Source: a phage
Sequence record: PZ229304.1
Strand: one strand, 5' to 3'
Length of the DNA: 64,000 nt
Part shown: positions 1 to 64,000 of the stretch, one piece after another
How positions within the stretch are numbered: position 1 is the stretch's first letter
Layout of the letters: each line of letters begins with the position of its first letter
Position numbers and translations under genes: made by a program
The notes under the pieces: generated by a model
Databases searched by the model: none
What the model saw: the letters and a program-made list of their open reading frames with translations, nothing else
Told to the model about the DNA's origin: nothing

Positions 1-103
1 GAATGTAAAGGAGACATAAAAATGAAACATCGTTCGACCTATCTCACAAAACGTTTTAGCTTAGATCATAAATTGGGCTATTACGGAAGAAATAGAAAAT
101 AAT

Positions 104-163
104 TTGACAACGTTTTAAATTAGTGTAATATATATCACATAGGGCGGGAAATGGTTTCCCGCC
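104..163 (+). promoter_or_regulatory. early promoter (TTGACA 104-109, -10 near 126-131) followed by PeSL-type stem-loop GGCGGGAAA-tgg-TTTCCCGCC (143-163)
   Basis: Perfect 9-bp GC-rich inverted repeat with 3-nt loop directly downstream of a sigma70-like -35/-10; same cassette recurs upstream of other early ORFs. Confidence 0.6.
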
Positions 164-185
164 AAATCAAAGAAAGGTTATCATT

Positions 186-413
186 ATGGCTATCGTTATT
201 GTTCGCGTATCCGGTACGGTTGGAATCTCTCAGGTAGTAGCAGTTATCACAGAGAAGAAAGGAGATGATCTTCACTCCTCCTTGAATAGCTGGGCGGTCG
301 CTAATTTTGGGCAATGGTCGAGCGTTGAGTACATCGAATCCTACCAGGTGCCAACGATTAGCCTGACCGATCTGAATGTTGATCGCTTGTTGTGCCTGGA
401 TCAATTAAATTAA
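186..413 (+). CDS. hypothetical early protein
   Basis: ORF track; ATG 186 preceded by purine-rich RBS and promoter/PeSL cassette. Confidence 0.45.
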   Translation: MAIVIVRVSGTVGISQVVAVITEKKGDDLHSSLNSWAVANFGQWSSVEYIESYQVPTISLTDLNVDRLLCLDQLN

Positions 414-422
414 AAATAATAT

Positions 423-479
423 TGACAAGATAACTAAAATCAGTAAAATGTAATGCATAGGGCGGCACTATTGCCGCCC
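423..479 (+). promoter_or_regulatory. early promoter (TTGACA 423-428) plus PeSL-like stem-loop GGGCGGCA/TGCCGCCC (460-479)
   Basis: Inverted repeat preceded by conserved CATAGG, downstream of TTGACA. Confidence 0.5.
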
Positions 480-481
480 TA

Positions 482-715
482 GTGAGAGAGATTATCAAAA
501 TGGCTAATATCCGCACACTGTTAAAAAATGCAAGTCAAGTTTTATTTTCAGATGACGAATATTTTAATAAAGATATTACAGGCGTGAAAAATTTAAAAGA
601 CGTGAAGGATGTTATCGGTATCCGTGGATCTTTACGTAAAGGTGACATATACGGTAACAAGGTGCAGTATAAACTGTCAAAAGATTATGATTTTACTTTG
701 ACAATTATTTCATAA
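482..715 (+). CDS. hypothetical early protein (alternative start at 500)
   Basis: ORF track; follows promoter/PeSL cassette. Confidence 0.45.
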   Translation: MREIIKMANIRTLLKNASQVLFSDDEYFNKDITGVKNLKDVKDVIGIRGSLRKGDIYGNKVQYKLSKDYDFTLTIIS

Positions 716-721
716 AACTAC

Positions 722-782
722 TTGCAAACCTGGTAAAATAAAGTAAACTATATTCATTAAGGCGGTGGAATAGCCAACCGCC
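722..782 (+). promoter_or_regulatory. promoter-like TTGCAA plus imperfect PeSL-like hairpin (761-782)
   Basis: GGCGG...CCGCC inverted repeat upstream of RBS AGAGGAA. Confidence 0.4.
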
Positions 783-806
783 TAACAAAGAGAAGAGGAA
801 AACATC

Positions 807-977
807 ATGATCACTTTCGCTACCCGTGAAGCCGCTCGCAACGTTGCACGTAAAGTTAACGCCGCCAACCTGGGCGCTACGCTTAAAGCCCCGGTAAAAG
901 ATGAATCAGGAAAATGGATCTTCCCTGGTCTGCGTCACGCTGATAAGCTGGGAACATTAACGTTAAAAAATAAATAA
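807..977 (+). CDS. hypothetical small protein (56 aa, below the ORF-track cutoff)
   Basis: ATG 807 seven nt after AGAGGAAAA RBS; open to TAA 975-977; preceded by hairpin cassette. Confidence 0.4.
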   Translation: MITFATREAARNVARKVNAANLGATLKAPVKDESGKWIFPGLRHADKLGTLTLKNK

Positions 978-984
978 TATTCGC

Positions 985-1043
985 TTGACAGTAGCATCAT
1001 TTATAAGTAAAGTAACAACAACGGCGGGAAATGGTTTCCCGCC
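985..1043 (+). promoter_or_regulatory. early promoter (TTGACA 985-990) plus PeSL GGCGGGAAA-tgg-TTTCCCGCC (1023-1043)
   Basis: Identical hairpin sequence to the 143-163 copy. Confidence 0.6.
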
Positions 1044-1063
1044 ATCAATAAAGAGATAAGATT

Positions 1064-1423
1064 ATGAAATCAGCAAAAGCAATTAAAACTTACATTTTGT
1101 CGGCTATTTCTTTTGATGGTACTACAACCGAAAAAGAAAAAATCACCGAACTGATGCGCCGTTTTAATTCTGAATACTGGTATCCCGATAATCAAAAACG
1201 TTACAATTATAACGTGATCAAGGCGATAGCCTCATGGTTACAAGGTTTACCGTCAGAAATCAATATTGCTTTTGATTATAACGAGATCGATCACTTGTTA
1301 ATTGAATGGAAGTACATAAAAGAAACAAGCAAAGAAACAACCGTTACCCGTGAGCGGGAAAATTATTGGTTATATATTGCAAGCATGATCGTAATCCTGG
1401 CAAAACAGCATAACGTGGCGTAA
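1064..1423 (+). CDS. hypothetical early protein
   Basis: ORF track; RBS; downstream of PeSL cassette. Confidence 0.5.
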   Translation: MKSAKAIKTYILSAISFDGTTTEKEKITELMRRFNSEYWYPDNQKRYNYNVIKAIASWLQGLPSEINIAFDYNEIDHLLIEWKYIKETSKETTVTRERENYWLYIASMIVILAKQHNVA

Positions 1424-1438
1424 TTAAGAGGAAGAAAC

Positions 1439-1576
1439 ATGAACGCATCACAGCAGATCGAAAAATTCAACCGCAGCAAGGCGCGTAAAGATTGGAACGA
1501 AGAGATCACCAAAAAAGGTGACAAGCGGAACAAAACAAAGAGAGATCGCAGCACAAAAAGATACTGGAACGAATAA
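1439..1576 (+). CDS. hypothetical small basic protein (45 aa)
   Basis: ATG after AAGAGGAAG RBS; lysine/arginine-rich; followed by terminator. Confidence 0.35.
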   Translation: MNASQQIEKFNRSKARKDWNEEITKKGDKRNKTKRDRSTKRYWNE

Positions 1577-1583
1577 CAAAAAA

Positions 1584-1604
1584 GGGCGCAATAAGCGCCC
1601 TTTT
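1584..1604 (+). terminator. rho-independent terminator GGGCGC-aataa-GCGCCC plus TTTT
   Basis: GC hairpin followed by T-run. Confidence 0.6.
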
Positions 1605-1694
1605 AGCTTATATAGAGGCTTGTTACCCATAGGCAATGGTAACGCCAGGGCAAGCCTATAAATCAACGTTAGACGGCTTTACAGGAGCTTTAAA

Positions 1695-1877
1695 ATGAGA
1701 TTAGAAGAAATAAGCAAGGCACTAGCCCAGGGGCAAAGGTTAAACGCCCGTTATCGTGATCAATATGGTTTCATAACTAGCGGCGTGATCCTGGGGATTG
1801 AAGACAATAAGATTTTTATTGACACGTTGAAAAACGTTGTATATAGTGACAATATAATCTCAATAAAACATATATGA
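1695..1877 (+). CDS. hypothetical protein
   Basis: ORF track. Confidence 0.35.
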   Translation: MRLEEISKALAQGQRLNARYRDQYGFITSGVILGIEDNKIFIDTLKNVVYSDNIISIKHI

Positions 1878-1885
1878 GGCAAGAA

Positions 1886-2287
1886 ATGAAAAAATTATTG
1901 ATCGCTGGTTTACTCTCTTTTGGCATGGTTGGAACATCTAGCGCGGCGATATCCTCCACAGTAGCAGAATTAAGCGCCGTTGATGCAATGGAAAACGTCA
2001 TGCTTATTAACAATGCGATCCCCGATGAAATCATGGAGGATTCACACATGATCGCTTATGGTGCTGTTACACAACTAACGGCAAAAATAGATAAATCTAT
2101 TGTTAATGGCTTAAATGAAGATGTACCATGTGAAATTATTACAAGTGTGCTGACTACTCAAAATTTTACGCCGTGGTTAAAAAGTATTCAAAAAGTACAC
2201 AGTACAGCCGCAGATCGTAGCAATGAAAAACTAGTGTCAGCACTTGCAACGTATACCCTGGCAAAATGCACCGAGATAAAAGATTGA
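1886..2287 (+). CDS. hypothetical secreted protein (N-terminal signal peptide MKKLLIAGLLSFGMVGTSSAA)
   Basis: ORF track, start moved to ATG 1886 after GAGGCAAG RBS; hydrophobic signal-like N-terminus. Confidence 0.45.
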   Translation: MKKLLIAGLLSFGMVGTSSAAISSTVAELSAVDAMENVMLINNAIPDEIMEDSHMIAYGAVTQLTAKIDKSIVNGLNEDVPCEIITSVLTTQNFTPWLKSIQKVHSTAADRSNEKLVSALATYTLAKCTEIKD

Positions 2288-2334
2288 CAACATAGAAAGC
2301 ACGTTATAAGATACACACAACAAAGGAGAACTAC

Positions 2335-2631
2335 ATGAACGGCATAGCTAAAACGTTTTTTCTTTTTTCTGGTGTAAATGATCCATCAATAAAAGTCGAT
2401 AGTGTAAAAGAAAACAATACTATCACAGCTAAATTGTATCAAGATGAAACAAATAACGTGCTAATCATTAATCTTAAAGAAATAACAAAAGGTTATTATG
2501 CTATTGCTTACCATGCGATTTATCATGCTGGTACTAGTGAGGAAGTGCAAACAAGCAACAACGAAAGCGCGGCGCTACCTGGTGATCTGGTGCTGGGCGT
2601 TATCAGTTTAATTGTCAATGATTTTTTTTAA
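2335..2631 (+). CDS. hypothetical protein
   Basis: ORF track; RBS AAGGAGAA upstream. Confidence 0.45.
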   Translation: MNGIAKTFFLFSGVNDPSIKVDSVKENNTITAKLYQDETNNVLIINLKEITKGYYAIAYHAIYHAGTSEEVQTSNNESAALPGDLVLGVISLIVNDFF

Positions 2632-2967
2632 GGAGTAAAACCATGCCCTATTTACATTTATTTTTCGGTATCTTATTGACGGGATCTTTTTTCTTCTGTA
2701 TGCTTGTTTCTATTGTAAACCACGTTTTAAGACATTAAGGAAACAGCATGAAAATTATTCCCGTACAATATAGCGTAATAAATCCAGCATACGAGGAAGG
2801 AAGGAAAACAAGCATGGCTTTATGTTGTATTACTACTATAGCCATGTTGTTATACATTGTGTTTTAATAGGTTTTATAGTTGTACGCTTTAAAGGCTTGA
2901 CAATTTTTTGTTATGCTTTAAACTATATCTTGAAAACGGCAAAGGCCGCAAACAAAAGGGTAAAATT

Positions 2968-3291
2968 ATGAAATCTGTGATCGGTGTTTATTTGGATAAC
3001 TCTGATTTTTTCTATCATCGCGCTCGTTTCCTTGATGCGATTGAAATGATAGAATCAGGCTTTAAAGAGTATCGCCTTGCACATGATGACCTGGAAGCAT
3101 TACAGGGCAATAGTGTTTTTACATTGCAAGCGAAAGCACTATGTAAAAGCCGGATCGACATTGCGAGCAAAAAGATAGAACGCGGCATGTCCTGGTTGCG
3201 CACCGCAGAAATCAACATGGGGCAATGGCACGGCGAAAACTTAGAAAATAAACATACTTTTGTCAATGTAGAAAATATTGAAGATTATTGA
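2968..3291 (+). CDS. hypothetical protein
   Basis: ORF track, start moved to internal ATG 2968. Confidence 0.4.
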   Translation: MKSVIGVYLDNSDFFYHRARFLDAIEMIESGFKEYRLAHDDLEALQGNSVFTLQAKALCKSRIDIASKKIERGMSWLRTAEINMGQWHGENLENKHTFVNVENIEDY

Positions 3292-3353
3292 TTGACAGCA
3301 CACCTGATAAGTAGTATATTGTATCTCATAGAGCGGGGAAATGGTTTCCCCGC
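3292..3353 (+). promoter_or_regulatory. early promoter (TTGACA 3292-3297) plus PeSL GCGGGGAAA-tgg-TTTCCCCGC (3333-3353)
   Basis: Same cassette architecture. Confidence 0.55.
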
Positions 3354-3373
3354 CTTAAAAGAAGAGATAAGCT

Positions 3374-3658
3374 ATGAAGATCACAAAAGCACTTTCCAAC
3401 TATGCAGCACGTCGCGGCTTATGTTTAACCGTTGAAAACCTGGGGAAAGAAGATTTTTTGTGCTTTTGGGAGCTTGAGAATGATAATGAGTGGATCTTCT
3501 CTTATTCTATCTGCGAAGATCAAAACGGTTGTTTATTAACCTGGCGCGGTAATATCTATCTACCGGAAGAAATCAAAGAAGAATTGCCAGGCACGATCAT
3601 GACTGAGAAACAGCTTAAGGAAGTGATCAATTTTGTAGGGCAAAACATTAAAAAATAA
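3374..3658 (+). CDS. hypothetical early protein
   Basis: ORF track; RBS; PeSL upstream. Confidence 0.5.
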   Translation: MKITKALSNYAARRGLCLTVENLGKEDFLCFWELENDNEWIFSYSICEDQNGCLLTWRGNIYLPEEIKEELPGTIMTEKQLKEVINFVGQNIKK

Positions 3659-3719
3659 TTTGACACCAGGCAAACAACGTAGTAAAGTTTATCACATAGG
3701 GCGGGAAATGGTTTCCCGC
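3659..3719 (+). promoter_or_regulatory. early promoter (TTGACA 3659-3664) plus PeSL (3701-3719)
   Basis: GCGGGAAA-tgg-TTTCCCGC hairpin after conserved CACATAGG. Confidence 0.55.
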
Positions 3720-3741
3720 TCACAACAAAAGAGAACAAATC

Positions 3742-3912
3742 ATGATCCCGACTATGTTTTACGTATCGCGCAAAGGTCACAATATTTTTTGGTCTGAAGA
3801 TTTAAATGAAGCCATGACGTTTGCCCGTGATCGTGTTGCTATCGGTGGCGTTAACATTACTGTAACCGATGAAAACGGCATTGAATACTATAACGGCGAC
3901 GATGAAGAGTAA
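3742..3912 (+). CDS. hypothetical small protein (56 aa)
   Basis: ATG 3742 after GAGAACAAA; open to TAA 3910-3912. Confidence 0.4.
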   Translation: MIPTMFYVSRKGHNIFWSEDLNEAMTFARDRVAIGGVNITVTDENGIEYYNGDDEE

Positions 3913-3919
3913 TTAATGA

Positions 3920-3940
3920 GGCGGGGGAGTATTCCCCGCC
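3920..3940 (+). promoter_or_regulatory. PeSL-like GC hairpin GGCGGGG/CCCCGCC with no recognisable promoter upstream
   Basis: Inverted repeat between a stop codon and the next RBS. Confidence 0.4.
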
Positions 3941-3959
3941 GTCAATAAAGAGGTAAATC

Positions 3960-4229
3960 ATGAAAATATCATTTGACGTTGCAATCAAGGCCATCGAATC
4001 CGGTTACACCCTGGTAAAAGATGATAAGGCTAAAATAGTGCATCATGTTAACAAGGAAACAGGCGAAAGCATGATCACATATAAAGCCGCCTACTTTCTC
4101 CAATCAGTAGCAGATCCGCGCGTACAGCGCCAGGTCACGGCGGCTATTGCTAAAAAATTATGTGCTTTACAGGGCACAAGTTTTAACGAGATCCCGCCGT
4201 GTTTTGACTGGTCGAGCTTGAAAAAATAG
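3960..4229 (+). CDS. hypothetical protein
   Basis: ORF track; RBS AAGAGGTAAA. Confidence 0.5.
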   Translation: MKISFDVAIKAIESGYTLVKDDKAKIVHHVNKETGESMITYKAAYFLQSVADPRVQRQVTAAIAKKLCALQGTSFNEIPPCFDWSSLKK

Positions 4230-4230
4230 T

Positions 4231-4292
4231 TTGACAATATGCGGTTATCTGGTAAAGTGTACCACGTAGGGCGGGGCAATAAGGCAACGCCC
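4231..4292 (+). promoter_or_regulatory. early promoter (TTGACA 4231-4236) plus degenerate PeSL (4269-4292)
   Basis: GGGCG...CGCCC inverted repeat after CACGTAGG. Confidence 0.45.
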
Positions 4293-4308
4293 ACTAATGA
4301 GGGTAAAA

Positions 4309-4413
4309 TCATGTTAGAGAAAATTTTCACGGTTGTAGTAGTGGGCCTGGCGTTATCGGTTGGATTGGTTGCAACTATGGCTAACATGATCCTATCTTCC
4401 CACGGTATTGGAT
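4309..4413 (+). CDS. hypothetical small hydrophobic peptide (34 aa, probable membrane peptide)
   Basis: ATG after GAGGGTAAAA; hydrophobic stretch VVVVGLALSVGLVA. Confidence 0.3.
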
Positions 4414-4425
4414 AAGGTGAATCAA

Positions 4426-4659
4426 ATGATCACGAATAAGACAGGTAAAACAGAATTTTTACGCGGCTTGCAAATAGGTAAACCTGAAATCTGGCATTGC
4501 ACTAAAACACCACGTGACGAAATGAAAGATTTCACCGCTACTTTACAACGTGTTAAAATATCTATCACACAGAAAAAAGCCTTGTTAGTAGTAGAAAACG
4601 AGATCCCGCAAACCAGATCGGGAATGATTTACATTTTACCCGTAACGGTCACGGCGTAG
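4426..4659 (+). CDS. hypothetical protein
   Basis: ORF track, start moved to ATG 4426 after AAGGTGA. Confidence 0.4.
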   Translation: MITNKTGKTEFLRGLQIGKPEIWHCTKTPRDEMKDFTATLQRVKISITQKKALLVVENEIPQTRSGMIYILPVTVTA

Positions 4660-4786
4660 GCTTTTGGGATCGCCCTGAAATATACACTACTAACACCGCC
4701 AACCGCCTAACAAATGCGGCTAAATTAATGCCATCGGTGCATGCTTACATTGGTGAAGATAATTTGATTTATATTGAATAAAAAGT

Positions 4787-4848
4787 ATTGACACCGATCC
4801 CCCAATATGTTACTATTTACCACGTAGGCGGGAAATGGTTTCCCGCCA
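4787..4848 (+). promoter_or_regulatory. early promoter (TTGACA 4787-4792) plus PeSL GGCGGGAAA-tgg-TTTCCCGCC (4828-4848)
   Basis: Third identical hairpin copy. Confidence 0.6.
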
Positions 4849-4870
4849 GGTAATCAAAAAGGTAAATACT

Positions 4871-5260
4871 ATGCGCAACCTGGTTTCTGTTTCTAACGTT
4901 GAAAAATTCCAATCTTTACAGGGTATCGTTAACAACGTAGCGCCTTTTTTAGTCAATGGCTTGATTGCAAAGATGAAGAATAAACATCATGCCGCATGGT
5001 CTGCTTACTGCTTTGACAATGATGAAAAAGCGGCTGAAATGATGTTAAATATGCTGTTAGACAGTGTAGAATCATCTTTACCGGAAAACATCGCAGAAGA
5101 GATCACCTATCGTTATAATATGGCGATCACTTACCAGGAGGTTGCGCAATTTAATATGATGGACGATGACGAACAACAGGATCAGGAAATATTCTGGGAG
5201 TATGCGGATCGTCAATCGGCTTTTGATGAAAAGTTAGCGATGTATTATAACGAATATTAA
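4871..5260 (+). CDS. hypothetical protein
   Basis: ORF track, start moved to ATG 4871 after AAAAAGGTAAA. Confidence 0.5.
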   Translation: MRNLVSVSNVEKFQSLQGIVNNVAPFLVNGLIAKMKNKHHAAWSAYCFDNDEKAAEMMLNMLLDSVESSLPENIAEEITYRYNMAITYQEVAQFNMMDDDEQQDQEIFWEYADRQSAFDEKLAMYYNEY

Positions 5261-5276
5261 TACACGGTAAAAGAAA

Positions 5277-5300
5277 GGGGCGCACTAAGCGCCCTTTTTT
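5277..5300 (+). terminator. rho-independent terminator GGGGCGC-actaa-GCGCCC plus T6
   Basis: GC hairpin plus T-run. Confidence 0.65.
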
Positions 5301-5722
5301 GTATTCTTTTTTCACAATGGAAGCGACACGTAAAGAATAGGCGTAAAGGTGGCGTAAAACCATCTAAAACCGACTGTAACCGCTTAAACAAGGTAGGAAT
5401 GATTAATCACCTTACCAGGATGAAAAAGCTGTTATAAAGCTATATAGGGCGTTTAAAGCACATAGGAAATAATTTGCTTTTTATCTTGCCTTTTATTCTG
5501 CTTTTGATTATTATTATGGAACGGGCGGCACCTGGGAACAGGGGAAGATAATCACCGGACGACCCCGCTATATATTGATAGCTAACATCTATCAAACAAC
5601 AAAACATCAAAGGAATAAACTATCAAATCTTTACAATCTCATCTATTGACCGGTAAATCATAGCAGTTTAATATTGTTTTTAGAGGGTAGAACATACCCA
5701 AAACGAAAACAGGAAAAAGAAA

Positions 5723-5959
5723 ATGAAAGAAGTCATGATCCTCAAAAAATCACCTATTTTACGTGGTGGCTTTATCGCTTACTCTGATGATCTGTTAATT
5801 GCAACGGTTGCAAAAATACTAAAATCAGAAGAGGATAGTAAAAACGGCGTTTATCGTATCTGTTTCACCCGTGGGAAATTGCAAGGCAAGATCGCCTATG
5901 CTTTTGATTTACAAGATGTAAATGATAAAATCTGCGCTGTTATTGATTATGCAAAATAA
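5723..5959 (+). CDS. hypothetical protein
   Basis: ORF track; RBS AGGAAAAAGAAA. Confidence 0.45.
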   Translation: MKEVMILKKSPILRGGFIAYSDDLLIATVAKILKSEEDSKNGVYRICFTRGKLQGKIAYAFDLQDVNDKICAVIDYAK

Positions 5960-6046
5960 TTAACTTTCTTATTGACACCGGATCACGCTTACATTATTAT
6001 TTATCACGTAGGGCAAATCATTTTAAACGGTAAACGAGGAATCACC

Positions 6047-6430
6047 ATGAGCAATATCATCAACCTGGCGGCTACTGTAAACGGTAAAGATTTTAACGGC
6101 GCTGTAGATCGTGATCCTATGTGGTGCTTATCCGTGTTTAAAGGCGATCTGGTTGAAGTTAGAACAACCGAAGGTTATAGCGACGATTATAAATGCGAGA
6201 TCCATTTACACAACTGGTACACGGGTAAAACTTATGCGCTGAATCATGCGTTTATCGGCAAGGTTGAATATAGAGAAATGATCGACGAAGAAACGGGGCA
6301 AGATTTTAGCGATTATGTTTATATCCGTTCCGAGACATTAGCAGAACGTTTGATCGAGAAAATGAAAGCAAAAAATAAAATTAATTTAGCTCATTGGATT
6401 GATATAACAAACGATCCAGCTTATAAGTAA
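6047..6430 (+). CDS. hypothetical protein
   Basis: ORF track, start moved to ATG 6047 after GAGGAATCACC; promoter TTGACA 5972-5977 upstream. Confidence 0.5.
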   Translation: MSNIINLAATVNGKDFNGAVDRDPMWCLSVFKGDLVEVRTTEGYSDDYKCEIHLHNWYTGKTYALNHAFIGKVEYREMIDEETGQDFSDYVYIRSETLAERLIEKMKAKNKINLAHWIDITNDPAYK

Positions 6431-6446
6431 ATGACACTTCACACCA

Positions 6447-6472
6447 GGGCGCACAAAGCGCCCTTTCTTTTT
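6447..6472 (+). terminator. rho-independent terminator GGGCGC-acaaa-GCGCCC plus T-run
   Basis: GC hairpin plus TTTCTTTTT. Confidence 0.65.
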
Positions 6473-6677
6473 ACCTAAATAAAGATGATAGCTTTTACCT
6501 ATCAAAAACGTTCACCGAAAAAAGTGAATAGATCGCGGTATCGAGCTAATCAAGGAGCAGATGAACAACCATACCATGAAGATCATAAGGCGCTTACAGC
6601 GTGTTTTAGACCGCTTATTTTTAATTTCTTCATGCAACTATTTGGCAAAAACAGCCTTTTTCTTGTCTTTCCTCTTA

Positions 6678-6690
6678 AATGATAATCATT
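6678..6690. promoter_or_regulatory. Fur-box-like palindrome AATGATAATCATT
   Basis: Exact match to the 13-bp core of GATAATGATAATCATTATC. Confidence 0.3.
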
Positions 6691-6733
6691 CTTATTTATA
6701 GCTGATTATTTATGCAATAAACTGCATAATGCA

Positions 6734-6748
6734 ATAATGATAATCATT
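6734..6748. promoter_or_regulatory. Fur-box-like palindrome ATAATGATAATCATT
   Basis: 15 of 16 contiguous positions match the Fur-box consensus. Confidence 0.3.
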
Positions 6749-7613
6749 CTTAACTTATGACCATCTAACCTATAAAATAATAAGTTATCTAACTAAATTA
6801 AAACTAATTATCTTACTTTTATTTATAACTTACTGTTACTATCTCATTGATAACCTTATATTAAACAACAATAACTAATATAAATCATTACTAAGCTAAA
6901 TATAATCTATCTAACCTTTAAAACTATAACTATAATCTATTGAATTATTGCACAAAGTAACTATTAAATCGTTAGTAACATTACTAAATAATTAATATCC
7001 TATCTATTTATGATCTAATCTTTACATTCCTATCTATTACCTAAATAATCATTTCATATAGTAATCATTTCATACAATAACTATAACAAGAAATATAATT
7101 CGCAAGCGTATCATTAGCAGCCTATGCCGGACACATAGGCGGCTAATAATAACGCAACTACACACCCCACATAATAACTATCACCGATAGTTATTATTTG
7201 TGCTTATGTAGCTTGCAACAACTGCAAGCGCAACAATATACATGGTATATTGTATCCCTTACATTGTTGCGGTGCGTTATTATTAGCTAATGTTTAGAAC
7301 ATTGGCTATAATATAAGCTAAATCATAAGCTATGCAATAATAAACATGGTGAATAATGACATTGATGATCATAATGCGCCACCTTCCAGGGGGCGCTATG
7401 TGAACACAAAGAAATCTTTCTTGTCAAGAAAATATTACTACTATTGCGCAAAATTATTTATATCTGAATAGATGATTTTTTATGCTATTGCCCCCTTGAT
7501 TATTACTATTTGTTGCCCTAACTATTGTCATTTGTTGAGCCTACTTTCTTAAAAGCGCAATAAATCAGAATTATCTTGATTTTTAGTCGGTTTTATAGTA
7601 CAGAAAGTATGCA

Positions 7614-7629
7614 AATGATAATCATTATC
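7614..7629. promoter_or_regulatory. Fur-box-like site AATGATAATCATTATC
   Basis: 16 contiguous positions identical to Fur-box consensus positions 4-19. Confidence 0.35.
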
Positions 7630-7795
7630 AGCTATCTTCCACGGGTGGCACTATTTCACGCCAGATCATTTCATTTGGCAAGGTGTATATAGATGTTTAG
7701 AAATGCCAAGCCATTGATTTACTTAGAATTTATCTGTTTTGTTGTGAGTAGTGCCTTTCTTGCTCAGAAAATAATCAAAAGTCTTATAAGTCATT

Positions 7796-7830
7796 GAATG
7801 ATAATGCAAATGATAATTATTCTCATTGAT
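7796..7830. repeat. degenerate tandem of GATAAT-type hexamers (tgaATGATAATgcaAATGATAATTATTCTCATTga)
   Basis: Repeated ATGATAAT units. Confidence 0.3.
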
Positions 7831-8272
7831 ATTTGAGGGGGACGGTCGGCAGAAATCGGGGGGCGCTGAAAATCGCGTTAAGCACCTCTCGCAAGCGAGC
7901 AGTATTTTGCGGCAAGTTATTGATATTATTGACTTTACGCTTAAGAAAAGGGGGCGTGTCGAAATAAATCGGGTATACCGGAAAATTTTTGTGGCATAGA
8001 TATTTATTTGTCTATATTATGTACAAAGGGGTGTGTTAAAAATAATAGGTATATATAGAATAATTGATAGGGAAATCCTATACTAAATCCTTCATTAATG
8101 ATGTTCCTATGTTGCTGTTCTTGTAATAGATGAAAAGACGCTATATGATGTGTGGCATGAAACGTAAACTTATAAGATGCAAATAATGCTTGCATTGAAT
8201 AGAAATGTCTATACACTGTGTTTCATAAGATATGCAATATCGCGCATAACAAACTACTAATGAGAGGTGTAA

Positions 8273-8731
8273 ATGAAAACTGTATCTTTGTATCTTGCTA
8301 ACACGGAGCGTGTACATAATCTTGTAAAAGAATGCGGTGTGAGTGTTCAATTTAACATAGGAAAGCCTTCCGTGGTGACAGGCAGTGAGATGTGTGTTAT
8401 TGATTTCCTCAATGAATATTTTCGTGGAAAACCTATTGCTCGTCACTTCATTCGAGAAATGCGAGATGTACAACAGGATTATGAATTCTACCCAGAAATT
8501 TGTGAACGCTATGAAACTATTCTTAGTTCTGTAGAAGATCCAGATACCAGTGAAACAGGTGTTTCCCACTTACTGTGGATGTTGAATGAAATTCAGGATG
8601 GGTGTAATGGTATGTCTGAAACCAAACGCCATCGTTGGCTAGGCTATATTCAGGGTGTTATGGTTATGAAAAACCTTATTACAGTGAGTGATGAACGTAA
8701 CGCTACACGCCCCGTCTTTAATGGAGCATAA
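8273..8731 (+). CDS. hypothetical protein
   Basis: ORF track; RBS GAGAGGTG. Confidence 0.5.
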   Translation: MKTVSLYLANTERVHNLVKECGVSVQFNIGKPSVVTGSEMCVIDFLNEYFRGKPIARHFIREMRDVQQDYEFYPEICERYETILSSVEDPDTSETGVSHLLWMLNEIQDGCNGMSETKRHRWLGYIQGVMVMKNLITVSDERNATRPVFNGA

Positions 8732-8732
8732 C

Positions 8733-8948
8733 ATGAAAAGCATTCAGGTGTGTATTGAAAATAATTGTGGTTATCTTGGGTTGACACATGTTGCTTTCCC
8801 TCTTATGTTAGATGCTGATATCGCTTACAGCGGAGTTGCTTATGTGTCATTCAAGACAATGAGCCAAGTACCTGGCTGGAAGTGGGAAGTAGTTGATGTT
8901 GTTGAAGGAGAAGATTATGTTTTCCTTCCACACGAATATACTGTTTAA
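8733..8948 (+). CDS. hypothetical protein
   Basis: ORF track, start moved to ATG 8733 after GGAGCA. Confidence 0.4.
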   Translation: MKSIQVCIENNCGYLGLTHVAFPLMLDADIAYSGVAYVSFKTMSQVPGWKWEVVDVVEGEDYVFLPHEYTV

Positions 8949-8963
8949 AGAGAGGAAAAGAAG

Positions 8964-9146
8964 ATGGATAAACAAACTACTGTGTACTTAGTAACAAAGA
9001 ATACCCTAGACTGGAACCAATGCAGCACTGTCCCTTACAAGATCTGTGCAACATTAGAACTAGCACAACGCGCAGAAGCAGAAGTGGATGCCATGCAAAT
9101 GCAACACAGCTATGGTGAGATCATTCCTCTTACTCTTGAACAATAA
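8964..9146 (+). CDS. hypothetical protein
   Basis: ORF track; RBS GAGAGGAAAAGAAG. Confidence 0.45.
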   Translation: MDKQTTVYLVTKNTLDWNQCSTVPYKICATLELAQRAEAEVDAMQMQHSYGEIIPLTLEQ

Positions 9147-9157
9147 GGATTTGTGTA

Positions 9158-9610
9158 ATGTTTGAAATTGGTAAAGTGTATCGTTTTAAAAACCCATCTT
9201 ATATCCGTAAGTTTGCTAACATGTCTGAGTGCAATAGCAGGATTGCTTCTTTTTTAGGTGATTCCTATTTTCGTGTATTAGATGTGGATGATTGGTATGG
9301 TGTCACTGCTTTGCAATCCTTAGCAGGAGAACAAGAAATTATCGCTCAAAATGAAGGAGACTTTCTTCAGTGTTACACGTTGCTTGCAAAAAGTGAGTTT
9401 GAGTATTTTGTAGAAGTAGTAGAGGAAGCACCAAAAAGTAAACACGAAGAGAAATACCTGCTTGTAGTGGATGGAGTTCCGATCATGGAAACCATCTCCC
9501 GTGAGGAAGTTGAAAAAGAGGCGAAACGTTACAAGCTGGATCGTACACAGGGTGTAGTTGAAATCTATTCTCTTGTTGGTGTTGCAGATATTAGTGTGAA
9601 CATCGTATAA
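9158..9610 (+). CDS. hypothetical protein
   Basis: ORF track; RBS AAGGA. Confidence 0.5.
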   Translation: MFEIGKVYRFKNPSYIRKFANMSECNSRIASFLGDSYFRVLDVDDWYGVTALQSLAGEQEIIAQNEGDFLQCYTLLAKSEFEYFVEVVEEAPKSKHEEKYLLVVDGVPIMETISREEVEKEAKRYKLDRTQGVVEIYSLVGVADISVNIV

Positions 9611-9613
9611 TAT

Positions 9614-9826
9614 ATGTGTAATGACAGATACATTCTTCGTGTATCTGATAAGTCTCCTATGTTTGACTGGCGGGGCTGGTGGCTACTAGCTCCGATGCAA
9701 GGTCTGACAGACGTGGAAAAGGAGGCTTATGTGTATACAAAAGAAGAGATAGAAGATAGTCTTTATTTGACAGATAACATTAAGAATGGTATCTTTGAGT
9801 GTAAATTGAAAGGAGAGGAAGAATGA
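9614..9826 (+). CDS. hypothetical protein
   Basis: ORF track. Confidence 0.4.
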   Translation: MCNDRYILRVSDKSPMFDWRGWWLLAPMQGLTDVEKEAYVYTKEEIEDSLYLTDNIKNGIFECKLKGEEE

Positions 9827-10122
9827 CTGTTACAGAAAAACTGCGTTGTATTGCAAAGCAAAGTGGAGAAGGTTTATGGTTTCCTATTGATGAAGTTATT
9901 CAGGACTGTTATGACCAGGCTAAGACTGGCAAATACTCCAAAGCATTTAAACCATCTGTTTTCGGTTTGGATGACTATCCGACAAATGAACAAGCAAGGA
10001 AACGCCAAGTTGATTTGATTGATCTTGCTATGGAAGCACTACGAGAGCGTGGGCTTAGTAAGGTGTATGCTTTAAACACCAAAGAGGGTTTTGTAGATTC
10101 AGTGATCGTAGATTGGCATTAA
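9823..10122 (+). CDS. hypothetical protein
   Basis: ORF track; start overlaps upstream stop (ATGA). Confidence 0.5.
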   Translation: MTVTEKLRCIAKQSGEGLWFPIDEVIQDCYDQAKTGKYSKAFKPSVFGLDDYPTNEQARKRQVDLIDLAMEALRERGLSKVYALNTKEGFVDSVIVDWH

Positions 10123-10135
10123 GGAGAATAGTAAA

Positions 10136-10486
10136 GTGTGTAACATGAAAAGCAGCCCTTATTTGCTACAATTTTATGAATGGTGGTTAGAACAAGAAGA
10201 TACAAACTTTAGCAAAAAGCATTATGGTCTTTGCACGTGTCTTGTAGACTTCTTATACAATATTGCTTGGATAAAAGATGTTGAGAATGTAGCAAACCTC
10301 CAGTCTTCTGTACGAGAGGAAATGAAGGAACAATTTAAGAAAGCAGGTTTGAACCATTTACACCCATTTAATACAGATTTCTCGCACTACTTTACGGAAA
10401 CAGAGCTAGGCATTGCACACCTTAATAAAGAACGTGTACAATGGGTGATTGATCGTATTCGTGATATGGAGGAATACAATGGTTAA
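10136..10486 (+). CDS. hypothetical protein
   Basis: ORF track; RBS GGAGAA. Confidence 0.5.
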   Translation: MCNMKSSPYLLQFYEWWLEQEDTNFSKKHYGLCTCLVDFLYNIAWIKDVENVANLQSSVREEMKEQFKKAGLNHLHPFNTDFSHYFTETELGIAHLNKERVQWVIDRIRDMEEYNG

Positions 10487-10697
10487 GTTTAAAACTTTCT
10501 GTGCAATCACTGTTTGTCTTATTCTTGCATACGTGTTATTCTCTGGTATCGTTCGTTTAGGTGAATATATGGCAAGAGAAGCTCGTGAAAGTGAAGCTAA
10601 AAAAGAACAGTGTATTGTGTTCAAGCATCAAAGAGATGCTGAAAAGTTTCTCGCACTTGATTGCAATCGTTATGTATCTTATCAAATGTATGAGTAA
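10479..10697 (+). CDS. hypothetical membrane-anchored protein
   Basis: Start moved to ATG 10479 after GGAGGAA; N-terminal hydrophobic helix. Confidence 0.4.
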   Translation: MVKFKTFCAITVCLILAYVLFSGIVRLGEYMAREARESEAKKEQCIVFKHQRDAEKFLALDCNRYVSYQMYE

Positions 10698-10706
10698 GGA
10701 GGATTT

Positions 10707-10931
10707 ATGGTAAAACGTCTGGAATGGGATGCGTGTACTGCTCACGCTTGTCACTGTGATATTGTGGAAGATCCTAATGGAGAAATGGTGTATTATGAGG
10801 ATTACGAAGCATTGCATAATGCTGTGATCGCTTTACTGGATGATATTAGCTCACGCTATCCAGGACAACAGTTTACGTGTCCACATATCCAACTATTAGC
10901 CGAACTTACGGAGTATCCAAGTGTTCCATAA
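10707..10931 (+). CDS. hypothetical protein
   Basis: ORF track; RBS AAGGAGGA. Confidence 0.5.
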   Translation: MVKRLEWDACTAHACHCDIVEDPNGEMVYYEDYEALHNAVIALLDDISSRYPGQQFTCPHIQLLAELTEYPSVP

Positions 10932-11109
10932 TATGGGTATCCCTGAACAACTGCTCTTTATTGTAGGATTAGTAGGCTTACTGGCGGCTGGCGCTAAAGC
11001 CGCTTCTCACACGCATCACATAATGTTAAGATTTCTATTCCTACTCCCTTCTATCCTCGTACTATTAGTCATACTGATCGATAACATTTTGCACAATTAA
11101 GGAGAGGTT

Positions 11110-11694
11110 ATGAGTAAAATTATACCAAGCAGTTATGAATTATTGCAGTTTTATGTGTATTATATAGACTGGGTTAATAGATCGAATGTTAAAGACAATG
11201 CGATGTTTAGTAAAAACATCTGTTTAACAGAAAGTATCTTCCGTTACTGGCACACAGGTAGAAAGTGTACACACAGTGAAGCTATGCGCATTGTAGGAGA
11301 ATATCTGGAGCAATTGCAAAAAGCAGAGCTACCTGTCCTTCACCCATTCAATGAATCTAAAGAAGAATTAGAACAAGAGTGTAGAGAAGGTAAGTGCCAT
11401 TTGAATGAAAAACGTATCGAATGGGTGAGGCAACGTTTAGCCGATGCAGGGAATCCTCCTAGTGACTCTGACTATACGTGGTATGATGTAGAGGGTTTAG
11501 TTCAAGGTTTTGAGGCTTGTGCTATAGATAATACCAACTTTGCCAAAGTTTTATGCGAGGCTTATGACTTGGCAGATAAAATCCGAAATCATGGATGGAA
11601 ACAAGAGCATAAAGAATCATATGAACGCCTTGACAAGATTTTCAAACAGATCTATTCTAACCACAAGAAGATGTTCCAAATGGAGGATGTGTAA
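11110..11694 (+). CDS. hypothetical protein
   Basis: ORF track; RBS AAGGAGAGG. Confidence 0.55.
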   Translation: MSKIIPSSYELLQFYVYYIDWVNRSNVKDNAMFSKNICLTESIFRYWHTGRKCTHSEAMRIVGEYLEQLQKAELPVLHPFNESKEELEQECREGKCHLNEKRIEWVRQRLADAGNPPSDSDYTWYDVEGLVQGFEACAIDNTNFAKVLCEAYDLADKIRNHGWKQEHKESYERLDKIFKQIYSNHKKMFQMEDV

Positions 11695-12377
11695 TGAAAG
11701 AGATTATGTTTGAAGGGCATCGTTACGAAGTTCCAGACAATGCAAATTTCATGGCTCGTGATATCACTGGAGATGTGTTCTGGTTTGAAGATGAACCTGT
11801 GTTTTCGAACAAACACTGGTTTTCACAACAATCTTCTTCGGAAAACATGACTTTTGGCTACGTAGAGCCTAAAGTGCGCTGCAAAGCAGCTTCTTCTTTG
11901 GTAAAAATTTCCCAAGATGATCAAGAAAATACTCCATATGTTGTTAGTGCACTACTGAAGTACATTGCAGAACTTGAGAAGAAAATTAAAGAAGCAGAAA
12001 CTAAGGTGAAAGCACGATCAGCCATCATTGAAGCTATGTCTGAACGTATCTTAGAGCTAGAAGATTTGTGTGGAGAGGCTTATCAAGTGGTCGGTGCGCT
12101 GGCTTGCGAAGCACAAATGTTTGAAACTTCAGAACAAGTTTCACATATGTTAGATAATTTAAGTGAATGTAAAATGATTCATGATGATGTATTGCCATTT
12201 TGTTGCAATGTTAACAAAGCAGAGCAAACAGAAGATTCAGAAACAGTTTATGTTCCGCTGATGTGTGTTCCAGATCATCTAAAAGGTGTATTCTCTTGTA
12301 AATGGTCACTGTTGAGCGTTACTAATTGTGGCGAAAACTATTCTGCCAACATTGAATTGCTAAAACACGTTAAATAA
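11694..12377 (+). CDS. hypothetical protein (central coiled-coil segment)
   Basis: ORF track; start overlaps upstream stop. Confidence 0.55.
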   Translation: MKEIMFEGHRYEVPDNANFMARDITGDVFWFEDEPVFSNKHWFSQQSSSENMTFGYVEPKVRCKAASSLVKISQDDQENTPYVVSALLKYIAELEKKIKEAETKVKARSAIIEAMSERILELEDLCGEAYQVVGALACEAQMFETSEQVSHMLDNLSECKMIHDDVLPFCCNVNKAEQTEDSETVYVPLMCVPDHLKGVFSCKWSLLSVTNCGENYSANIELLKHVK

Positions 12378-12387
12378 GGAGAGTAAT

Positions 12388-12792
12388 ATGTGGTCTGTTA
12401 AAATCAAATATAATGCGCAGTATTATGGTGGAAAGCCTTACGAAGTTGTTATTTGTGACTGTATCTCTAAAGAAGTTGCACAGCTTTGTGGCGCTGGGGT
12501 TAGTGAAGCTATGAACAAAATGCATAACTCGACTGTGCGTTACCTGGATCAAGATATTCCAGAAGATGTAAATGATTATGCTTACGAAGTTATTTTCAGT
12601 GAAGGTAAGAAGCTCTCTATTGAAGATGCACTTAAAGCACTACCTGCTATGTGCAGCCCAACACCAGAAGCAGTTAAAGAGATTTTACCAGAATCCAACC
12701 CCGATGAATATGCCTCTATGGTTGCTTCAGACATGTGGAATCTCTGTCGAGAAACTATGATTAAAAATCTTGTGGAAATGGCGCATGAGTAA
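12388..12792 (+). CDS. hypothetical protein
   Basis: ORF track; RBS AAGGAGAG. Confidence 0.5.
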   Translation: MWSVKIKYNAQYYGGKPYEVVICDCISKEVAQLCGAGVSEAMNKMHNSTVRYLDQDIPEDVNDYAYEVIFSEGKKLSIEDALKALPAMCSPTPEAVKEILPESNPDEYASMVASDMWNLCRETMIKNLVEMAHE

Positions 12793-13003
12793 AACACACT
12801 TTATACATCCGTTTGATCCAAAGAACAAGGCGGTTATACACCGCCGTTGGACTGAAACGCGCATTACAAAATGTCCTGTGCCAGCGGCACAGGAATATAA
12901 CAAAACATATAAAGCAGAATTTGTGGAGTATACCTTTGTAAATAACAAAGGGAAGGAGGTTTATGTTCCAGAATACTGCCTTTGGATAAAATGGGAGGAA
13001 TAA
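12785..13003 (+). CDS. hypothetical protein
   Basis: Start moved to ATG 12785 overlapping upstream stop. Confidence 0.4.
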   Translation: MSKTHFIHPFDPKNKAVIHRRWTETRITKCPVPAAQEYNKTYKAEFVEYTFVNNKGKEVYVPEYCLWIKWEE

Positions 13004-13170
13004 TGCAAACATTTTTTATCGACAAATTCAATAAAAGTATGAACACGTGGATGGCAACATTCACTATGCAATTTGCGTCATTTAAAGAAGCTCAAGAATG
13101 GTGCGATCAACACAAGGATTTTGATTTTTACTATCAAATTAATGCAAACCTTTCTCCAGAGGAGAAATAA
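13003..13170 (+). CDS. hypothetical protein
   Basis: Start moved to ATG 13003 after GGGAGGAA. Confidence 0.4.
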   Translation: MQTFFIDKFNKSMNTWMATFTMQFASFKEAQEWCDQHKDFDFYYQINANLSPEEK

Positions 13171-13171
13171 T

Positions 13172-13516
13172 ATGTTAGCTGATATTGAAATCCTTATGTA
13201 CCGACAAGGTATGATCAAAATGTGGCTAGATTCTTTTAGCAATATATACTGTACAGTACGATCAGCAGACGAGCGTAAAACGCTTATCTTATCTGCTATT
13301 GTTGATAAACAACGTTTCTTCAAAGAAGTTTTGCAAACAGGTTTCTCCGATGCAGGAGTAGAAATTGCAACTCTTAGTCTTGGGGTGCTGTCTTACTTGG
13401 AATCCGTTGTTTTATATGTCTTCTCTTTAGAAGAACACTTGCAATTTGAAGCATTAAAACTTATCTTAGATGCTGCAATTGACATAGAACAAAATCGAAT
13501 TGACTCTTTTGAATAA
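13172..13516 (+). CDS. hypothetical protein
   Basis: Start moved to ATG 13172 after GGAGAAATAA. Confidence 0.45.
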   Translation: MLADIEILMYRQGMIKMWLDSFSNIYCTVRSADERKTLILSAIVDKQRFFKEVLQTGFSDAGVEIATLSLGVLSYLESVVLYVFSLEEHLQFEALKLILDAAIDIEQNRIDSFE

Positions 13517-13532
13517 AAATAAGGAGAAAACT

Positions 13533-13991
13533 ATGCAAGAGGTTAAACATCATCCACATGGTCGTAGTTTTGTAGCTGTATGGCATGTTCCTGCTCGTAA
13601 TGAACTGTTTTGTGCATCTTTTCATTACAAAGATGGACAATATTTCACCTATGACGAGACGATGGATGATTTTATCCCAGAGTGCGATCATGGGTATACA
13701 CCAATGTTCTTTAAACGTATGAAAGCTCGTTTCTTCGTTACAGATGTTGATGGTGAACCTACTTGGCACATCGAAGAAGATTGGCAAGATTCTGTGGATA
13801 TTAAAGAAGCCCCAGAATGGGCTACATTACTGGTACACGTCAAAACCCCTACCCTTGACGTTATGGCGTGGGTTAATCATGATGATACCCATTACCAATA
13901 CATAAATGGTAGCACAGAGATTTCTGGTGAGATTATTGGTCGTTGGAAGCCTACGAATCAGGTTGCCATTGTCGGGTATAAGGCAGTATAA
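13533..13991 (+). CDS. hypothetical protein
   Basis: Start moved to ATG 13533 after AAGGAGAAAA. Confidence 0.5.
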   Translation: MQEVKHHPHGRSFVAVWHVPARNELFCASFHYKDGQYFTYDETMDDFIPECDHGYTPMFFKRMKARFFVTDVDGEPTWHIEEDWQDSVDIKEAPEWATLLVHVKTPTLDVMAWVNHDDTHYQYINGSTEISGEIIGRWKPTNQVAIVGYKAV

Positions 13992-13992
13992 T

Positions 13993-14187
13993 ATGAAAAA
14001 TAGTGTAGATTGGGATGATTTATCCGATTTTGAAAAATGGTTCTTAGTTAGTGGTTGTTATGCAGATGGGGATCTCGAAAGAGATCCTTCTGGAAACTAC
14101 ACTATGCCACTAACTCAAGGTTTTTATGAGTGCTGGTGCGCAGCACAAAACAACGTACTAAATAAGGAGACAACACAATGCAATTAA
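13993..14187 (+). CDS. hypothetical protein
   Basis: Start moved to ATG 13993. Confidence 0.4.
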   Translation: MKNSVDWDDLSDFEKWFLVSGCYADGDLERDPSGNYTMPLTQGFYECWCAAQNNVLNKETTQCN

Positions 14188-14417
14188 ACATCGGACAACC
14201 AATTTTTGATGCAGATACTGGTCAATATGCAGTGATTGTTGCTCGTATGAGCGGTGATGACCTTATTGTTTCAGAACTACTCGGATCAGATCCGCAACTC
14301 CGCGTAGTATGTGACCTATATCTTCGAGACGAAAGTGATCGCATTGCACTGAAAGAAGATGGTATGCTCTACTACACCTGGACTAGAGATCCTGGGGTAA
14401 CGGAGGTAGAGGTCTAA
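14178..14417 (+). CDS. hypothetical protein
   Basis: ORF track; RBS AAGGAGA. Confidence 0.45.
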   Translation: MQLNIGQPIFDADTGQYAVIVARMSGDDLIVSELLGSDPQLRVVCDLYLRDESDRIALKEDGMLYYTWTRDPGVTEVEV

Positions 14418-14711
14418 TGGTAAGGAATAGGGTTTACATAAAAGAAGACACCTTACTTACTGGCATCGTAAAGTACATGAACCTGTATCAAAGAAAGAAT
14501 GGCAATATCTGCCTTATGGGAAGGAGCGAAGAAAGTATCTGTTAGCTCACTTAAGGGTACATGGTTCTCTTCCTGTTAACAGTAAGTGGCAATTGCAAAC
14601 AGCTTATGACGAAGATATGAAATATTTGTTAAAGAGAGGCATTATTTGCCTTGTTAAGATAGGGCGATGGAAATCTCGTCAATCCTATATCGTACTTAAA
14701 CAGGAGAAACC

Positions 14712-14963
14712 ATGAATATCAAAGATGTTGTAGCATACGTAGCAGATGAAGTTAAAAACCATACAAGTTTACTGAAAGTAATGGTTGTGGTTAAAAATGG
14801 CATTGGACAAGTAAACGTACAACATGTCTTATCTGATACTGTATATAATGTGTTTGAATGTAAAGACACACCTCATGGAGTACGTGTGGTGTATATTGAT
14901 AACAATTTCAAAGAGTGTGTGAGACATACCTTAAAAAATGAGCTAAGGATCACAACCTTATGA
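14712..14963 (+). CDS. hypothetical protein
   Basis: ORF track; RBS CAGGAGAAA. Confidence 0.45.
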   Translation: MNIKDVVAYVADEVKNHTSLLKVMVVVKNGIGQVNVQHVLSDTVYNVFECKDTPHGVRVVYIDNNFKECVRHTLKNELRITTL

Positions 14964-15133
14964 GTTATTATGTTGTACCCTATGCTAATAAGTGGAGAGT
15001 AAGAGAAACTTGTTTTCTATTCTCCTGGTGGGCTACGTTCGGAGATGGTTGTGGAAATGATACAGGGAAGCCTGTAGAGTATGACACAAAAGAAGAATGT
15101 GAACAGTGGATAAAATTAACACAAAGATGTTGA
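14960..15133 (+). CDS. hypothetical Cys-rich small protein (57 aa)
   Basis: ATG overlapping upstream TGA; open to TGA 15131-15133. Confidence 0.3.
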   Translation: MSYYVVPYANKWRVRETCFLFSWWATFGDGCGNDTGKPVEYDTKEECEQWIKLTQRC

Positions 15134-15186
15134 CACGATCTTAACTTCTTGTTAGTATCAATGTGTACTAACGATAAGGAGGGTTT

Positions 15187-15411
15187 ATGAAGTCTGTAAA
15201 CAAGTTGCAACAATTTTTGTTATCAACAGCAATCTTTTTGCTTTTGTTAATTGGTATTCTGTATGGTGCATCTAACTTATACAATCTACACAACAATGTA
15301 GAACATAATATAGAGAAGTGCACCATTCTAAAACACAATAAACAAGCAGAAGATTTCTTAAAGAATAAGTGTTACAATTACATTGATTATGAGGAGACAA
15401 ACAATGATTAA
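15187..15411 (+). CDS. hypothetical membrane protein
   Basis: ORF track; RBS AAGGAGGG; hydrophobic N-terminus. Confidence 0.45.
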   Translation: MKSVNKLQQFLLSTAIFLLLLIGILYGASNLYNLHNNVEHNIEKCTILKHNKQAEDFLKNKCYNYIDYEETNND

Positions 15412-15646
15412 AGAATTAGGGATGCGAGTATACAGTGAGTGGACTCCAAGCAATGGCCCAGGAGTTGTTGCAGCTAAGTGTATCAATGGTCGTATTGAGT
15501 ACCTGGAAGGTTATGAAGATAATGAAGAGTTAGTAGATTATGCTAAATCTTTTATTGAAGATGATACAGACTTTATTGTATTATATGATACAGGAGAGTT
15601 AGAGTATGGATATGATGGAGATGGGGATATCTTTGAACTTCAATAA
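15404..15646 (+). CDS. hypothetical acidic protein
   Basis: Start moved to ATG 15404 overlapping upstream gene. Confidence 0.4.
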   Translation: MIKELGMRVYSEWTPSNGPGVVAAKCINGRIEYLEGYEDNEELVDYAKSFIEDDTDFIVLYDTGELEYGYDGDGDIFELQ

Positions 15647-15853
15647 GAGTAGTAAGTAAGATATAAAGAGTATATAGTTAGTTATAGAGTTAGTAACATT
15701 ACATATACTCTTTCCATGTATAACATGGAATATTCTCTACCTCGCTATCGCTCGGTATATAAGATTAGGGTAGCATGTTTTTTACGAAAAGTAAAACTGT
15801 TTGTACCGATTGATAGCAGGTTTTTAATAGATTTTATCTATGAGGAGTAGAAA

Positions 15854-16072
15854 GTGTACAAATTATATAAAGCAAAAGATAAGTTTACGGGTAATACATC
15901 TGGTTTCTATGTAACACCTCGTGGTGTTGCTGTGTTCGATTGGATCTCTGGTACTCCAGATCGTGAAATGATCTCTCTTGTAAAACTGTCGGAACAAGAG
16001 TACACTTACGGTGACATTACAACATTCTATTCTCGTGCAGAAAATCCAAAACTGATTGCGGAGTGGGAATAA
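15854..16072 (+). CDS. hypothetical protein (GTG start)
   Basis: ORF track; RBS GAGGAG upstream. Confidence 0.4.
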   Translation: MYKLYKAKDKFTGNTSGFYVTPRGVAVFDWISGTPDREMISLVKLSEQEYTYGDITTFYSRAENPKLIAEWE

Positions 16073-16335
16073 TGGTTACACGATATGGCTTAGAGGTGTA
16101 CAGCCAAGGTGCTGCTGGTCAATGTGATATTGTACCAGATCCAGAAGGGGATTATGTTCTTCTTGCTGATTACAATAAGCTAGAAGAAAGACTTCTGGCT
16201 GTGTATGCTAAAGAGAACAAAACAATCTGCCCTTATTGCAGTGGAATGGGTTGGGTAGTTGCAGATGTTGGACAAATGTATGAATGTGTGCCTTGTAAAA
16301 CCACAGGATTTATTGAAAAGGATACTAACAAATGA
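16072..16335 (+). CDS. hypothetical protein with CxxC pairs (possible zinc-binding)
   Basis: Start moved to ATG 16072; CPYCSG and CVPCK motifs. Confidence 0.4.
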   Translation: MVTRYGLEVYSQGAAGQCDIVPDPEGDYVLLADYNKLEERLLAVYAKENKTICPYCSGMGWVVADVGQMYECVPCKTTGFIEKDTNK

Positions 16336-16580
16336 CTGTAGCAGATAAAATGAGAGAACTGGCAGAAAACGCAGAACTTAACAAAGCAAAGGATAGTCTA
16401 CAAAATATCTACTCGTATATTGAGAGAGCAGCTAAAGATGGAGATAGAGAAGTTGCTATATACACGCTTTATCCAACTTTTGTAAAAGTTCACTTGGATG
16501 CTGAAGGTTTTTCAACTTTTATTGATACAGAAACATCTCATTACGACGAAAACTTTACTCGAATAGTTATTCGATGGTAA
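16332..16580 (+). CDS. hypothetical protein
   Basis: ORF track; overlapping start. Confidence 0.45.
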   Translation: MTVADKMRELAENAELNKAKDSLQNIYSYIERAAKDGDREVAIYTLYPTFVKVHLDAEGFSTFIDTETSHYDENFTRIVIRW

Positions 16581-16685
16581 ATTTCTGACATTTATGCGCC
16601 CTGGCTACCTGGGCGTAATAAATTCAGCTTATATTTGATCCGCGCCTTCGGCGCTTAGGCAAAGCCACGCCACACAGGAGGGTTT

Positions 16686-17096
16686 ATGTTCAAATGGTTA
16701 AAAGGGTTTCTAACATCTTTGGCAGAACCTAAGCAAGATGTTATTAAAAGCTCTATCACAGGAAAACCGCTTGTTATAGTTACAGGCGGCTTTGGTCATG
16801 GGTTTTCTCTTAAACAAACAGATATAGGTTTACAGGGATGTTTGATTAGTTTTAGAATCACTCAATTAGGAGATAATAGACAAACAATCTTAGACCTTTT
16901 CAATGGGGAATTTGATGACTATTTATCCAAGAGTGGTAAAGAACGTCTGATCGAGCATATAAAACACCGCTATGAGCATGGTGGTTACTACTTAGATACA
17001 AAACGTAATACACAAGGTGATCTTGACATAGTTCGTATAGCGTGGGATAATGAATTTAAAACTAAACTTGGTAAACTTCTGGAGGAGTTATGGTAA
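16686..17096 (+). CDS. hypothetical protein
   Basis: ORF track; RBS CAGGAGGG. Confidence 0.5.
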   Translation: MFKWLKGFLTSLAEPKQDVIKSSITGKPLVIVTGGFGHGFSLKQTDIGLQGCLISFRITQLGDNRQTILDLFNGEFDDYLSKSGKERLIEHIKHRYEHGGYYLDTKRNTQGDLDIVRIAWDNEFKTKLGKLLEELW

Positions 17097-17272
17097 ATAT
17101 TAAAACAGGTGATATTGTACGTCTTGCTAGTGAAGAAATGTTAATGACTGTAATGGTATCTACCTATGATACTTGCGAAGTGGTGTGGTTTGATGTTAAT
17201 GAACAACTACAGAAAGCTACATTTGATAAACGTATGCTTCGTAAAGTTGAAGAAGTGAAGGAGGAAGAATAA
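17090..17272 (+). CDS. hypothetical protein
   Basis: ORF track. Confidence 0.4.
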   Translation: MVNIKTGDIVRLASEEMLMTVMVSTYDTCEVVWFDVNEQLQKATFDKRMLRKVEEVKEEE

Positions 17273-17273
17273 T

Positions 17274-17486
17274 ATGACAATGTTGCTTCGTATGTTTGTG
17301 TTTCTTATGTTCTGGATTATCGTTGGTAACGGTATTGTGTTTTTGATTTTTCCTGAAGTAATGACAGGTAATGAAAATAAGGCAGTGCCTTACATTATGC
17401 TTATCGGTTACGGTATTGGTACACTTGGATTACTGTTTGCTGACTGGTTAGTCAATACTTTGTTCTCTAAGTACAGGAACAACTAA
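17274..17486 (+). CDS. hypothetical membrane protein (two predicted TM helices)
   Basis: ORF track; hydrophobic segments. Confidence 0.45.
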   Translation: MTMLLRMFVFLMFWIIVGNGIVFLIFPEVMTGNENKAVPYIMLIGYGIGTLGLLFADWLVNTLFSKYRNN

Positions 17487-17487
17487 T

Positions 17488-17760
17488 ATGTCGGAAAAAT
17501 TACCTAATGTTTTCTTTTGTTTTGTAGATTGTGTTACACAAGAAATTATAGTTGACGAAGAAGGTATGTTTACTTATTTTGCATCTGAAGAAGAGGCAAA
17601 ACTATCAGCTATGAAATGTATAAGCCAATTGTCAGTACCTGCTGTCAACAGGTTCGGTATTGCACAGGTGTATAAAACAGTAACAGAGTTTACACCAGAT
17701 CGAAAACTAACTTTTCTTAACGTTCACTTTGTTTGTAAGTTTAGTGAACTACGACATTAA
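17488..17760 (+). CDS. hypothetical protein
   Basis: ORF track. Confidence 0.4.
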   Translation: MSEKLPNVFFCFVDCVTQEIIVDEEGMFTYFASEEEAKLSAMKCISQLSVPAVNRFGIAQVYKTVTEFTPDRKLTFLNVHFVCKFSELRH

Positions 17761-17773
17761 ATCAGGAGTAAAA

Positions 17774-18373
17774 ATGAAAGAATATTGGAGTGGTGAGAAG
17801 GGCTTGCTAAAGCCAGGAATGCTTTTGCGAGTAAAGAACATGTTGATCACACAAGATTACATAATGCCTAATCCTGGAGCATTAGTAGAATTCCTTACTG
17901 CGCGAGATCAACCTGGGGTTGGTGAAATGTGGATTGTAACGTGGATATCTCTCGATAGTAAATTACGCGTTGCTCCTATTGACCCAAAACACTTGGAATC
18001 TCCTTACGCCAGCATTGATTCTCGGATCATAGATTTGGCTAGAGTTTATAAGGCTAGGACTGGTGTAGAATTAGATGTAGAAATTTTAAATCAATGTATT
18101 GACTTCTTACCTGAAAAAGTGCATAATGCACAACAAGAAGATAGCGGTTTAGAAGTTATTCTTCTGAATGATGGGATGTTCTCTGGTCTGGCATCTGTAG
18201 ATTTTCCAATAACATTAAGATTGTTACCTGGGGAATACGTACTGGATGACACTACTATTGCTATATCCTCTAAAATTTTAGAACTCATTCCAGGTGCAAG
18301 GTGTGTTGGTGATACATCTTCCTTGCTGTTTACTCTGAATGAAGAAGCCATTATAGTTAAAAAGGAGAAGTAA
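17774..18373 (+). CDS. hypothetical protein
   Basis: Start moved to ATG 17774 after CAGGAGTAAAA. Confidence 0.5.
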   Translation: MKEYWSGEKGLLKPGMLLRVKNMLITQDYIMPNPGALVEFLTARDQPGVGEMWIVTWISLDSKLRVAPIDPKHLESPYASIDSRIIDLARVYKARTGVELDVEILNQCIDFLPEKVHNAQQEDSGLEVILLNDGMFSGLASVDFPITLRLLPGEYVLDDTTIAISSKILELIPGARCVGDTSSLLFTLNEEAIIVKKEK

Positions 18374-18529
18374 ATGATGACGTTTATTGTTGGTGTTGTT
18401 GTTGGTTATTTTGGTCACAAGTACCAGGATGTTATCATCGCTAAAGTTGACGAAGTAATCGAAAAATTTAAACACTAATTTTTAAAAAGGCTGTACTGCT
18501 GTGCAGCCTATCTTTCAAAGGAGAGTAAA

Positions 18530-18703
18530 ATGTTCAAAGATACCAATTATAAATGTGTACATTGTGGTAAATCTTTTGGTGATCACAAAGCTAAAACATT
18601 CAATTGTCCACGAAAAGGGCGAGGTAGCTTTAAAGGTTTTAATCCATCCCACGTTTATTCTCCCAACTACGAGAAACCAGAAGAAGAAAAATTTGTAATC
18701 TGA
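18530..18703 (+). CDS. hypothetical small zinc-ribbon protein (57 aa; CxxC...C)
   Basis: ATG after AAGGAGAG RBS; CVHCGK motif. Confidence 0.4.
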   Translation: MFKDTNYKCVHCGKSFGDHKAKTFNCPRKGRGSFKGFNPSHVYSPNYEKPEEEKFVI

Positions 18704-18712
18704 GGAGGCAAT

Positions 18713-19000
18713 ATGGAACTAGTGCAAGAAGTTTATGAAAAACTGAAAGAAGAGAATCTTGATTGGCCTGAACATGCTCTTATTGTCGTCAAAGATACTA
18801 ATGGTGAAATAAAATTCTCAAGTGTAAGTGAAGATGATGTTGTTTTAAGTCCTACAGGATATTATATGAGAGGTGTTACGTGTCTATTCAACACCAAAGT
18901 GTATCCTGAAATTAAACTTAGTTACGGTGAACCTGATCATCCAGAAATCGTTACACGTAATGAATATGAAAATTATTATTTTGCTCGTGAAAGCAAATAA
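18713..19000 (+). CDS. hypothetical protein
   Basis: ORF track; RBS GAGGAGG. Confidence 0.5.
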   Translation: MELVQEVYEKLKEENLDWPEHALIVVKDTNGEIKFSSVSEDDVVLSPTGYYMRGVTCLFNTKVYPEIKLSYGEPDHPEIVTRNEYENYYFARESK

Positions 19001-19008
19001 GGAAAACT

Positions 19009-19332
19009 ATGCAAAAAATAAACACTGGTTCTCGTCCTAAACAGAAGCAAACAAAAGCAAGGGTATCTTATGTTGACAACTCTTGTTATAATTTCAAAAA
19101 TGTTAAAGAAGTTATCATTGATGAAAAAGAAGGTTTGATTCACATTTCATCTGAACGTTTGAAAGGTAGTGTTACTCTTCGTGAGAATGTATCTATACCT
19201 ATGAAAGTTGTGGCTACACTTTGTGTTGATAAACCAGATGTTGTTAACTACTATGTGTTCCGTGATAGTTGTATTTCATTACATAATAAGATTTTTAAAT
19301 CTTCGCACGTTAAAACAAAACACATTGTATAA
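19009..19332 (+). CDS. hypothetical protein
   Basis: ORF track; RBS AAGGAAAA. Confidence 0.5.
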   Translation: MQKINTGSRPKQKQTKARVSYVDNSCYNFKNVKEVIIDEKEGLIHISSERLKGSVTLRENVSIPMKVVATLCVDKPDVVNYYVFRDSCISLHNKIFKSSHVKTKHIV

Positions 19333-19337
19333 CACAT

Positions 19338-19362
19338 AAACCCGCTTCGGCGGGTTTTCTTG
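19338..19362 (+). terminator. rho-independent terminator AAACCCGC-ttcg-GCGGGTTT plus T-run
   Basis: GC hairpin with TTCG loop and T-run. Confidence 0.6.
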
Positions 19363-19406
19363 TATGTGTGTTTTTATTTATCTTAGCATAAACAATAGGA
19401 GGTATT

Positions 19407-19628
19407 ATGTCTGTAGTTGTAGAAGGTAGTATTGGTTTCTTAGTAGATAACCCTCACCCTTTCGTGGTTAAGGTTCATGTTCAAGAAAAGGTAAGCAACA
19501 ATACGTGGTTGTGCTTGTTAGATAGTAAGATACACTCTTATACAGAGGTTTATCTTCACACTTGGCAAATTGGTACGATAACAGCAGAGGATGAATTGAT
19601 AATTGAACTATATGAACGAGATTTATAG
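19407..19628 (+). CDS. hypothetical protein
   Basis: ORF track; RBS AGGAGGT. Confidence 0.5.
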   Translation: MSVVVEGSIGFLVDNPHPFVVKVHVQEKVSNNTWLCLLDSKIHSYTEVYLHTWQIGTITAEDELIIELYERDL

Positions 19629-19707
19629 ATGACTTTATTAGAGAGTATTGTAGTGTTAATCATCTTTATCATTGTTGTCATAGGATATTTTACAGAAGAC
19701 TAAAATA

Positions 19708-19738
19708 AAGCCCCTAGAATCGCTTCTAGGGGCTTTTG
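19708..19738. terminator. bidirectional terminator AAGCCCCTAGAA-tcgc-TTCTAGGGGCTT at the convergence of rightward and leftward units
   Basis: 12-bp stem flanked by A-run and T-run; sits at the strand switch. Confidence 0.6.
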
Positions 19739-19803
19739 TCTACATTAGGTAGGGAAACGTATTACTAAAATAAAAAGCGCGTTAGAATGCGTTACAGGAG
19801 GTT

Positions 19804-20061
19804 TTAGGAATGCATAAAATCTTCTTCAGGGCAGGTTGAGAGATAAGAGATGCATGTTGGGACAACAACAACATTGTCTTTAAGGTTTTCAACCAAGCCT
19901 TTTGTAATCCCAGCCACTGCCCCGTTAATATCTGCTTGACGGATACCAAAACCTTGTTGTGCGGATAGATAACAAAATCCTTCACCTTTCTGTTGATTGT
20001 TATTGAAGTAATAAACGTAGTGCATCATAAAATGGTCTTTAACGATTTGTTCTGTGGTCAT
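19804..20061 (-). CDS. hypothetical protein
   Basis: ORF track; RBS AGGAG seven nt upstream on the minus strand. Confidence 0.45.
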   Translation of the reverse strand: MTTEQIVKDHFMMHYVYYFNNNQQKGEGFCYLSAQQGFGIRQADINGAVAGITKGLVENLKDNVVVVPTCISYLSTCPEEDFMHS

Positions 20062-20081
20062 AATATTCTCCTATAAGAAAA

Positions 20082-20095
20082 GGGGCTTTCGCCCC
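20082..20095 (-). terminator. hairpin GGGGC-tttc-GCCCC (repeated terminator cassette, copy 1)
   Basis: Identical hairpin also at 31367-31380 and 44449-44462. Confidence 0.5.
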
Positions 20096-20104
20096 TTGGT
20101 CAAG

Positions 20105-20917
20105 TTACTTAGTCAAATGATCTTCTATCATTTTTATGAAAGCAGGATTGCTAAAAGCATCTGCTGCCTTTTCTCTATAAACAAAGACTCCTCTATCTTC
20201 GTAAAGAAGAGTTTCTTCGTAATTAATTCCTGGGTTAACAACAATCATTTTTGTACCCATAGTAAGTGCAGGGAATAATTCCCAATTAAAATTGATAACT
20301 TGGTTTGAACATCCTACTACAACAACCAAATCTTGCATGGTCAAAGTATCAAACAAGTGAGCCATATCTGCATACAAAGGTGCAGCCTCACCAAAAAATA
20401 CAACATTAGGCTTCACCCAGTTATAATCATCTATGTTTATACTATTGTAACCAATGTCTACCAGTGTTTTGTAATCTCCAGGATGCATACGGTAAACTAC
20501 TTCAGGAAGATATCCGTGCACGTGAATAACAGAATCCCTGTCTACACCTGCTCGCTCTAGTAGGTCATCAACGTTTGTTGTCAAGTTTACTACTTGGTTA
20601 GGATATTCCTTAAACCACTTTGCTATTTGAATATGTGCAGCATTAGGTTGTACATCTTTAAGCTCAACACGTCTTTTGTTATAAAATTCGTGTGTTTTGG
20701 CATACAAATCCATACCGTTTTCGTCTACACCACCAACCACTGGAAGATCTGGTGATGTTCTCACACGATAACCTGCTTGGAAAGCTCCAATATCGCAGAT
20801 CTCTTCTAAATCCCATTCTTCCCATAGGGCACGACCACTATCTGTGTCTGTTCGGAATGTTCGAATCCCACTGTCTGCACTTAAACCAGCTCCACTAACA
20901 AAAATTACTCTTCGCAT
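20105..20917 (-). CDS. Sir2-family (sirtuin-like) NAD-dependent enzyme, lacking the zinc-ribbon module
   Basis: GAGLSADSGIRTFR NAD-binding motif, TTNVDDL, catalytic HVHG, VVFFGE; no CxxC pairs. Confidence 0.7.
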   Translation of the reverse strand: MRRVIFVSGAGLSADSGIRTFRTDTDSGRALWEEWDLEEICDIGAFQAGYRVRTSPDLPVVGGVDENGMDLYAKTHEFYNKRRVELKDVQPNAAHIQIAKWFKEYPNQVVNLTTNVDDLLERAGVDRDSVIHVHGYLPEVVYRMHPGDYKTLVDIGYNSINIDDYNWVKPNVVFFGEAAPLYADMAHLFDTLTMQDLVVVVGCSNQVINFNWELFPALTMGTKMIVVNPGINYEETLLYEDRGVFVYREKAADAFSNPAFIKMIEDHLTK

Positions 20918-21459
20918 TCAATATCCTCTTCGTAATCATCATCCCAAGAAGATGCGTCGTAACGCTCTTCCTCTTCGAAATCCCAATTAATTTCTACTCC
21001 AAAATCTAAAAACAATTTAACAATGTTTTCTGTAGAGTAGTATTTATCATAAGCGTTAGCTAGTTCCCAATACTTGTCACTCAATTTTTTATATTTAGGA
21101 TCATTATAGTCATAATCTACTTTATAACCATAATCATACATCTCTTGTTCAGCTTTAAGCATAGCTTCTGGTGTAAGAAGATTAGGGAACGGACGATTTC
21201 TTTCTTTTAACTTAGAAACAATCCAGTTTGCAACATTTGCCACTTCACCATCTTGATTATCACCTAAACAACTTGCATAATCTCCATCTTCGTAAGTGCC
21301 TAAATCCCCACAGACTTCATGTACAATAGATGAATACGATCCACACGTTTCACAATCTGAAAAAGTGTCTACTGTTGTAATATCAATAGATAAAACTGGT
21401 AAAGCCATAGCTTCTTTCACACAAGCCTCCTCATATAATAACATATCATCAAAACCCAT
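20905..21459 (-). CDS. hypothetical protein with highly acidic C-terminal tail, translationally coupled to the Sir2-like gene
   Basis: ORF track, start moved to internal ATG with GGAGGA RBS; stop overlaps Sir2 start; C-terminal DDDYEEDIECEE. Confidence 0.45.
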   Translation of the reverse strand: MGFDDMLLYEEACVKEAMALPVLSIDITTVDTFSDCETCGSYSSIVHEVCGDLGTYEDGDYASCLGDNQDGEVANVANWIVSKLKERNRPFPNLLTPEAMLKAEQEMYDYGYKVDYDYNDPKYKKLSDKYWELANAYDKYYSTENIVKLFLDFGVEINWDFEEEERYDASSWDDDYEEDIECEE

Positions 21460-21477
21460 ATATCCTCCACACAAATA

Positions 21478-21505
21478 AAGCCCCTGATTGGGGCTTTGGT
21501 TAAGT
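21478..21505 (-). terminator. hairpin AAAGCCCC-tgatt-GGGGCTTT
   Basis: GC stem flanked by A/T runs. Confidence 0.5.
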
Positions 21506-21513
21506 TTTACGGA

Positions 21514-22122
21514 TTATACCAGACTTTTAAGGTACTTGTCAAGGGCTTCTTGATCACCTTGACAAACATAGCAACGGAAGTCTTGAGCAGAAGGTTCTTT
21601 GTCCTCGTCCCAATCCCAATAAACAGTACCTTTATAACGTGAGCCTGGGAACTCGAAATATGCTGTATGAGTAATATGATGTGGGCCACCCCAAAACTGT
21701 GTAAAAGTAAATTGAGGATACGCTGCTTTAACTGTATTTTCAAACCAAGTTTTACGATCTAATGCTTCGTTTATAAAATAAGCATGGCGTTCCATTTCAT
21801 CCCAGTCTTTCCAAACGCATTTTTCATCCAGAGAAAAAACAAAATCCTTGCTGTTGAATTCATCTGTATCTTCCAAAATATCATAATCATGTGCACTAGG
21901 TATCCACCATCCAGCTTCTAATAGTGCTTTCACGGGTACAAAACCTTTTTCAGCATATTGATCAAATTCTTTTACTCTACGTACAGTGCAGTATTCATCT
22001 TCACCACCAATGTCCAGTAGACAAGCACCTTTGCGTCTTGCTGCAAGACCATGTGTATCAAAAACTACAACACTACCTTCACCATCTTCACGATCTACTT
22101 GATATGCAACTTTTTGAGTCAT
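21514..22122 (-). CDS. hypothetical protein
   Basis: ORF track. Confidence 0.5.
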   Translation of the reverse strand: MTQKVAYQVDREDGEGSVVVFDTHGLAARRKGACLLDIGGEDEYCTVRRVKEFDQYAEKGFVPVKALLEAGWWIPSAHDYDILEDTDEFNSKDFVFSLDEKCVWKDWDEMERHAYFINEALDRKTWFENTVKAAYPQFTFTQFWGGPHHITHTAYFEFPGSRYKGTVYWDWDEDKEPSAQDFRCYVCQGDQEALDKYLKSLV

Positions 22123-22245
22123 ATTACCCCCAATGTATATGGGAAATTAACCAAAAGATAAATTCCCAAAAACACCAACCAAGAAAAGTTAATGGAATTA
22201 TAAAAGCTATCAGAGCAGTCTTCCAGCCTTTCCACAATGTTTCCA

Positions 22246-23235
22246 CTATTCCTCCATACATTTAAGAATATGTGCAATGACAGGTATAGTCCAACCGTTA
22301 CCTAACATCTTATATGCTTGTGTGTTACTACTCAGCTTAAAGTAGTCATCTGGCACACCTTGCAAGCGACAACACTCTTTAACCGTTAACTTTCTATAAT
22401 GTACGCCTTCACTCAATTTTTCAAAAGCATCTAGATATCTTCCAGGTGGAATGTAGGCTAATAGTACGTCTTTAGGCACAGTCGTGAGGCAACGAGTTTT
22501 TTCACTGTCCTGAACTTCCAAACAATGTACCAAACGATCAGTTTTAGATGTACTACGTTTGCCATTTTCATTAATTCTACGCCCATATATTGCTGCCGGA
22601 TAAAAAACCAGTTGTCTGCGACTCTTTTCAAAATACTGTTCTATATTACCACCTTTGGCATAATTTGCATCTATGCAATAAGCCTTATCTCTGTCTACAA
22701 TACTATCATCTTCAATGATATCTTGCAACACTTCATTGGTGATCTCCCAGGGTTTTATTTCCCAGTTGCACCAGTATAAACGTTGTCTATTCTGTGCCGT
22801 GAAATCTGCGGAGTTAATGAATACGGGATCAACACCTAAGTAACTTGTGATCACGTTTTCCCACTCCACTTTCATCTTAACGTTTTCAAGCATGAACTTA
22901 ACATTAGGATTAAACTTTTTAATATGTTCAAGAATTTCAACATATTCGAAGAATAGCTTAGATCGCGGATCTTGAAAGTTCAAACCCTTACCAGAAGAAG
23001 AGAAGCCTTGACACGGACTACCACCTAACAAAAGATCAATTTCTCCCCACGGGATATCCCATTCTCTCCATTTTGTAACATCACCTAACTGAATAATATC
23101 TGGAAAATTTGCTTGGCTTTCAGCTATGGCAAATTTGTCTAATTCTGAAGCATAATATGTATCTACTTCAATACCTGCACTTTTTAGCGCAAGCATTCCT
23201 CCTGACATACCATCAAAAAGACTTAAAACTTTCAT
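22246..23235 (-). CDS. dcm: DNA (cytosine-5)-methyltransferase
   Basis: Motif I FDGMSGG, motif IV GSPCQGFS, motif VI FMLENV, motif VIII QNRQR. Confidence 0.8.
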   Translation of the reverse strand: MKVLSLFDGMSGGMLALKSAGIEVDTYYASELDKFAIAESQANFPDIIQLGDVTKWREWDIPWGEIDLLLGGSPCQGFSSSGKGLNFQDPRSKLFFEYVEILEHIKKFNPNVKFMLENVKMKVEWENVITSYLGVDPVFINSADFTAQNRQRLYWCNWEIKPWEITNEVLQDIIEDDSIVDRDKAYCIDANYAKGGNIEQYFEKSRRQLVFYPAAIYGRRINENGKRSTSKTDRLVHCLEVQDSEKTRCLTTVPKDVLLAYIPPGRYLDAFEKLSEGVHYRKLTVKECCRLQGVPDDYFKLSSNTQAYKMLGNGWTIPVIAHILKCMEE

Positions 23236-23237
23236 TA

Positions 23238-23648
23238 TTACTTCTTCTCCTTAACACTAGCTGGTAACTCTACCTTGAGGCAGAAGTTTAAACGGTAAGC
23301 CTCATTCTCATTTAAAAGTACAGATTCACACGATAACCAGAACAAGAGATCCTCAATACTAGGGCTGTTAAGCCAACAGTGCAAAAGAGAATGTTGTTCT
23401 ATATCAATGTAATTTAGTAACAAGGCTTGTAAGGCGTAACTAGTTCCTGTCGTTTTTGCTTTTTCAAGGATGATATTGTGTTTACTAACAACTTTCTTCC
23501 TAAGACCAAACCATTTATTAACAACAACAGTCTCCTCTTGTAGTTGTTTTCTTATTTTCTCACATTCTTTAACTACAATCTGCATCTTATCCACTGCTGA
23601 TTGAAGCTGTTCTTTTGTTGGGTTTACAAAATAGTCACTATAGTACAT
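23238..23648 (-). CDS. hypothetical protein
   Basis: ORF track; coupled to downstream methyltransferase gene. Confidence 0.5.
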   Translation of the reverse strand: MYYSDYFVNPTKEQLQSAVDKMQIVVKECEKIRKQLQEETVVVNKWFGLRKKVVSKHNIILEKAKTTGTSYALQALLLNYIDIEQHSLLHCWLNSPSIEDLLFWLSCESVLLNENEAYRLNFCLKVELPASVKEKK

Positions 23649-23733
23649 GCTAATCTTCTCCTCTTCTGTTTTTCTGTAGTTTATTTGAAAAAACTGGTGT
23701 TGTCAACAAAAAACCCGCCGAAGCGGGTTTATA

Positions 23734-23991
23734 TTATTCTACAGGAACTTCTTCACCAAGAGAAACTTCTAAACGGAATGCTTTACTTTCAATACACTCA
23801 CTACCTTTTAGAAAATCAAATTGCACTATAGACTGACTTAATAGGATAGATAGAATCACATCGCAATCTTCACTGGGCGCTAGATGTTTGTATTCTTCCT
23901 TCAAGGTAACATCATAAAAACATAAATCCCCTACTCCTAGTTCATCCCATCCTTCCCACGCATCTACAAAGTTAAACTCTAAACCTTTCAT
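23734..23991 (-). CDS. hypothetical protein
   Basis: ORF track. Confidence 0.4.
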   Translation of the reverse strand: MKGLEFNFVDAWEGWDELGVGDLCFYDVTLKEEYKHLAPSEDCDVILSILLSQSIVQFDFLKGSECIESKAFRLEVSLGEEVPVE

Positions 23992-24512
23992 ACAACCTCC
24001 TCGTAATTGTTATTGTGTTTTACTGTCTCAACATACAATAAAGATTCCATCTGTAATACATTACCAGAAATAATAAACCCATAAGCCATTTCAGATGTGT
24101 CTATATCATATGCCCCGTCTTCCGGTTTAGCAAAGTGTAAAACTATTTCATCTGGGTTTTCTTCATCCCATAGTTTAGAAATTTTCCGAACCAGAATGTT
24201 AGCTAAAATAGTTGACATTCGGGATAAAGCTGTATCCTCATATCTTTTAAAACCTAGCCAATAGAGGTTAAGAATTTCTACTTCTTCTTGTGTTAAGTTT
24301 TTATCTAAAGTAATCAGATCTGTAGAGCACGGCGTTTTTGTTGAACCTACTGTTACAAAACCTGGAGTGTTATGAAAAACAATCTTAACTTTATCACGTA
24401 TAAAGTTTAAACCTTGTGCCTCAACTATATATTGTATTGTAGGTACAATATCGTTTGTTACATCAATAAAACTATCTTTAATGACGCTTATATTATTTCT
24501 GGACAAGACCAT
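23988..24512 (-). CDS. hypothetical protein
   Basis: ORF track. Confidence 0.5.
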   Translation of the reverse strand: MVLSRNNISVIKDSFIDVTNDIVPTIQYIVEAQGLNFIRDKVKIVFHNTPGFVTVGSTKTPCSTDLITLDKNLTQEEVEILNLYWLGFKRYEDTALSRMSTILANILVRKISKLWDEENPDEIVLHFAKPEDGAYDIDTSEMAYGFIISGNVLQMESLLYVETVKHNNNYEEVV

Positions 24513-25074
24513 TCTCCTCTAAAATAGGCTTAATAAATTCGAAAATTTGTTTTTTACTTTTACCTCTAATATTAAAACAAGGAACATTAAACTTTTTAGC
24601 CAACATCCAAGCTGTTCTTGTACCACCTAAAGGATCTCCATTTTTATCTGTATTTGCACAAGCTAAAAGAAAACAAGATGGTTTTGGATTCTCAAGATCC
24701 CTGCCAAGAACTTGGTGGATATTTCTTTGATGTAATTTTTTAGCACCTTGAGATAATCTGTCCCAAGCTGGATGCAATTCTTTTGCATATTGCAAGGTTA
24801 GAGCATAGTTTACACTATCTGGTCTGTCAAGAACAATAACCTCTCCCTCTATCTCATTACCTTTAAACGAAGGCCAAGGAATGTATATTTCTTTCTTTGT
24901 ATTGTTTCCACTATCATACACCCCGCATTCAAATGCGGAATCTGCACCTTCTGCTTTACCAGATCGTAAAATGAACCATGTAGATAACCATTTTGCAACA
25001 GCTACCATAGTGTCCCATTCTTCGTCTGTAATATCTCTGCTACCAACACCTGTGTAGAATAAATCGCTCATGGT
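24493..25074 (-). CDS. DprA/SLOG-like Rossmann-fold protein
   Basis: Start moved to MSDLF with AAGGAG RBS; GVGSRD...RSGKAEGADSAF resembles the DprA/Smf/LOG pattern. Confidence 0.45.
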   Translation of the reverse strand, partial: TMSDLFYTGVGSRDITDEEWDTMVAVAKWLSTWFILRSGKAEGADSAFECGVYDSGNNTKKEIYIPWPSFKGNEIEGEVIVLDRPDSVNYALTLQYAKELHPAWDRLSQGAKKLHQRNIHQVLGRDLENPKPSCFLLACANTDKNGDPLGGTRTAWMLAKKFNVPCFNIRGKSKKQIFEFIKPILEENGLVQK

Positions 25075-25081
25075 TTTCTCC

Positions 25082-25402
25082 TTAACAAGTAATATTTGGA
25101 ATAATACTGGGAGTAACAATTGGAGTAATAGGGTACGTAAACCAAGGGCTTCCAATTTCCCAAGGACTATAAGGTGTACGAGGATCAAATGGAGGCGTTA
25201 CTTGAGGCTTTTTCCAAATCTCCGCTAGTTGTTTCTTCCATTTATCCCTTGCTGTATCGTTATCTTCATCCAACTGTTCGTCATTATCTTTTATTTCTGA
25301 TTTTGGAAATAAAAGCTCTTTGACTAACTCAACGTCTTCCGTTTCAATAGTAGTTTCTTTCGTAATATTCCCTACCGTCTCTTTAATTGTGACTTTATAC
25401 AT
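25082..25402 (-). CDS. hypothetical protein
   Basis: ORF track. Confidence 0.4.
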   Translation of the reverse strand: MYKVTIKETVGNITKETTIETEDVELVKELLFPKSEIKDNDEQLDEDNDTARDKWKKQLAEIWKKPQVTPPFDPRTPYSPWEIGSPWFTYPITPIVTPSIIPNITC

Positions 25403-26148
25403 TAGTCCTCCTCTAAAGTAGAATAAAATTGTAACGTATTTGAATCATCAAAATATGCAAAGGTTAAATTACCATTGAAGCAAGATCCTGTGTCCATATA
25501 TACCCTATTACTGCTAATTACAGGTTTAGGAACATAAGAATGCCCGTGAAATACATAATCTACTCCTGAAACTCTAGGAAGAAGAATCCCTTCAAGGGCG
25601 CAATCTATCATATCACGATCCCACATTAAAGATTCTGTGAATCGAGATACTTGCTCTTTATTCATATTCAAACAAAATGGCAAAACTTCTGTCACTGGTA
25701 AATGTTCCAAAACTGAAGGATACCCACCGTGAATAAAGCCTAGTTTCATATCACGATAATTGACAACAAGTACAACAGGTAAATCTTCTAGCATCAAAGC
25801 AAGAGCAGTTGCACCCTCTTCTCCACACTCGTCTAGAACTGTATGGCCTCCGTTCTGAAACCAACATTCGTAATATCGTCTATCACCTTCTAGCAACCCT
25901 TTAATCATCATATCTTCATGATTTCCACGAATACCATAACGATTTAGCTTTCTGGTGAATTCAACAACACAACGAAAATTCTGCTTGCCGCGATCTGTAA
26001 GATCTCCTAAAGATACAACAACATCTTGATCTCGGATACCTAAAGTATTAACACCTTTCTGGTACAAATCAAAGCAACCATGTAAATCACCAATAATAAA
26101 TAGGTCTTGATCATCTTTTACACTAATTTCTTGATATACTAGCATCAA
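25402..26148 (-). CDS. PPP-family Ser/Thr protein phosphatase (lambda-phosphatase-like metallophosphoesterase)
   Basis: GDLHG, GDLTDRG, GNHE metallophosphatase motifs. Confidence 0.75.
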   Translation of the reverse strand: MMLVYQEISVKDDQDLFIIGDLHGCFDLYQKGVNTLGIRDQDVVVSLGDLTDRGKQNFRCVVEFTRKLNRYGIRGNHEDMMIKGLLEGDRRYYECWFQNGGHTVLDECGEEGATALALMLEDLPVVLVVNYRDMKLGFIHGGYPSVLEHLPVTEVLPFCLNMNKEQVSRFTESLMWDRDMIDCALEGILLPRVSGVDYVFHGHSYVPKPVISSNRVYMDTGSCFNGNLTFAYFDDSNTLQFYSTLEED

Positions 26149-26471
26149 CTCTCCTCAAAATCCATAAGTATAAAGATATTAACTTTACCTTCTATATTAT
26201 GTTCTACAACAAGATCTGCAAATTCTTTGTAGGCTTTTTCTTCTATTTGTTCAATGTGAGACGCTACATCTTTGTATATAGCGTCACCATCTACTTTAAC
26301 AAGGAGGAATAGAGATCTTACTTCAATCTCTTTATTTTTACGGGGTAGAAAATCGACGGCTTCTTGTATACGCCAGCCGAGATACCCTGGAGTCCTTTGA
26401 ATATCCTCCAAATGACTTTCTAAGATTTCCCTTCCTTTGTCTATTAAAGCCTGTTCTGTCGTTATTTTCAT
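26145..26471 (-). CDS. hypothetical protein
   Basis: ORF track. Confidence 0.45.
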   Translation of the reverse strand: MKITTEQALIDKGREILESHLEDIQRTPGYLGWRIQEAVDFLPRKNKEIEVRSLFLLVKVDGDAIYKDVASHIEQIEEKAYKEFADLVVEHNIEGKVNIFILMDFEES

Positions 26472-26481
26472 CCCCTTCTCC

Positions 26482-27054
26482 TTAATGTGTTAATGAAACT
26501 GCGTAGCTAAACACAGGTTCAGATATTACATCGGCTACAGTAATAAAAACGTCTTCGTCTTGAGTTGTTTCTACACGACATACAGTTACACCATTCACCA
26601 CGAATTCAACGCAATGTGGAATATCTTCACAAACGAAGGTAGTGTAAGTAACACCCAAAGCATCATACAAAGATTTAACAGTGTTTGCAAGTGCCGCAGT
26701 TTCTTCTTTTTCTGAGACAATGAATGCTGTAACAACAAGATTGTTTGCATAGTTTAGACTGTCCTCTATAGCCAATGATTTACAAGGTAGTAATGCAAAA
26801 TATTTACCTGGTTTAATCAGACCTGCTTCCCATTGATTCAAAATTGCTTGGGATGGTTTAGTAATATAAAACAGATTTTCACTTGGGTTATCAATATTAC
26901 TTCTGGCGATACAACGTGAAGGATTATTAATATCAAACACATGATCAAAATCTACACAAACTGGTAAACTGAAAGGTGTGAATTTTTTACCTAATAATCC
27001 TACTGCTGACAATATGTTTACTGTGCTTATCTTCCCGTTAAAAGCTAAACGCAT
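26482..27054 (-). CDS. hypothetical protein
   Basis: ORF track. Confidence 0.5.
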   Translation of the reverse strand: MRLAFNGKISTVNILSAVGLLGKKFTPFSLPVCVDFDHVFDINNPSRCIARSNIDNPSENLFYITKPSQAILNQWEAGLIKPGKYFALLPCKSLAIEDSLNYANNLVVTAFIVSEKEETAALANTVKSLYDALGVTYTTFVCEDIPHCVEFVVNGVTVCRVETTQDEDVFITVADVISEPVFSYAVSLTH

Positions 27055-27065
27055 ATTTAACTCCT

Positions 27066-27269
27066 TTAACTAGCAACCGTAACTTCCGAACTTTCTTCTT
27101 TCGTACTGTCTACGATATGCCTGGTGGCAATATACGAGACTTGCCAGTTACCATCTGGTGTAGTCTCAATAAGTACCCTATCTACTTCGAGAAAATGCAA
27201 AAATTCAACCATCGCTCGCTTCGATAGGAATTGTTTTTTAACAGTCTCCTCAAAAGATTGAACTGCCAT
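27066..27269 (-). CDS. hypothetical protein
   Basis: ORF track. Confidence 0.4.
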   Translation of the reverse strand: MAVQSFEETVKKQFLSKRAMVEFLHFLEVDRVLIETTPDGNWQVSYIATRHIVDSTKEESSEVTVAS

Positions 27270-27278
27270 GTTTCCTCC

Positions 27279-27941
27279 TTATTTAATATTCAATTTTGCA
27301 CAAAGACGTTGTACCGCTTTGGCATCGAACAAACTCCCACGAATAGTTCTCTTTCCTGATTCATTCAGATGCTTTGCAATCGTCATATATGGCGTTTTAC
27401 AAGCTCTGTATGCAACTAAAGAATCTTTTAAAGAAAGCGCAAACTCTTTTGAGCGTTTTGCTTCTTCCGTTTTCGTATAATCTGTTCTTTTGTATTTAGG
27501 GTTTGCTGCACCAAGAAGCGTTCCCTTCGCTTTTGCTACCTTAAGGCTCTTCTTAACACGATCAGATATTGCACGAGCCTCTTCTTCTGCCAGAACTGCT
27601 AAAATATTTATTATCATATTTTCAGCGGAGGGCATAGTTGCTATTCGTACATTAATCATCTCTAACAAGGTTGCAACAGAAGCTGTGTTACGTCCAAGAC
27701 GGTCAACCTTAGCAACAACAAGTGTAGCACCTGTTTCTTTGCAAAGATTAACAGCTTTTACAAGCTCTCTACGTTGCTTCCAATCGCCTTTACCAGAATA
27801 AAACTCTGCAAAGCTACCTACAATAGTATAATTTTCTTGTGAATCCAGGAAGCGTTGAATATCTGCTTCCTGTGATTCTATACCATACTGGTTGCCTTGT
27901 TGTTTCTTCTTAGAAAGTCGATGATATAGTACAAACTTCAT
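27279..27941 (-). CDS. serine recombinase (resolvase/invertase family)
   Basis: YHRLSKKKQ catalytic-serine motif, VAKVDRLGRN, ILAVLAEEEARAISDRV; resolvase-like catalytic domain plus C-terminal extension. Confidence 0.7.
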   Translation of the reverse strand: MKFVLYHRLSKKKQQGNQYGIESQEADIQRFLDSQENYTIVGSFAEFYSGKGDWKQRRELVKAVNLCKETGATLVVAKVDRLGRNTASVATLLEMINVRIATMPSAENMIINILAVLAEEEARAISDRVKKSLKVAKAKGTLLGAANPKYKRTDYTKTEEAKRSKEFALSLKDSLVAYRACKTPYMTIAKHLNESGKRTIRGSLFDAKAVQRLCAKLNIK

Positions 27942-27998
27942 AATACCCTCCTGTTCTGTTACAGGAAGTATGCACTACCTTAATGTTAAAGTCAACAG

Positions 27999-28202
27999 TT
28001 AAGTAGTGGTAATATCATCCTCTTGAATACCAGGGTCAACTTCTGCAAAGATAGCCTCTACAGGAATTTCTTCACCTGCTATTCTAGAAAGAAGCACTGA
28101 ACCAATAGCTTTTGCGTGTTCTTCGGATTCCGCATAAACATTAGTTCCTGTGTCTTTTTTCTTAGTTTCGTTAAAATATACCAGATAGTAATTGTATGCC
28201 AT
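27999..28202 (-). CDS. hypothetical protein
   Basis: ORF track. Confidence 0.4.
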   Translation of the reverse strand: MAYNYYLVYFNETKKKDTGTNVYAESEEHAKAIGSVLLSRIAGEEIPVEAIFAEVDPGIQEDDITTT

Positions 28203-28453
28203 TATTCATCCCAATCGCCGTTACGAGCACTTTCAAGAACCTTGACAACTTCTGCATACTCTACAGCTAAACCAGCACATACTTCAGCTTGTTTTGCAAT
28301 TGCTTGCTTAAAGAACATAGCGATTGCAACACTCTGTGTTGTGTGAATGTTATCTGCTTTAGTTGATACATGAAGATCAAAATCTTCTTCATCAAAGGTG
28401 AGTTCCATAGTAACAATAAATTTCTCGGTCATAAAAATGCTCCTCTTAAACAA
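28202..28453 (-). CDS. hypothetical protein
   Basis: ORF track. Confidence 0.4.
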   Translation of the reverse strand: MFKRSIFMTEKFIVTMELTFDEEDFDLHVSTKADNIHTTQSVAIAMFFKQAIAKQAEVCAGLAVEYAEVVKVLESARNGDWDE

Positions 28454-28955
28454 AATAGAAAGGTTGAGTTAAACCCAGCCTGTTTTTTGGGTCGTAGACG
28501 TACCAAGCATATGCTGTCTTATCAGTACCACCTGCAACAAAAGATGGTCGTTCAGAAAGAACAATCAAATTTGTTGGTGGATTCTGTTTATGGAATTCCC
28601 TTCGTTTAATAGACTCTAGGAACCCAAGACGCAACAAGTATATGCAAACGTCTGCTTCTTTTAAGCTCTTTTGCAAGAACTCAAGTGCAAGTTTGAATGG
28701 GGGATTTGTGATTATAATATCCGGCTTAGTATGCCATTCGTGGTTAAAATAATCTTTCCCTTCTTCTAACTCACAATATTCTGATCCTTCTGGAAAATGT
28801 TGATAAATTGCAGCAGCAGCGCCTTTACACGGTTCTGCAAAAATAAAACCTTCTTCTTTAAGGTTATTAAAATCTATTACACTAAATAATGCATTTATAC
28901 ATTTTTGTGGAGTAGGATAGTAATCAGTTGGTGGACGATCATACTTATTTGCCAC
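28446..28955 (-). CDS. small DNA methyltransferase, probable N6-adenine type (NPPF catalytic motif)
   Basis: IITNPPF motif IV-like plus N-terminal DYYPTP / EPCKG AdoMet-pocket-like segment. Confidence 0.55.
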   Translation of the reverse strand: MANKYDRPPTDYYPTPQKCINALFSVIDFNNLKEEGFIFAEPCKGAAAAIYQHFPEGSEYCELEEGKDYFNHEWHTKPDIIITNPPFKLALEFLQKSLKEADVCIYLLRLGFLESIKRREFHKQNPPTNLIVLSERPSFVAGGTDKTAYAWYVYDPKNRLGLTQPFYFV

Positions 28956-29373
28956 TACTTAAAATCTCCTCTTTTGTGATTTCAGGGTCTTCTTCAAAAA
29001 CCATAATATCTCTTAAGAACGTTAATTCTTCCATAGATACTGGTATTGTATCTTCTTCTGTTTTTCGTTTACATAAATCGTCAAGAAAGTTTTTAAAGTT
29101 TTCTGACAAATCGTAAAATTTCAACAGTTGATAATCACAGGAGGAGATCCTATCTAGTTCTAACATTCTTTCTAAGATATTTTCTGTGTTGCCATACAGC
29201 ACACGAACTTCTCCGAAAGGGTTGACTGAGTATTGTGAAGTTCTGAACCATCCCTTTTTAGATACAGTGTAACGCTGTTCTGCTAAACTTTCAATAAAAT
29301 TTTTAGCTCTTTTACAGTTTTGTTCTAAAGAGTAGTAGGCTTTTTCTACAAAGGTTACAGGTACTGGTAACAT
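28945..29373 (-). CDS. hypothetical protein
   Basis: ORF track. Confidence 0.45.
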   Translation of the reverse strand: MLPVPVTFVEKAYYSLEQNCKRAKNFIESLAEQRYTVSKKGWFRTSQYSVNPFGEVRVLYGNTENILERMLELDRISSCDYQLLKFYDLSENFKNFLDDLCKRKTEEDTIPVSMEELTFLRDIMVFEEDPEITKEEILSSGK

Positions 29374-29413
29374 ATCTCCTCCTAATAACCCCCTCGCGGG
29401 GGTTTATACTAGA

Positions 29414-30067
29414 TTAATTATCAGAGGACACTTTATCAAGTTTTTCAGAGACTGTCAATACTTTTTCTTGTGATTCTTTCATTTCTGCTAAAATACTTTC
29501 AGCTTCATCACTATCAGGATCACCAGTCAACAGCATACTAATTAGTTGCTCCTTGCTGAAGTTCAGAATATCTTCCGCTGTTAACTCCAGTTGTTCTTCG
29601 ATCTCTTCGATAAAAGTTTCACCGCCTGAAAAAGCATCTCGCAGTTTTGCAACTTCCATCGCTTCTTCTGGAGTTGCCCCTGCATCTAAAGCTGCTAAAG
29701 CAAAATCTGCCCCACTACCAACAGCATAATAATCTTCAGTTAAAGGATATGCTCGCGTTGGATTATTACCCTCGTGCATATAAATTTTACCGTCTGGGTG
29801 AACAACCAATGCCACAAACTCTTCATCTTCTTTATCAGGATCGGACTGGATCACCAAACCTGGGATTGTCTCTTGTGCTGCTTGGCATTGTAAGTTTTGT
29901 TCGAACCAAGAAAAGAAAGTCAGGATAGAAGACAGACGTCCTGCACCACCAACAAGGTAGTCCCCAATTTTACGCACTTTCTTGAAATTTAAAGTGTCTA
30001 CACGACTACCTACTGTTACTTTACCGTCAGACAGAATTTTGTTACGTGTTGCAATAATTGTTGTCAT
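29414..30067 (-). CDS. HslV-like Ntn-hydrolase peptidase (proteasome beta-like) with C-terminal acidic extension
   Basis: N-terminal MTTIIATR (Thr at position 2), GDYLVGGAGR, pattern resembling HslV TTIVSVR...GFAGG. Confidence 0.55.
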   Translation of the reverse strand: MTTIIATRNKILSDGKVTVGSRVDTLNFKKVRKIGDYLVGGAGRLSSILTFFSWFEQNLQCQAAQETIPGLVIQSDPDKEDEEFVALVVHPDGKIYMHEGNNPTRAYPLTEDYYAVGSGADFALAALDAGATPEEAMEVAKLRDAFSGGETFIEEIEEQLELTAEDILNFSKEQLISMLLTGDPDSDEAESILAEMKESQEKVLTVSEKLDKVSSDN

Positions 30068-30558
30068 TGTACTTCCTCCTGTAGTGTTTTAAGGACTGCT
30101 TTACCACCGCTTACATATTTACGGAGGTAATCAATAGCTCTTAGTGTTTCTTTATCCACAAGAATTTTATTAGTTCTTGTTAGTGGATGATTTAGTAAAT
30201 CACTGCAATTTCTTACTAACATAGATTTCTTGTGAAAAATACTGCTAAGAAAAAGAAGTTTAGAATCTTCTTCATCAATCAGGAGTAATTCTGAATTAGA
30301 CCCAGCTACATTTATTATACACTCAAACAAGCCTTCTTGACTATCAGATAATTCCTGGTAATATTTAGTTAGCCAATCCTCGCCTTTTAACCAACTAAAA
30401 AACATCTGAACTTTTTGCAAAGTTGTCATGTTCTCTAAACGAAGAGATATTTCTTTTTCAATCTTGTCAATATAAATCTGTCTAAACTCATTCGGCTTAA
30501 CTAAGCCAGCTTGATAGCATTCATCAATACCATTGCGATCAATCTCAATTAGCGTCAT
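30064..30558 (-). CDS. hypothetical protein
   Basis: ORF track. Confidence 0.5.
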   Translation of the reverse strand: MTLIEIDRNGIDECYQAGLVKPNEFRQIYIDKIEKEISLRLENMTTLQKVQMFFSWLKGEDWLTKYYQELSDSQEGLFECIINVAGSNSELLLIDEEDSKLLFLSSIFHKKSMLVRNCSDLLNHPLTRTNKILVDKETLRAIDYLRKYVSGGKAVLKTLQEEVQ

Positions 30559-30594
30559 TTAACCTCCATAACAGGCATCCTTGCCTTGTAATTA

Positions 30595-31347
30595 TTAGTA
30601 TACTTCCGTGATGAACTGAGACAAACGGGAACGTTGGTTATCAGCAGTTGTCATTTCAACATAACCAATAAAATCCACAATAGCTTCCCTTTCTCCTTCT
30701 TCATTAATAGGAACAACACGATCTAACAAATCACCTAACCCGTTAGCTCTTCGTTTAATTGCATATGTTTGATTAACATCGCCCATAATGACAATACGTG
30801 TATTAAGACCTGCTCGCTCAAGGAGAAGTTTTACTGTATTTGGTGACATAAGTTGAACTTCATCAATAAGAATAATGCTGTTATCCCACGTAGCACCTAG
30901 TGCATAGTTTGGAATATTAAGTTCAATTTTGCCACTTGCAATATCGTTTTCCAATTTATTTGCAGTCATAAACTGTTGGAAAATTCTTTTAGTTGATTCG
31001 TAGTGTGCTGCTAGTTTATCAGTCTTATCTCCAGATAAGAAACCAATTTGATCATCACCTACTTCTGTCGGGTTTTTAAGGAAAATCAACTTTCTGAAAT
31101 CACCAGCTTTAAGCATTTGCAATGCTTTCCACAGTGCTGTTGTCGTTTTTCCTGTTCCTGCTGGGGCATTAACAATGGTTAAATCATTCCAAACCATGCT
31201 TCTTACAATAGCTTCTTGATTCCCAACAGGGGTAAATTCATCAAGACGGTAATCATCATTTCCTACTGCTTTAGCCGCATAACGACTGGCACGTTTGTCA
31301 TCATTGGCTGCTGATTGACGACGAGCCTTTGCGGTTTTATTTCCCAT
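30595..31347 (-). CDS. phoH: PhoH-like P-loop ATPase
   Basis: Walker A NAPAGTGKTT, IGFLSGD, LIDEVQ motifs. Confidence 0.8.
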   Translation of the reverse strand: MGNKTAKARRQSAANDDKRASRYAAKAVGNDDYRLDEFTPVGNQEAIVRSMVWNDLTIVNAPAGTGKTTTALWKALQMLKAGDFRKLIFLKNPTEVGDDQIGFLSGDKTDKLAAHYESTKRIFQQFMTANKLENDIASGKIELNIPNYALGATWDNSIILIDEVQLMSPNTVKLLLERAGLNTRIVIMGDVNQTYAIKRRANGLGDLLDRVVPINEEGEREAIVDFIGYVEMTTADNQRSRLSQFITEVY

Positions 31348-31366
31348 GTTTGCACTCCTTATAAAA

Positions 31367-31380
31367 GGGGCTTTCGCCCC
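31367..31380 (-). terminator. hairpin GGGGC-tttc-GCCCC (repeated terminator cassette, copy 2)
   Basis: Between lysozyme stop and phoH start; flanked by A/T runs. Confidence 0.55.
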
Positions 31381-31385
31381 TTTGT

Positions 31386-31886
31386 TTAGTTATAAGCGTC
31401 TAATGTTCCAGTTTTAAGTACCTGAATTACACGCTCTGCGCGATTAGGCGTTTGGCGATACCATTTACTTTTACGTAAATTTATAGAGGCTTGAGTATAA
31501 TATGAATTACTCACTAAAGTCAAGCTATTTTTGAAAGATTCTGCACCTTTCAATCCCATTTGAAATACCATATTGATAATAGCCATTTTACGATTAGGAC
31601 TTACTTTATCGTAAATAGGAGATAATATGGTGCTTGAATGGATCTGTTGTATCGCTTTCTTTACGTCACTCTCAAAGATTTTTCTAGCTTCCGCTTCAGT
31701 AATAACCCCATTGGTTTTTCTACCTACTAAGTTATCAAGAATGCGTATAGCTTCTGCTTTATCTTTGCGTTTTGTCAGAAGGTGTCCAATACCAACTGTC
31801 CAATACCCTTCGGTATCAGGATACACAGTTAGCTTTAGTCCTTCATCAAAACGTAACATATCAAACACATCAACTACTTTAGCCAT
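31386..31886 (-). CDS. e: T4-type lysozyme (endolysin, gene e homolog)
   Basis: Near-collinear with T4 lysozyme: MLRFDEGLKLTVYPDTEGYWTVGIGHLLTK, INMVFQMG, SKWYRQTPNRAERV. Confidence 0.9.
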   Translation of the reverse strand: MAKVVDVFDMLRFDEGLKLTVYPDTEGYWTVGIGHLLTKRKDKAEAIRILDNLVGRKTNGVITEAEARKIFESDVKKAIQQIHSSTILSPIYDKVSPNRKMAIINMVFQMGLKGAESFKNSLTLVSNSYYTQASINLRKSKWYRQTPNRAERVIQVLKTGTLDAYN

Positions 31887-32046
31887 GTTTTCCTTATATT
31901 AGTCGCCCTCCCCATGATCTAGCTCTTGAAACAGTAGGTGTTCAGGAGACATTTCACGTTTAGGCTTCGTCTTTTTAGTTTGGGACTTAAGCTCTGTTGC
32001 CAAAGCACGAGAAAAGATCTTACGTTTCTGTTTACCTTTCATATTG

Positions 32047-32313
32047 TTACTCCGCAATCTGAGCCATGAATTCACGTAGTTCAGAAAAACCTCCTACGTG
32101 GGTTAGCTGTTCACCATCTTCCACAAAAATCTGAGGAAATGTGCGTGGTAGAACACCTGTTTTCTCTAAAACCAGATTCTGAATCTGATCTAAAGAATAG
32201 TCTTCATCTAAGGTAAGGTATTTAAAATCCTGTTCACGCTGTTCTAGTAGAATCTTAGCGTTAGTGCAGAAAGGACAATTTGGTTTACCGTAGATAATAA
32301 AATTCATTTTCAC
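32047..32313 (-). CDS. glutaredoxin/NrdH-like redoxin
   Basis: CPFC active site; about 88 aa; within nucleotide metabolism module. Confidence 0.75.
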   Translation of the reverse strand: MKMNFIIYGKPNCPFCTNAKILLEQREQDFKYLTLDEDYSLDQIQNLVLEKTGVLPRTFPQIFVEDGEQLTHVGGFSELREFMAQIAE

Positions 32314-33140
32314 TCCTTGTTTAAAAGTATAGTTAAAGTTCTTACAATACCGCTATCAACACTTCGCGGATTTAAAGTAGGATCTGTTTTTAAATAAGAT
32401 GTTGCTGGTCTGACTGCTTTGGAATTATAGGTTGAAGCAGATACAGGATTAACTGTAACAGACAAATCTATAACAAGAAATATCTTTCGTGCAAAATCAT
32501 ACCAAGAAATATAATCTGCACCTGCATAGTGTACAATTTTACTATTTACACCATCTTTTACAAGTTTAAAAATTGTTTCTGCAAGATCAGGTGCATAAGT
32601 AGGACATGATAAATGATCACATACTACATTAAATTCTTTTTGACCACCGTTGTAGCGTTCCAACATAGTTTTCAAAAAGTTATGTCCAAATTCACTATAA
32701 ACAGAAGCTGTTCTGATAATAAGTGCTGTAGGACAAACTGCTTGTACTAAAGTTTCACCTAATTGTTTACTGTAACCGTAGGTGTTCAAGGGGTTTGTTT
32801 TACTCTCTTCTGTGCCAGCAACATGTCCATCAAAAACATAGTCTGTTGAAATATGTACAAACTGTATCAGTAAATCATTACATGCTTTGGCAATGTTTGT
32901 TGCACCGTATGCATTAACATTTATACAGGTGTTAACATCTTCTTCAGCTTTATCTACTGCCGTGTAAGCCGCACAATTCACAACAACATCAGGCACGTGC
33001 TGTACAAGACTATTCATAACATCTTTAAAGTTGGTAATGTCTATATCACTTGCTTCAATCAAAATAACATCTTCGGGCGCAACTTTTGCCAAAGACTGTC
33101 CTAATTGACCTTTTGAACCAAAGACTAAAAATTTTGTCAA
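32310..33140 (-). CDS. rmlD: dTDP-4-dehydrorhamnose reductase
   Basis: N-terminal Rossmann GSKGQLG; size and position in rml operon. Confidence 0.65.
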   Translation of the reverse strand: MTKFLVFGSKGQLGQSLAKVAPEDVILIEASDIDITNFKDVMNSLVQHVPDVVVNCAAYTAVDKAEEDVNTCINVNAYGATNIAKACNDLLIQFVHISTDYVFDGHVAGTEESKTNPLNTYGYSKQLGETLVQAVCPTALIIRTASVYSEFGHNFLKTMLERYNGGQKEFNVVCDHLSCPTYAPDLAETIFKLVKDGVNSKIVHYAGADYISWYDFARKIFLVIDLSVTVNPVSASTYNSKAVRPATSYLKTDPTLNPRSVDSGIVRTLTILLNKE

Positions 33141-33691
33141 AATATGATCTCCTTTAGTGTTTTGGCTTGCTGATCTTTTTGTGACAAGATAGGTTTAAAA
33201 TTAATATCATTAAAGATTAAATCAAAACCCCAATCTATATTGATATCTGGATCATTCCACGCAAGACTACACTCTGAAGTCGGATCGTAATATTCTGTAC
33301 ATTTATATTCAAAATCAGCAATGTCGCTAATCACAACAAAACCATGAGCGAAACCAGGAGGAATCCAAAATTGTGTTTTATTCTTTTCAGATAAAAGAAC
33401 ACCTACCCATTCTCCAAATGTTGGACTACCAACCCTAATATCTACAGCAACATCATAAACTTCACCACGAACACAACGTACTAACTTCCCTTGTGGGTTT
33501 TTCTTTTGAAAATGAAGCCCACGTAGAACTCCTCGAATAGAACGTGAGTGGTTATCCTGGACAAAGTTTTGTTTACCTATGTATTGATCATATAAAGCCT
33601 GATTAAAACTTTCTAAGAAAAAGCCACGTTCATCTCCGTAAACGTCAGGTTGAATGATCAACAAATCTTCGATTTTTGTTGCTTGAATCAT
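33137..33691 (-). CDS. rmlC: dTDP-4-dehydrorhamnose 3,5-epimerase
   Basis: Cupin RmlC signatures RGLHFQ, WIPPGFAHGF. Confidence 0.8.
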   Translation of the reverse strand: MIQATKIEDLLIIQPDVYGDERGFFLESFNQALYDQYIGKQNFVQDNHSRSIRGVLRGLHFQKKNPQGKLVRCVRGEVYDVAVDIRVGSPTFGEWVGVLLSEKNKTQFWIPPGFAHGFVVISDIADFEYKCTEYYDPTSECSLAWNDPDINIDWGFDLIFNDINFKPILSQKDQQAKTLKEIIF

Positions 33692-33704
33692 TTAATTCCC
33701 CCTT

Positions 33705-34574
33705 TTATTTTAATTTAAGTAAATACTTACCGTAGTCTGTTTTACTTAAAACCTCTCCAGAACTTTTTACAGAGTCTAAAGTAATCCATTCATTTTTAAA
33801 AGCAATCTCTTCCAGGCATGCAACCTTCATACCTTGTTGCTTTTCTATTGCATGAACAAATTGAGATGCTTCCATAAGACTTTCATGTGTTCCTGTATCC
33901 AGCCAAGTGAAACCTCTTCCTAGTTTACAGACACGTAAAGTCTTTTCTTTCCAGTACATCTCATTTATATCTGTAATCTCTAACTCCCCTCTAGCAGAAG
34001 GTTTAACGCTCTTAGCTTTCTGTATAACAGAATTATCGTAAAAGTACAAGCCTGTGATTGCGTAGTTGCTTTTTGGTGCTTTTGGTTTTTCTTCAATACT
34101 CACCACTGTACCTTCAGAATCAAACTCAACAACACCAAATCTTTCAGGATCATTTACGTGATACCCAAAAATATTAGCTCCACCATTCTTTTCAATATAT
34201 TCTTTAGCAGAATCTAAAATGCTACCAAAACTCTGACCAAAGAATAAATTATCACCTAGCACAAGTGCTACAGAATCTTCACCAATAAAGTTCTCACCAA
34301 TAATAAATGCTTCTGCTAAACCTTTTGGGCTATCCTGTATTGCATACTGTAGGGAAATACCAAAAGAAGAGCCATCACCTAGAAGATTTACAAAATTAAT
34401 TTGATCTTCTGGTGTTGTAATTATTAGTATTTCCCTAATTCCAGAAAGCATTAGGACAGAGAGTGGATAATAAATCATAGGTTTATCGTAAATTGGTAAT
34501 AGTTGTTTACTAACCCCTTTAGTAACTGGGTAAAGTCTTGTTCCACTACCACCTGCTAAGATAATACCTTTCAT
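33705..34574 (-). CDS. rmlA: glucose-1-phosphate thymidylyltransferase
   Basis: [19 protein letters not shown]-terminus and 289 aa length typical of RmlA. Confidence 0.85.
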
Positions 34575-34582
34575 ACTCCTCC

Positions 34583-35572
34583 TTAAACTTTATTTTCCCA
34601 CCACTCTTTGTTATCTACATACCAATCAATGGTTGAATAAAGTTTTTCTTCAAATGTGCCTTTAGCTTTCCACCCTAATTCCTTTTCAATCTTATAAGGA
34701 TTCACTTCATATCTTAAATCATGCCCAGGCCTATCTGTAACCATCTCAATGAGGCTACAAGCATCTGTTTCAGATGGATATACCGCATCCATATAATCAC
34801 AAATCATATAGATTACATCAATATTAGTTCTAGGGTTTCTGCTCCCAATATTATATGTCTCTCCAGATTTGCCTTTAGTTACTACTAGGTGTAATGCCTC
34901 TGCGTGATCGTCAACGTATAACCAGTCTCTTACTTGAAGACCATTACCATAAACAGGGATTGGTTTATGCATTAAGATATTTGTTATCGTTTTAGGTATT
35001 AGTTTTTCTGGATGATGATATGCTCCAAAATTATTTGAACAATTTGTTATAACTGTCGGAATACCATAAGTACGATGCCACGCTCTTACCAAATGATCGC
35101 TTGCAGCTTTAGATGCAGCATATGGACTACTTGGTTTATAAGGATTCTGTTCTGTAAACGGATAATCTCCTTCTTCCAGATCACCATATACTTCATCTGT
35201 TGAAATATGATGGAACATTTTAAGATTTGATTTATCTCCCATTAAACGAACAGCTTCTAGAAGATTAAATGTCCCAACAATATTTGAATTTATAAAAACA
35301 CTCGGTGATGCTATTGAATTATCTACGTGACTCTCTGCTGCAAGATGCATTATATAATCTGGATTAACATCTGCCACAATCTTAGCAGTTAACTGCGCAT
35401 TTGTCAAGTCAACACGACAAAACTTTACATTAGGTGTTTCTGATAAATTCCTAGGGTCTGAAGCGTAACCCCATTTATCTATAACGTAAATATCATTCTT
35501 AGTATTTTTAGCTAGGAAACGAACTACCGCACTTCCAATAAAGCCTAAACCACCTGTTACTAAGTATTTCAT
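34583..35572 (-). CDS. rmlB: dTDP-glucose 4,6-dehydratase
   Basis: TGGLGFIGS Rossmann motif, SDR YxxxK (YAASK), about 330 aa. Confidence 0.8.
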
Positions 35573-35766
35573 TTAGTCTCCTTCCAATTATTCCCTTCAG
35601 TAAAAATAATACCTTCATAAAACAACCATCTGGAACCTTTTTCAACAGGAACAGGAAGCTCTTCTTCAGTAAAGTTATAAACCTCTCTAGCATCTTCTAA
35701 AAGTGATGCAAATGTTTTTGGACTTACTGTTACGCGAGGAGCATTGATCAGTTGATCTAGCATCAT
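35569..35766 (-). CDS. hypothetical protein
   Basis: Start moved to ATG with AAGGAGGA RBS; stop overlaps rmlB start. Confidence 0.4.
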   Translation of the reverse strand: MMLDQLINAPRVTVSPKTFASLLEDAREVYNFTEEELPVPVEKGSRWLFYEGIIFTEGNNWKETK

Positions 35767-35779
35767 TCTACTATCCTCC

Positions 35780-36106
35780 TTACCAAACGTGTTGAGAAAT
35801 AATAGTTTCCGTTTCAATGTTATATTTTTCAAGAAGTTGTGCATAGGCTTCTTTTGCATTTTTATTTAGTTGCTCAAGATCTACAGCTACACTTCCTTCG
35901 CCACCTTCTAAATAAATGCCATATATGCAATAAGATTCATCAGCGTCATAGAAAGGAGAGATACGACTTAAATCAAGACCTTCTTGTAAGAACCAGTTAA
36001 AGTCTCCATCAAATTCTTCTTCAACTCTAGGATCTTCTCCTACAGCTTCTTCCCATTTATTAAAAGGTGCGCCCTGTAACATACGCCATTCAATATTAGT
36101 CCCCAT
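35780..36106 (-). CDS. hypothetical protein
   Basis: ORF track. Confidence 0.45.
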   Translation of the reverse strand: MGTNIEWRMLQGAPFNKWEEAVGEDPRVEEEFDGDFNWFLQEGLDLSRISPFYDADESYCIYGIYLEGGEGSVAVDLEQLNKNAKEAYAQLLEKYNIETETIISQHVW

Positions 36107-36236
36107 TATCTTCCTCTTCTTCTTCAGTATGAACGAAACCTAAACCGTTACAATTCCAACAAGGAATAAATTGTTCCATACTAACAATAAAATTCCCAGT
36201 ACCACCGCAGATAGGACAAATACTTACATCATCCAT
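36099..36236 (-). CDS. hypothetical small zinc-ribbon protein (45 aa)
   Basis: CPICGG...CWNCNG; start overlaps upstream stop. Confidence 0.3.
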
Positions 36237-36238
36237 TA

Positions 36239-36445
36239 TTAAAGCTCCTCAATCTTTTCTAACATCTGTTTTAACTCATTCTCTGTTAACAGAATTTCTG
36301 TGATACCATCATAAGTTTCCACCATCAGAGTAAAACATTTCTCTCCATCTGAACACACAAAAGCACCACCTTCATCTTCTGTTAAGTCAGAATTAATATC
36401 TACATCAACAAAATCAATCATCTTTTTCTCCTTTGATAATTTCAA
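36239..36445 (-). CDS. hypothetical protein
   Basis: ORF track. Confidence 0.4.
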   Translation of the reverse strand: MKLSKEKKMIDFVDVDINSDLTEDEGGAFVCSDGEKCFTLMVETYDGITEILLTENELKQMLEKIEEL

Positions 36446-36632
36446 ACTTGGCTACACCATTAACTATAATGTGACCGCAAGACATAACTCCTAGCCAATG
36501 ATCACCATTCTTTTTTAAACGTTTACCGTAAACATCACAGAAACCATTCTGTAATTCGGAAGCCTCATAAGAGGCTCCCTTTTCGAAAACGTCTTTGAAG
36601 TCAGAAATTAATCCAACACAAAGTAGTTTCAT
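36414..36632 (-). CDS. hypothetical protein
   Basis: ORF track. Confidence 0.4.
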   Translation of the reverse strand: MKLLCVGLISDFKDVFEKGASYEASELQNGFCDVYGKRLKKNGDHWLGVMSCGHIIVNGVAKFEIIKGEKDD

Positions 36633-37717
36633 TAAAAATCTAACTCCTCGTCATCACTTACATCTTTATTTGCTGAATTCAGTTTGTAAGCTGTAATTTG
36701 GATCTCCTGTGCTGCTGCTTGAATTTGATCTGGATTTAACCAAACATCCATCCAAGGCAGTGGACTTTTCTTCGGTGCACGGAATTTGTGTTTCATTTTC
36801 AGTCTGCGATAGATAGGCGCAGCATTGAAGTAAACCCAAAGTTTGAACAGCTCTGCGTTACCACCAACGATAATCCTTCCTTCACTAAACAGATAGTCAC
36901 ACCAATCTTCCTCTTGTCCAACTACCGTGTCAAGAATTGCTGTCAGAACGTCGATATTATCTTCGTATACTTTTCTCCAGACAGGATCTTTCAGCAATGC
37001 ATCAATAATAGCATAATCCATTTTAACGTGCAATAGTTCATCCAACATAATTTTTTGAATGAGTTTAGCTGCACCTACAAACAGTTGCTGCTCTGCTAAG
37101 GCAAATGTTGCAGCAAAAGATGATATGAATTGAATGCCTTCCAGACCGATAAGTGCAATCATTCCTTTCAGAATCAGTAGACGAAGGTTATCATCCTTCT
37201 CAATCAGACCTAGAGCATACTTATGCCCTGCCTCTGCCAGATCACTCATTATCTCTTCAACTATACCCATCCTCTGGAAGATTCTTTCGTTCTCCATAAT
37301 CTGATCGATAACTTCATTTGGATTAGGGATACACTGACGAATAATTTCAGAATATGTCAAAGCGTGTAAAACTTCCATTTCTGATTGCTTCATCATCATT
37401 GCACATGCTTCGTTGTTGCTTAAAAATGGTGCAAACAAAGTGATGATTGATTTAGCAAGTGAATCATTTTCCCATTGGAAAGATAGGTTTTTGATCATAA
37501 CATCATAGTTGCTTTTAGAACAAGCTACGAAATCTTTTCGTGTCTGATCTAAGTTTACTTCGTTTTCATCCCAATCTTGCTGTTTTTGTAGTTTGTACAG
37601 ACGATGCATTTCTGGGTATGTTACATTAATAGAATCAAAAATACCTAACTGTTCTCCCAAAAACACAGGGTAGAAACCTTCTTTGTAAGTGTCGTTGTAT
37701 AAGTTAATTGCTGCCAT
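36632..37717 (-). CDS. nrdB: ribonucleotide reductase class Ia small (beta) subunit
   Basis: About 360 aa ferritin-like protein immediately downstream of nrdA; acidic C-terminal tail. Confidence 0.75.
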   Translation of the reverse strand: MAAINLYNDTYKEGFYPVFLGEQLGIFDSINVTYPEMHRLYKLQKQQDWDENEVNLDQTRKDFVACSKSNYDVMIKNLSFQWENDSLAKSIITLFAPFLSNNEACAMMMKQSEMEVLHALTYSEIIRQCIPNPNEVIDQIMENERIFQRMGIVEEIMSDLAEAGHKYALGLIEKDDNLRLLILKGMIALIGLEGIQFISSFAATFALAEQQLFVGAAKLIQKIMLDELLHVKMDYAIIDALLKDPVWRKVYEDNIDVLTAILDTVVGQEEDWCDYLFSEGRIIVGGNAELFKLWVYFNAAPIYRRLKMKHKFRAPKKSPLPWMDVWLNPDQIQAAAQEIQITAYKLNSANKDVSDDEELDF

Positions 37718-38039
37718 TTAAATCCTCCACAATATCGCACATTGCTTTTATTGTATCAATGTGTTCTCTCTCCATACCATGCTCTATGTAAGCCTTCTCT
37801 AATGCGTCCCATACACTCTTTGTGAGTAGTACAGTAACCTCTCCCTCATACCTTGCCCTGGTTAAAGCATACCAGGTAGCTATGGGATCATTGGAAGCCC
37901 ATATTTCAACACTGGAAAATTGAAAACCTGCAATATAATTGCAACACCAATCGAATGTAAAATCTTTACTATCTACCAGTGTATAATTTCCCCAACGCCT
38001 TTGTGGTGTTGCTCCAGGTAATACAACTAATGTAGGCAT
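37704..38039 (-). CDS. hypothetical protein between nrdA and nrdB
   Basis: Start moved to ATG with AAGGAGG RBS. Confidence 0.45.
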   Translation of the reverse strand: MPTLVVLPGATPQRRWGNYTLVDSKDFTFDWCCNYIAGFQFSSVEIWASNDPIATWYALTRARYEGEVTVLLTKSVWDALEKAYIEHGMEREHIDTIKAMCDIVEDLNGSN

Positions 38040-38051
38040 ATTCCTCCTTAA

Positions 38052-38075
38052 GAAAGGGGGACAAAGCCCCCTAGT
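38052..38075 (-). terminator. hairpin GGGGGACAAAGCCCCC-like stem-loop downstream of nrdA
   Basis: GC stem with flanking T/A runs. Confidence 0.45.
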
Positions 38076-38079
38076 TTCA

Positions 38080-40341
38080 TTACATCTTACAAGCCTCACA
38101 ACCGGATTCTTCATCCTCTTGAGCGAGTGAGGTTGCCGATTTTGTTCTACTATTTAGATAGTACAAAGATTTACCACCAAGTTTTGCAAACTGAAGGATA
38201 TATTGCATTTCTGATTTAATGGATAAACGACCACCTTCCATCTTAGAGTAGTCAATCCACTTATCACATGATGCACCTTGATCTAAGAATTTAGTCAACA
38301 GGCCATATGCTTCAGCCATATCTTTATCTGGCGTATCCCAAGCCGATTGGTAAATATCTTTTAGTTTATCGTAATCTGGCACAATAAACAGAACATTACC
38401 TTTTTGGCTTTGTTTATAAACTATAGTATCTCGTACAGGATACACAGAGTTAGTCGTATTACTTACAAGACTACTGGACTCATTTGGAGCAATAGCTGCT
38501 AATACGCTATTTCGGATACCACCTTGTGCAATGATATCTTGTCGTAAACCTTCCCAATCCATTTTAAGTTTAAAATTGCCGATATCGTCTACAGCTTTAG
38601 CGTAGGTATCAATAGGCAACCATCCTTCAGGCCACTTGGTTTTATGCATCCATTCTGCATTACCTTTCTCTTTTGCCAAACGAAGAGAAGCTCTTGCTAA
38701 CCAGTAATAATGTCTTTCTGCTAATTCGTGAATTAGTTTTTTGCCGTAAGGATCTGAGTAAGTAACAAAATTACTTGCCAGATAATGTGCAAGGTTTGTA
38801 ATACCTACGCCGATAGACCTACGTGCTTTAGCAGTGATTTCGTTATGTTTAAACGGATACTGCATTGTTTCAATAACATTATCAATAGTCAGAACGGTAT
38901 AATATGCAACATCTTCATATTCTTCTGGTGTAACACGACCAGCTACAATAGAAGACAGGAAGCATAATGCCAATTCTTGATCTTCTGTATTCTCACCTGT
39001 GAAAAGATCAGTCATATTGTGAAATGCTTTCGTAGGTAAGAAAATTTCTTGGCACAAGTTTGACTGGTAAATAACATCCTTAAACGGAGTATGCTTATTA
39101 GCATTATCCGCAAAGAACATATAAATACGTCCTGTCTCTGCTCTTTGTGTAATAATTTCTGCCAGAAGATCTCGTGCTTTTACAAACTTCTTCTTAATTC
39201 GTTTGCGACTAACTTTTTCATATACTTCTTCAAACTCTTCCTCGCTTTTATAAAGCGCCTCATAGAGTTCTGGTGCTTCGTCATAACTGACTAGCATCCA
39301 ATCTTTACCTTTTGCTGCACGGCGCAGGAAAGCATTGTTTACTACAATAGAGTAATCAAGTTTATCTACTCGTTTTTCACTAACAGTAGTTGGATTTTTC
39401 AAACGTACCAGATCTTCAAAATCAGGTTCTAATATTGTAAACGTTACTGTTGCACTTCCACCACGGCTTGCTTGTTTTGATGCTCCAACACTTGTTTCCA
39501 TCCATTTCAGATATGGTAAAAGACCACCGTGAACGATACGGTTGTTCTTAACACCTTGTCCTGTAGCACGGGTTTGGAGGTTAACACCAATACCTGCATT
39601 ATTCAATGTATATTCATGAGCAAGATAGTTAGCAATTGCTAAAGATTCTGCTGTATCATCTGCTCTAAACAGACAACAAGAAGCACTACCTTTAATCTTA
39701 GTACGCAAAGTTGTTAAATAAGGCGATGGTAAATTAATCTTAAGATCACTTACGTAGGTATATAGACGTTTAATGTCTTCTACTCTGCGATCTTTTGGTT
39801 GAATTTCCATTACCTTCATTGCTACACCAATGAATAAAAACTGTGGTGATTCAAAAACAACATCATTGATCGCATCTTTCACAAGATACTTATCAACCAT
39901 CTGGCGCAGTACGGAATAACCATAAGTTAGGTTTTTATCGTGATTGACAATTTTACCAATCTCAATAATTTCTTCTTCTGTATAATCCATTTTTCCCCAA
40001 TAGCCTTTACTTACAGACATATTGTAGAAATCCAGGAGGGAGGGGATATTGTGATATCCCCCATGAGCCTGTTTATAAATCATACCAAGAAGTAACCGAC
40101 CTGCCATATCACTATATGCCTGATCTTTCTTATCAATACATGCTGCTATCATAGCTTTATGTAAATCACGAGTAGGCACACCGTCGTAACAACGTTTAAC
40201 AGCTTCGAGTTCAATTTCAGACCAATTTAATTTACCAGCAGCAAACTCTGACCATTTACGAAGTTTTTCTGGATTAAATTCTTCTTTCTTGCCGTTTGTT
40301 TTTGTTACATAACGGATAGATTTGCTTAGATACTGAGTCAC
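38080..40341 (-). CDS. nrdA: ribonucleotide reductase class Ia large (alpha) subunit
   Basis: 753 aa; N-terminal ATP-cone-like region; conserved NLCQEI segment; C-terminal CxxC tail. Confidence 0.9.
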   Translation of the reverse strand: MTQYLSKSIRYVTKTNGKKEEFNPEKLRKWSEFAAGKLNWSEIELEAVKRCYDGVPTRDLHKAMIAACIDKKDQAYSDMAGRLLLGMIYKQAHGGYHNIPSLLDFYNMSVSKGYWGKMDYTEEEIIEIGKIVNHDKNLTYGYSVLRQMVDKYLVKDAINDVVFESPQFLFIGVAMKVMEIQPKDRRVEDIKRLYTYVSDLKINLPSPYLTTLRTKIKGSASCCLFRADDTAESLAIANYLAHEYTLNNAGIGVNLQTRATGQGVKNNRIVHGGLLPYLKWMETSVGASKQASRGGSATVTFTILEPDFEDLVRLKNPTTVSEKRVDKLDYSIVVNNAFLRRAAKGKDWMLVSYDEAPELYEALYKSEEEFEEVYEKVSRKRIKKKFVKARDLLAEIITQRAETGRIYMFFADNANKHTPFKDVIYQSNLCQEIFLPTKAFHNMTDLFTGENTEDQELALCFLSSIVAGRVTPEEYEDVAYYTVLTIDNVIETMQYPFKHNEITAKARRSIGVGITNLAHYLASNFVTYSDPYGKKLIHELAERHYYWLARASLRLAKEKGNAEWMHKTKWPEGWLPIDTYAKAVDDIGNFKLKMDWEGLRQDIIAQGGIRNSVLAAIAPNESSSLVSNTTNSVYPVRDTIVYKQSQKGNVLFIVPDYDKLKDIYQSAWDTPDKDMAEAYGLLTKFLDQGASCDKWIDYSKMEGGRLSIKSEMQYILQFAKLGGKSLYYLNSRTKSATSLAQEDEESGCEACKM

Positions 40342-40352
40342 TTCCTCTCCTA

Positions 40353-40601
40353 TTAATTATGCATATTTAGAACATCTACATCATAACCGCCACGCATCTC
40401 ATTATATAAGCCATTTGCGTATAGAAAACCTTCAAAATGATCTATACCTTCAAAACCTTTTGCCTTTGCTTTGCGGTCTGCTTCTTGTCTTTTTGGGGAT
40501 AATCTTTTAGATGTATCAAGGATAACTGTTACATTGCAACCTAATGTTTCATCAAAATAGACTTCAATTTCACAGCCTTCATATTTATTACTTTCTGTCA
40601 T
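40353..40601 (-). CDS. hypothetical protein
   Basis: Start moved to ATG with GAGAGG RBS. Confidence 0.4.
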   Translation of the reverse strand: MTESNKYEGCEIEVYFDETLGCNVTVILDTSKRLSPKRQEADRKAKAKGFEGIDHFEGFLYANGLYNEMRGGYDVDVLNMHN

Positions 40602-40613
40602 TTGGCCTCTCAA

Positions 40614-41024
40614 TTAGAATTCAGAATCATCATCTCGTGATGGATCATGTTCATTTCCGAAGTCTTCCATTTTGATATGAGAGCTACCCCAACCTGTAAA
40701 ATCTTCTTCTCCAAAGTGCAAAATATCCACACCTTGATAGATTCGCTTATATTTATAGTCTTGTCGAACTGGGAAAGTATACAATGTAGTATTTGCAAAC
40801 ACCACACGTCGATTGTTGTTACTACGAATATTAACACCACGTTCTACTGTATAATGTCCATCGGTAGACATACCAAGCATTACTAATGCTGCTCGCAATG
40901 TAGTGTTATGATACTCGTGAGGAATTTTTCCTCCGTGCTTTTTAGCCATTTCTTTCCAGATCGGTGTAGCCTTAATGGTAGACATACTTACGGTCGCCCA
41001 AATGGTTGTATTAATTAGTGACAT
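40614..41024 (-). CDS. hypothetical protein
   Basis: ORF track. Confidence 0.5.
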   Translation of the reverse strand: MSLINTTIWATVSMSTIKATPIWKEMAKKHGGKIPHEYHNTTLRAALVMLGMSTDGHYTVERGVNIRSNNNRRVVFANTTLYTFPVRQDYKYKRIYQGVDILHFGEEDFTGWGSSHIKMEDFGNEHDPSRDDDSEF

Positions 41025-41121
41025 AAATTCTCCTTCTCTCTTTTAAGGAGAGCATAGCTCTCCTAACGTTAGCCTATACTACACGAATCTCAATTAAAAG
41101 TCAACTATAATTTTAAGTTGA

Positions 41122-42093
41122 TCACCATTTTGTATGATTAGTCAAAAGTTGACGATGTTGAATCCAACCACAGAAGTTTCCACTCCACAAACGATGTTTA
41201 CGATCCATATGTGTAATACCTTCCTCCCAAGAAGAAGGGAACGGAGGCATATTAATACCATCTTTCTGTTGTTTTAATCCTGACAGATCCATTTCTTTCA
41301 TTGGCGTTGCCTGGTGTTCAAACGGAGATGCATGTACCTTTTGTCCAGACAGCAAACGAGAATAGATATCCAATGCTTTATCTTTAGTATCATTCAATTT
41401 ACGATAACTTACCTGAGCGCAACAAGAAGCTGAAATAGCTTTTGCTTCCTCTTCTGTCAACATTTTCTCGTTGGAGAAGGTTTCACCCAAGAAATAACGG
41501 ATCATACCAGTTTCTGGATCTCGATCACGATTAACGTAAGGTGTATGCCATTCCCCTGGGAAAAGAAGATATGGTTCAGAAGATTCATACAGTTTTTTAA
41601 TTTCTTTAGCAAGAGCCTCAATAGTAGGATCTGCATCAGCATCCACGCGCAACCACAAGAAGTTTTCTAGCTCTGTAGTTGTTACTACAGTCTTCATACG
41701 TTGGAATGGTTCTAGTAGGCGGTTTGCAACCTGTTTATGATAACCAGCAAGGGCAAACTCTTCTGCAAAACGTGCAGCACTTAGCGCAGCTAAGTCCCAC
41801 CATTCTTTTGCAGTGTAACCTGCATCAATCAGGGCATCGTGATCTGTGCCTTTATCTTGCATACCTGGTTGGTTAGCACCAAAACGATAAGGACGTGCTG
41901 GAGATTGCCGTACCATTTCAATTAGAGTTTTAACAGGAATAGCTCGACTTGATGCGGCATTACGAGAAAACAAACGATGCGTCATCAATTCAGAGTGAAT
42001 GATTCGGGGATATTCAAGTTCAAAGGTAACAATATCTTTACCTTCAGATGTTTGAGAGTGTGCAATAATTTTTGCTGAAATAGAATTTGTCAT
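41122..42093 (-). CDS. thyX: ThyX-like flavin-dependent thymidylate synthase homolog (divergent signature)
   Basis: THRLFSRNAASSRA resembles the ThyX RHRxxSxxxxSxRY signature with substitutions; sits next to tk and nrd genes. Confidence 0.5.
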   Translation of the reverse strand: MTNSISAKIIAHSQTSEGKDIVTFELEYPRIIHSELMTHRLFSRNAASSRAIPVKTLIEMVRQSPARPYRFGANQPGMQDKGTDHDALIDAGYTAKEWWDLAALSAARFAEEFALAGYHKQVANRLLEPFQRMKTVVTTTELENFLWLRVDADADPTIEALAKEIKKLYESSEPYLLFPGEWHTPYVNRDRDPETGMIRYFLGETFSNEKMLTEEEAKAISASCCAQVSYRKLNDTKDKALDIYSRLLSGQKVHASPFEHQATPMKEMDLSGLKQQKDGINMPPFPSSWEEGITHMDRKHRLWSGNFCGWIQHRQLLTNHTKW

Positions 42094-42102
42094 TATTTCT
42101 CC

Positions 42103-42693
42103 TTAAGGTAGTAAAATACTTTCAATTTCTTCCCACTGATTATCTAAACCAGTGATAATTACATTAGGAAGTTTCTTTAACTCTTCCAAGTATGGATCTT
42201 CGTAAATAGTGTTGAAATATATTTTCAACGTTTCATCTGGAAATAGGACAAGATTTTCAGCCCTATCGTCAATAGTTACGTCGCAAGGTAATAAGTATTT
42301 TTCTTTTGTTGCGAAAAAACCATTACCAGATGTTCTACTAAAATCCACTTTATCTAAAGATCGTGTTACGTGTCTATATTTAGAACTAAGGTGTCCACCC
42401 TTAGTGTGGCTCGCTATAGATATATTAGCTCCATTTGCAATTATACGATGAACAACATCTGTACTATTAGGTACTACTCCCATAGTATCATATAGATGTT
42501 GGTTATCCCAAAAAGAGTAAGGATCTACACCAAATTGCTTTTTAAAATCAGGGAAATATTTCGTAATATCGTAGTGCACAGTTTTATGTGTCTTATCAAA
42601 TTTGATATTAGATCTACTTACCGCATTTAACCAATTTAACCATTCTATATCTGCTGGAGCTATTACTAAATCCCAATCACATACTAGACGCAT
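42103..42693 (-). CDS. HAD-family 5-prime nucleotidase-like protein
   Basis: Start moved to MRLVCDWDLV (DxD motif I); later DDRAENL; overlaps tk stop. Confidence 0.4.
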   Translation of the reverse strand: MRLVCDWDLVIAPADIEWLNWLNAVSRSNIKFDKTHKTVHYDITKYFPDFKKQFGVDPYSFWDNQHLYDTMGVVPNSTDVVHRIIANGANISIASHTKGGHLSSKYRHVTRSLDKVDFSRTSGNGFFATKEKYLLPCDVTIDDRAENLVLFPDETLKIYFNTIYEDPYLEELKKLPNVIITGLDNQWEEIESILLP

Positions 42694-43240
42694 TATTTCT
42701 CCTGTTATAACATTTTCTACACATTGTTTCGTAAATGTCTTCTCCTCCAATAACAATCTGTTCTTTAGAGTCGATAAGTCTAGCATTGAAAATAGCTTTT
42801 CTTCCACATTTACAAATGCTTTTCAATTCTGTAATTGAATCTGCTATGGCTAATAACCGTTCAGAACCTTCAAACAATTCTGTAGCAAAATCTGTTTTAA
42901 GTCCATAGCAGAATACAGGAATATCGTAATTGTCTACCACATCTCCAAGAATGTCAACCATATCTTTAGTTAGGAATTGTGATTCATCCACAAATACTGC
43001 ATCTACTGGATTTTCTTTAAGCTGTGTATAAATTTCCAGCATATCTTCTTTTGTTTTAACTGGTTTTGCTTCCTCTTTAATACCTATCCTAGAAGCAATA
43101 GCACAACCAGATCTGGTATCTAAAGCCGAAGTTAAAAGAAGAACTTTCATATTTCTTTCTTTATAGTTCCAAGCTGTTTGTAAAAGATGTGTGCTTTTAC
43201 CACTGTTCATTGGACTATATCGGAAATAAAGTTTAGCCAT
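42677..43240 (-). CDS. tdk: thymidine kinase
   Basis: P-loop MNSGKST, about 190 aa, C-terminal zinc-binding CxxC pairs typical of TK. Confidence 0.85.
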   Translation of the reverse strand: MAKLYFRYSPMNSGKSTHLLQTAWNYKERNMKVLLLTSALDTRSGCAIASRIGIKEEAKPVKTKEDMLEIYTQLKENPVDAVFVDESQFLTKDMVDILGDVVDNYDIPVFCYGLKTDFATELFEGSERLLAIADSITELKSICKCGRKAIFNARLIDSKEQIVIGGEDIYETMCRKCYNRRNNASSM

Positions 43241-43285
43241 ATTTTCTCCTCTAACGCTCCCGTTTGTGGGAGCGATAATACTTTA

Positions 43286-43861
43286 TTATTTCTCTTCGTC
43301 AAGAAGAATTTTTACTATCTGTTTTCTTCGCTTAGTTATTGTACTTTCTGGTGAAATTCCGCGCTTCGTTAGCCAATTTTTATCCTTTTTAGACTGGCAT
43401 AAAGCTATCGCTTCTTTCTCCGCTTTTGCTTCCCTGAATGTCATATCGTGCTTGTCAGCATAAGCCAGGATAGCGTTACACTTCTTACAAACTACACGCA
43501 GGTCGTCTTCTGTTACATACAATAGGCGTAAAACAAAACTTGGGATATCTTCATAACAGGTTAATGTACCTGCTGCATTAATATGGTCTACTTGAAAGTC
43601 TTTCATACCTCCTGTATGTCCACACAATTCACATTTACAATTCCAAACCTGTTTCGGTTTGCCTATTTTCTTATCTAAAACTACATTGCCATCTTTATCC
43701 AACCTATCGGCTTTAAATCGTACAGATTGGATCTTTTTTATCTTATTCGGGTGTCTCACCCATGCTTTCCTTAAGCAACCCCTTAAATATGTATAAAAGG
43801 CTGCTTGAGTTTTCCAAGGTGTTCCATCTCCCCAAATAACTTTAGGTTCTTTATTTTCCAA
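43286..43861 (-). CDS. HNH endonuclease-like protein
   Basis: CELCGH...HINAAG...CKKCN HNH-like motif. Confidence 0.5.
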   Translation of the reverse strand: MENKEPKVIWGDGTPWKTQAAFYTYLRGCLRKAWVRHPNKIKKIQSVRFKADRLDKDGNVVLDKKIGKPKQVWNCKCELCGHTGGMKDFQVDHINAAGTLTCYEDIPSFVLRLLYVTEDDLRVVCKKCNAILAYADKHDMTFREAKAEKEAIALCQSKKDKNWLTKRGISPESTITKRRKQIVKILLDEEK

Positions 43862-44045
43862 TAGTGCTCACCTTTTTAGCTACATAATCTCCAGGTGGAA
43901 TGTTATATTTAAAGAAAAGCATACGGTCTAAACCAGCTTTACACATATTTTCTGGGATTGTGATTGTATATAGGAGTTTATCTCCGCGTTTATTGTATAT
44001 TTTATATACTTCACCCTCTCCGTATTGTTTACCGTGAGAAGCCAT
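43851..44045 (-). CDS. hypothetical protein
   Basis: ORF track. Confidence 0.4.
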   Translation of the reverse strand: MASHGKQYGEGEVYKIYNKRGDKLLYTITIPENMCKAGLDRMLFFKYNIPPGDYVAKKVSTIGK

Positions 44046-44430
44046 CTACACTCTCCTTCAATTGTTCAATAGCATCTGCTGCTTCAATATACTTACCTTT
44101 ATACATTGCTTTTAAAGCCTTACGAACAAGATCATCGTCTGTATATAAATCAATTAGTTGATTAGCTAACTCAATTTTTACAGGATTTTTTAAGTTAGGG
44201 TAGGCTTCATACAACATATTGTAATACTTATCACTCAATTCTTTTTCAATATGAATAACGTGAATCGCTTTGTTTAGGTTGATCACACGATCACCTTTGT
44301 TTCGACAAGCATACTTAGCTAACTTAGTGAAACAAGGAGTTGCACCAATTAGATATGCAAGTTCCAAAGGTTGCATACGCATACGTTTGTAGTGATCACC
44401 ATCAATTTGAATATCCAGTGCTGTAGTCAT
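44029..44430 (-). CDS. hypothetical protein
   Basis: ORF track. Confidence 0.5.
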   Translation of the reverse strand: MTTALDIQIDGDHYKRMRMQPLELAYLIGATPCFTKLAKYACRNKGDRVINLNKAIHVIHIEKELSDKYYNMLYEAYPNLKNPVKIELANQLIDLYTDDDLVRKALKAMYKGKYIEAADAIEQLKESVDGFSR

Positions 44431-44448
44431 AAATCCTCCAAAAATAAA

Positions 44449-44462
44449 GGGGCTTTCGCCCC
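44449..44462 (-). terminator. hairpin GGGGC-tttc-GCCCC (repeated terminator cassette, copy 3)
   Basis: Third identical copy with flanking A/T runs. Confidence 0.55.
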
Positions 44463-44468
44463 TTTTTA

Positions 44469-45431
44469 TTAAATTCCAATAACAGTGTTTACACGCTTCT
44501 CTTTGCTACGCAAATTAACACGTCCACGAGACAGGCTATTACATGATGTGCATCTTAGCACTTGGAATGTACTAACCGCTGTTGTGTAAACCTTACCAGG
44601 AACAACTTCAAGGTGCTCTTTACCGCAACGAGGACAACGAAGTTTTTCATCGTCATAGAATGCAGATACGTTAGGATGTTGTGGAATCCACGCACGAAGT
44701 TTGATGTAAAGATCTCTAAGAGAAACAACATCACCATCATTGTATGTTTGCATACGGAAGAAGGCATGTCTGTCTCCTTCACAACATGCTTTCCACAAAG
44801 GAAAACCTTCATTATCAAGTTTAAAGTTTTCTGTATCAAAATACAAACACATTTCTTTAAGCGCATTAGAAGGTAGTGCAAACTGCTTCTTAGCTGCCTT
44901 GAGTGTATCAATTACAACATAATGTGATGGTGGCTCCATACCGTGAAAAGCAAAACGTTGGTTAATATAAGCCTTATCAAACTTAATACCATTGTGCGCG
45001 ATCACAATATCTGCATCGTCAAGTAAGTGCCAGAGATCTTGACATAATTCCCAATCATCTGTATGATCTATGTCAAACAAAGGGTAATTGCTAAGGTTCT
45101 TACCTTCTACTTCCCCTGTTTCTAAATCAGCAGATGAATAGGAAAGCAAGTAACCTCGACGAATAACTTGTTCAGGTGCAATAAAGGCTTTGAAACGTGA
45201 GAAGCTATACACAATCTCCGGTGCTGTCTCTACGTCAATAATTTTAATTACTGGCCCACCTTTATCTTGTGGAGCACCGCGATGCGGTGAATTTACACGA
45301 GCTAAGTAATCATTTACTGTGCTCTTCTTAGTAGAACTTCCCAACACCTCTTGTGCAATCTTACGCGAAGAATAACCTTGTGCTTTCATAGATACAATCA
45401 AGGCTTTCTGTTCGTCTGTTAATTTACTCAA
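44469..45431 (-). CDS. DEDDh-type 3-5 exonuclease (DnaQ-like) with N-terminal HTH and C-terminal zinc ribbon
   Basis: Exo I IDVET, Exo II HNGIKFD, Exo III H-x4-D; N-terminal sigma-region-4-like HTH; C-terminal CPRCG...CTSCN. Confidence 0.6.
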   Translation of the reverse strand: MSKLTDEQKALIVSMKAQGYSSRKIAQEVLGSSTKKSTVNDYLARVNSPHRGAPQDKGGPVIKIIDVETAPEIVYSFSRFKAFIAPEQVIRRGYLLSYSSADLETGEVEGKNLSNYPLFDIDHTDDWELCQDLWHLLDDADIVIAHNGIKFDKAYINQRFAFHGMEPPSHYVVIDTLKAAKKQFALPSNALKEMCLYFDTENFKLDNEGFPLWKACCEGDRHAFFRMQTYNDGDVVSLRDLYIKLRAWIPQHPNVSAFYDDEKLRCPRCGKEHLEVVPGKVYTTAVSTFQVLRCTSCNSLSRGRVNLRSKEKRVNTVIGI

Positions 45432-46462
45432 TGTTCCTCCTGCTCTGAAATATATGCTTGTAGCATACTTTCAAAAGTTGTTTCATCATTCGCCCAACGT
45501 TTCATATATACCAACTGAAAAATTGTCTCTATCCATTCGTCAGTTGTCATTTCTACTTCTTCACCATCCCAAGAAGTAAATTTAACGCCATCTGGGAACC
45601 ATTCATAATACTGATCTTTAACGGTCTGAAAAAGTTCAGCTTGTGTTTTACATTTGGAAATAAGATTAAAGCAAGTAATATCTCCAAACTTAACATCGAA
45701 ATCTTGGTAAGGTCGAATACTATCTGTCTTATCGCCCATTAGCATTTGATAAGCTAACCAGTAACTACCCCAGCCCTTAATTTCTTTTTTCTTACCTTTT
45801 TCTACGATCCAGATATCACCGATAGATTCATCAATCAGAATAATACAAGGATTTTTATAAACACCATCCTCTTTATAAAAGTTAAAGAGTAAACTTGGTG
45901 TGTGTAAGCTATCTTTGTCGATAGATGCTACAATATGAGAAAACTTGCCAGTTTCCTTGTAGGCTTTATACCCTGCATATCCATAGATTTCTAAAGCATC
46001 ATCTGCCTCAATACCAGTAACAACGTCACCGTTATGTTTTTCAACTAGATAATCTTTAGTATCTGATAAATGGATTGGTCTTAAATCTGATCGTTCTGAT
46101 TTATATTCTTTTGGCATTTTGAAAGAATGCCGGAAGGTTTTTCCTACCCCGATGACACCGCAATACTTTTGAAGTTTTAGGTGATCCATCATCTGGGTTA
46201 TTTTTGTCTTTGCAGCTTGAAACGTAAAAGAAATATTATCTGGGACTATTTGAACATCTTTTATTTCAAAATCTTCTCTAGAGAACAACTTCTTACCAGC
46301 AGCTTCGCGTTGCGCGTTAAGTGCTCCTAACCATCCTCCAATATTTTTTGAAGATTTACCCCAAAAATCTGTTCTTGTTTCAAACTCTTTTACATTACCG
46401 GAAGCCTTATGTACAGCGTGGATTTTTCTTTGTTCTAAAGCTGAAGACGCCTGGAACGCCAC
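45428..46462 (-). CDS. FEN-type 5-3 exonuclease / RNase H-like nuclease (T4 rnh-like)
   Basis: GIEADDALE and IDKDS resemble the acidic-cluster motifs of T4 RNase H/FEN. Confidence 0.45.
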   Translation of the reverse strand: MAFQASSALEQRKIHAVHKASGNVKEFETRTDFWGKSSKNIGGWLGALNAQREAAGKKLFSREDFEIKDVQIVPDNISFTFQAAKTKITQMMDHLKLQKYCGVIGVGKTFRHSFKMPKEYKSERSDLRPIHLSDTKDYLVEKHNGDVVTGIEADDALEIYGYAGYKAYKETGKFSHIVASIDKDSLHTPSLLFNFYKEDGVYKNPCIILIDESIGDIWIVEKGKKKEIKGWGSYWLAYQMLMGDKTDSIRPYQDFDVKFGDITCFNLISKCKTQAELFQTVKDQYYEWFPDGVKFTSWDGEEVEMTTDEWIETIFQLVYMKRWANDETTFESMLQAYISEQEEH

Positions 46463-46554
46463 TTGATCGTAGTCTATTGCAAGAATTGTGTTCTCGTCAA
46501 CATATTTGTGCAGGTCTTCCGGTTGGATTAAAATGTAACCGCTAATATTACCTC

Positions 46555-46767
46555 CTATTCATCATCTGAACTCTCTGTTGAGAATGTTCGTGTGTAGGGA
46601 CACTGACGACTTGCAGAAACCTCTATAACCTTGTCGTACATACCGTTAGAGTAAAAACAGTATTTTGTACTTCCAGAAACTTGTTCTCCAGAATTAATTA
46701 AAGTTATTTGACCAGCATAAGAATAAGAACTGATTACTAAAAGTAAACCGACAAGAAGTTTTTTCAT
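46555..46767 (-). CDS. hypothetical secreted small protein (signal peptide)
   Basis: MKKLLVGLLLVISSYSYAG N-terminus. Confidence 0.45.
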   Translation of the reverse strand: MKKLLVGLLLVISSYSYAGQITLINSGEQVSGSTKYCFYSNGMYDKVIEVSASRQCPYTRTFSTESSDDE

Positions 46768-46841
46768 GGTGTGTCTCCTTAAAAGCCCACCTAACTAAGT
46801 AGGTAGGCATATTAACACATATTAAATTAGTAAGTCAAGTA

Positions 46842-47726
46842 TTATTTTTGAATAGTTGACTTGATAAGGTCTTGCATAATACCACGGATTTCGTTAAAGC
46901 ACAGAAGGACAGATGCTTCAAAAGATCCTTCTTCATCATTAAAGTATTTAGGGAATTTAATACCACTCAACTTAAATTCTTTATCAACAATAAAGTTAAC
47001 GAAACCGTCATATTCCAGGCCAATGGCAACAACGCGCTTACCATCTTCCATAAGTTCTACTGCACGAGATTCATAAAGGGATTCTTTACTCCATACAACC
47101 ACACCTTCCGAATCTTCAAGTTTAATATAATTACCAAGGGTCAGTCGTTCAGCCTCATGTTCTTCTAAGATGGTATCAAAACCTTTAATAATGGCTTCTT
47201 CGTGTACACTAAACGGCAGGACTGGGAAAGTACCCAACACCTCACGAAGAAACACAGCAATATCTTCACTAATTTTCTTAGTACCATTAAGAACATAGGT
47301 AATACTGTTTTCAGTGTCTACAACAACATAGTTATAGAAATCATCTGCCTCTGTTTCTGGAAGCAGAGAAAACACAATATCAGCCTCAATTGCTTTTTTA
47401 CTTTCTTTGTCCAAGAAGAACTCTTTAGTAGGATTTGCAGCAATAAACTCTTGTTCCATCTCCTGGAGTTTTTCATTAAGAATGCGTTTAACTTTCTTCT
47501 TATTAACTTTCTTAACAGACTGCCCTACTTTAATAACCTCTAAACCAGAGAACACTTTTACATAGGAACCATCATCTTCAAAACGAACAAGACCAATGGT
47601 ATGTGCTTGTTGCCCCTGTGCCACAACAAAATCCAGCGGTTTGTCTGTTACTGTGTTCAGTGCTGAAATAGACAGACCATCACCAGAAATCAGGGTTACG
47701 CAAGATTTGAAATTTTTAGCAAACAT
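46842..47726 (-). CDS. hypothetical protein
   Basis: Start moved to ATG with GAGGAG RBS. Confidence 0.5.
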   Translation of the reverse strand: MFAKNFKSCVTLISGDGLSISALNTVTDKPLDFVVAQGQQAHTIGLVRFEDDGSYVKVFSGLEVIKVGQSVKKVNKKKVKRILNEKLQEMEQEFIAANPTKEFFLDKESKKAIEADIVFSLLPETEADDFYNYVVVDTENSITYVLNGTKKISEDIAVFLREVLGTFPVLPFSVHEEAIIKGFDTILEEHEAERLTLGNYIKLEDSEGVVVWSKESLYESRAVELMEDGKRVVAIGLEYDGFVNFIVDKEFKLSGIKFPKYFNDEEGSFEASVLLCFNEIRGIMQDLIKSTIQK

Positions 47727-47736
47727 AGTTTTCTCC

Positions 47737-48015
47737 TCAAATAACAACTACAAAATATTTTACACCATCATATTCGACAATATGATCAGGATATTTAAAT
47801 CCTTTATAAGATTTACCAAACAGACTAACAGCTTCATTAGCTTTGTTTTGCGGATTACTCAACCACTGTTCTTCTGTGTAAAACTTAAATTCTGTTCTCT
47901 TACCTTCTTTTTCTAAACCAACAATTTCCTGTGTGATATCTTCAATACCTGCATTCTTCAAGGATTTGATTACCTGACGCAAACCGTGTTTAAAGATATC
48001 TTCTGCTGTTAACAT
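47737..48015 (-). CDS. hypothetical protein
   Basis: ORF track. Confidence 0.45.
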   Translation of the reverse strand: MLTAEDIFKHGLRQVIKSLKNAGIEDITQEIVGLEKEGKRTEFKFYTEEQWLSNPQNKANEAVSLFGKSYKGFKYPDHIVEYDGVKYFVVVI

Positions 48016-48027
48016 AATACCTCCAAT

Positions 48028-48046
48028 AAGCCCCCGAAGGGGCTTT
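48028..48046 (-). terminator. hairpin AAGCCCC-cgaa-GGGGCTT
   Basis: GC stem, flanking T-run. Confidence 0.5.
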
Positions 48047-48051
48047 ATTTC

Positions 48052-48774
48052 TTAAGCAATGATTGCTGCGATATTAGGTTTAACAAAGGTAGATGGTTTC
48101 ATAATTTTACCTTTGTCATCAAAGAATACGTACACCTTTTGAACTTCGTTATATACAGCATGTACCCCAGTATAAGAACCTTCTGCACGATCTTTGCTTC
48201 GCATCTCGATAGCATCACACTCTTTTTCAAGAGCTTCAATAATATCCTTAGTTTCCCAAATAGCCAGAAGTTGCTTCTTAGTAGGATACTTGGACTCATT
48301 GCTATTCAACACTTCACGCATAACCTTCTTCTCGTTATAAACAGAACGCACCAAAGTATCTCGTGCCATACGTGTAAGTGTAAGAGACATTAAGGCAAAT
48401 TGCAAGTCATTTTCTACCATTTTATCAAATTCAATGATAACATCGTAAATGTTTTCTGCCAGAACATCGCCTGTCGGCATTTCCAGAGCTTTATCAACAC
48501 CTTCTTTACCAAAGAACATAAATGCCAGATAGGATGCTACCACAAAAATATCTGCTGCTGCATCAAGTAATTCAACGTGATCATTTTCCTGTGCTGCTGC
48601 TTGAAACTCTTTAAGTTCTTCTCGTACAAAAGAAAGTTGAGCTTCAAACATCTCTTGAGTAAATTCTGGAGTTACTCCACCGCGTGCCTTAGCATTCCAA
48701 GCAACAATTTGATCGGCAGCTTTGATAAAGAAGCTATTGTCCACTTTTACTTGTTTGAAAAAATTCTCGATCAT
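48052..48774 (-). CDS. MazG-like nucleoside triphosphate pyrophosphohydrolase domain protein
   Basis: REELKEF...LLDAAADIFVV helix pair resembling MazG/dUTPase-like all-alpha NTP-PPase. Confidence 0.4.
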   Translation of the reverse strand: MIENFFKQVKVDNSFFIKAADQIVAWNAKARGGVTPEFTQEMFEAQLSFVREELKEFQAAAQENDHVELLDAAADIFVVASYLAFMFFGKEGVDKALEMPTGDVLAENIYDVIIEFDKMVENDLQFALMSLTLTRMARDTLVRSVYNEKKVMREVLNSNESKYPTKKQLLAIWETKDIIEALEKECDAIEMRSKDRAEGSYTGVHAVYNEVQKVYVFFDDKGKIMKPSTFVKPNIAAIIA

Positions 48775-48783
48775 TGTTTCTCC

Positions 48784-48963
48784 TTATTTAAAATATTGTT
48801 CTAACAAAACACTAATGCGAACTACCGATTCGCCCATATACGCCCCAGCACAGAGGAAAACAACAAATCTACAAAAATTGCAGTACCATTTGTCCACTGG
48901 AAACGAGGCTAACATTATAATTGCAATAGCAATTAACATCATAAGAACTGTTACTAATACCAT
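48784..48963 (-). CDS. hypothetical small membrane protein
   Basis: Start moved to MVLVTV; two hydrophobic segments. Confidence 0.35.
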   Translation of the reverse strand: MVLVTVLMMLIAIAIIMLASFPVDKWYCNFCRFVVFLCAGAYMGESVVRISVLLEQYFK

Positions 48964-48971
48964 ATTACCTC

Positions 48972-50087
48972 TTACTCTGCTGGTTCCCAAGTACCTGGAA
49001 TCATCTTACGTACACGTACCCCAACAGGCTTGGTAGGAATACCTTCGTCTGAAAATTCTTCGTACTCTATTTCAACAAATTGACCAATAAGTGTCAAAGC
49101 ATTTTCTTCTTTACGATAGTTAATGGTTTCATCTGAATCCTTACGCATCAGGAATTCGACTACTTTACCATTTTCCATCTCACCTGTCAATACCCCGTCA
49201 CCATTTTTATCACGTTTTGCACTTACCACTTTAACTTCAAGCGTCTGCCGTGGTTTACGTTTAATAACATCATAAGAACGTTTATCAAACTCATAAACAC
49301 CTTGTGCATTACGATACACAACACCTTCCGCTTTCTCACGCAGAGCTTTTGCATAGAATTCATCAAACTGCTCTTGGTTTTCAATGTACTCTGTATGTAC
49401 TACACAAATAAGTTCATCTAAACCTTTATCTTCAACAACGTCTTTCAGAGCAGCCAAAACTTCAACCCTCTTCTCAAATGGTACAGATGGCACAGGAACA
49501 TCATATACATAGTATTTAAGAAGCGGAGTGTTAGAATTATGCTTTTTCCACGCACTATTAATTTGTTGAAGGCTAAGTACACCCAAACCAGCAAAAACTT
49601 CACCATCAAGAGGATGACCAACTACTTCTTTAATGAAGGTTGGAATTTCTTTCCAGTGAGGTGGAAGTTTATATACTTCACCAGCTTTAGATAAGCATTC
49701 ACCTTGCATGTTAATCATTGAACGTAGGCCATTCAATTTATACTGTGCATAACCTGGGAACAAAACACGATCAGCATAATCTTTATAATCCTGACATTTC
49801 ATGGGTGTGGAAGGAACATGGTTTTCAGCTTCCTCTTTTGTTTTATAATACCCATTCTTAAGTTGTTTTGTCCATTTGGCAAGAGCTTCTATTTCAGCTT
49901 GTTCTTCTGCTGTTGTTTCATTTGAGCGACCAATATTTTTAGGTTCTGCTGTATAAGATTTGCTAGTAATCTTCCCACCTAATTGACCATGAGCAACAGT
50001 TACAACACTACCTTCGGTATAGACTGACCACTGTTTAATTTTACCTGTAGAAGTTTTACCATACAATGTAGGATTAGTTTGTTTCAT
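48972..50087 (-). CDS. ATP-dependent DNA ligase
   Basis: Nucleotidyltransferase motifs KLNGLR (motif I), LDGEV, EGVVYR, KRKPRQ; C-terminal OB-like region; start moved to MKQTNP with GGAGG RBS. Confidence 0.65.
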   Translation of the reverse strand: MKQTNPTLYGKTSTGKIKQWSVYTEGSVVTVAHGQLGGKITSKSYTAEPKNIGRSNETTAEEQAEIEALAKWTKQLKNGYYKTKEEAENHVPSTPMKCQDYKDYADRVLFPGYAQYKLNGLRSMINMQGECLSKAGEVYKLPPHWKEIPTFIKEVVGHPLDGEVFAGLGVLSLQQINSAWKKHNSNTPLLKYYVYDVPVPSVPFEKRVEVLAALKDVVEDKGLDELICVVHTEYIENQEQFDEFYAKALREKAEGVVYRNAQGVYEFDKRSYDVIKRKPRQTLEVKVVSAKRDKNGDGVLTGEMENGKVVEFLMRKDSDETINYRKEENALTLIGQFVEIEYEEFSDEGIPTKPVGVRVRKMIPGTWEPAE

Positions 50088-50277
50088 CTTTAACCTCCAG
50101 TTGCGAAAGAACCCATTTAGCCATTTCAATCTCACCGTGTAGTCTGCCTAGTTCATAGGCATCATCAATATTACCACCAGTGTAATCATCCACCATAAAG
50201 TAAGGATCTTCGCTACTGTTAGGTGCGTTTGCAATTCTCGTTAGTTCTTCAATAAATGTCATAGTTACCCTTACCAA
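50074..50277 (-). CDS. hypothetical protein
   Basis: ORF track. Confidence 0.4.
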   Translation of the reverse strand: MVRVTMTFIEELTRIANAPNSSEDPYFMVDDYTGGNIDDAYELGRLHGEIEMAKWVLSQLEVKDETN

Positions 50278-50495
50278 TTATACACAAGAGTTTGAATCTC
50301 TTCCATCAAATCTTCAAGATCTGTATCAACGTATTCAGAAGATGTTGCCATAAAGTATGTAATCATTGTGAACCCTTCCGAAGAAAGAGCATCAAGGATA
50401 TCATTAAACATATCTTCCATTTCAGTATTCTCACCAAACGAGAATAACATTTGTTGATCTTCGCTTACACCTTTAACATAGATAGCTGTGCTCAT
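50271..50495 (-). CDS. hypothetical acidic protein
   Basis: ORF track. Confidence 0.4.
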   Translation of the reverse strand: MSTAIYVKGVSEDQQMLFSFGENTEMEDMFNDILDALSSEGFTMITYFMATSSEYVDTDLEDLMEEIQTLVYNW

Positions 50496-50498
50496 ATA

Positions 50499-50819
50499 TT
50501 AATCCTTAAGACGTTCATTTAAATCTGCAATAACATCATTTAAATCTTCACATTCCAGTGTTAACTCTGAAACTTGTTCATTCAAACAAGAAACTTCTTC
50601 ATTTAGATCTGAAATAATGTTTTCTAATGAATCTACTTGGTCATCATATGAACGTTTTGTTTCTTCAAGTTCTTCCGTAAGATCATTAATCAAACGGAGC
50701 AAAGATAAGATATAGCCGTCTCCTGTCTCGTTCCTCCACTCACTTCCATAGCGATAAATAATAATTTCACCATTATCGACTACTGTAAAATACTTACCTT
50801 CACCAGAATAAATTTCCAT
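50499..50819 (-). CDS. hypothetical coiled-coil protein
   Basis: Heptad-like LxxxLxE repeats. Confidence 0.45.
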   Translation of the reverse strand: MEIYSGEGKYFTVVDNGEIIIYRYGSEWRNETGDGYILSLLRLINDLTEELEETKRSYDDQVDSLENIISDLNEEVSCLNEQVSELTLECEDLNDVIADLNERLKD

Positions 50820-50828
50820 ACACTCTCC

Positions 50829-51233
50829 TTATTGTAGTTTAAGTGAACTGCGAAGACGTTTTTCTTGCTGATCACGAATATGTTGTGGAACCTCATGAAT
50901 TGAGTCGTTACCGTGCCTATTTTCAACTACTAAAGAGATAACTTGATAACCAAACTCTTCAGCAAGAGTTAAATAAGGTTTAAGTTCTTTCTCTGTGGTT
51001 GAAGTGTTAGAGACAATAATCTTTTTAATATTAGATGCCATAGCATCACGAACAATACTCTGACACCATGCGTGTGCTTTACCTACATTCTCTGGCTTCC
51101 AATCGTAAACACCACTTTCTGTGTAATGATATTGATCTGCCTCACAGATAGGCCAATAACCTTCAGAAATAATTTCTGCTACTGTAGATTTACCTGCACC
51201 TGAAACACCACGTAAGATGATAAGTTGTTTCAT
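50829..51233 (-). CDS. P-loop kinase, polynucleotide-kinase-like (resembles the kinase domain of T4 Pnk)
   Basis: Walker A GVSGAGKST; IIVSNTSTT parallels the T4 Pnk VIISDTNLN segment; coupled to RNA ligase gene. Confidence 0.55.
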   Translation of the reverse strand: MKQLIILRGVSGAGKSTVAEIISEGYWPICEADQYHYTESGVYDWKPENVGKAHAWCQSIVRDAMASNIKKIIVSNTSTTEKELKPYLTLAEEFGYQVISLVVENRHGNDSIHEVPQHIRDQQEKRLRSSLKLQ

Positions 51234-52166
51234 TTAGCCTCCAAAGAAGTTTTCTATTTCTTTACGTCGCTCTTGTGGATCTAAAGCAGCCCATTGAGTC
51301 TTAGTAAAGTTGTTTCGAAGCCATTCTAGCAAAGTATAATATTCTTCGTCAACAATTTGTTTAGCATTGTTTGGGTTGTCCCAAATCATATCCCACTTCT
51401 TATTGCCACCACGCATAAGGAATTTTTTAGCAAGATAGTATGGTGACTTAATTTTTAACAGTAAGTTAAACGGGTAGTTTGTTTCACGAACAACAAACCC
51501 TTCGTGTTTACAATGTTTAGACATTTCAACAACATCTGAAAATTTAATCATCGGATAAACTTCAGGACGTTTAAATTTTGTAATAGATGCAATCCCATCA
51601 AGAACACCTTCAGGTAACATGAAACTTGTCCCATCAAGATTTTGAATTCTTGCTCCAATTAAGTATGCGCCTGGTTCTTCTTCGACAATATGTGGATCAG
51701 AAGGATCACAGATTTCAAAAAGAAAAGTTGCTTTTGCACTTTCTGTCCACTTAATGAAATACTCTATGTCGTCACACTCGGAAACAATACGGTTCTTTGC
51801 CATAATTGCGAAATCTGATTCTAGGCTCCCTGTTGTTGATACAACAAGTTTCCCTTTGTACACACCTACAGATGCCATAAAACCGTTTACTTTACGGACA
51901 GCATCTACAATTTCGTCTGCTGGAAGATCTGTACCATTTTCAAAACGATTAAAGATTTTAGTAAAAGGCCAAATAACAACATTGTCTTCTGAGTCAACAA
52001 CCAACCCACGACAATCTAAAAGTCGTTTGTCAACGTTCCACAAGTTATCCCAGAATACATTGTTTTTGTATTTAAGTACAGCAAGACCAGCATACTCTCC
52101 AGATTTAACTTCTTTTTTATGAACTAAACCTTTTGCAATCAGGTCATCACAATTGAACTTAGCCAC
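51234..52166 (-). CDS. RNA ligase (covalent nucleotidyltransferase superfamily)
   Basis: Motif I KVNGFM, motif IV EGFVVR, motif V LLKIK. Confidence 0.65.
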   Translation of the reverse strand: MAKFNCDDLIAKGLVHKKEVKSGEYAGLAVLKYKNNVFWDNLWNVDKRLLDCRGLVVDSEDNVVIWPFTKIFNRFENGTDLPADEIVDAVRKVNGFMASVGVYKGKLVVSTTGSLESDFAIMAKNRIVSECDDIEYFIKWTESAKATFLFEICDPSDPHIVEEEPGAYLIGARIQNLDGTSFMLPEGVLDGIASITKFKRPEVYPMIKFSDVVEMSKHCKHEGFVVRETNYPFNLLLKIKSPYYLAKKFLMRGGNKKWDMIWDNPNNAKQIVDEEYYTLLEWLRNNFTKTQWAALDPQERRKEIENFFGG

Positions 52167-52167
52167 C

Positions 52168-52719
52168 TTAATCTCCTTTGATTATCTTATGATGATCTAC
52201 AACAATAATATCACGCTTATCCATAATAGAGATGATTTCGTCAAAATGCAAGATTTTCCCGTGTGCATCCCAACCAACATCCAACATTTTCCCATACAAA
52301 TGATCAGGGAATGATCCGTGAGAGTGTCCGTGTAGCATGATTGATCCATGCCCTTGTTTATTCCAGGCAGCCATAGGGTAATGACTTAAGACGAAGAACA
52401 GCTTCTGATATTTCACTTCGTCATAATACACAACTTCTCCATACTCTGCAAGCACTTTTCTGTGTTTGCTGTAATCATGGTTCCCAACACAGTAAGTAAT
52501 ATCCCCTTGGAGACGGGAAGCAATCTTACGGGTATCTTCTTCAGTCCCGAAACAGAAGTCCCCAAGATGGTACATCTTTACTCCTGGTGTTGTGGCACAT
52601 TTATTCCATGCTTCGATCAGTGCTTCTGTCATATGCTCCATATCTTCCCACGGGCGATATTCAGGAGCAAACTCTCGGATACGTTTGTGCATAAAATGCA
52701 AATCACTTGTAATAAACAT
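52168..52719 (-). CDS. calcineurin-like metallophosphoesterase (candidate RNA 2,3-cyclic / 3-phosphate end-healing phosphatase)
   Basis: SDLHF, HLGDF, GNHD, LHGHSHG metallophosphoesterase motifs; coupled to ligase and kinase. Confidence 0.7.
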   Translation of the reverse strand: MFITSDLHFMHKRIREFAPEYRPWEDMEHMTEALIEAWNKCATTPGVKMYHLGDFCFGTEEDTRKIASRLQGDITYCVGNHDYSKHRKVLAEYGEVVYYDEVKYQKLFFVLSHYPMAAWNKQGHGSIMLHGHSHGSFPDHLYGKMLDVGWDAHGKILHFDEIISIMDKRDIIVVDHHKIIKGD

Positions 52720-53081
52720 TAGTATAATCCCTCGCTGAATAGTTCACTGTTGTGACCATTTCTTTCGTAGTTAATTTGTTTGGCGTTATCTGCAATGATA
52801 TAAGCATCTTTGCGACTCCACCAGTTATAATACTGATCAATAAACCCTTGATTATCAGGTAAGCAAAACAGTTTATCGATCAATCCTGCATCTTTTAAAA
52901 CATTAAGTTGTGCAGATAGTACAGGATTTGCATGCCTAACACAAGGAATAATTAACTCTTCGCCATTGTTAAGAATATACTTATTCGCAGCGCATACTAT
53001 AACACGTTGAGCATAGTAATCCTCACCAATCCAAGTAAGAGGTTGGTAACAAATATCATGTTGATTAGTAGCGCACATCAA
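52719..53081 (-). CDS. hypothetical protein
   Basis: ORF track. Confidence 0.45.
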   Translation of the reverse strand: MMCATNQHDICYQPLTWIGEDYYAQRVIVCAANKYILNNGEELIIPCVRHANPVLSAQLNVLKDAGLIDKLFCLPDNQGFIDQYYNWWSRKDAYIIADNAKQINYERNGHNSELFSEGLY

Positions 53082-53236
53082 TTTTCTCCGTACTCTTTTA
53101 ATCTATCAGCGAAAAAACTGTAATCAGGAAGTAAAAGATCATTACTCATATCGTTACAGTTTTCTTCCTCTTTATAGATAAAACGCCCTTCATCCTCTTC
53201 TTGCTCTGACCAAACTGAGTAATGCATAATACCTAC

Positions 53237-53578
53237 TTAATAGTTAACACGTTTAATTTCAACACCATAGGATGAAATAAAATTTTCCTTAGCTAACATA
53301 TATTTACCAGCAGCAGAAGGATTTGATGTATGAACATAGATAGTTTTAAGAGCATCCCATTCACCCGCGTACAACATACATTCTACGTCTAAGAACGCAT
53401 GATATCCTTCTTGATCTTCTCCAAGATCATTATCGAAGTGTATCTCTGAGATATTATTGAAATTATCTTCATCCGAAACAAAAGATAACCAATCCTCAAA
53501 AGATTTTAACCAAATAGCATCCTCATAACCATAATCTTTAGGATCTCTTAAATCGTCTAACCAAAGAATTTTAGCCAC
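53237..53578 (-). CDS. hypothetical protein
   Basis: ORF track. Confidence 0.45.
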   Translation of the reverse strand: MAKILWLDDLRDPKDYGYEDAIWLKSFEDWLSFVSDEDNFNNISEIHFDNDLGEDQEGYHAFLDVECMLYAGEWDALKTIYVHTSNPSAAGKYMLAKENFISSYGVEIKRVNY

Positions 53579-53772
53579 TATCTACCCCCTTCCTGTTTCT
53601 CTTCTTTCCAAGTTTTACCATTATCTACCAACTTCTTAGAAACAGCAAATCTTTCTCCATTGATATAAAACAAATAAAGAATAAAGGATTTTCCTATAGT
53701 TACAGTATCTGCTACTTCTACACGCTTTACACCTTGCATGTATTTGGCTTTACCTGAATAAATAAGAAACAT
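53578..53772 (-). CDS. hypothetical protein
   Basis: ORF track. Confidence 0.4.
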   Translation of the reverse strand: MFLIYSGKAKYMQGVKRVEVADTVTIGKSFILYLFYINGERFAVSKKLVDNGKTWKEEKQEGGR

Positions 53773-54050
53773 TACTTATTCCTTTTGTTGTTGATCACAT
53801 CTAAAGCTGTGTAAGGTTTGTTTGTACCGCTGTATTCAAGAATAATTGGTACATATTCATAGACCAACTCAAAAGTACCATACACAGAATCTGCAACTGA
53901 AATAAGCATTTCAGTGCCTTCATCGTTCTTAATTAATGAAAACCTTGCCCCTGGTTTATTGAGCACTTCATATTTCTTACCTGCTGTCAGCAAACCTGAA
54001 TACCATTCATTTTGCACAACAGACAAACACTTCAGGTAGGTTTTTCTCAT
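53772..54050 (-). CDS. hypothetical protein
   Basis: ORF track. Confidence 0.45.
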   Translation of the reverse strand: MRKTYLKCLSVVQNEWYSGLLTAGKKYEVLNKPGARFSLIKNDEGTEMLISVADSVYGTFELVYEYVPIILEYSGTNKPYTALDVINNKRNK

Positions 54051-54388
54051 TTCTTTTTGCTCCTTCTTTTAGGCTTCTCGTATAAACCTAACACAGCCGA
54101 TTCTTTTGCACAAATAGGAACTGACTTCATTCCTCGTTTTTTAGCTTCTGGTAGATTCAAAACCCACCAGCCAAACCAGTACAATTCATCTTCTGTGAAA
54201 GGATCTGCCATAGGATCTGCATCACGTGCTTCAAATTTAGCAAGAGCTTCTTCTATCTTTTCTATTGGAGTATCAAAGACAAAAGCCTCTGTGTCAAATT
54301 TTTGTTTCTTAGGAGCGGCTTTTGCCGCCCCATCTTTAGATGCGCGCTTTGTTACGGATCGCTTCTTCGGTGTTTTCGCCATCAACAA
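54047..54388 (-). CDS. hypothetical basic protein
   Basis: ORF track; lysine-rich termini. Confidence 0.45.
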   Translation of the reverse strand: MLMAKTPKKRSVTKRASKDGAAKAAPKKQKFDTEAFVFDTPIEKIEEALAKFEARDADPMADPFTEDELYWFGWWVLNLPEAKKRGMKSVPICAKESAVLGLYEKPKRRSKKK

Positions 54389-54575
54389 CCTCCATGCGGT
54401 GTAAGAAATCTTGCTGGAATCGCCAATACTGTTGACCAGTCCTTACATCTTCGTAGATCACAACAGGATCAAATACTTTAGATACACCCGCTGGTTTAGG
54501 AAAGCCAACTACACGATATAAACCGCCTTTGCTAATACAAGAATATGTTACATCAGTTAAAATTTCTTTTTTCAT
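54336..54575 (-). CDS. hypothetical protein
   Basis: ORF track. Confidence 0.4.
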   Translation of the reverse strand: MKKEILTDVTYSCISKGGLYRVVGFPKPAGVSKVFDPVVIYEDVRTGQQYWRFQQDFLHRMEVVDGENTEEAIRNKARI

Positions 54576-54769
54576 TTCTTAATAAACTCCAATACAGGTA
54601 CGTGATCAGCAGTTAAAGTTACACAATTGTAACTCACCTTTTCAACTTCAGAGAATGCTTCAACCCAAAGCAAGAAATTCTCTTTAGCTTCTTCATAATT
54701 CAATGTTGACTTAACAACATGGAACTCACCAAGGATGACTCTATAGATTGTTTGCATAGTTTGATTCAT
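54572..54769 (-). CDS. hypothetical protein
   Basis: ORF track. Confidence 0.4.
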   Translation of the reverse strand: MNQTMQTIYRVILGEFHVVKSTLNYEEAKENFLLWVEAFSEVEKVSYNCVTLTADHVPVLEFIKK

Positions 54770-54835
54770 TTATTTTTCCTTTGTTTAAAATGTGTTAAAC
54801 AATCGCAAATGCTTGTGACGCACTTTGTGATTCCA

Positions 54836-55204
54836 CTAATTAATGTCAGCACTATGATTGTTGAAAGTATAGGATACTCCATCGCCCAAGTCAACATGAA
54901 TCTCAACTCCTAACTGTCTTTCTAATGGTAAACGTTTTGAGAATTGATAATTACAAAGTTTACAGTCTAAGTCAAGCAATTCATGTTTGCTTAAACCTGC
55001 AACGATAACTTTGCTTCCCGCTGTCCACTCAATACCTTCAAAGTTATCTCTTCTTTTCAAAATGTCAAGTAAGAAGATGATTTGTTGCCATTCCGTAGAC
55101 AAGTCTTCTTCATAGAACGCAGAACAAAAAGTTTTATCATCGTAGAAAGCATACATTATGCCTCCATCTATTGTTTCACTTCTAACGTAACGTGTGACCC
55201 TCAT
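54836..55204 (-). CDS. hypothetical protein
   Basis: ORF track; RBS AGGAGGAAA. Confidence 0.5.
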   Translation of the reverse strand: MRVTRYVRSETIDGGIMYAFYDDKTFCSAFYEEDLSTEWQQIIFLLDILKRRDNFEGIEWTAGSKVIVAGLSKHELLDLDCKLCNYQFSKRLPLERQLGVEIHVDLGDGVSYTFNNHSADIN

Positions 55205-55335
55205 TGTTTCCTCCTGTACGGCTCTGTAACGAGCTAATAGCCTCTAAGATATGTAATCACATTACCTCACAGTAAAACTCGTTACAATCGTTTTTAGGAG
55301 GTTTAGGTTGTACTTAAAAATAATTTAAAAAGGTG

Positions 55336-55365
55336 TTGACAAACGCAAAAAAGTATGCTACCCTA
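55336..55365 (+). promoter_or_regulatory. sigma70-like promoter (TTGACA 55336-55341) in the divergent intergenic region upstream of the Adps-like gene
   Basis: TTGACA followed about 17 bp later by TATGCT. Confidence 0.4.
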
Positions 55366-55612
55366 ACCCCGAAAAACGCCGAGCGCAGCGAGGGGGTGTT
55401 ATCTAATCTTGTGATACATGATCTAACAGACAACTGAGTAGTCTACATATAGCACTATGTTATGTCTATAATACTAACATACATGCTCTATACTAACAAT
55501 AGATTCTTTATTAATTTTATTATTAATTAAATAATAAATATCTATTGACTTTAGATCTATCTGTATGTAGAGTAGAGAACATAAAGTCCTAACTCAACTA
55601 AGGAGATAAACA

Positions 55613-56506
55613 ATGAAAGTTAGTATTCTACATGGTGTTGACTGTTATGTTACTGATGTAGACGTTAAAGTCTTTACATTCTCTGGTGGAGAACAGCATG
55701 TTCAACTAGATACGAATCTATCAGGTTTCAATCATGCTACAGACAGAATCTTACTCACTTTAGAAGTAAGATCTGCTAAAGACTTGATGACTTTGGTTAT
55801 GACTAAGAATGCATTGGACAATATGCTATATCATAAACCATATTGTGTTGATTTGCTCATGTTGTATGTGCCGTATGCACGACAAGACAGAGTGTGTGAG
55901 CCTGGGGAAGCATTCGGAGTTAAAGCCTTTGCTTCTATAATTAATTCATTAAATTTCTCACGTGTTATCGTTGCTGATCCACATAGTGATGTTACGCCAG
56001 CAGTGTTTGACAGACTCTGTGTAATACCTCAAGAAGAGATTGCTTACGAAACTTTAAAGTGGAAGTTACGTATGGAGAATTTTGCTCTTGTTAGTCCTGA
56101 TGGTGGTGCTCTTAAGAAAATATTTAAATTATCTAAGAAAATGTCTTTAGATGTGTTCTGTGCAGAGAAGGTTAGAGATACTGCAACAGGTGCTATTGTT
56201 CGTACAGACATTTCTGTACAGGATTTCAATAAGCGTAACCTGATGATCGTAGATGATATCTGTGATGGTGGTAGAACTTTTATCGAATTGGCTAAAGTGC
56301 TACGTGCTCGTAACGCAGGTAAGATTGAGTTATATGTTACACACGGTATCTTTTCTAAAGGTCTTAAAGAGTTAAGTGAGCACTTTGACTGCATTCATTC
56401 TCTTAATGTGTGGGAAGATAACATCCAAGAAGATTCCGGTGTTCTTGTTAAGAATCAGCCAGATTTGCAACAACAAATTGTATCTCCATACGTGTGGAAT
56501 TTTTAA
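55613..56506 (+). CDS. adps: ribose-phosphate pyrophosphokinase (PRPP synthetase)-like enzyme; candidate ADP-ribose pyrophosphate synthetase (Adps) of NARP1
   Basis: Prs-family motifs PYARQDR, VSPDGGALKK, MIVDDICDGGRTF; directly upstream of Nampt-like gene. Confidence 0.7.
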   Translation: MKVSILHGVDCYVTDVDVKVFTFSGGEQHVQLDTNLSGFNHATDRILLTLEVRSAKDLMTLVMTKNALDNMLYHKPYCVDLLMLYVPYARQDRVCEPGEAFGVKAFASIINSLNFSRVIVADPHSDVTPAVFDRLCVIPQEEIAYETLKWKLRMENFALVSPDGGALKKIFKLSKKMSLDVFCAEKVRDTATGAIVRTDISVQDFNKRNLMIVDDICDGGRTFIELAKVLRARNAGKIELYVTHGIFSKGLKELSEHFDCIHSLNVWEDNIQEDSGVLVKNQPDLQQQIVSPYVWNF

Positions 56507-56514
56507 ATAATAAG

Positions 56515-56545
56515 TGTTGACAATAGGGAGTATGCTTAGTAAGAT
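56515..56545 (+). promoter_or_regulatory. promoter-like TTGACA upstream of the Nampt-like gene
   Basis: TTGACA 56517-56522 with AT-rich -10 region. Confidence 0.35.
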
Positions 56546-56577
56546 ACTCCCACACTAACAAACAAGGAGACATAATT

Positions 56578-63992: not shown

Positions 63993-64000
63993 GAGGAGAT

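Follow-up and report, generated by a model that had tools for sequence, protein, structure and literature searches.

Why should an otherwise densely packed phage genome carry about 1.6 kb with no credible open reading frame (ORF)? The question is raised by positions 6683-8272 of a 64-kb window (the whole stretch of phage DNA analysed here, 64,000 nt of sequence record PZ229304.1), which the original prediction described as an AT-rich island that might be a replication origin, a cluster of small RNAs, or a regulatory or decoy region. Judged by comparison with related genomes, the gap is very probably the concatemer junction, where the two ends of a linear chromosome meet, each bearing a short direct terminal repeat (DTR). 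This main identity, comprising the joined physical ends, a 343-bp DTR and the cut sites, had been missed (PMC11350853, PMC12210895, PMC12695924). Here we describe the evidence for the termini and the cis-acting sequences that surround them (Table 1).

Results

The gap lies between the last and first genes and is non-coding

Justusliebigvirus genomes match the window at 95-96% identity, and on this comparison its source is a phi92-like E. coli myophage of that genus. The gap is flanked by homologues of phi92 gp248, the last gene, and of gp001/gp002. Its true start is 6431 rather than 6683; ORF 6485-6682 (65 aa) is unannotated in arall, inny, PATM and UAB_1 and gives only weak, partial matches to relatives. 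The longest ORFs listed within 6683-8272 are 57 aa (+ strand) and 70 aa (- strand), and a tblastn search with all gap ORFs against 14 relatives found none that was conserved; the matches were broken, or were short fragments of low identity. In other genera of the subfamily the gap is retained at about 1.5-2 kb, and is either unannotated or bears tiny ORF calls only. Some relatives have one or two optional small genes near position 8175 (PATM, inny, UAB_1), and the core gap is without a conserved gene.

It is scarcely credible that the gap consists of protein-coding genes that have decayed or been overlooked. Some GenBank records do annotate tiny 'hypothetical proteins' under the match, as many as 13 of them, and ORF 7826-7999 has tblastn matches in relatives with E values down to 8e-12. 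However, a second frame also gives matches, so that the similarity at 7826-7999 resides at the DNA level, and the translations of at least eight relatives (L029, L028, L024, L022, L011, L009, L002 and L025, of which L002 and L025 are close relatives) show stops or frameshifts in this frame, which we rejected as a gene. Furthermore, the records with sparser annotation (arall, inny, PATM, ZCKP1, nepoznato) have nothing called here. The original reading of a stretch devoid of credible ORFs thus holds for the whole of 6431-8272. Comparison with related phages revealed no conserved gene in the core gap that might have been disrupted here, and the region is rich in cis-acting sequence rather than in the remains of genes.

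The upstream gene block ends at the sole convincing terminator found in our scan (6446-6464), the stem of which is retained in 7/8 aligned genomes; the stem differs in Tr1, and FKP3 is uncovered there.

Table 1. Features of the gap and their positions in the window, in order of coordinate.
Feature	Position	Strand	Description
Intrinsic terminator	6446-6464	+	Closes upstream (genome right-end) gene block; GGGCGC-loop-GCGCCC, then T run
Conserved non-coding leader	6470-6674	+	From alignment; AGATCGCGGTA at 6530-6540 resembles right-terminus motif
Twin Fur-box-like palindromes	6675-6751	.	6675-6693 and 6733-6751, AATGATAATCATTCTTA, 58 bp apart
AT-rich spacer	6760-7100	+	GC 22-25%, G-depleted; repeated AATCATT words; tandem TAATCATTTCATA at 7046-7077
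Hairpin H1	7120-7140	.	7-bp stem, conserved loop CCGGACA
Three-hairpin domain	7142-7287	.	Closed by 15-bp long-range stem (7142-7156 with 7273-7287)
Inner hairpins of the domain	7168-7200, 7211-7229, 7230-7270		Stem 7211-7229 invariant
First copy of 37-nt repeat	7352-7395	+	Weak Fur-like box (14/19), then GGGGGCG
Two tandem 22-nt units	7494-7537	+	Each ends ATTTGTTG; second abuts predicted left terminus
DTR (predicted), single collapsed copy	7538-7880	+	Left end 7538 (TGTTG^AGCC); right end 7879/7880 (CGCGTTA^AGCAC)
Strongest Fur-box look-alike	7611-7629	.	17/19 of GATAATGATAATCATTATC; overlaps perfect 7-1-7 motif TGATAATCATTATCA (7616-7630)
Block A, in DTR	7672-7721	+	TTGGCA-N22-TGCCAA inverted repeat, then ATTGAT; candidate recognition site for packaging or replication proteins
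Overlapping Fur-like hexamer array	7800-7830	.	GATAAT GCAAAT GATAAT TATTCT CATTGA; best match 15/19
Block B, spans predicted right terminus	7822-7900	+	Best-conserved stretch of the gap (GAAAATCGCGTTAAGCAC)
Post-repeat leader	7881-8272	+	Precedes first left-end gene (8273); third GGGGGCG (7950); conserved AT-rich promoter-like blocks

Relatives place their chromosome ends in the gap

The location of the termini comes from homology to the deposited ends of relatives. DTRs are annotated in the Justusliebigvirus phages UAB_1, BME3 and FKP3. Salmonella phage UAB_1 (OL656106) has two of 343 bp, identical to each other, which align to 7538-7880 at 98% and lie at the syntenic position between the homologues of gp248 and gp001/002. 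The record of VEcB starts exactly at the equivalent of 7538, and that of BME3 (PP239276) ends at the equivalent of 7879. The termini of UAB_1 and BME3 are in sequence that is 95-98% identical, in the syntenic place, and the boundaries agree to within 1 nt; in BME3 the DTR, of 342 bp, was determined by PhageTerm (PMC12210895). FKP3 (PP895363) has a 317-bp repeat at both record ends, in the same place as the DTR (PMC11663894). We found its first 317 nt to be the same as its last 317 nt, with boundaries that are 13 nt inside the DTR at each side, and hence the exact cut positions may differ or be method-dependent. More generally, Stephanstirmvirinae genomes end in DTRs (PMC12695924). No second copy of the DTR was found within the 64-kb window, as expected for a collapsed assembly.

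From these relatives, at 95-98% identity, we infer the termini of the present phage. In all likelihood 7538-7880 is present at both ends of the virion DNA, with a chromosome of about 146 kb running from 7538 to 7879/7880. On this alignment, 6431-7537 is the untranslated right end and 7881-8272 precedes the first left-end genes as their untranslated leader. The core of the terminus is already known for the genus, and known phage biology largely explains the gap.

Both DTR boundaries share GTTR^AGC, within blocks that are conserved across eight aligned genomes, and the GTTRAGC 7-mer alone is too short for significance. A longer form, GTTRAGCMC, was rejected as a stand-alone motif, having one match, which was not significant; the left boundary of the window reads GTTGAGCCT. 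The boundary motifs are in direct orientation and do not, by themselves, explain staggered nicks on opposite strands. Block A, within the DTR, is best retained in Klebsiella-phage relatives (KP2025, phi1_175008, FKP3) and is weaker in Phapecoctavirus, and the core of block B is nearly invariant in all eight aligned genomes. At the position of the 22-nt units, relatives have tandem '...ATGTTGAGCAC' units.

A covarying five-helix element lies upstream of the predicted left terminus

The palindromes noted in the original prediction are present and, on comparison of related genomes, are parts of a larger fold. Two of them, ATAACTATC-ACC-GATAGTTAT (7174-7194) and GCTTGCA-ACAAC-TGCAAGC (7211-7229), are as described. 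The GCCTATG/CATAGGC palindrome, given as 7121-7141, is displaced by 1 nt (it occupies 7120-7140), and the distant inverted repeat has 15 bp rather than 12. Together they form a five-helix element of about 170 nt with 38 pairs, which are 97.6% paired across 22 related sequences, with compensatory changes in 13/38; slid controls were 23-46% paired, and 0/500 shuffles reached the observed values. In H1 all seven pairs are 100% Watson-Crick among the 22 sequences, with compensatory double changes in three, and the 15-bp outer stem, which closes 116 nt, is 100% paired and has four covarying pairs. Matches to a covariance model of the element were restricted to Stephanstirmvirinae loci. The Vequintavirinae phage KB57 was rejected as a carrier (16 bits, E 0.14). 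Pattern scans for further homologues gave five viral and about ten genuine metagenomic loci, the other metagenomic matches being due to chance.

Is this a structure of RNA or of DNA? A structured non-coding RNA, regulatory or packaging-associated, could be encoded at 7120-7287 with the palindromes as its helices. This would be in keeping with compensatory changes in five helices, the closing stem included, with fold z values for 7105-7300 of -7.0 (+ strand) and -8.3 (- strand), and with the few C-A mismatches of the + strand, which are G-U pairs on the - strand. However, no Rfam family matches the element and no convincing promoter or terminator was found for it on either strand. Moreover, H1 and the outer stem swap Watson-Crick pairs only, with no G-U intermediates in 22 pairs x 22 sequences, which fits a structure that needs pairing on both DNA strands. 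Neither the stem at 7211-7229 nor the single-stranded CAACTACAC varies, suggesting that a protein recognizes their sequence. We thus favour a folded structure at the DNA level and consider an encoded RNA unlikely. The wobble counts of the element as a whole are ambiguous for strand (three G-U versus about eight A-C/C-A cells, all in one hairpin).

As for the proposed cluster of small RNAs, one structured element is real and the remainder of the claim found no support. A search of 5500-9500 with Rfam 15 families (E <= 1) gave two chance-level matches, snoR14 and mir-101 (E 0.7-1), neither of them on the element, and ARAGORN found no tRNA or tmRNA in the gap. There are 17 sigma-70 promoter-like sites in the gap versus 16.8 expected from shuffles, and this lack of enrichment makes claims about transcription weak.

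Fur-box look-alikes are concentrated in the gap

The suggestion of a regulatory or decoy region gained unexpected support from an array of Fur-box-like sequences, which had itself gone unrecognized. The E. coli Fur box has a 19-bp consensus, GATAATGATAATCATTATC, and is also described by 7-1-7 and hexamer models. The best matches to the 19-mer, at 17, 16 and 15 of its 19 positions, cluster in the gap. Sequences matching TGATAATNATTATCA with two or fewer mismatches occur four times in the 64-kb window, where 0.97 would be expected, and all four are in the gap. The box at or near 7611-7629 is kept in all aligned genera, and the 7800-7830 array is recognizable in most relatives, Tr1 excepted. The twin boxes flank a palindrome, TTATGCA-N6-TGCATAA (6710-6729), and their 58-bp spacing recurs in KP2025, phi1_175008 and KB57. 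Fur-like boxes are at matching positions in Phapecoctavirus, Klebsiella and Citrobacter relatives, and also in the non-coding region of KB57, which is organized differently (convergent) and was reached via the flanking gene 5972-6430, a gene widespread in T4-like phages and hence a poor anchor. Some weak promoter-like sites in the consensus scans overlap the Fur-like boxes, the overall count being that of the shuffles.

Could control by iron be the main function of the gap? The boxes would then either titrate host Fur during genome replication, so that iron uptake is derepressed, or allow Fur to repress end-proximal promoters when iron is plentiful. Multicopy Fur boxes are known to titrate Fur, which is the basis of the FURTA assay. 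Besides a perfect 7-1-7 motif, the sequence has a site that agrees with the classical consensus at 17/19 positions, all strong matches of the 64 kb fall in this 1.6 kb, and the positions of the boxes are conserved, in a Vequintavirinae phage as well, while their flanks diverge. However, the motif is AT-rich and palindromic, and a dimeric phage regulator could be the true ligand; the boxes account for only about 120 nt of 1.8 kb; and literature searches found no published report of Fur sites in this phage group. That the gap serves mainly as a Fur decoy or iron switch is, in our view, a real possibility, if somewhat less probable than its opposite. On this reading there are at least five boxes per genome, two of which would be doubled in the virion via the DTR.

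Blocks of the terminal region recur in E. coli chromosomal islands

Three blocks of the terminal region recur, in the same order, in integrase-bearing islands of E. coli chromosomes. Positions 6605, 7672 and 7855 of the window correspond to 12378, 14001 and 14521 of island L041. The first, a 22-nt block (6605-6626), is matched at 21/22 positions in L041 and 20/22 in a second island, L042. Block A is common to the islands (39/50 and 31/38), and block B, which is 44/46 identical in L041, is present in 517/5426 complete E. coli genomes. The islands are 8-12 kb in length and attached at thrW or next to thiM. They code for an integrase and for regulators, and 2-3 kb of their length is non-coding and rich in iterons. 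Primase and terminase genes are not annotated in them, and the cargo is either a capsid protein with a Dit-like protein, or GmrSD. The capsid protein has 23-26% identity to capsid proteins that are mostly those of Pseudomonas myoviruses.

Such ordered sharing is expected if the blocks are cis signals borrowed by a satellite, and it suggests that the islands are satellites that copy phage cis signals. Alternatively, the island blocks could be helper-responsive promoters instead of packaging sites. Gene content gave no link to a helper, as ten island proteins compared with the window yielded one marginal match (E 0.004). Fur-like boxes are absent from the islands, as is the hairpin element, for which the covariance model gave no match; neither is therefore needed for whatever role the shared blocks have. 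Literature searches found no description of satellites of this phage group, or of this island family.

The AT-rich part of the gap and the possibility of an origin

The gap is an AT-rich island only in part. A GC content of 22-25% is confined to 6601-7200, where there is also a depletion of G (3-8% per 100 nt of the + strand), and the rest of the gap is at 31-38%, as is the genome. The short tandem repeats reported near 7050-7080 are present, as TAATCATTTCATA at 7046-7077, and are annotated as a repeat_region in arall and inny. Similarly, the recurring G-rich motifs were found as GGGGGCG at 7389, 7859 and 7950, its only three occurrences in the 64-kb window (0.67 expected).

A replication origin, the first of the functions suggested originally, would make 6760-7100 an unwinding element, AT-rich and poor in G, beside repeated words and hairpins that load a T7-like helicase-primase. 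Consistent with this, the low GC (22-25%) and low G (3-8%) extend across about 350 nt, AATCATT, TAATCATT and similar words are over-represented, and the structured element 7120-7287 adjoins the spacer. The E. coli islands that share the blocks have no replicase gene annotated among the genes listed and are iteron-rich in their non-coding regions, which would fit the borrowing of a helper's origin. However, we found no DnaA boxes or clear iterons in the gap, the spacer is poorly conserved from genus to genus both in sequence and in length, an indel of about 130 nt included, and the dip in skew is local and due to the G-poor strand. An origin is thus a tentative proposal, and a rather doubtful one. 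The origin and terminus readings are compatible with each other.

Discussion

Returning to the concatemer junction, the arrangement of the ends is that of T7-type phages in several respects. Each end is predicted to bear a short exact repeat, of which the concatemer junction has a single copy; the DNA on either side is non-coding and rich in repeats, with early genes starting just inside the left end; and a palindromic region is found some hundreds of bp leftward of the mature left end. The DTR of T7 is 160 bp, and the processing intermediate proposed for that phage is a hairpin end located about 190 bp to the left of the cut. Unlike T7, a 40-kb podovirus, the present phage is a 146-kb myovirus with a repeat that is twice as long; in place of one imperfect palindrome it has, upstream, a covarying domain of five helices. 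The Fur-like boxes have no T7 counterpart. The T7 mechanism is applied here as an analogy. We know of no phage RNA polymerase in this phage group. The relatives of rV5 do have a T7-like replisome, with a gp4-type helicase-primase and a PolA-type polymerase (PMC3606486).

We infer how cleavage, the hairpin element and Fur binding might operate. By analogy with T7-type phages, terminase would cut replicated concatemers at the two copies of GTTR^AGC, and the 343 bp between the cuts would be duplicated by DNA synthesis. The conserved blocks at 7672-7721 and 7822-7900 may be the recognition signals, and the folded multi-hairpin element, located some 300 bp ahead of the left cut, may act in end processing or in priming. 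The Fur-box-like palindromes may bind host Fur, either tying transcription at the ends to iron status or titrating Fur as genomes accumulate.

Other systems offer further parallels. In lambda cos, a single site that gives 12-nt cohesive ends, the cosN cut site is accompanied by cosB, with its terminase R sites and an IHF site. The predicted terminase cut site here is likewise flanked by repeated putative protein-binding sites, possibly including that of a host protein, but there are two cuts, 343 bp apart, that lead to a terminal repeat, and the putative host factor is Fur rather than IHF. The terminal repeat of T5 is about 10 kb and contains genes, and T5 also has a non-coding region with an injection stop signal. 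Like T5, the present phage is a large virulent coliphage in which a conserved cluster of direct and inverted repeats and of palindromes occupies non-coding DNA close to a chromosome end, although its terminal repeat is only 343 bp; we know of no two-step injection in phi92-like phages. The phi29 pRNA is comparable insofar as the element described here is a multi-helix junction of about 170 nt beside a chromosome end, potentially linked to packaging. However, the sequences do not match, Rfam gives no match either, and the two packaging systems are unrelated; the parallel is an analogy only.

The predicted Fur sites share with E. coli Fur boxes the matches of 17/19, 16/19 and 15/19 and one perfect 7-1-7 motif, and they form arrays of adjacent hexamers, as strongly bound promoters do. 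They differ in their setting, being in the DTR and right-end leader of a virulent phage and not at an iron-uptake promoter. Phage satellites such as P4, PICIs, PLE and PICMI carry the packaging site of their helper, and the integrase islands described here similarly hold three phage terminal-region blocks in order. Their gene content does not match that described for P4-like elements, PICIs or cfPICIs, and no E. coli satellite is known to use a virulent, DTR-packaging helper.

Three reports on the terminal repeats of these phages give the repeat length only, and none of them takes up motifs at the cut sites, the hairpin element, the Fur-like boxes or islands in the host (PMC11350853, PMC12210895, PMC11663894). 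The five-helix element, the Fur-box array and the island-shared blocks appear to be undescribed. It is conceivable, if on present evidence improbable, that the terminal region is a control hub in which Fur-box arrays recruit host Fur, giving a response to iron, and packaging or replication blocks have been copied by island satellites. If this were true, the islands, found in about 10% of complete E. coli genomes, would be satellites whose helpers are virulent phages that package by way of DTRs.

An annotation of this genome should mark the 'island' as the ends of the chromosome and open the sequence at 7538, instead of leaving an unexplained gap in a circular map. The cut-site motif and conserved blocks are candidate packaging signals that can be tested, and mutagenesis has a clean target in the covarying element with its five helices. 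Therapy cocktails make use of phi92-like and phAPEC8-like phages (PMC11350853). They are also represented in the BASEL collection. Near-perfect Fur boxes in the DTR of a virulent phage, if bound, would link infection to the iron status of the host, and satellites of this phage group, if real, would affect host range and the outcomes of therapy.

The gap probably lies at the chromosome ends

By homology to deposited termini, which the comparisons below demonstrate, the gene-free gap consists of three parts: an untranslated right end, a terminal repeat and a left-end leader (see the table). The window shares 95-96% identity with phages of the genus Justusliebigvirus (phi92-like myoviruses of the Stephanstirmvirinae, ~146 kb), and Stephanstirmvirinae genomes terminate in direct terminal repeats (DTRs; PMC12695924). 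In Salmonella phage UAB_1, for which short DTRs have been described (PMC11350853), the annotated 'left end' and 'right end' DTRs are identical 343-mers that align to the repeat. The VEcB record begins at window 7538; that of BME3, whose DTR PhageTerm puts at 342 bp (PMC12210895), stops at 7879. Similarly, the first 317 nt of FKP3 equal its last 317 nt, at the same location and 13 nt inside each boundary (PMC11663894). Labels in phage PATM relate the flanking genes by homology to gp248, which is the last gene of phi92, and to gp002; thus, the phi92 record was opened within the gap. As the repeat is single-copy in the window, the assembly is collapsed or permuted. For this genus a short-DTR terminus, the core identity of the gap, has been published before, and it is a well-known kind of phage chromosome end.

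Two further observations concern the phage itself. Sixteen clustered tRNA genes (59058-62200, + strand), three of them tRNA-Met, agree with the tRNA set reported for BME3. Four 'Campylobacter phage' records (GenBank MG065639, MG065645, MG065656 and MG065689; host Campylobacter jejuni) are 96% identical over the gap, and their host labels look doubtful.

Features of the gap and of the E. coli islands
Feature	Coordinates	Remarks
Untranslated right end	6431-7537	
Terminal repeat	7538-7880	UAB_1 DTR at 98%
Untranslated leader, first left-end genes	7881-8272	
Hairpin H1	7120-7140	
15-bp closing stem	7142-7156 / 7273-7287	closes 7142-7287
Blocks common to phage and islands	6605-6626, 7672-7721 (block A), 7822-7900 (block B)	
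Island L041, E. coli DETEC-S565 (NZ_CP116088)	3438-15744	~12 kb, tRNA-Thr/proA
Island L042, E. coli KSC1031 (NZ_CP019560)	~9900-18600	~8.5 kb, between thiM and rcnR

Coding content and composition

The original prediction of no credible ORF in 6683-8272 was borne out, the longest there being 57 aa (+ strand) and 70 aa (- strand). Because the ORF immediately upstream (6485-6682) is unannotated in the relatives examined, the non-coding stretch reaches back to the stop of the gene at 5972-6430, giving a gap of ~1.84 kb up to the start at 8273. We also considered decayed or hidden genes. When gap ORFs were compared with 14 relatives by tblastn, ORF 7826-7999 gave matches, but stops or frameshifts break its frame in at least eight relatives, two of them close. 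Since a second frame gives matches as well, the similarity is one of DNA sequence. Decayed genes were therefore rejected: no gene was found in relatives that is frameshifted here, the candidate frame being interrupted in the relatives themselves. The numerous tiny 'hypothetical proteins' annotated here in some records are over-calls. A variable slot for the first gene lies just inside the left end, at ~8175 (between 8174 and 8176): relatives have 350-860 extra bases there, containing one or two small genes (UAB1_gp001; PATM_179/180; inny_220/221), which the window, arall and alia do not carry.

The description of the island as AT-rich fits 6601-7200 (GC 22-25%) and not the rest of the gap. The + strand of this part is nearly G-free (3-8 G per 100 nt), as are ~350 nt at 6760-7100 (3-8%); at the matching position, Phapecoctavirus relatives are rich in A and C and poor in T and G. 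That it is an unwinding element or Rho-loading site is speculation. A replication origin, one of the functions originally proposed for the island, would be compatible with a chromosome terminus if placed in 6760-7100, but has no specific signals behind it.

Conserved ends, a shared candidate cut-site motif and host islands

A gap of ~1.5-2 kb, unannotated or with only tiny ORF calls, is kept in Phapecoctavirus phages (ZCKP1, nepoznato, phiWec186), Klebsiella phages (KP2025, phi1_175008, FKP3) and Citrobacter phage Tr1. An eight-genome alignment revealed patches of conservation amid divergent sequence, and the two strongest blocks fall on the deposited ends: TGTTG^AGC on the left and GAAAATCGCGTTA^AGCAC on the right. 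Both contain GTTR^AGC, so the boundaries share this motif, in direct orientation. Extra copies of a unit '...ATGTTGAGCAC', often following a G-rich run (GGGGGCG, for example), lie upstream of the left boundary in several relatives, most clearly nepoznato and FKP3; at this place the window carries two units of 22 nt, each ending ATTTGTTG. The recurring G-rich motif noted originally is GGGGGCG, whose three copies in the 64-kb window all lie inside the gap. The right-terminus core also recurs at 6530-6540 (AGATCGCGGTA; AAATCGCGTTA in Klebsiella-phage relatives), ~1 kb upstream of the left terminus.

A search of complete E. coli genomes returned chromosomal matches to the terminal repeat. Block B, which spans the right terminus, matched in 517 of 5426 genomes (79-nt query 7822-7900, E <= 0.001), always chromosomally and in unannotated DNA; in strain DETEC-S565, 44 of the 46 nt at 7855-7900 are identical. 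Two islands carry three blocks (window 6605, 7672 and 7855) in the order and orientation of the phage. They contain an integrase, HTH regulators, a 2-3 kb iteron-rich non-coding region and variable cargo (capsid and Dit-like tail proteins, or GmrSD), with no annotated replicase among the island genes listed. Read most simply, the islands are satellite-like elements copying phage cis signals, and they may be satellites of phi92-like phages; literature searches found no satellites of this phage group. On this reading, blocks A and B are singled out as functional by independent evidence. Neither the Fur-like boxes nor the hairpin element described below was present in the islands, and the lack of the boxes argues that these are not terminase-binding sites. 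Both the cut motif and the host islands are new leads and not established facts.

A covarying folded element

The palindromes and repeats originally listed were all found, at most 1 nt off, although the 'distant 12-bp' inverted repeat is really 15 bp long. The fold of 7105-7300 is much stronger than that of shuffles, at z = -7.0 (+ strand) and -8.3 (- strand). Twenty-two distinct homologues were gathered from phage records, IMG/VR and metagenomes; across them, RNAalifold and pair counting supported four helices: H1, the 15-bp stem and two inner hairpins. The 38 counted pairs were 97.6% paired (slid controls, 23-46%), both sides had changed at 13 pairs, and none of 500 shuffles reached the observed values. 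The hairpin at 7230-7270 was misaligned and left out of the counts; complementary changes were seen there by eye. In H1, for example, GCCTAT/ATAGGC alternates with CGCTAC/GTAGCG, and the outer stem has AACGCA/TGCGTT, AAGCCA/TGGCTT or ACCGCA/TGCGGT. The element at 7120-7287 is therefore a selected nucleic-acid fold, not chance. UAB_1 gp257 (3532-3654 of its locus, - strand; window ~7180-7302), annotated as a 40-aa 'hypothetical protein', lies wholly inside this domain and is probably a spurious call.

A discrete ncRNA at 7120-7287 is possible, a cluster of small RNAs having been among the functions first proposed, but the suggested covariance-model search, run against Rfam, gave no match on the element, and no convincing promoter or terminator was found for it. 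Furthermore, every change in H1 and the outer stem is from one Watson-Crick pair to another, with zero G-U intermediates, and there is no variation in one stem or in the motif CAACTACAC. For these reasons we favour, over an RNA, a structure formed by the DNA itself and recognised by proteins. For T7, by analogy, it has been proposed that a palindrome ~190 bp left of the left-end cut yields a hairpin as an intermediate of concatemer processing; the present element lies ~250-400 bp left of the cut.

Fur-box look-alikes

The 17-nt repeat AATGATAATCATTCTTA represents the E. coli Fur-box core. The sequence at 7611-7629 matches the classical Fur 19-mer at 17 of 19 positions, and a perfect 7-1-7 motif stands at 7616-7630. 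The window has four matches with two or fewer mismatches, every one of them inside the gap (0.97 expected per 64 kb). Five Fur-like clusters (6675, 6733, 7352, 7611 and 7800) include two inside the terminal repeat, and boxes occur at matching positions in all other genera compared. The first pair stands 58 bp apart, a spacing found again in KP2025, phi1_175008 and a non-coding region of the Vequintavirinae Klebsiella phage KB57. That KB57 region (NC_028659, ~114400-116400), 2 kb, gene-poor and between convergent gene blocks, has at least six Fur-like boxes, and the two that are 58 bp apart lie between the arms of a perfect 19-bp inverted repeat (CGACACAATAACACGGGAG and its complement). In the window, a palindrome (TTATGCA-N6-TGCATAA, 6710-6729), which may be a second operator, lies exactly between the twin boxes; most of the eight aligned genomes have recognisable half-sites of it. 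We infer that the boxes would be bound by the host iron regulator Fur; alternatively, the ligand would be a phage regulator. Literature searches on Fur sites in this phage group found no paper describing such boxes. Like the covarying element, the Fur-box array is a new lead rather than an established fact.

A possible route to mature ends

By analogy with T7-type phages, replication would yield concatemers with one repeat per junction, terminase would recognise blocks A and B and cut at the two GTTR^AGC sites, and the 343 bp would be duplicated by DNA synthesis, with the upstream folded element helping processing or priming. Putative early promoters would lie in 7881-8272, and possibly inside the repeat too. 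Bound at the boxes, Fur could keep end-proximal transcription down under iron-rich conditions; alternatively, accumulating genomes could titrate it.

Follow-up and report, generated by a model that had tools for sequence, protein, structure and literature searches.

We found that the window, the whole stretch of 64,000 nucleotides analysed here (PZ229304.1), carries a cluster of near-consensus Fur boxes in a gene-free region that forms and adjoins the ends of a virulent phage genome. Judging from their sequence, these are very probably genuine, selectively maintained binding sites for the Fur-Fe2+ of the host, in an unexpected but conserved place; for our explanation of them as a whole, we see about an even chance. 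Similar sites form a second cluster elsewhere in the genome and arrays in unrelated uncultured phages.

The phage and its direct terminal repeat

BLAST of the 1.9-kb gene-free island identified the phage as a phi92-like Justusliebigvirus (Stephanstirmvirinae), one of the virulent E. coli myoviruses of ~146 kb. The island, with a GC content of 26-37%, matched 100 phage records, the best of them Justusliebigvirus genomes at 95-96% identity. A further 76 records matched at 60-80% and belong to the sister genus Phapecoctavirus and to relatives on Klebsiella, Citrobacter and others. Four records (MG065639, MG065645, MG065656 and MG065689) are labelled 'Campylobacter phage' with the host C. jejuni, yet are 95.8% identical to the island; mislabelling or contamination is the probable reason.

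In the phi92 record, both ends of the virion DNA are annotated as a direct terminal repeat (DTR) of 343 bp, whose first and last bases correspond to window positions 7538 and 7880. The DTR is single in the window, where the assembly collapses both copies. The coordinates are:

7538-7880, plus strand: DTR, 343 bp, placed by the phi92 annotation and an end-to-end match
7494-7537, plus strand: 22-nt tandem repeat ending in ATTTGTTG, found with a repeat finder; it abuts the left cut site (boundary at 7537/7538)

Several independent records begin exactly at the DTR boundary, namely UAB_1 (with an annotated left terminal repeat), VEcB, PHB05, W22, PD114 and Klebsiella phage phi1_175008. The record ends of Schickermooser (Phapecoctavirus) align to the same two boundaries, GTTG^AGC... 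and ...CGCGTTA^AGC. BME3 has been reported with a 342-bp DTR, and such repeats are reported for the whole subfamily. The trinucleotide AGC directly follows both boundaries (GTTG^AGC and GTTA^AGC). GTTG^AGC is the conserved left boundary, and GTTGAGC is repeated two to three times in the Klebsiella, Citrobacter and VivaForever relatives, at a spacing of 67-69 nt in those of Klebsiella and Citrobacter. The 22-nt tandem together with the GTTGAGC boundary is probably the signal for recognition and cutting by terminase.

Fur-like sites in the gene-free island

We used two reference motifs, the 19-bp consensus GATAATGATAATCATTATC and the 7-1-7 inverted repeat TGATAATnATTATCA, and scored sites throughout by mismatches to the Fur consensus rather than with a Fur weight matrix. 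The initial annotation had listed four Fur-box-like sites, and direct reading of the sequence found all of them where it had placed them. AATGATAATCATTATC at 7614-7629 does equal consensus positions 4-19, as had been claimed. Its palindromic core AATGATAATCATT is present upstream in exact copies at 6678-6690 and 6736-6748, and the degenerate tandem at 7796-7830, which reads GAATGATAATGCAAATGATAATTATTCTCATTGA, holds three overlapping 19-mer matches. The 19-mer matches in the window comprise one at 17/19, one at 16/19, one at 15/19 and five further ones at 14/19, while four sites in the island score at least 12/14 against the 7-1-7 repeat. Site spacings are 58, 878 and 195 nt. The sites and the units that carry them are as follows:

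6675-6694, no strand assigned: Fur-like box 1; 19-mer 6675-6693 at 14/19, 7-1-7 site TGATAATCATTCTTA 6680-6694 at 12/14
6733-6752, no strand assigned: Fur-like box 2; 19-mer 6733-6751 at 16/19, 7-1-7 site 6738-6752 at 12/14
7352-7392, plus strand: unit A, a degenerate copy of the 37-nt box-bearing unit (repeat family D1, 73% identical to the reference copy)
7609-7645, plus strand: box 3 module, made of ATGCAA, the Fur palindrome, TATCTT and a G-rich stretch (reference copy of D1)
7794-7840, plus strand: box 4 module, made of an invariant TTGAAT, a hexamer array, an invariant GATATTTG and a G-run (family D1)

Box 3 contains TGATAATCATTATCA at 7616-7630, a perfect 7-1-7 palindrome (14/14), and its 19-mer at 7611-7629 reaches 17/19. 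Box 4 is an array of 31 nt (7800-7830) with 19-mer matches at 7800, 7806 and 7812 in an exact 6-nt register (14, 15 and 14/19, the 15/19 match being 7806-7824) and a 7-1-7 site at 7811-7825 that scores 13/14. Unit A is a fifth, weaker unit, with two 14/19 matches 6 nt apart (7352/7358) within 7352-7376. Boxes 3 and 4 lie inside the DTR; the centre of box 3 is 86 nt away from the left genome end, and that of box 4 is 62 nt away from the right one. Boxes 1 and 2 are located ~800 bp upstream of the DTR, just past the terminator that closes the rightmost gene of the genome.

Comparison with shuffled sequence

The exact 13-mer AATGATAATCATT occurs three times in the 64 kb (6678, 6736 and 7614), each time within the island. 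Sites with at most three mismatches to the 19-mer numbered 3, against 0.04 in shuffles of the whole window. The island alone (1802 nt, 31.5% GC) was compared with 2000 dinucleotide-preserving shuffles of itself:

Separate sites at 14/19 or better: 6 observed; shuffle mean 0.33, maximum 3
Sites at 15/19 or better: 3 observed; shuffle mean 0.04
Site at 17/19: 1 observed; found in 1 of the 2000 shuffles
Exact 13-mers: 3 observed; shuffle mean 0.0015

Since shuffles with the island's own composition rarely reach the observed scores, AT-richness does not explain the sites. The earlier view that the copies go beyond chance even in AT-rich DNA is borne out, as shuffles of equal composition did not match equally well. 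The box copies are partly paralogous and are not independent draws: the repeat finder places them within families of 17-37-nt repeats (D1, D2 and D4), and one 37-nt unit is present in three copies, at 7356, 7609 and 7804.

Conservation among relatives

We aligned 13 sequences over the island and, in a focused alignment, the DTRs of 10 lineages. The Fur-like sites stay in place across genera of the subfamily while their flanks diverge or cannot be aligned. Box 1 is present in every lineage aligned. It reads TGATAACCATTATCA (13/14) in phAPEC8, phiWec188, Schickermooser and ukendt, is a 16/19 site in KP13-26, and takes the form of a 7-0-7 variant, TGATAATATTATCA, in Citrobacter phage Tr1. Phapecoctavirus has a weaker or degenerate box 2; that of KP13-26 scores 15/19.

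Both genera of E. coli phages, Justusliebigvirus and Phapecoctavirus, have boxes 3 and 4. Box 4 (TGATAATTATTCTCA) is identical in the two, flanked by invariant blocks of TTGAA and GATATTTG. The DTR of AMO3598 is only 82% identical, and the single change in its box 4 falls on the unconstrained central base. From box 3 to the nearest genome end it is 86 nt in the window and 84 nt in Schickermooser, and from box 4 it is 62 and 66 nt, respectively (differences of 2 and 4 nt). These distances are kept despite a 14-nt difference in DTR length (343 nt in the window versus 329-332 nt in Phapecoctavirus).

The sites are not universal among the relatives. In the Klebsiella relatives (KP13-26 and KP2025), a different palindrome takes the place of box 3. 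The Klebsiella relatives also have a 12/14 site 28 nt further in, and their box 4 is degenerate (11/14). The DTR alignment revealed no box 4 in Citrobacter phage Tr1, despite its conserved DTR boundaries.

Comparison of 21 distinct homologous sites showed almost invariant arms (T-G-A-x-A-A-T and A-T-T-x-T-C-A), a conservation that is partly circular because the sites were picked by similarity to the consensus. Variation is mostly confined to the central position 8 and to positions 4 (T or G) and 12 (C or A), which are related by symmetry. Variation at the centre and at a symmetric pair is as predicted for a dimeric reader.

A second cluster elsewhere in the genome

The complete genome of arall (MN850584), a 95%-identical relative, was scanned for 7-1-7 sites. 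Scores of at least 13/14 were confined to the terminal island and a single further gene-free gap, at 65,912-67,396 of arall, which corresponds to a location ~3 kb upstream of window position 1 and thus outside the window. Three adjacent Fur-like palindromes are located there within 56 nt (at 66,353, 66,377 and 66,394), directly after three iteron-like repeats of ~63 nt and ~10 kb from the sites at the genome end. At permissive thresholds, this cluster gave only chance-level Rfam matches.

We found the second cluster conserved in Phapecoctavirus, in the Klebsiella relatives and in PVP-SE1, a phage of the Vequintavirinae. In PVP-SE1, a single TGAGAATCATTCTCA is located exactly within the 18-nt spacer of TTGAAT-N18-CAGAAT. 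After the cluster comes a ~200-nt non-coding element, whose conservation extends to 240 phage records from different subfamilies, including PVP-SE1, CR3, Proteus phage Mydo and Pectobacterium phage CB7. A strong leftward promoter, TTGACA-N17-TATACT, was observed on the far side of this element.

Arrays in unrelated uncultured phages

A scan of IMG/VR for the exact Fur 16-mer returned at least 120 contigs; the loci discussed here are partial contigs preselected by that 16-mer. Among the contigs listed, two belong to relatives of the window phage, and about a dozen others carry arrays of near-consensus boxes. These unrelated contigs hold 3-14 near-consensus boxes in non-coding DNA, with non-homologous spacers and in some cases in genomes of 53-57% GC, and the main arrays among them have 5-14 boxes at a spacing of 30-90 nt:

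L103, 10762-11325: 14 sites, three of them perfect (19/19)
L131, 623-900 (equal to L086, 4839-5118): 6 sites in DNA of 57% GC
L017, 5711-5945 (similar to L031, 4042-4270): 5 sites at a GC content of 53%; the spacers are unrelated and GC-rich
L030, 2361-2750: 7 sites
L026, 4877-4960: tandem 35-nt units in a 118-kb contig
Further array loci: L098, 4777-4995; L089, 1195-1470; L065, 3057-3165; L107, 12127-12350

In five array contigs, the array is located 0.2-2 kb from the gene for the terminase large subunit, and these genes represent three TerL families (phrog_979, phrog_2 and phrog_38). This suggests that Fur-box arrays next to terminase genes in unrelated phages are a general strategy rather than the peculiarity of one lineage. 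GC-rich motifs of the GGGGCCC type adjoin several of the IMG/VR arrays. Three array regions gave no useful BLAST match among cultured phages, so these phages are without known host or literature.

The candidate reader of the sites

The initial annotation had named the sites Fur boxes. At the level of sequence the name stands: they follow the 19-bp consensus and the 7-1-7 repeat (perfectly in box 3), keep the 6-nt hexamer register, exceed chance, are conserved at orthologous positions across genera, and have counterparts in the second cluster and in the arrays of unrelated phages. As for occupancy, the putative sites probably bind Fur in vivo.

The register is a specific trait of known operators. 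All 11 footprinted E. coli Fur operators contain overlapping matches in exact 6-base steps (PMC2189734), and the same steps are found in the window at 7800/7806/7812 and 7352/7358, as well as in many sites of the relatives. Oligonucleotides of the consensus type bind two or three Fur dimers at 0.8-1 nM (PMC2189734). The oligonucleotide F-F-x-R binds two dimers at 0.95 nM, while the natural fepB site is weaker, at 8.6 nM (PMC2189734, Table 1), and the natural entS site is likewise weaker than the consensus-type oligonucleotides (PMC2189734).

In a tblastn search with E. coli Fur, none of the Stephanstirmvirinae records yielded a homologue, so that only host Fur could be involved.

Possible functions of the sites

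If Fur does bind, we regard an operator as a plausible main function, at a little under an even chance. A Fur sink is a more tentative candidate for the main selected function, a role in architecture or packaging is unlikely, and some other function has a small chance only. The initial annotation had raised the first two of these, as iron or Fur control over a phage transcript and as titration of Fur.

The argument for an operator comes from the layout of the 37-nt units. In their shared register, a -35-like hexamer (ATGCAA; in unit A, ATGACA) comes first, the palindrome then takes up a spacer of 18 nt, and a -10-like hexamer and a G-rich stretch follow. The -10-like hexamer is TATCTT in box 3 and GATATT in box 4, and box 4 also reads TTGAAT-N18-TATTCT. 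In each unit, the palindrome would thus sit between candidate -35 (ATGCAA/TTGAAT) and -10 (TATCTT/TATTCT/GATATT) elements. This is the classical layout of a Fur-repressed promoter, so iron-dependent repression would be the likeliest local effect. In iron-replete cells, Fur dimers would occupy box 3, the box 4 array and boxes 1 and 2, and weak rightward promoters leading out of the DTR toward the first early genes would be repressed in an iron-dependent manner. Since these phages grow in rich, iron-replete media in which Fur is active, any such repression cannot block infection. During genome replication, the ~7 strong sites per genome equivalent may also pull a substantial share of Fur off the host operators.

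The in-register hexamers are weak (3-4/6 matches) and fall below the scan threshold. A scan of the island for sigma-70 promoter-like sites found 12, against 13.2 +/- 3.8 in shuffles, and thus no excess. In E. coli, 83% of Fur-site clusters overlap a sigma-70 promoter (PMC2189734). The only convincing terminator in a scan of the island was that of the upstream gene, at 6446-6464, and a comparison of the island with Rfam at permissive thresholds gave chance-level matches only. No transcriptome for this phage group was found in open-access papers and preprints, and no loci related to the first downstream protein were found in IMG/VR. Two other candidates were considered and set aside: a Fur-regulated small RNA just downstream of box 3 or box 4, where no conserved terminator or structure is present, and a sigma-54 promoter at TGGCAC (7646-7651), which has no -12 element.

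The sites might instead act purely as a sponge that sequesters Fur during genome amplification and has no local regulatory role, a reading we hold to be unlikely. Derepression of host iron uptake and RyhB-type iron sparing would follow and would supply the iron-dependent ribonucleotide reductases of the phage. The phage does encode a class I ribonucleotide reductase (RNR), an anaerobic RNR and a glutaredoxin, and its iron-dependent RNRs make a benefit from a Fur sink plausible. Several separate predicted high-affinity sites are present rather than one operator, with three more elsewhere in arall, and no convincing promoter overlaps them. No single bacterial operator resembles the unrelated arrays in the number and spacing of their boxes. 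A sink effect would follow almost automatically from binding of Fur to the sites. In the FURTA assay, the Fur regulon is derepressed by a single Fur box carried on a multicopy plasmid. An E. coli cell contains roughly 5,000-10,000 Fur monomers, and ~7 sites on 100-200 genomes, at 2-4 monomers per site, amount to the same order. However, a sponge needs neither conserved distances from the ends nor invariant TTGAA and GATATTTG flanks. Its benefit requires that host transcription and translation continue late in a short lytic cycle, and seven sites are modest beside the 14-site array of L103.

The palindrome may also serve as operator for a DNA-binding protein of the phage itself, for example an early regulator of the phi92 gp005 type or the small terminase, and resemble the Fur box by coincidence. 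AT-rich palindromes are common as phage operators, repeated units of 17-37 nt are typical of phage regulatory repeats, and phi92 has a predicted transcription regulator of this type annotated 2 kb downstream. A conserved small ORF also adjoins the arrays in one group of IMG/VR contigs. But the match covers the full Fur consensus and the 6-nt register, not just some palindrome, and the motif recurs in Vequintavirinae and in phages that share no protein with the window phage. Its occurrence in GC-rich genomes argues for a target defined by the host. By blastp of all ORFs of the complete arall genome against those of 18 array-bearing loci (partial contigs), arall shared no protein with the main groups, and no cognate DNA-binding protein common to the motif-bearing genomes was found in this set. 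It is therefore unlikely that one phage protein reads the motif in all of them. What they obviously have in common is host Fur, and we consider a phage-encoded reader improbable.

Two sites at conserved distances from the physical ends raise an architectural or packaging role as a third possibility. Fur bound near both DTR boundaries would aid recognition or cutting of the concatemer junction by terminase, or would organise the injected ends. The two DTR sites, 86 and 62 nt from the ends, are kept within 2-4 nt in another genus, and the unrelated arrays near terminase large-subunit genes occupy the usual place of cos or pac sites. A fixed short distance from the cut site is what a packaging element would have. 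Such an element would also be present in all relatives with the same cut sites, whereas box 3 or box 4 is missing from Klebsiella and Citrobacter relatives whose boundaries are conserved. Boxes 1 and 2 are ~800 bp from the DTR, the second cluster is ~10 kb away, and the terminase gene of the window phage itself is located ~56 kb from the DTR. Packaging that depends on an iron-loaded, non-essential regulator also seems a liability, and we know of no precedent. On balance, this role appears rather improbable. Shielding of the DNA ends from RecBCD was rejected, as sites 60-90 bp inside the end would not stop RecBCD.

That the sites are functionless chance matches multiplied by local duplication, as the low GC content of the island and the embedding of the copies in repeat families might suggest, is very improbable, since shuffles of matching composition hardly ever score as high, the sites are retained at orthologous positions even where the flanks are ~74% identical or unalignable, and the sole change in box 4 of AMO3598 falls on the unconstrained centre.

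Other elements of the island

Two further conserved features were found between the Fur-like boxes, neither of them Fur-like:

6710-6729, no strand assigned: palindrome TTATGCA-N6-TGCATAA between boxes 1 and 2 (repeats D9 and I23), conserved in all genera aligned
7100-7290, no strand assigned: hairpin and three-hairpin junction between boxes 1-2 and the DTR (I12, I13 and I15)

The palindrome may be a site for a different protein, and related TATGCAATA motifs recur at 7330-7339 and 8231-8249. In the element at 7100-7290, the hairpin CCTATGCCGGACACATAGG precedes the junction, which a perfect stem of 15 bp (GCTAATAATAACGCA / TGCGTTATTATTAGC) closes. Across 7 lineages, 11 of its 48 pairs show compensatory double changes, with almost no G-U pairs and few breaks, and it has no Rfam match. 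The compensatory changes and the near-absence of G-U pairs mean that it could be a DNA cruciform (an origin or pac element) or an RNA from either strand. The stretch at 6750-7100 (22-26% GC) is rich in short direct repeats that resemble iterons (such as ATCTAACC..TAAAA and TAA.TATAATCTAT) and varies in length between genera; it looks like an origin or DNA-unwinding region.

The central part of the DTR differs in orientation between relatives. In AMO3598 and pEC-M2929-1AR.1, the central ~85 bp of the DTR (~7659-7742) are inverted relative to the window and phi92. The inverted segment lies between the imperfect inverted repeats GGCACTATTTCAC and GTGAGTAGTGCC (flanks 7640-7652 and 7743-7754) and holds a TTGGCA-N23-TGCCAA palindrome. 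This inversion could be a single evolutionary event or an invertible switch. The region from the DTR to the first conserved early gene (7880-8272) is an insertion hotspot, where VivaForever (L012) and many relatives have ~0.4-0.9 kb of extra small ORFs; these insertions explain the two-piece BLAST matches.

Significance and comparison with known systems

Among open-access papers and preprints, none was found to describe Fur boxes in a virulent phage, within a terminal repeat or in arrays. We tentatively propose that clusters and arrays of Fur boxes at genome ends or packaging regions could be a convergent, previously undescribed class of phage cis-elements, serving as a Fur sponge or in structural recruitment at the terminus. 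As part of the same tentative proposal, this class would span the phi92/phAPEC8-like and rV5-like myoviruses and at least three unrelated groups of uncultured phages. Enterobacteria rely on Fur as their central iron sensor. Iron is normally limiting in the gut and during infection, the settings for which therapeutic use of these phages is under development. If widespread, broad-host-range virulent coliphages do bind Fur at their ends, phage development or the iron physiology of the infected host would depend on iron status.

Known systems share parts of this arrangement. The cosB site of lambda contains the IHF site I1, where a host DNA-binding protein assists terminase. The window phage resembles it in having predicted sites for a host protein at a fixed short distance from the packaging cut. 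It differs in the protein concerned and in that half of its sites are far from the cuts, and no bend or terminase-binding repeats were identified in it. FURTA is similar in placing predicted high-affinity boxes, here many of them, on an amplifying replicon, with derepression of the regulon as the expected outcome. In contrast, FURTA is a laboratory plasmid artefact, and a natural, selected phage version was not found in open-access papers and preprints.

The stx1 promoter of Stx1 phages is controlled by a Fur box. The sitABCD operon on lambdoid coliphages is also Fur-box-controlled cargo (PMC6969025). These temperate phages likewise put a host Fur box on a phage genome and tie expression to the host regulon. 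There, the box serves a single moron gene that benefits the lysogen, whereas the window phage is strictly lytic and has no cargo gene, multiple sites and a location at the genome end.

The closest likeness is to the E. coli Fur operators themselves (iucA, fhuF, fepA-fes, cir and tonB), which have the same 19-bp consensus, 7-1-7 core and 6-bp register (PMC2189734). Their boxes are also located between or over -35-like and -10-like hexamers (PMC2189734), a promoter overlap that is putative in the phage. Unlike these operators, the phage sites are carried by a virulent phage, do not lie upstream of an iron-related gene, and are distributed over two gene-free islands, partly within the DTR.

Follow-up and report, generated by a model that had tools for sequence, protein, structure and literature searches.

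A zinc-less sirtuin gene and its overlapping acidic partner in a phi92-like phage

Phage sirtuins and the systems closest to them

A clade of phage sirtuins has been described with a predicted KptA-like role in RNA repair (Iyer, Burroughs, Anantharaman & Aravind 2022, PMC9503650), and for Vibrio phages it was proposed that a sirtuin deacylase activates acetyl-CoA synthetase (PMC5107563). Phage NAD+ salvage and the absent zinc site were already discussed alongside phage Sir2 (PMC5107563, PMC9503650), and our literature searches turned up no experiments on any Sir2 of the PHROG 2162-type phage clade. The window analysed here, a stretch of 64 kb taken at its full length, comes from a Justusliebigvirus (phi92-like), and its Sir2 and upstream partner are Phi92_gp038 and gp039. 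Like the Sir2 proteins of T5, rV5 and Phi92 in the Iyer 2022 clade, this one matches PHROG 2162 over its full length (E 5.8e-104) and is missing the zinc ligands, as is the case across the core clade. It differs in that its gene stands outside the cluster of RNA ligase, cREC, kinase and phosphoesterase genes, 30 kb off and with a promoter of its own, and in that it has acquired an acidic upstream partner.

With E. coli CobB and human Sirt5, both class III sirtuin deacylases, this Sir2 has in common the motifs for NAD binding, the FYxxR motif for anion binding and the catalytic His, but identity is about 29-34% and Sir2 scores under all CobB equivalog cutoffs. Sir2 also lacks the Cys4 zinc site, has V-I-N for V-Y-P, and contains two insertions, one of TDTxSG behind FR and one of 25 residues at positions 48-72. 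The defence SIR2 NADases (ThsA, DSR1/DSR2, SIR2-HerA and SIR2-APAZ) resemble it in having a fold of the Sir2 superfamily and in using NAD+. They also lack the zinc ribbon, as does phage Sir2. However, they belong to another Pfam family (SIR2_2), and the phage protein has no sensor domain and no PADLOC match; moreover, it is encoded alongside NARP1, which counteracts defence SIR2 NADases (10.1101/2024.02.11.579819). For Tpt1/KptA the likeness lies in the proposed function only, which is the NAD+-dependent removal of a 2'-phosphate in RNA repair (PMC9503650, and the gene neighbourhoods), whereas the fold is unrelated (ART-like versus Rossmann sirtuin) and shows no homology to Sir2.

The Sir2 protein and its clade

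The Sir2-like gene (20105-20917, minus strand) encodes a protein of 270 aa with a canonical sirtuin fold and without zinc ligands. The motifs that a sequence-only reading had picked out (GAGLSADSGIRTFR, TTNVDD, HVHG and VVFFGE) are all present in this frame, and its statement that there is no CxxC is borne out, because C41 and C203 are the only cysteines in the protein. No Cys is found at residues 135-177, where a Cys4 zinc ribbon would lie between HG and the FGE strand, and in the AF2 model (pLDDT 90.9) the former zinc segment is still predicted to fold as beta strands at 135-143 and 151-154. Motif alignment together with AF2/Foldseek confirms the sirtuin fold, with the NAD-binding and catalytic motif set complete and the zinc ligands missing. 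Pfam SIR2 (PF02146) is matched with 80 bits against a cutoff of 24 (E 2.8e-22). The best PDB match to the model is E. coli CobB (Foldseek E 7e-17, TM 0.72/0.85), followed by Sir2Af, Sirt5, Sirt2 and Hst2, and the best 50 matches listed are canonical sirtuins throughout; by sequence and fold taken together, the closest relatives are CobB, Sir2Af, Sirt5 and Sirt2. The NCBIfam CobB equivalog and subfamily cutoffs, on the other hand, were all missed widely (NF001753 with 104.5 against 243, NF040867 with 84 against 320, NF001755 with 82 against 318). These results show the protein to be a canonical sirtuin of the CobB-like (class III-derived) kind, from a branch that is zinc-less and specific to phages.

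Within 42 homologues, the elements GAGxSxxSGxxxFR, FYNxRR, PNxAH, TxNxDxLxERAG, HxHG, FxE, GxS and N228 are invariant and common to E. coli CobB; G9-A10-G11-S13, T113-N115-D117, H134-G135, G202-S204 and N228 are invariant or near-invariant and align with CobB. The stretch F78-Y79-N80-K81-R82 aligns with FYNAR of CobB, and Y79 and R82 do not vary. Y-x-x-R is the acidic-acyl recognition motif, whose Tyr and Arg bind the succinyl-lysine carboxylate in Sirt5 and CobB. The V-x-P motif after GxS (VYP in CobB, VVP in L068 and L069) is replaced here by V207-I208-N209; the motif lines the acyl-lysine tunnel, and its proline has been called strictly conserved (PMC5107563). In the core phage clade the zinc cysteines and V-x-P are both gone through an 8-residue deletion that leaves VIN or VID, and the deep branches L069 and L070 retain CxxC...CPxC and V-x-P.

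The same reading had called it unusual for a phage with an NAD+ pathway to encode its own Sir2. This does not agree with the distribution of the clade, which we found in 983 of 50,697 phage records (about 2%), T5-, rV5- and phi92-like coliphages among them, nor with the gene's existing annotation as Sir2 in phi92 and many relatives and its discussion in the papers cited above; NARP1 and Sir2 in one phage are not an unusual pairing. Identity to annotated phage Sir2 proteins runs from 47 to 99%, and to the rV5-like, Mydo-like and T5-like members from 47 to 60%. The gene is thus already known, and the window's Sir2 adds nothing beyond what is deposited and annotated. What is new is small: the partner is dispensable, zinc site and V-x-P were lost together, and the gene has moved out of the RNA-repair cluster.

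The acidic partner and its coupling to Sir2

The partner gene, a homologue of Phi92_gp039, lies at 20905-21459 on the minus strand and encodes 184 aa with a pI of 4.05 and a net charge of about -32. Its longest form (20905-21474, minus strand) would begin at a TTG and give 189 aa; we take the ATG at 21459 as the real start because a Shine-Dalgarno sequence, GGAGGA, stands at 21469-21464. The protein matches PHROG 9509 (E 1.3e-65) and has an invariant CxxC...C followed by a disordered acidic/aromatic tail that ends in ...DDDYEEDIECEE and overlaps the start of Sir2, as had been read from the sequence. The family matches of Sir2 and partner establish that both frames are genuine genes. The family is tiny, its three Cys are invariant, and every member has a net charge of -16 to -35 and a C-terminal tail of D/E and aromatic residues, whether or not a Sir2 gene is adjacent. 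No Pfam model matched the partner above cutoff, fold searches returned only uncharacterised phage proteins, and PDB searches, whether started from one sequence or from a profile, yielded at best weak L32 zinc-ribbon or calmodulin-like noise, the NCBIfam L32 score (17.7 bits) being under cutoff. BASEL genomes label the partner a putative aminoacyl-tRNA synthetase, a label that we dropped because PhetRS_B1 scores 15.4 bits against a cutoff of 26.8; gp051, the second gene with the aminoacyl-tRNA synthetase label, showed no paralogy to the partner.

The stop codon of the partner (TAA, 20907-20905) lies within Sir2, whose ATG is at 20917-20915, so that the two frames overlap by 13 nt. The Shine-Dalgarno sequence of Sir2 (GAGGA, 20924-20928, minus strand) is placed in codons of the acidic tail (GAA GAG GAT). 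Between Justusliebigvirus and Phapecoctavirus, where partner identity has fallen to 38%, an overlap of 13-16 nt is kept, with the Sir2 Shine-Dalgarno sequence and ATG inside the partner's tail. The conservation of C182 in the tail follows from the Sir2 ATG that overlaps it (GAATGC), and the residue is missing in three isolates.

A perfect sigma-70 promoter (21513-21542, minus strand; TTGACA-18-TATAAT with TG before the -10) overlaps the 3' end of the gp041-family gene and stands directly upstream of the pair. No other exact TTGACA-N18-TATAAT occurs in the 64-kb window, and the average in shuffled sequence is 0.07; Paula and PaulScherrer conserve the promoter, and the phAPEC8 version is close to consensus. 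With such a strong promoter of its own, the Sir2 gene is probably early.

In the survey of 60 Sir2 loci described below, a partner adjoining Sir2 was seen in Stephanstirmvirinae only. In the isolates Paula, L012 and L013 the partner is truncated with Sir2 intact, and in the relative L014 it is cut to 14 codons beside a whole Sir2. About 840 Sir2-bearing genomes (T5-like, rV5-like and others) have no partner. The two genes had been taken for a two-gene operon, and the translational coupling of the acidic upstream ORF to Sir2 stands; a dedicated two-gene system does not, given the restricted range, the three truncations and the one deletion. The partner is a lineage-specific, dispensable add-on. 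A type II toxin should never be found without its antitoxin, and here Sir2 is intact without the partner in L014, and the T5-like and rV5-like phages lack the partner. Provision of a zinc module in trans is likewise not required of it, because about 840 genomes have Sir2 alone and L014 has lost the partner.

The partner may even work apart from Sir2, for instance as a nucleic-acid mimic or anti-defence protein that adjoins it through tight gene packing, and we give this a chance a little short of even. In a T4-like contig and in a jumbo phage of Erwinia, distant members of the family have DUF5856 genes as neighbours and lie at least about 30 kb from any Sir2, and the extreme acidity and D/E-aromatic tail persist there. 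In every lineage surveyed, genes around Sir2 usually overlap by 1-20 nt between stop and start, and the truncation and deletion alleles point the same way. Against independence, the overlap with its embedded Sir2 start signals has outlasted the divergence of the partner to 38% identity, and each partner-bearing phage group that was checked has a Sir2 homologue at some place in its genomes.

Gene neighbourhoods and candidate substrates

We surveyed the neighbourhoods of 60 Sir2 loci, which fall into 23 identity groups. For 5-8 groups (rV5-like and Mydo-like), Sir2 lies within about 3 kb of RNA-repair genes, mostly on the same strand, its neighbours being a Metallophos phosphoesterase, Rnl1, a P-loop kinase, cREC (PF20274), MazG and DNA ligase. 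In some T5-like genomes a HAD_SAK_2 'Swiss-army-knife RNA repair' phosphatase overlaps the Sir2 stop, and annotated phage genomes show the same linkage. The Sir2-RNA-repair linkage of Iyer 2022 in rV5-like and T5-like phages is therefore supported.

The window itself contains an RNA-repair cluster at 50829-52719 (minus strand), 30 kb from Sir2. It consists of a kinase-only P-loop polynucleotide kinase of 134 aa (PNK, 50829-51233), a T4-type RNA ligase 1 (51234-52166) and a calcineurin-like phosphoesterase (52168-52719), all on that strand. This phosphoesterase-Rnl1-kinase...DNA-ligase cluster on one strand is that of the rV5- and Mydo-like phages but without Sir2, and no RNA-repair gene adjoins Sir2 in this window, Rnl1, PNK and Metallophos all being 30 kb away. 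The 74-aa genes that flank Sir2 in a Klebsiella phage did not match the 74-aa gene of the window's cluster. The NAD+ reconstitution pathway that the sequence-only reading had attributed to this phage is present as a NARP1-type pair at 55613-58311 (plus strand), with an Adps-like and PRPP-synthetase-like gene (55613-56506) and a Namat-like and Nampt-like gene (56578-58311). It matches the Bas63 operon of two genes that has been demonstrated to be NARP1 (10.1101/2024.02.11.579819), and PaulScherrer, a close relative in Justusliebigvirus, has the same pair.

The explanation that we prefer, although as a whole we hold it only tentatively and at somewhat less than even probability, combines a zinc-less sirtuin, a Tpt1/KptA-like RNA step, the gene's own promoter, an accessory partner and a refill of NAD+ by NARP1. 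Judged from its motifs, Sir2 would bind NAD+ in an intact Rossmann pocket, and His134 would move ADP-ribose from NAD+ to an acceptor, freeing nicotinamide. The gene neighbourhoods of the sister lineages (Iyer 2022, re-tested here) point to an anionic group of RNA as the likeliest acceptor, and this may be the 2'-phosphate at a tRNA break that has been healed by a cyclic phosphodiesterase and a kinase-only PNK and sealed by an Rnl1-type ligase, with Sir2 performing the Tpt1/KptA-like step. The invariant pair Tyr79/Arg82 would then bind the phosphate, and the disappearance of zinc ligands and V-x-P proline would fit with a peptide substrate having been given up. In this phage the Sir2 gene would have left the RNA-repair cluster, the acidic Cys-knuckle partner, co-translated with Sir2, would be an accessory rather than an obligate subunit or an antitoxin, and the phage's own NARP1 could restore the NAD+ that is consumed.

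The RNA-repair explanation draws on the sister-lineage loci among RNA-end-processing genes and on the window's own phosphoesterase-Rnl1-kinase...DNA-ligase cluster with its kinase-only PNK, and the accessory status of the partner on its deletion in L014 and truncation in Paula, L012 and L013 beside an intact Sir2. However, the literature yielded no biochemical evidence for any clade member, and the argument from linkage depends on other lineages because no RNA-repair gene adjoins Sir2 here. Sir2 is also acidic (pI 4.8, net charge -15), which is unusual for an enzyme that binds RNA; a protein deacylase of the desuccinylase type would be just as consistent with the class-III Y..R and FGE that are kept; and repair of the T4 type (Pnkp and Rnl1) works without a 2'-phosphotransferase. 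We know of no sirtuin that acts on RNA. A bolder form of the proposal has the first RNA-acting sirtuin at work on tRNAs cut by host anticodon nucleases, where a terminal or junction phosphate would be removed or ADP-ribosylated, with the co-translated CxxC...C partner of phi92-type phages, which would have an RNA-like tail, as its regulator or targeting subunit, and with NARP1 turning the by-products ADP-ribose and nicotinamide back into NAD+; we regard that combination as improbable.

The other readings give Sir2 a protein substrate or none. A CobB-like NAD+-dependent lysine deacylase (deacetylase/desuccinylase) that remodels host or phage acylation early is possible but on balance doubtful. 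It is the default GenBank annotation and an idea already put forward in PMC5107563, E. coli CobB and Sirt5 are the nearest proteins by sequence and structure, and the catalytic His, FGE and the class-III succinyl-binding motif Y79..R82 are invariant; yet every NCBIfam CobB equivalog cutoff is missed by a wide margin, the elements that hold an acyl-lysine peptide (zinc-ribbon ligands and V-x-P proline) are gone in the core clade and kept in the deeper branches, the host E. coli already has CobB, and the conserved neighbours are RNA-end-processing rather than metabolic enzymes. A protein mono-ADP-ribosyltransferase acting on host targets, as an analogue of T4 Alt/ModA/ModB or of macrodomain-linked SirTM, would suit the strong promoter ahead of the pair, which fits host takeover, and sirtuins can ADP-ribosylate (reviewed in PMC9503650). 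The annotation 'Sir2-like transferase' in Phi92 and several relatives agrees with it, but we found no assay behind that annotation, the deacylase-typical His is kept, similarity to ART-fold enzymes is absent and Sir2 has no macrodomain, NADAR or ARH partner beside it; neither the acidic partner nor gp041 had a Pfam match above cutoff, and PDB profile searches with the two families came back empty. We consider this unlikely. The zinc loss superficially resembles that of defence SIR2 domains, to which the protein had been likened, and the overlapping layout recalls toxin-antitoxin pairs, so that a free NADase, or a toxin to which the acidic partner serves as antitoxin or inhibitor, could be imagined against the host or competing phages. 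We find this very improbable: the likeness fails, since the match is to canonical PF02146 only, with no SIR2_2 match at E<=1, a sole PADLOC match to PDC-S65 (13.8 bits over 37 residues) that is not meaningful, and nothing but canonical sirtuins in the best 50 fold matches listed. Sir2 is a single-domain protein with no fused or adjacent sensor or partner of the defence type (SLOG, HerA, pAgo/APAZ or a large C-terminal domain), it persists in L014 with the partner deleted and in the roughly 840 genomes without one, and an NADase would oppose the phage's own NARP1.

The carriers of the zinc-less sirtuin include T5-, rV5- and phi92-like coliphages from therapy collections. If the RNA-repair prediction is true, sirtuin chemistry would reach nucleic acids and provide a new counter to tRNA-cleaving defences, and if Sir2 is a deacylase or ADP-ribosyltransferase it would be a host-takeover enzyme. 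Either way, it is a predicted NAD+ consumer in NARP1 phages, with a bearing on NAD+-depletion immunity versus phage metabolism.

The pair is bracketed by hairpins on the minus strand (21497-21477 and 20097-20080), as had been noted from the sequence. The first (21477-21497), G+C-rich with a T tract, lies between the promoter and the partner start and may either terminate the upstream unit or form a stem in the 5' leader; phAPEC8 and L014 have a hairpin of different sequence in its place. The second (20080-20097), just past the Sir2 stop, is G+C-rich and terminator-like with a T tract (-15.1 kcal/mol, z = -2.7), and its counterpart in phage Paula is annotated as a terminator. Terminator-like sites number 8 in this 4.9-kb region, versus 2.2 +/- 1.8 in shuffles. 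Downstream of the second hairpin is a small gene of the gp037 family (19804-20061, minus strand; PHROG 15991). Of the genes upstream of Sir2 in this lineage, the gp041-family gene (21514-22122, minus strand; PHROG 8514), for which no Pfam match above cutoff and no PDB relative was found by profile search, is the neighbour that persists most widely, its family being present in 6 Sir2 identity groups versus 3 for the partner.

Gene architecture and sirtuin family

The window comes from a phi92-like coliphage that belongs to Justusliebigvirus, a genus of the Stephanstirmvirinae, with bases 19800-22200 showing 99.1% identity to phage JLBYU50 and 97-99% to about 60 further records. The gene pair, homologous to Phi92_gp038 ("putative Sir2-like transferase") and Phi92_gp039, lies where a long run of minus-strand genes for nucleotide metabolism ends. 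Sir2 (270 aa) occupies 20105-20917 on the minus strand. The frame of its partner, on the same strand, is open from TTG 21474, and we take ATG 21459 as the true start (184 aa) because GGAGGA lies six bases ahead of it. The sequence-only reading had described overlapping genes bracketed by hairpins, and we find both: the partner stops 13 nt inside Sir2, and G+C-rich hairpins with T tracts lie 5' of the partner (21497-21477, minus) and 3' of Sir2 (20097-20080, minus). The codons of the partner's acidic tail encode the Sir2 Shine-Dalgarno sequence (GAGGA) and ATG (within GAA-TGC), its conserved terminal "EC" being that ATG read in the other frame.

Just upstream of the first hairpin is a sigma-70 promoter (21542-21513, minus) with a TG before the -10 element; it is the sole perfect TTGACA-N18-TATAAT in the 64-kb window and is kept in relatives. 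With the overlap and the hairpins, this makes the pair look like a small operon transcribed by host RNA polymerase, probably early. Because the promoter precedes the hairpin at 21477-21497, the latter would enter the 5' leader of the mRNA, where it might act as an attenuator or as a stem that stabilises the message, unless it is simply the terminator of the upstream unit. Elsewhere in the window, a palindromic hairpin, AAACCCGC-TTCG-GCGGGTTT, occurs in inverted orientation at 19338-19357 and 23711-23730, and these copies look like bidirectional terminators.

Sir2 matches PF02146 alone in Pfam (80 bits against a cutoff of 24), with no SIR2_2 match at E ≤ 1, and PADLOC defence models give no meaningful match. 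Among solved structures, CobB of E. coli is closest in sequence (E 6e-18), followed by Sir2Af, Sir2Tm and Sirt5. Structure prediction, proposed in the sequence-only reading for both proteins, gave a confident AF2 model (pLDDT 90.9, pTM 0.87), for which the top 50 Foldseek matches are all ordinary sirtuins, CobB first (TM 0.72/0.85). The NAD-binding and catalytic motifs, several of them already noticed, hold up as invariants across 42 homologues (GAGxS, SG..FR, PN.AH, T.N.D, H134-G135, F.E, G.S and N228). CobB has all of them, including the class-III FYxxR (Y79 and R82 in Sir2). Sir2 is not a CobB orthologue, and it scores far under every NCBIfam CobB cutoff. Sir2 is a canonical-type sirtuin and not of the defence type to which it had been likened. 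The locus features of the earlier reading are confirmed, and its interpretation is partly supported.

By tblastn the protein is present in 983 of 50,697 phage records, among them T5-like, rV5-like, phi92/phAPEC8-like, Klebsiella, Vibrio and jumbo phages. The locus is already known and annotated (PHROG 2162, "Sir2 (NAD-dependent deacetylase)"), and a computational hypothesis has been published; what remains of interest is the predicted biochemistry of a widespread phage enzyme rather than the window locus itself. In the literature we found no experimental test of a phage Sir2 of this clade.

The acidic partner

The partner (PHROG 9509, function unknown) belongs to a tiny family: a profile run against 1.84 billion representatives recovered 19 proteins, and 137 phage records carry it. 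Its AF2 model (pLDDT 84) combines a beta-hairpin tipped by CxxC with a helical bundle, and the tail (170-184) is predicted to be disordered. Structure and sequence searches returned no informative relatives; matches to the L32 zinc ribbon recur, all below threshold. C36, C39, G59 and C64 are invariant. The acidic tail extends to the whole family, every member having a net charge of -16 to -35 and a C-terminus of D/E and aromatic residues, and in Phapecoctavirus, where the partner is 38% identical, the overlap with Sir2 is conserved.

A natural allele with GAA changed to TAA at codon 176 cuts off the final 9 residues (EEDIECEE, the conserved Cys among them) in at least three genomes of Justusliebigvirus (Paula, L001 7130-7160; L012 and L013, ~6980-7000). 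In L014 (IMGVR_UViG_3300030441_000047; 6932-7000) only a 14-codon remnant (MNFQDMINYQTQCV...) is left, in frame ahead of an intact, 73% identical Sir2, with the upstream hairpin kept. Distant homologues have DUF5856 genes as neighbours, both on a T4-like contig and in an Erwinia jumbo phage, and in jumbo phages the partner homologue lies ~30 kb or more from that of Sir2. These natural variants and locations apart from Sir2 rule out the partner as an obligate subunit or antitoxin; it may modulate Sir2 or be an acidic protein of the mimic type that works independently. A NADAR-domain gene lies ~1 kb from the DUF5856-adjoining homologue of Erwinia phage pEa_SNUABM_12 (L007 5445-5951), and an RNA ligase ~5 kb from that in the syntenic region of Serratia phage BF (L005 10292-10462).

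The gp041 family (21514-22122, minus; PHROG 8514) outlasts the partner as a Sir2 neighbour, occurring in six Sir2 identity groups. It is acidic, has a conserved ITHTA.F.FPG motif and is equally uncharacterised, with no Pfam or PDB relative found.

Loss of the zinc site and of V-x-P

As noticed from the sequence, Sir2 has no CxxC zinc module: its segment from HG to KPNVVFFGE is about as long as in CobB and predicted to form beta strands, and it contains no Cys. In a wider alignment, the two deepest members (L069 and L070, ~35% identity, on IMG/VR contigs 279 and 608 kb long) retain CxxC...CPxC, together with TQN(I/C)D and GTS, and seem to stand midway from CobB to the zinc-less clade; V-x-P after GxS is retained in L069 and in another deep branch, L068. 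In the core phage clade 8 residues are deleted, no Cys is present and V-I-N or V-I-D stands in place of V-x-P. A CobB-like ancestor thus lost both elements and kept its NAD+ chemistry. In sirtuins, the zinc ribbon and the V-x-P proline both serve to hold the acyl-lysine peptide, and we infer from their joint loss a change of substrate. Skliros et al. 2016 treated a phage Sir2/CobB alongside phage NAD+ salvage, examining the zinc-finger-like site and assigning the proline to peptide holding (PMC5107563).

RNA-repair and NAD+ context

We surveyed 59 Sir2 loci from IMG/VR plus the window (60 loci, 23 groups by Sir2 identity) by ORF calling, ORF clustering and Pfam annotation of cluster representatives. 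In the rV5-like/Mydo-like lineage (5-8 groups), Sir2 adjoins a DNA ligase (PF01068), and a calcineurin-like phosphoesterase (PF00149/PF12850), T4-type RNA ligase 1, P-loop kinase (AAA_33), cREC (PF20274) and MazG lie within ~3 kb, almost all on the Sir2 strand, a pattern that annotated genomes repeat. Some T5-like genomes have a gene for a HAD_SAK_2 phosphatase ("Swiss-army-knife RNA repair") that overlaps the stop of Sir2. No RNA-repair gene adjoins Sir2 in the Stephanstirmvirinae lineage, the window included. A phosphoesterase-Rnl1-kinase...DNA-ligase block of the same kind, Sir2 absent, lies at 48972-52719 on the minus (Sir2) strand, and the simplest reading is that Sir2 left the cluster in this lineage. 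The block, with its T4-type RNA ligase 1 and calcineurin-like phosphoesterase, is syntenic with the Sir2-containing cluster of rV5-like and Klebsiella phages. The yeast-type (Trl1/Tpt1) healing pathway leaves a 2'-phosphate, and the 134-aa, kinase-only P-loop PNK of the window fits that pathway and not T4 Pnkp. From neighbourhoods of RNA ligase, cREC, 2H, HAD, kinase and MazG genes, Iyer et al. predicted KptA-like removal of RNA 2'-phosphates (PMC9503650). We tentatively favour such a Tpt1-like transfer of ADP-ribosyl at RNA ends. A CobB-like protein deacylase, the activity in the PHROG label, would suit the shared catalytic residues and sit less easily with the altered substrate-holding elements, and we regard it as somewhat less likely.

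The NAD+ reconstitution pathway named in the sequence-only reading is present, as a PRPP-synthetase-like (Adps-like) gene paired with a 577-aa Nampt-like (Namat-like) gene (55613-58311, plus) that matches NARP1 and is also annotated in the close Justusliebigvirus relative PaulScherrer. Its pairing with Sir2 is widespread among these phages and no oddity. NARP1 was first demonstrated as this two-gene operon in Bas63, a BASEL phage, where Adps and Namat remake NAD+ from ADP-ribose and nicotinamide, defeating SIR2-HerA, DSR and Thoeris (10.1101/2024.02.11.579819). A plain NADase would act against the phage's own NARP1, and an NADase paired with an antitoxin is contradicted by L014, where the partner is lost and Sir2 intact; an NADase or toxin is thus highly improbable. 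A substrate-directed transferase whose by-products NARP1 could recycle is easier to reconcile with this pathway. We regard protein ADP-ribosyltransfer as unlikely.

In phage nomine (L009 4276-4989), a gene adjoining the real Sir2 of rV5-like phages is labelled "putative Sir2-like protein"; it has no Pfam match of its own, and its cluster representative weakly matches a MazG-like PRA-PH pyrophosphohydrolase family. We reject it as a sirtuin; its label is a misannotation that has been propagated. The window also holds 16 tRNA genes (59058-62200, plus), including Lys-UUU, Tyr, Asn, Gln and three Met/fMet types, a cluster noteworthy given anticodon-nuclease defences. At ~32300-35600 (minus), the PaulScherrer annotation (L002 32512-35773) indicates a complete rmlABCD-like set for dTDP-rhamnose biosynthesis, adjoining glutaredoxin and ribonucleotide reductase genes.

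Follow-up and report, generated by a model that had tools for sequence, protein, structure and literature searches.

In a phi92-like E. coli myophage, the equivalent of phi92 gp047 encodes a free-standing SLOG protein of the DprA clade. We tentatively propose that this single-domain protein takes part in phage counter-measures against NAD+/ADP-ribose-based immunity and is not a classical RecA loader. It belongs to phrog_768, a known and already catalogued family, and databases label it a DprA-like recombination helper. Since ADP-ribose-processing enzymes are the fusion partners or neighbours of its relatives, gp047 is more likely to aid resistance to this type of immunity, and we infer an ADP-ribose counter-defence role for its nucleotide-pocket module.

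The window, which is the whole stretch of phage DNA analysed (64,000 nt, record PZ229304.1), contains the gene on the minus strand, and the region is 98–99.6% identical to that of 56 sequenced phi92-like phages. A first-pass annotation had reported a DprA/SLOG-like gene next to a PPP-family phosphatase gene. This is partly confirmed: both ORFs and every quoted motif are present on the minus strand. The SLOG gene occupies positions 24493..25071 and its product reads YTGVGSRD...LRSGKAEGADSAFE. The start is placed at the ATG at 25071, which has an AAGGAG 6 nt upstream, so the protein has 192 residues and not the 193 given earlier. The SLOG and phosphatase genes are not adjacent, because a conserved 106-aa ORF without assigned function, gp048 (25082..25402, minus strand), lies between them. 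It is annotated in phi92, matches phrog_15301 (E 3.5e-54) and has no match in a Pfam scan. The stop codon of gp048 is 7 nt upstream of the SLOG ATG, and its start overlaps the stop of the phosphatase gene, gp049 (25402..26148, minus strand, 248 aa). On the 3' side, the SLOG gene stop is overlapped by gp046 (23988..24512, minus strand), a 174-aa ORF without assigned function that matches phrog_8569 (E 1e-55). The phosphatase, gp048 and SLOG genes lie close together within a single predicted transcription unit on the minus strand, which extends from a promoter-like site (TTGACA-17-TAAAGT, 29458..29430, minus strand, consensus scan) to a terminator-like GC hairpin followed by a T-run (23711..23730, minus strand, consensus scan only). 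Judged by its sequence, this hairpin probably ends a unit made up of the phosphatase, gp048, SLOG, gp046 and gp045 genes.

The AlphaFold model of gp047, a check suggested by the first-pass annotation, has a pLDDT of 96.6 and adopts a SLOG/Rossmann fold that forms one α/β domain (residues 6–187 of 192). Scans of the single protein against Pfam (E<=0.1), NCBIfam and PADLOC gave no match, and a single-sequence PDB search returned only noise. The match to phrog_768 is strong (E 2e-60). DprA/Smf (PF02481) provides the best structural and profile matches (HpDprA 4ljk/4ljr, SpDprA 3uqz, RpDprA 3maj) and is the nearest solved structural relative, with ThsA and YAcAr proteins more distant. At the family level, weak PF02481 matches occur in 125 of 136 members (best E 1.4e-6) and YAcAr matches in 2 of 136. 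The PF02481 bit scores, where shown, are 15.6–20.8, and no member tested reaches the gathering threshold of 29.6 bits. The proposal of a free-standing SLOG-fold domain of the DprA type is thus borne out by the model and the profile comparisons.

Both ssDNA-binding signature motifs of DprA were defined on the HpDprA–ssDNA structure (G50–R52 and F140–N144), in which the G-S-R loop, the helix cap, the L-x-x-R-N helix and the GG turn build the base-binding pocket (PMC3950713). The same elements are present in gp047: the G-S-R loop, the SGxAxGxD helix cap, the L-x-x-R-N helix and the GG(T/S)xTA turn. Motif 1 (G-S/T/A-R) corresponds to G11-S12-R13, which is invariant or nearly so in alignments of 50 and of 136 sequences and aligns to GTR of HpDprA and GSR of RpDprA in the profile matches. 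Motif 2 (F/L/Y-x-x-R-N/D) corresponds to L114-H115-Q116-R117-N118, located in helix 109–123 of the model, with its equivalence to the Hp residues assigned by motif and order and not by residue-level superposition. Within phrog_768, H115, R117 and N118 are invariant and L114 is conserved at 90% or more. Residue G151 is the equivalent of Hp G164. These pocket residues also occur in SLOG families with free nucleotides as ligands, so that the conserved motifs cannot tell ssDNA and a soluble ligand apart.

Clear differences between gp047 and DprA can also be observed. The TM-score is only about 0.55, and the 192-residue model contains neither a SAM nor a winged-helix/DML1 domain. About 50 residues lie between the PW and RN motifs, with the invariant H101, H115 and Q121; together with R37 and W67 these are the family-specific invariant residues of phrog_768. 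The "DprA/Smf/LOG-type signature" reported earlier holds for its DprA part. The LOG motif PGGxGTxxE is absent, the equivalent turn being (K/L)GGT(R/A)TA(W/V) without an acidic residue (GGTRTAW in gp047), and none of the 136 members matches the LOG phosphoribohydrolase profile PF03641. With the LOG enzymes (5wq3, 9us2) and the SLOG domain of ThsA, the cADPR sensor of Thoeris (7uxs), gp047 shares the superfamily fold and a ligand face at the C-terminal strand ends. It is not a ThsA-type protein, in which a 3'cADPR-binding SLOG is fused to a SIR2 or TM effector, nor is it a family match to the YAcAr/YpsA-like profiles (PF10686, PF06908). The pI (6.8, family median 7.9) is unremarkable and uninformative.

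Clustered at 50% identity, the phrog_768 family has about 6,000 representatives; its members are present in 861 phage records and on 26 plasmids. A pattern scan of 185,579 species-representative genomes gave 30 matches (alignment A3), none of them a relative; given the stringency of the patterns, this negative result is of limited weight. In contrast to DprA, the family is found mainly in phages and more rarely on plasmids, shows no link to competence or recombination, and is fused to ADP-ribose hydrolase domains. NADAR-SLOG fusions form at least 10 distinct 90% clusters with a mutual identity of only 37–42%. The reverse order, SLOG-NADAR, is seen in P0300, while DUF4326-SLOG fusions are represented by P0203, P0219 and P0347, and SLOG-Macro fusions are encoded on two plasmids. 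The NADAR, DUF4326 and Macro fusion proteins all match phrog_768 strongly. Two other fusion partners, phrog_2072 and phrog_9995, have no Pfam or PDB match.

Gene neighbourhoods contain the same enzymes. A Macro, NADAR, Namat or Adps gene is located within 6 kb and on the same strand as the SLOG gene in 9 of 32 dereplicated lineages, a raw count that overstates independence, as several lineages share downstream synteny (clusters c15 and c120). Neighbour clusters c144, c207, c208, c120 and c101 have no Pfam match. A NARP1-like pair stands directly upstream of the SLOG gene in other phage lineages, such as Pakpunavirus, where the operon order is Adps-Namat-Macro-SLOG, and L020 from an unrelated group, where Adps, Namat, a Macro or X gene and SLOG follow back to back (2907-3731, 3782-5476, 5537-5995 and 6001-6570). 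In the window, gp047 is unfused and has no ADPr-related gene within 6 kb. The NARP1-like pair of the window phage, identified by tblastn of the neighbour clusters and by Pfam (Pribosyltran/Pribosyl_synth and NAPRTase), consists of a Prs/Adps-like gene (55613..56506, plus strand) and a NAPRTase/Namat-like gene (56578..58311, plus strand) about 31 kb from the SLOG gene; a position as accessory gene of a NARP1/NARP1-AP operon is seen only in other lineages. A SIR2 gene is also present. In a complete Justusliebigvirus genome, NADAR (8bau, E 6e-13) and Macro (E 4e-15) are encoded by separate genes; the NADAR and Macro genes fall outside the 64-kb window.

These features resemble the viral SLOGs described by Iyer et al. 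(PMC9503650, PMC7824862), which stand alone in large phages, occur in fusions and neighbourhoods with Macro, NADAR and DUF4326, and co-occur with NAD+ salvage. Their contextual signals were recovered independently for phrog_768, and the fusions and neighbourhoods of the viral ADPr-SLOG network are found at the level of the family. Iyer et al., whose work is computational only, assign most viral SLOGs to a YpsA-like/YAcAr clade, from which they set phage DprA/Smf apart as a protein that may bind ssDNA (PMC9503650, PMC7824862). In phrog_768, the DprA-like clade itself carries ADPr-type fusions. The interpretation in the first-pass annotation is partly supported overall: a nucleotide-centred NAD+/ADP-ribose role is favoured over a canonical DprA by the fusions and the 9 of 32 lineages. 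Evidence specific to Thoeris or cADPR was not found.

For a mechanism, the DprA pocket of gp047 (GSR, L-x-x-R-N and GG) would grip one nucleotide base with its phosphate. The protein would most likely bind single-stranded phage DNA, probably carrying bases ADP-ribosylated by DarT-type toxins. Once bound, it may recruit or assist the eraser hydrolases NADAR and Macro, which are fused to SLOG in other elements and encoded by separate genes in phi92-like phages. In favour of this reading, the gene on plasmids lies among leading-region-type genes, for example SSB and SRAP in pNL1, and one NADAR-SLOG fusion adjoins a TraG/VirD4-like coupling protein; the replication-gene context in the Vibrio phage Athena described below is also in its favour. 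A ligand of any kind (ssDNA, ADPr-DNA or a free ADPr nucleotide) is inferred, as are catalysis and the identity of the defence system that is countered. DarG-type Macro domains erase thymidine-ADPr. Experiments have established the phage NADAR T4 gp30.3/AdfN, which strips ADP-ribose from DNA guanine, as an anti-DarTG1 factor (PMC11825919, PMC11543638). In P0146, the NADAR partner most resembles YbiA (E 3e-16), a likeness that counts against the DNA-eraser model. The YbiA subfamily of NADAR proteins is also reported to be active on small molecules. Of similar bearing is the clearest operon context, Adps-Namat-Macro-SLOG, which speaks for metabolism of soluble ADPR and not for DNA repair, given that this type of Macro protein, Adpp, is an ADPR-1''-phosphate phosphatase (10.64898/2026.01.28.702374).

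In a broader version of the main proposal of the first-pass annotation, the pocket could instead bind, or cleave the N-glycosidic bond of, a free ADP-ribose-derived defence nucleotide such as a cADPR isomer, His-ADPR or another adduct. The protein would then be a sponge, or an accessory enzyme that returns linear ADPR to NAD+ rebuilding by NARP1. We regard this as rather unlikely, although the operon-like order in Pakpunavirus and the unrelated L020 argues for it, as do the NARP1-like pair and SIR2 gene of the window phage. Two accessory genes next to NARP1 offer experimental precedents, as the products of both turn ADPR derivatives into ADPR: Adpp (10.64898/2026.01.28.702374) and RyDEP (PMC13232231). 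Free nucleotides are bound by SLOG domains of the LOG and ThsA types, AMP has been modelled in the corresponding pocket of the sister YAcAr family in the EVADES preprint (10.1101/2025.06.06.658234), and such a role was predicted for viral SLOG domains in 2022 (PMC9503650). However, gp047 has GGTRTAW where the catalytic LOG motif would be expected, the ThsA SLOG is a weaker structural match than DprA, and the NARP1-like genes of the window are 31 kb away. Cleavage of cADPR was found in only one mycobacteriophage in a 72-phage lysate screen (PMC13232231), which may have included no phrog_768 phage. A role centred on ssDNA agrees better with the leading-region contexts on plasmids and with the replication-gene contexts.

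The wider idea that phrog_768 is a new class of counter-defence proteins, either ADPr-ssDNA readers serving NADAR and Macro or N-glycosidases or sponges for ADPR signals (N-linked cADPR, His-ADPR) that feed NARP1, is somewhat doubtful at this stage. Neither DprA nor SLOG was found mentioned in the papers on NARP1, NARP1-AP, NARP3 and phage NADAR proteins. Should the link to ADP-ribose prove correct, an immune-evasion factor would have been routinely annotated as a recombination mediator in hundreds of phages that are candidates for therapy, among them phi92-like, rV5-like, PAK_P1-like, T5-like Vibrio and N4-like groups. In either form of the counter-defence reading, the label "DprA-like recombination mediator" would be wrong on more than 860 phage genomes. 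The family would then be a new component of the NAD+/ADP-ribose arms race beside NARP1, Adpp, RyDEP and AdfN, and would give the DprA branch of the SLOG superfamily its first biochemical role outside natural transformation. BASEL-type phages and cloned defence systems that already exist make a direct test of the idea feasible.

According to the database annotation, gp047 would bind phage ssDNA and load or modulate RecA or a phage recombinase, or simply protect the ssDNA during replication and recombination. In both sequence and structure no family is nearer than DprA, its two ssDNA-binding motifs are retained, and the Rossmann domain of DprA alone binds ssDNA (PMC3950713). Phage copies of DprA were suggested to be extra ssDNA-binding proteins by Iyer et al. 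in 2021 (PMC7824862). Some contexts of phrog_768 are replication-proximal: in the Vibrio phage Athena, a T5-like Thalassavirus, the gene is located between the halves of a NAD-dependent ligase among replication genes. Nevertheless, we consider a canonical function improbable. All members tested score below the PF02481 threshold, the SAM and winged-helix domains are missing, and the invariant R37, W67, H101, H115 and Q121 are not DprA features. The recurrent phage neighbours in 80 viral loci and the genes of five annotated phage regions include no RecA/UvsX, annealase, SSB or competence gene. The repeated NADAR, Macro and DUF4326 fusions are left unexplained by this model. The plain "DprA-like recombination mediator" is the least-supported alternative offered by the first-pass annotation.

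The phosphatase was identified correctly as a lambda/NinI-type PPP enzyme with all catalytic motifs: GDLHG, GDLTDRG and GNHE at residues 20–24, 48–54 and 75–78 of gp049. The protein matches Pfam Metallophos (PF00149, 50.5 bits against a cut-off of 21.5), phrog_246 (E 7e-76) and the lambda Ser/Thr phosphatase 1g5b (E 4e-30, residues 4–231). It shares the GDxHG, GDxxDRG and GNHE motifs with lambda NinI and E. coli PrpA/PrpB, but is about 25 residues longer and matches the NCBIfam PrpA/PrpB-type equivalog models below their cut-offs. A functional pair, in which the phosphatase would for instance dephosphorylate an ADPR-phosphate or nucleotide bound or made by the SLOG protein, is very unlikely. 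The genes are predicted to be co-transcribed and form a tight array in phi92- and phAPEC8-like phages, and the PPP relatives include the nucleotide hydrolases ApaH and PrpE, which match gp049 weakly. Yet gp048 separates the genes, and of the 32 dereplicated lineages only 4 encode a gp049-family phosphatase within 2 kb upstream of the SLOG gene, and 5 have one within 6 kb. Most lineages lack the pairing. No SLOG-PPP fusion occurs among about 20 multi-domain phrog_768 members scanned. The best matches of gp049 are protein phosphatases (1g5b, PrpA/PrpB), and the known NARP1-associated phosphatase is a Macro domain and not a PPP enzyme. We therefore regard gp049 as an ordinary lambda-type phosphatase in the predicted transcription unit of gp047, without a specific link to it.

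It is highly implausible that gp047 mimics ShosA, the DprA-like antitoxin of ShosTA, and keeps the ShosT toxin silent: to be stable and to dimerise, ShosA depends on its SAM domain and on a C-terminal helix, both absent from gp047, whose match to ShosA is no better than to ordinary DprA and which has neither a PADLOC match nor contextual support for ShosTA.

An equivalence with DruSM1 ORF83, a homologue of CAjan gp82, was also considered. Like gp047, ORF83 is a small free-standing phage SLOG annotated Smf/DprA, and the two share the motif pattern GxR(D), R-x-G-x-A-x-G-x-D, PW, RN and GG.GT. We did not equate them because ORF83 is a stand-alone SLOG of the YAcAr family. It has 130 residues against 192, and CAjan gp82 matches PF10686 at E 2e-18, whereas in phrog_768 this match is weak and limited to 2 of 136 members (hhalign probability 16%). 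Deletion of ORF83 lowered infectivity on AVAST type III, evidence that consists of a knockout phenotype only, and deletion of the neighbouring ORF84 had a stronger effect (10.1101/2024.04.14.589459). As a precedent for the counter-defence reading, ORF83 is the sole case in which an anti-defence action of such proteins is hinted at by experiment (10.1101/2024.04.14.589459; 10.1101/2025.06.06.658234).

The window comes from an E. coli myophage of the phi92-like group, genus Justusliebigvirus; over their full length, bases 23000-28000 share 98.2–99.6% identity with phi92, vB_Eco_J-01, muut, PaulScherrer and some 50 further isolates. Segment 24493-26148 (minus strand) contains three genes rather than two, packed end to end: the SLOG gene (phi92 gp047, 24493..25071), a 106-aa ORF (gp048, phrog_15301, 25082..25402) and the phosphatase gene gp049 (25402..26148). 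The first-pass annotation described a 193-aa DprA/SLOG-like protein next to a PPP-family phosphatase. Both genes and all quoted motifs are present, but gp048 separates the two, and the protein has 192 residues, because its start codon is an ATG at 25071 that AAGGAG precedes by 6 nt. Pattern matches in a consensus scan suggest a single transcription unit bounded by a promoter-like site (29458..29430) and a hairpin terminator (23730..23711).

The SLOG protein has no match among the Pfam, NCBIfam and PADLOC models; PHROG 768 (phrog_768), labelled 'DprA-like DNA recombination-mediator protein', matches it at E 2e-60. The AlphaFold2 model (50-sequence alignment, pLDDT 96.6) consists of one alpha/beta domain that structure and profile comparisons assign to the DprA-clade SLOGs, in keeping with the fold proposed at first pass. 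The comparison with solved structures lists the Moco carrier protein (15.9), DprA 3maj (15.2), TM1055 (14.9), DprA 4ljk (14.7), LOG (13.9), ShosA (13.2), YpsA (12.1) and the ThsA SLOG with 3'cADPR (10.7). In Foldseek the best match is H. pylori DprA (E 9e-6, TM 0.54-0.59), followed by ThsA (E 2e-4 to 1e-3) and LOG (E about 1e-3). A 136-member profile retrieves only DprA chains from the PDB (E 2e-3 to 5e-2); scanned singly, 125 of these members give sub-threshold matches to PF02481, 46 to LDcluster4 and 2 to YAcAr.

Two DprA signature motifs were defined by Wang et al. from the HpDprA-ssDNA complex (PMC3950713). Both are invariant or nearly so in the SLOG protein, G-S/T/A-R as G11-S12-R13 and F/L/Y-x-x-R-N/D as L114-H115-Q116-R117-N118, and G151 is the counterpart of HpDprA G164; residue numbers here run one above the real protein, since the alignments were built on 24493-25074. 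The LOG motif PGGxGTxxE is missing, so the DprA/Smf/LOG-type signature read earlier holds for its DprA part. The protein is a DprA-clade SLOG domain but belongs to a separate subfamily: it scores under Pfam's DprA threshold, has no SAM or winged-helix domain and carries invariant residues of its own (R37, W67, H101, H115, Q121). In the model, all invariant residues of the family are predicted to occupy one face, at the ends of strands or the beginnings of helices. This is the ligand-binding face of Rossmann-like folds. The DprA-type base pocket is intact in a real, conserved, single-domain protein.

gp047 belongs to a large phage family and is already catalogued within it. An exhaustive profile search recovered 5,969 cluster representatives (50% identity) at E<=1e-3 and 1,870 at E<=1e-30, mostly free-standing proteins of 170-200 aa. 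By tblastn, the family occurs in 861 of 50,697 phage records, including Pakpunavirus, Vequintavirinae, phi92- and phAPEC8-like phages, T4-like Acinetobacter and Aeromonas phages, T5-like Vibrio phages, N4-like phages and jumbo phages. Of the 26 plasmids that also carry it, 12 are conjugative; species-representative genomes, scanned with narrow sequence patterns, yielded no relative. The 'Smf/DprA'-labelled DruSM1 ORF83, whose deletion lowered infectivity on AVAST type III (10.1101/2024.04.14.589459) and which has been modelled with AMP as its ligand (10.1101/2025.06.06.658234), is not a member. It is the counterpart of CAjan gp82, with exact matches at R89, N90, T112 and D114, and gp82 is a YAcAr (PF10686) SLOG, a sister family. 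The literature searched contains no test of phrog_768 and no link from it to NARP1, the phage NAD+ reconstitution pathway.

The most informative evidence on the family is its domain fusions, surveyed in members >250 aa that all match phrog_768 strongly. NADAR is fused to SLOG in both orders: NADAR-SLOG in at least 10 separate 90% clusters, with mutual identity of only 37-42% and contigs of up to 250 kb, and SLOG-NADAR in P0300. DUF4326 is the partner in P0203, P0219 and P0347, and SLOG-Macro fusions occur on Erythrobacter and Sphingosinicella plasmids. Two proteins of ~1,480 aa (P0122, P0123) combine phrog_768, YAcAr and LDcluster4 SLOGs with a C-terminal NADAR in one chain. The recurrent partners phrog_2072 and phrog_9995 (P0200, P0225, C-terminal; P0220, P0249, N-terminal) have no Pfam or PDB match; the phrog_2072 partner carries the motif VFVFGSN..G.HGAGAA ... 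SYAIPT. On two metagenome contigs (L087/L088, 3631-9632), a conjugative-type element encodes a TraG/VirD4-like coupling protein, immediately followed by a NADAR-SLOG fusion and then by a RecD2-like helicase.

No ADPr-related gene adjoins the SLOG gene in the window. A SIR2-family gene (gp038, 20108..20917, minus strand, Pfam SIR2 E 2.8e-22) lies 3.6 kb downstream, and putative Prs/Adps-like (55613..56506, plus strand) and NAPRTase/Namat-like (56578..58311, plus strand) genes adjoin each other where the coding strand switches, near 56 kb, matching the paired arrangement of NARP1. Home-made NADAR and Macro profiles do not match the window; in the complete genome of Justusliebigvirus alia (OZ035770) they find one gene each, outside the window, for a Macro-domain protein (8520-9362, minus strand; PDB macrodomains, E 4e-15) and a NADAR protein (30208-30756, plus strand; 8bau, E 6e-13). 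The phage therefore encodes separately the domains that other elements fuse to SLOG. Together, Macro, NADAR, SLOG, SIR2 and NARP1-like genes form an unusually full NAD+/ADP-ribose set in a phi92-like phage.

As to what the pocket holds, we infer, tentatively, ssDNA, probably ADP-ribosylated. Bound in this way, the protein would assist NADAR or Macro erasers and so counter DarT-type defence. This reading, which we rank first, draws on the DprA pocket as well as on the fusion partners, and the plasmid leading-region and replication contexts agree with it. Phage NADAR (T4 gp30.3, AdfN) is an experimentally established anti-DarTG1 factor that strips ADP-ribose from DNA guanine (PMC11825919; PMC11543638; PMC11125620). 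Viral SLOG, Macro, NADAR, Nudix and DUF4326 proteins were predicted computationally by the Aravind group to counter ADPr-derived host signals (PMC9503650), and phage DprA/Smf copies were treated by the same group, in a separate paper, as possible extra ssDNA binders (PMC7824862). Among the tools with which phages counter ADP-ribose defence, phrog_768 is a credible missing component, and the value of the gene is as a testable lead.

Gene neighbourhoods were compared by clustering ORFs from 80 IMG/VR loci; the SLOG ORF was called in 70, which dereplicated at 60% SLOG protein identity to 32 groups, and recurrent neighbours were checked by Pfam. Macro, NADAR, Namat or Adps genes lie within 6 kb of the SLOG gene in 9 of the 32 groups (Macro in 6, NAPRTase/Namat-like in 4, Prs/Adps-like and NADAR in 3 each). 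They share its strand, a minus-strand Namat-like ORF in one locus (L081) being the sole exception, and Macro, Namat and Adps are always upstream. In Pakpunavirus the SLOG gene follows Adps, Namat and Macro ('phosphatase'), which in this order make up the NARP1-AP operon of Osterman et al., and an unrelated group (L020) has Adps, Namat, a 152-aa ORF and SLOG back to back. This proximity looks non-random, since about 4% of phage records contain Namat-family genes and about 4.3% contain NARP1 (PMC13464706); the groups are not fully independent, as several share downstream synteny.

The NARP1-AP context favours a second reading, which is possible though less probable: the protein binds or cleaves a soluble ADPR-derived nucleotide, the product feeding NARP1. 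Adpp, the Macro protein encoded beside NARP1 (10.64898/2026.01.28.702374), and RyDEP, a NARP1-adjacent accessory gene (PMC13232231), both convert ADPR derivatives to ADPR. This reading comes closest to the first-pass idea, which is partly supported in its general form, nucleotide-centred anti-defence rather than recombination; nothing singles out Thoeris or cADPR, and neither a sponge role nor phosphatase coupling gained support.

Other neighbours are PhoH-like ATPase (12/32 groups), ClpP-like and HslV-like proteins (6/32 each) and RNR subunits (5/32). The SLOG gene directly follows PhoH in Vequintavirinae, adjoins ribonucleotide reductase in an N4-like phage and, in another group, lies upstream of DNA polymerase A. 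Athena (NC_055851, 3668-6461), a T5-like Vibrio phage, has it inserted together with a small ORF between the two halves of the split NAD-dependent DNA ligase. A classical DprA role is unlikely. On the conjugative plasmid pNL1 the gene lies amid SSB, SRAP and DUF736 genes; recombinases, annealases and SSBs do not recur beside it in the phage loci examined, and no member >250 aa examined is fused to a recombination domain. Both in cis and in trans, the family's connections are to ADP-ribose hydrolase domains and not to recombination genes; its standard annotation as a DprA-like recombination mediator is probably misleading.

That the SLOG protein and the phosphatase form a functional pair is improbable: a NinI-type phosphatase gene is nearby in 5 of the 32 groups (within 2 kb in 4), and no SLOG-PPP fusion was found among members >250 aa examined. 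Mimicry of ShosA, a DprA-like antitoxin (PMC12961424) on the structural comparison list, is very improbable. gp049 is an ordinary gene, and its product is the lambda-phosphatase-like PPP enzyme recognized at first pass (Metallophos 50.5 bits, cut-off 21.5; PHROG 246 'NinI-like serine-threonine phosphatase', E 7e-76; lambda phosphatase 1g5b, E 4e-30 over residues 4-231), with sub-threshold matches to the PrpA/PrpB, ApaH and PrpE models.

In PHROG and RefSeq, phi92 gp051, a 190-aa ORF at 26482-27054 (minus strand), is labelled 'histidyl tRNA synthetase' (phrog_4806); the label looks unreliable, because the ORF has no Pfam match and is much too short for such an enzyme. Perfect GC-rich hairpins at 23711-23730 and 21477-21497 score as terminators on both strands. 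The former is directly followed by a TTGACA promoter-like site (23706..23678), an arrangement that suggests tight spacing of transcription units.
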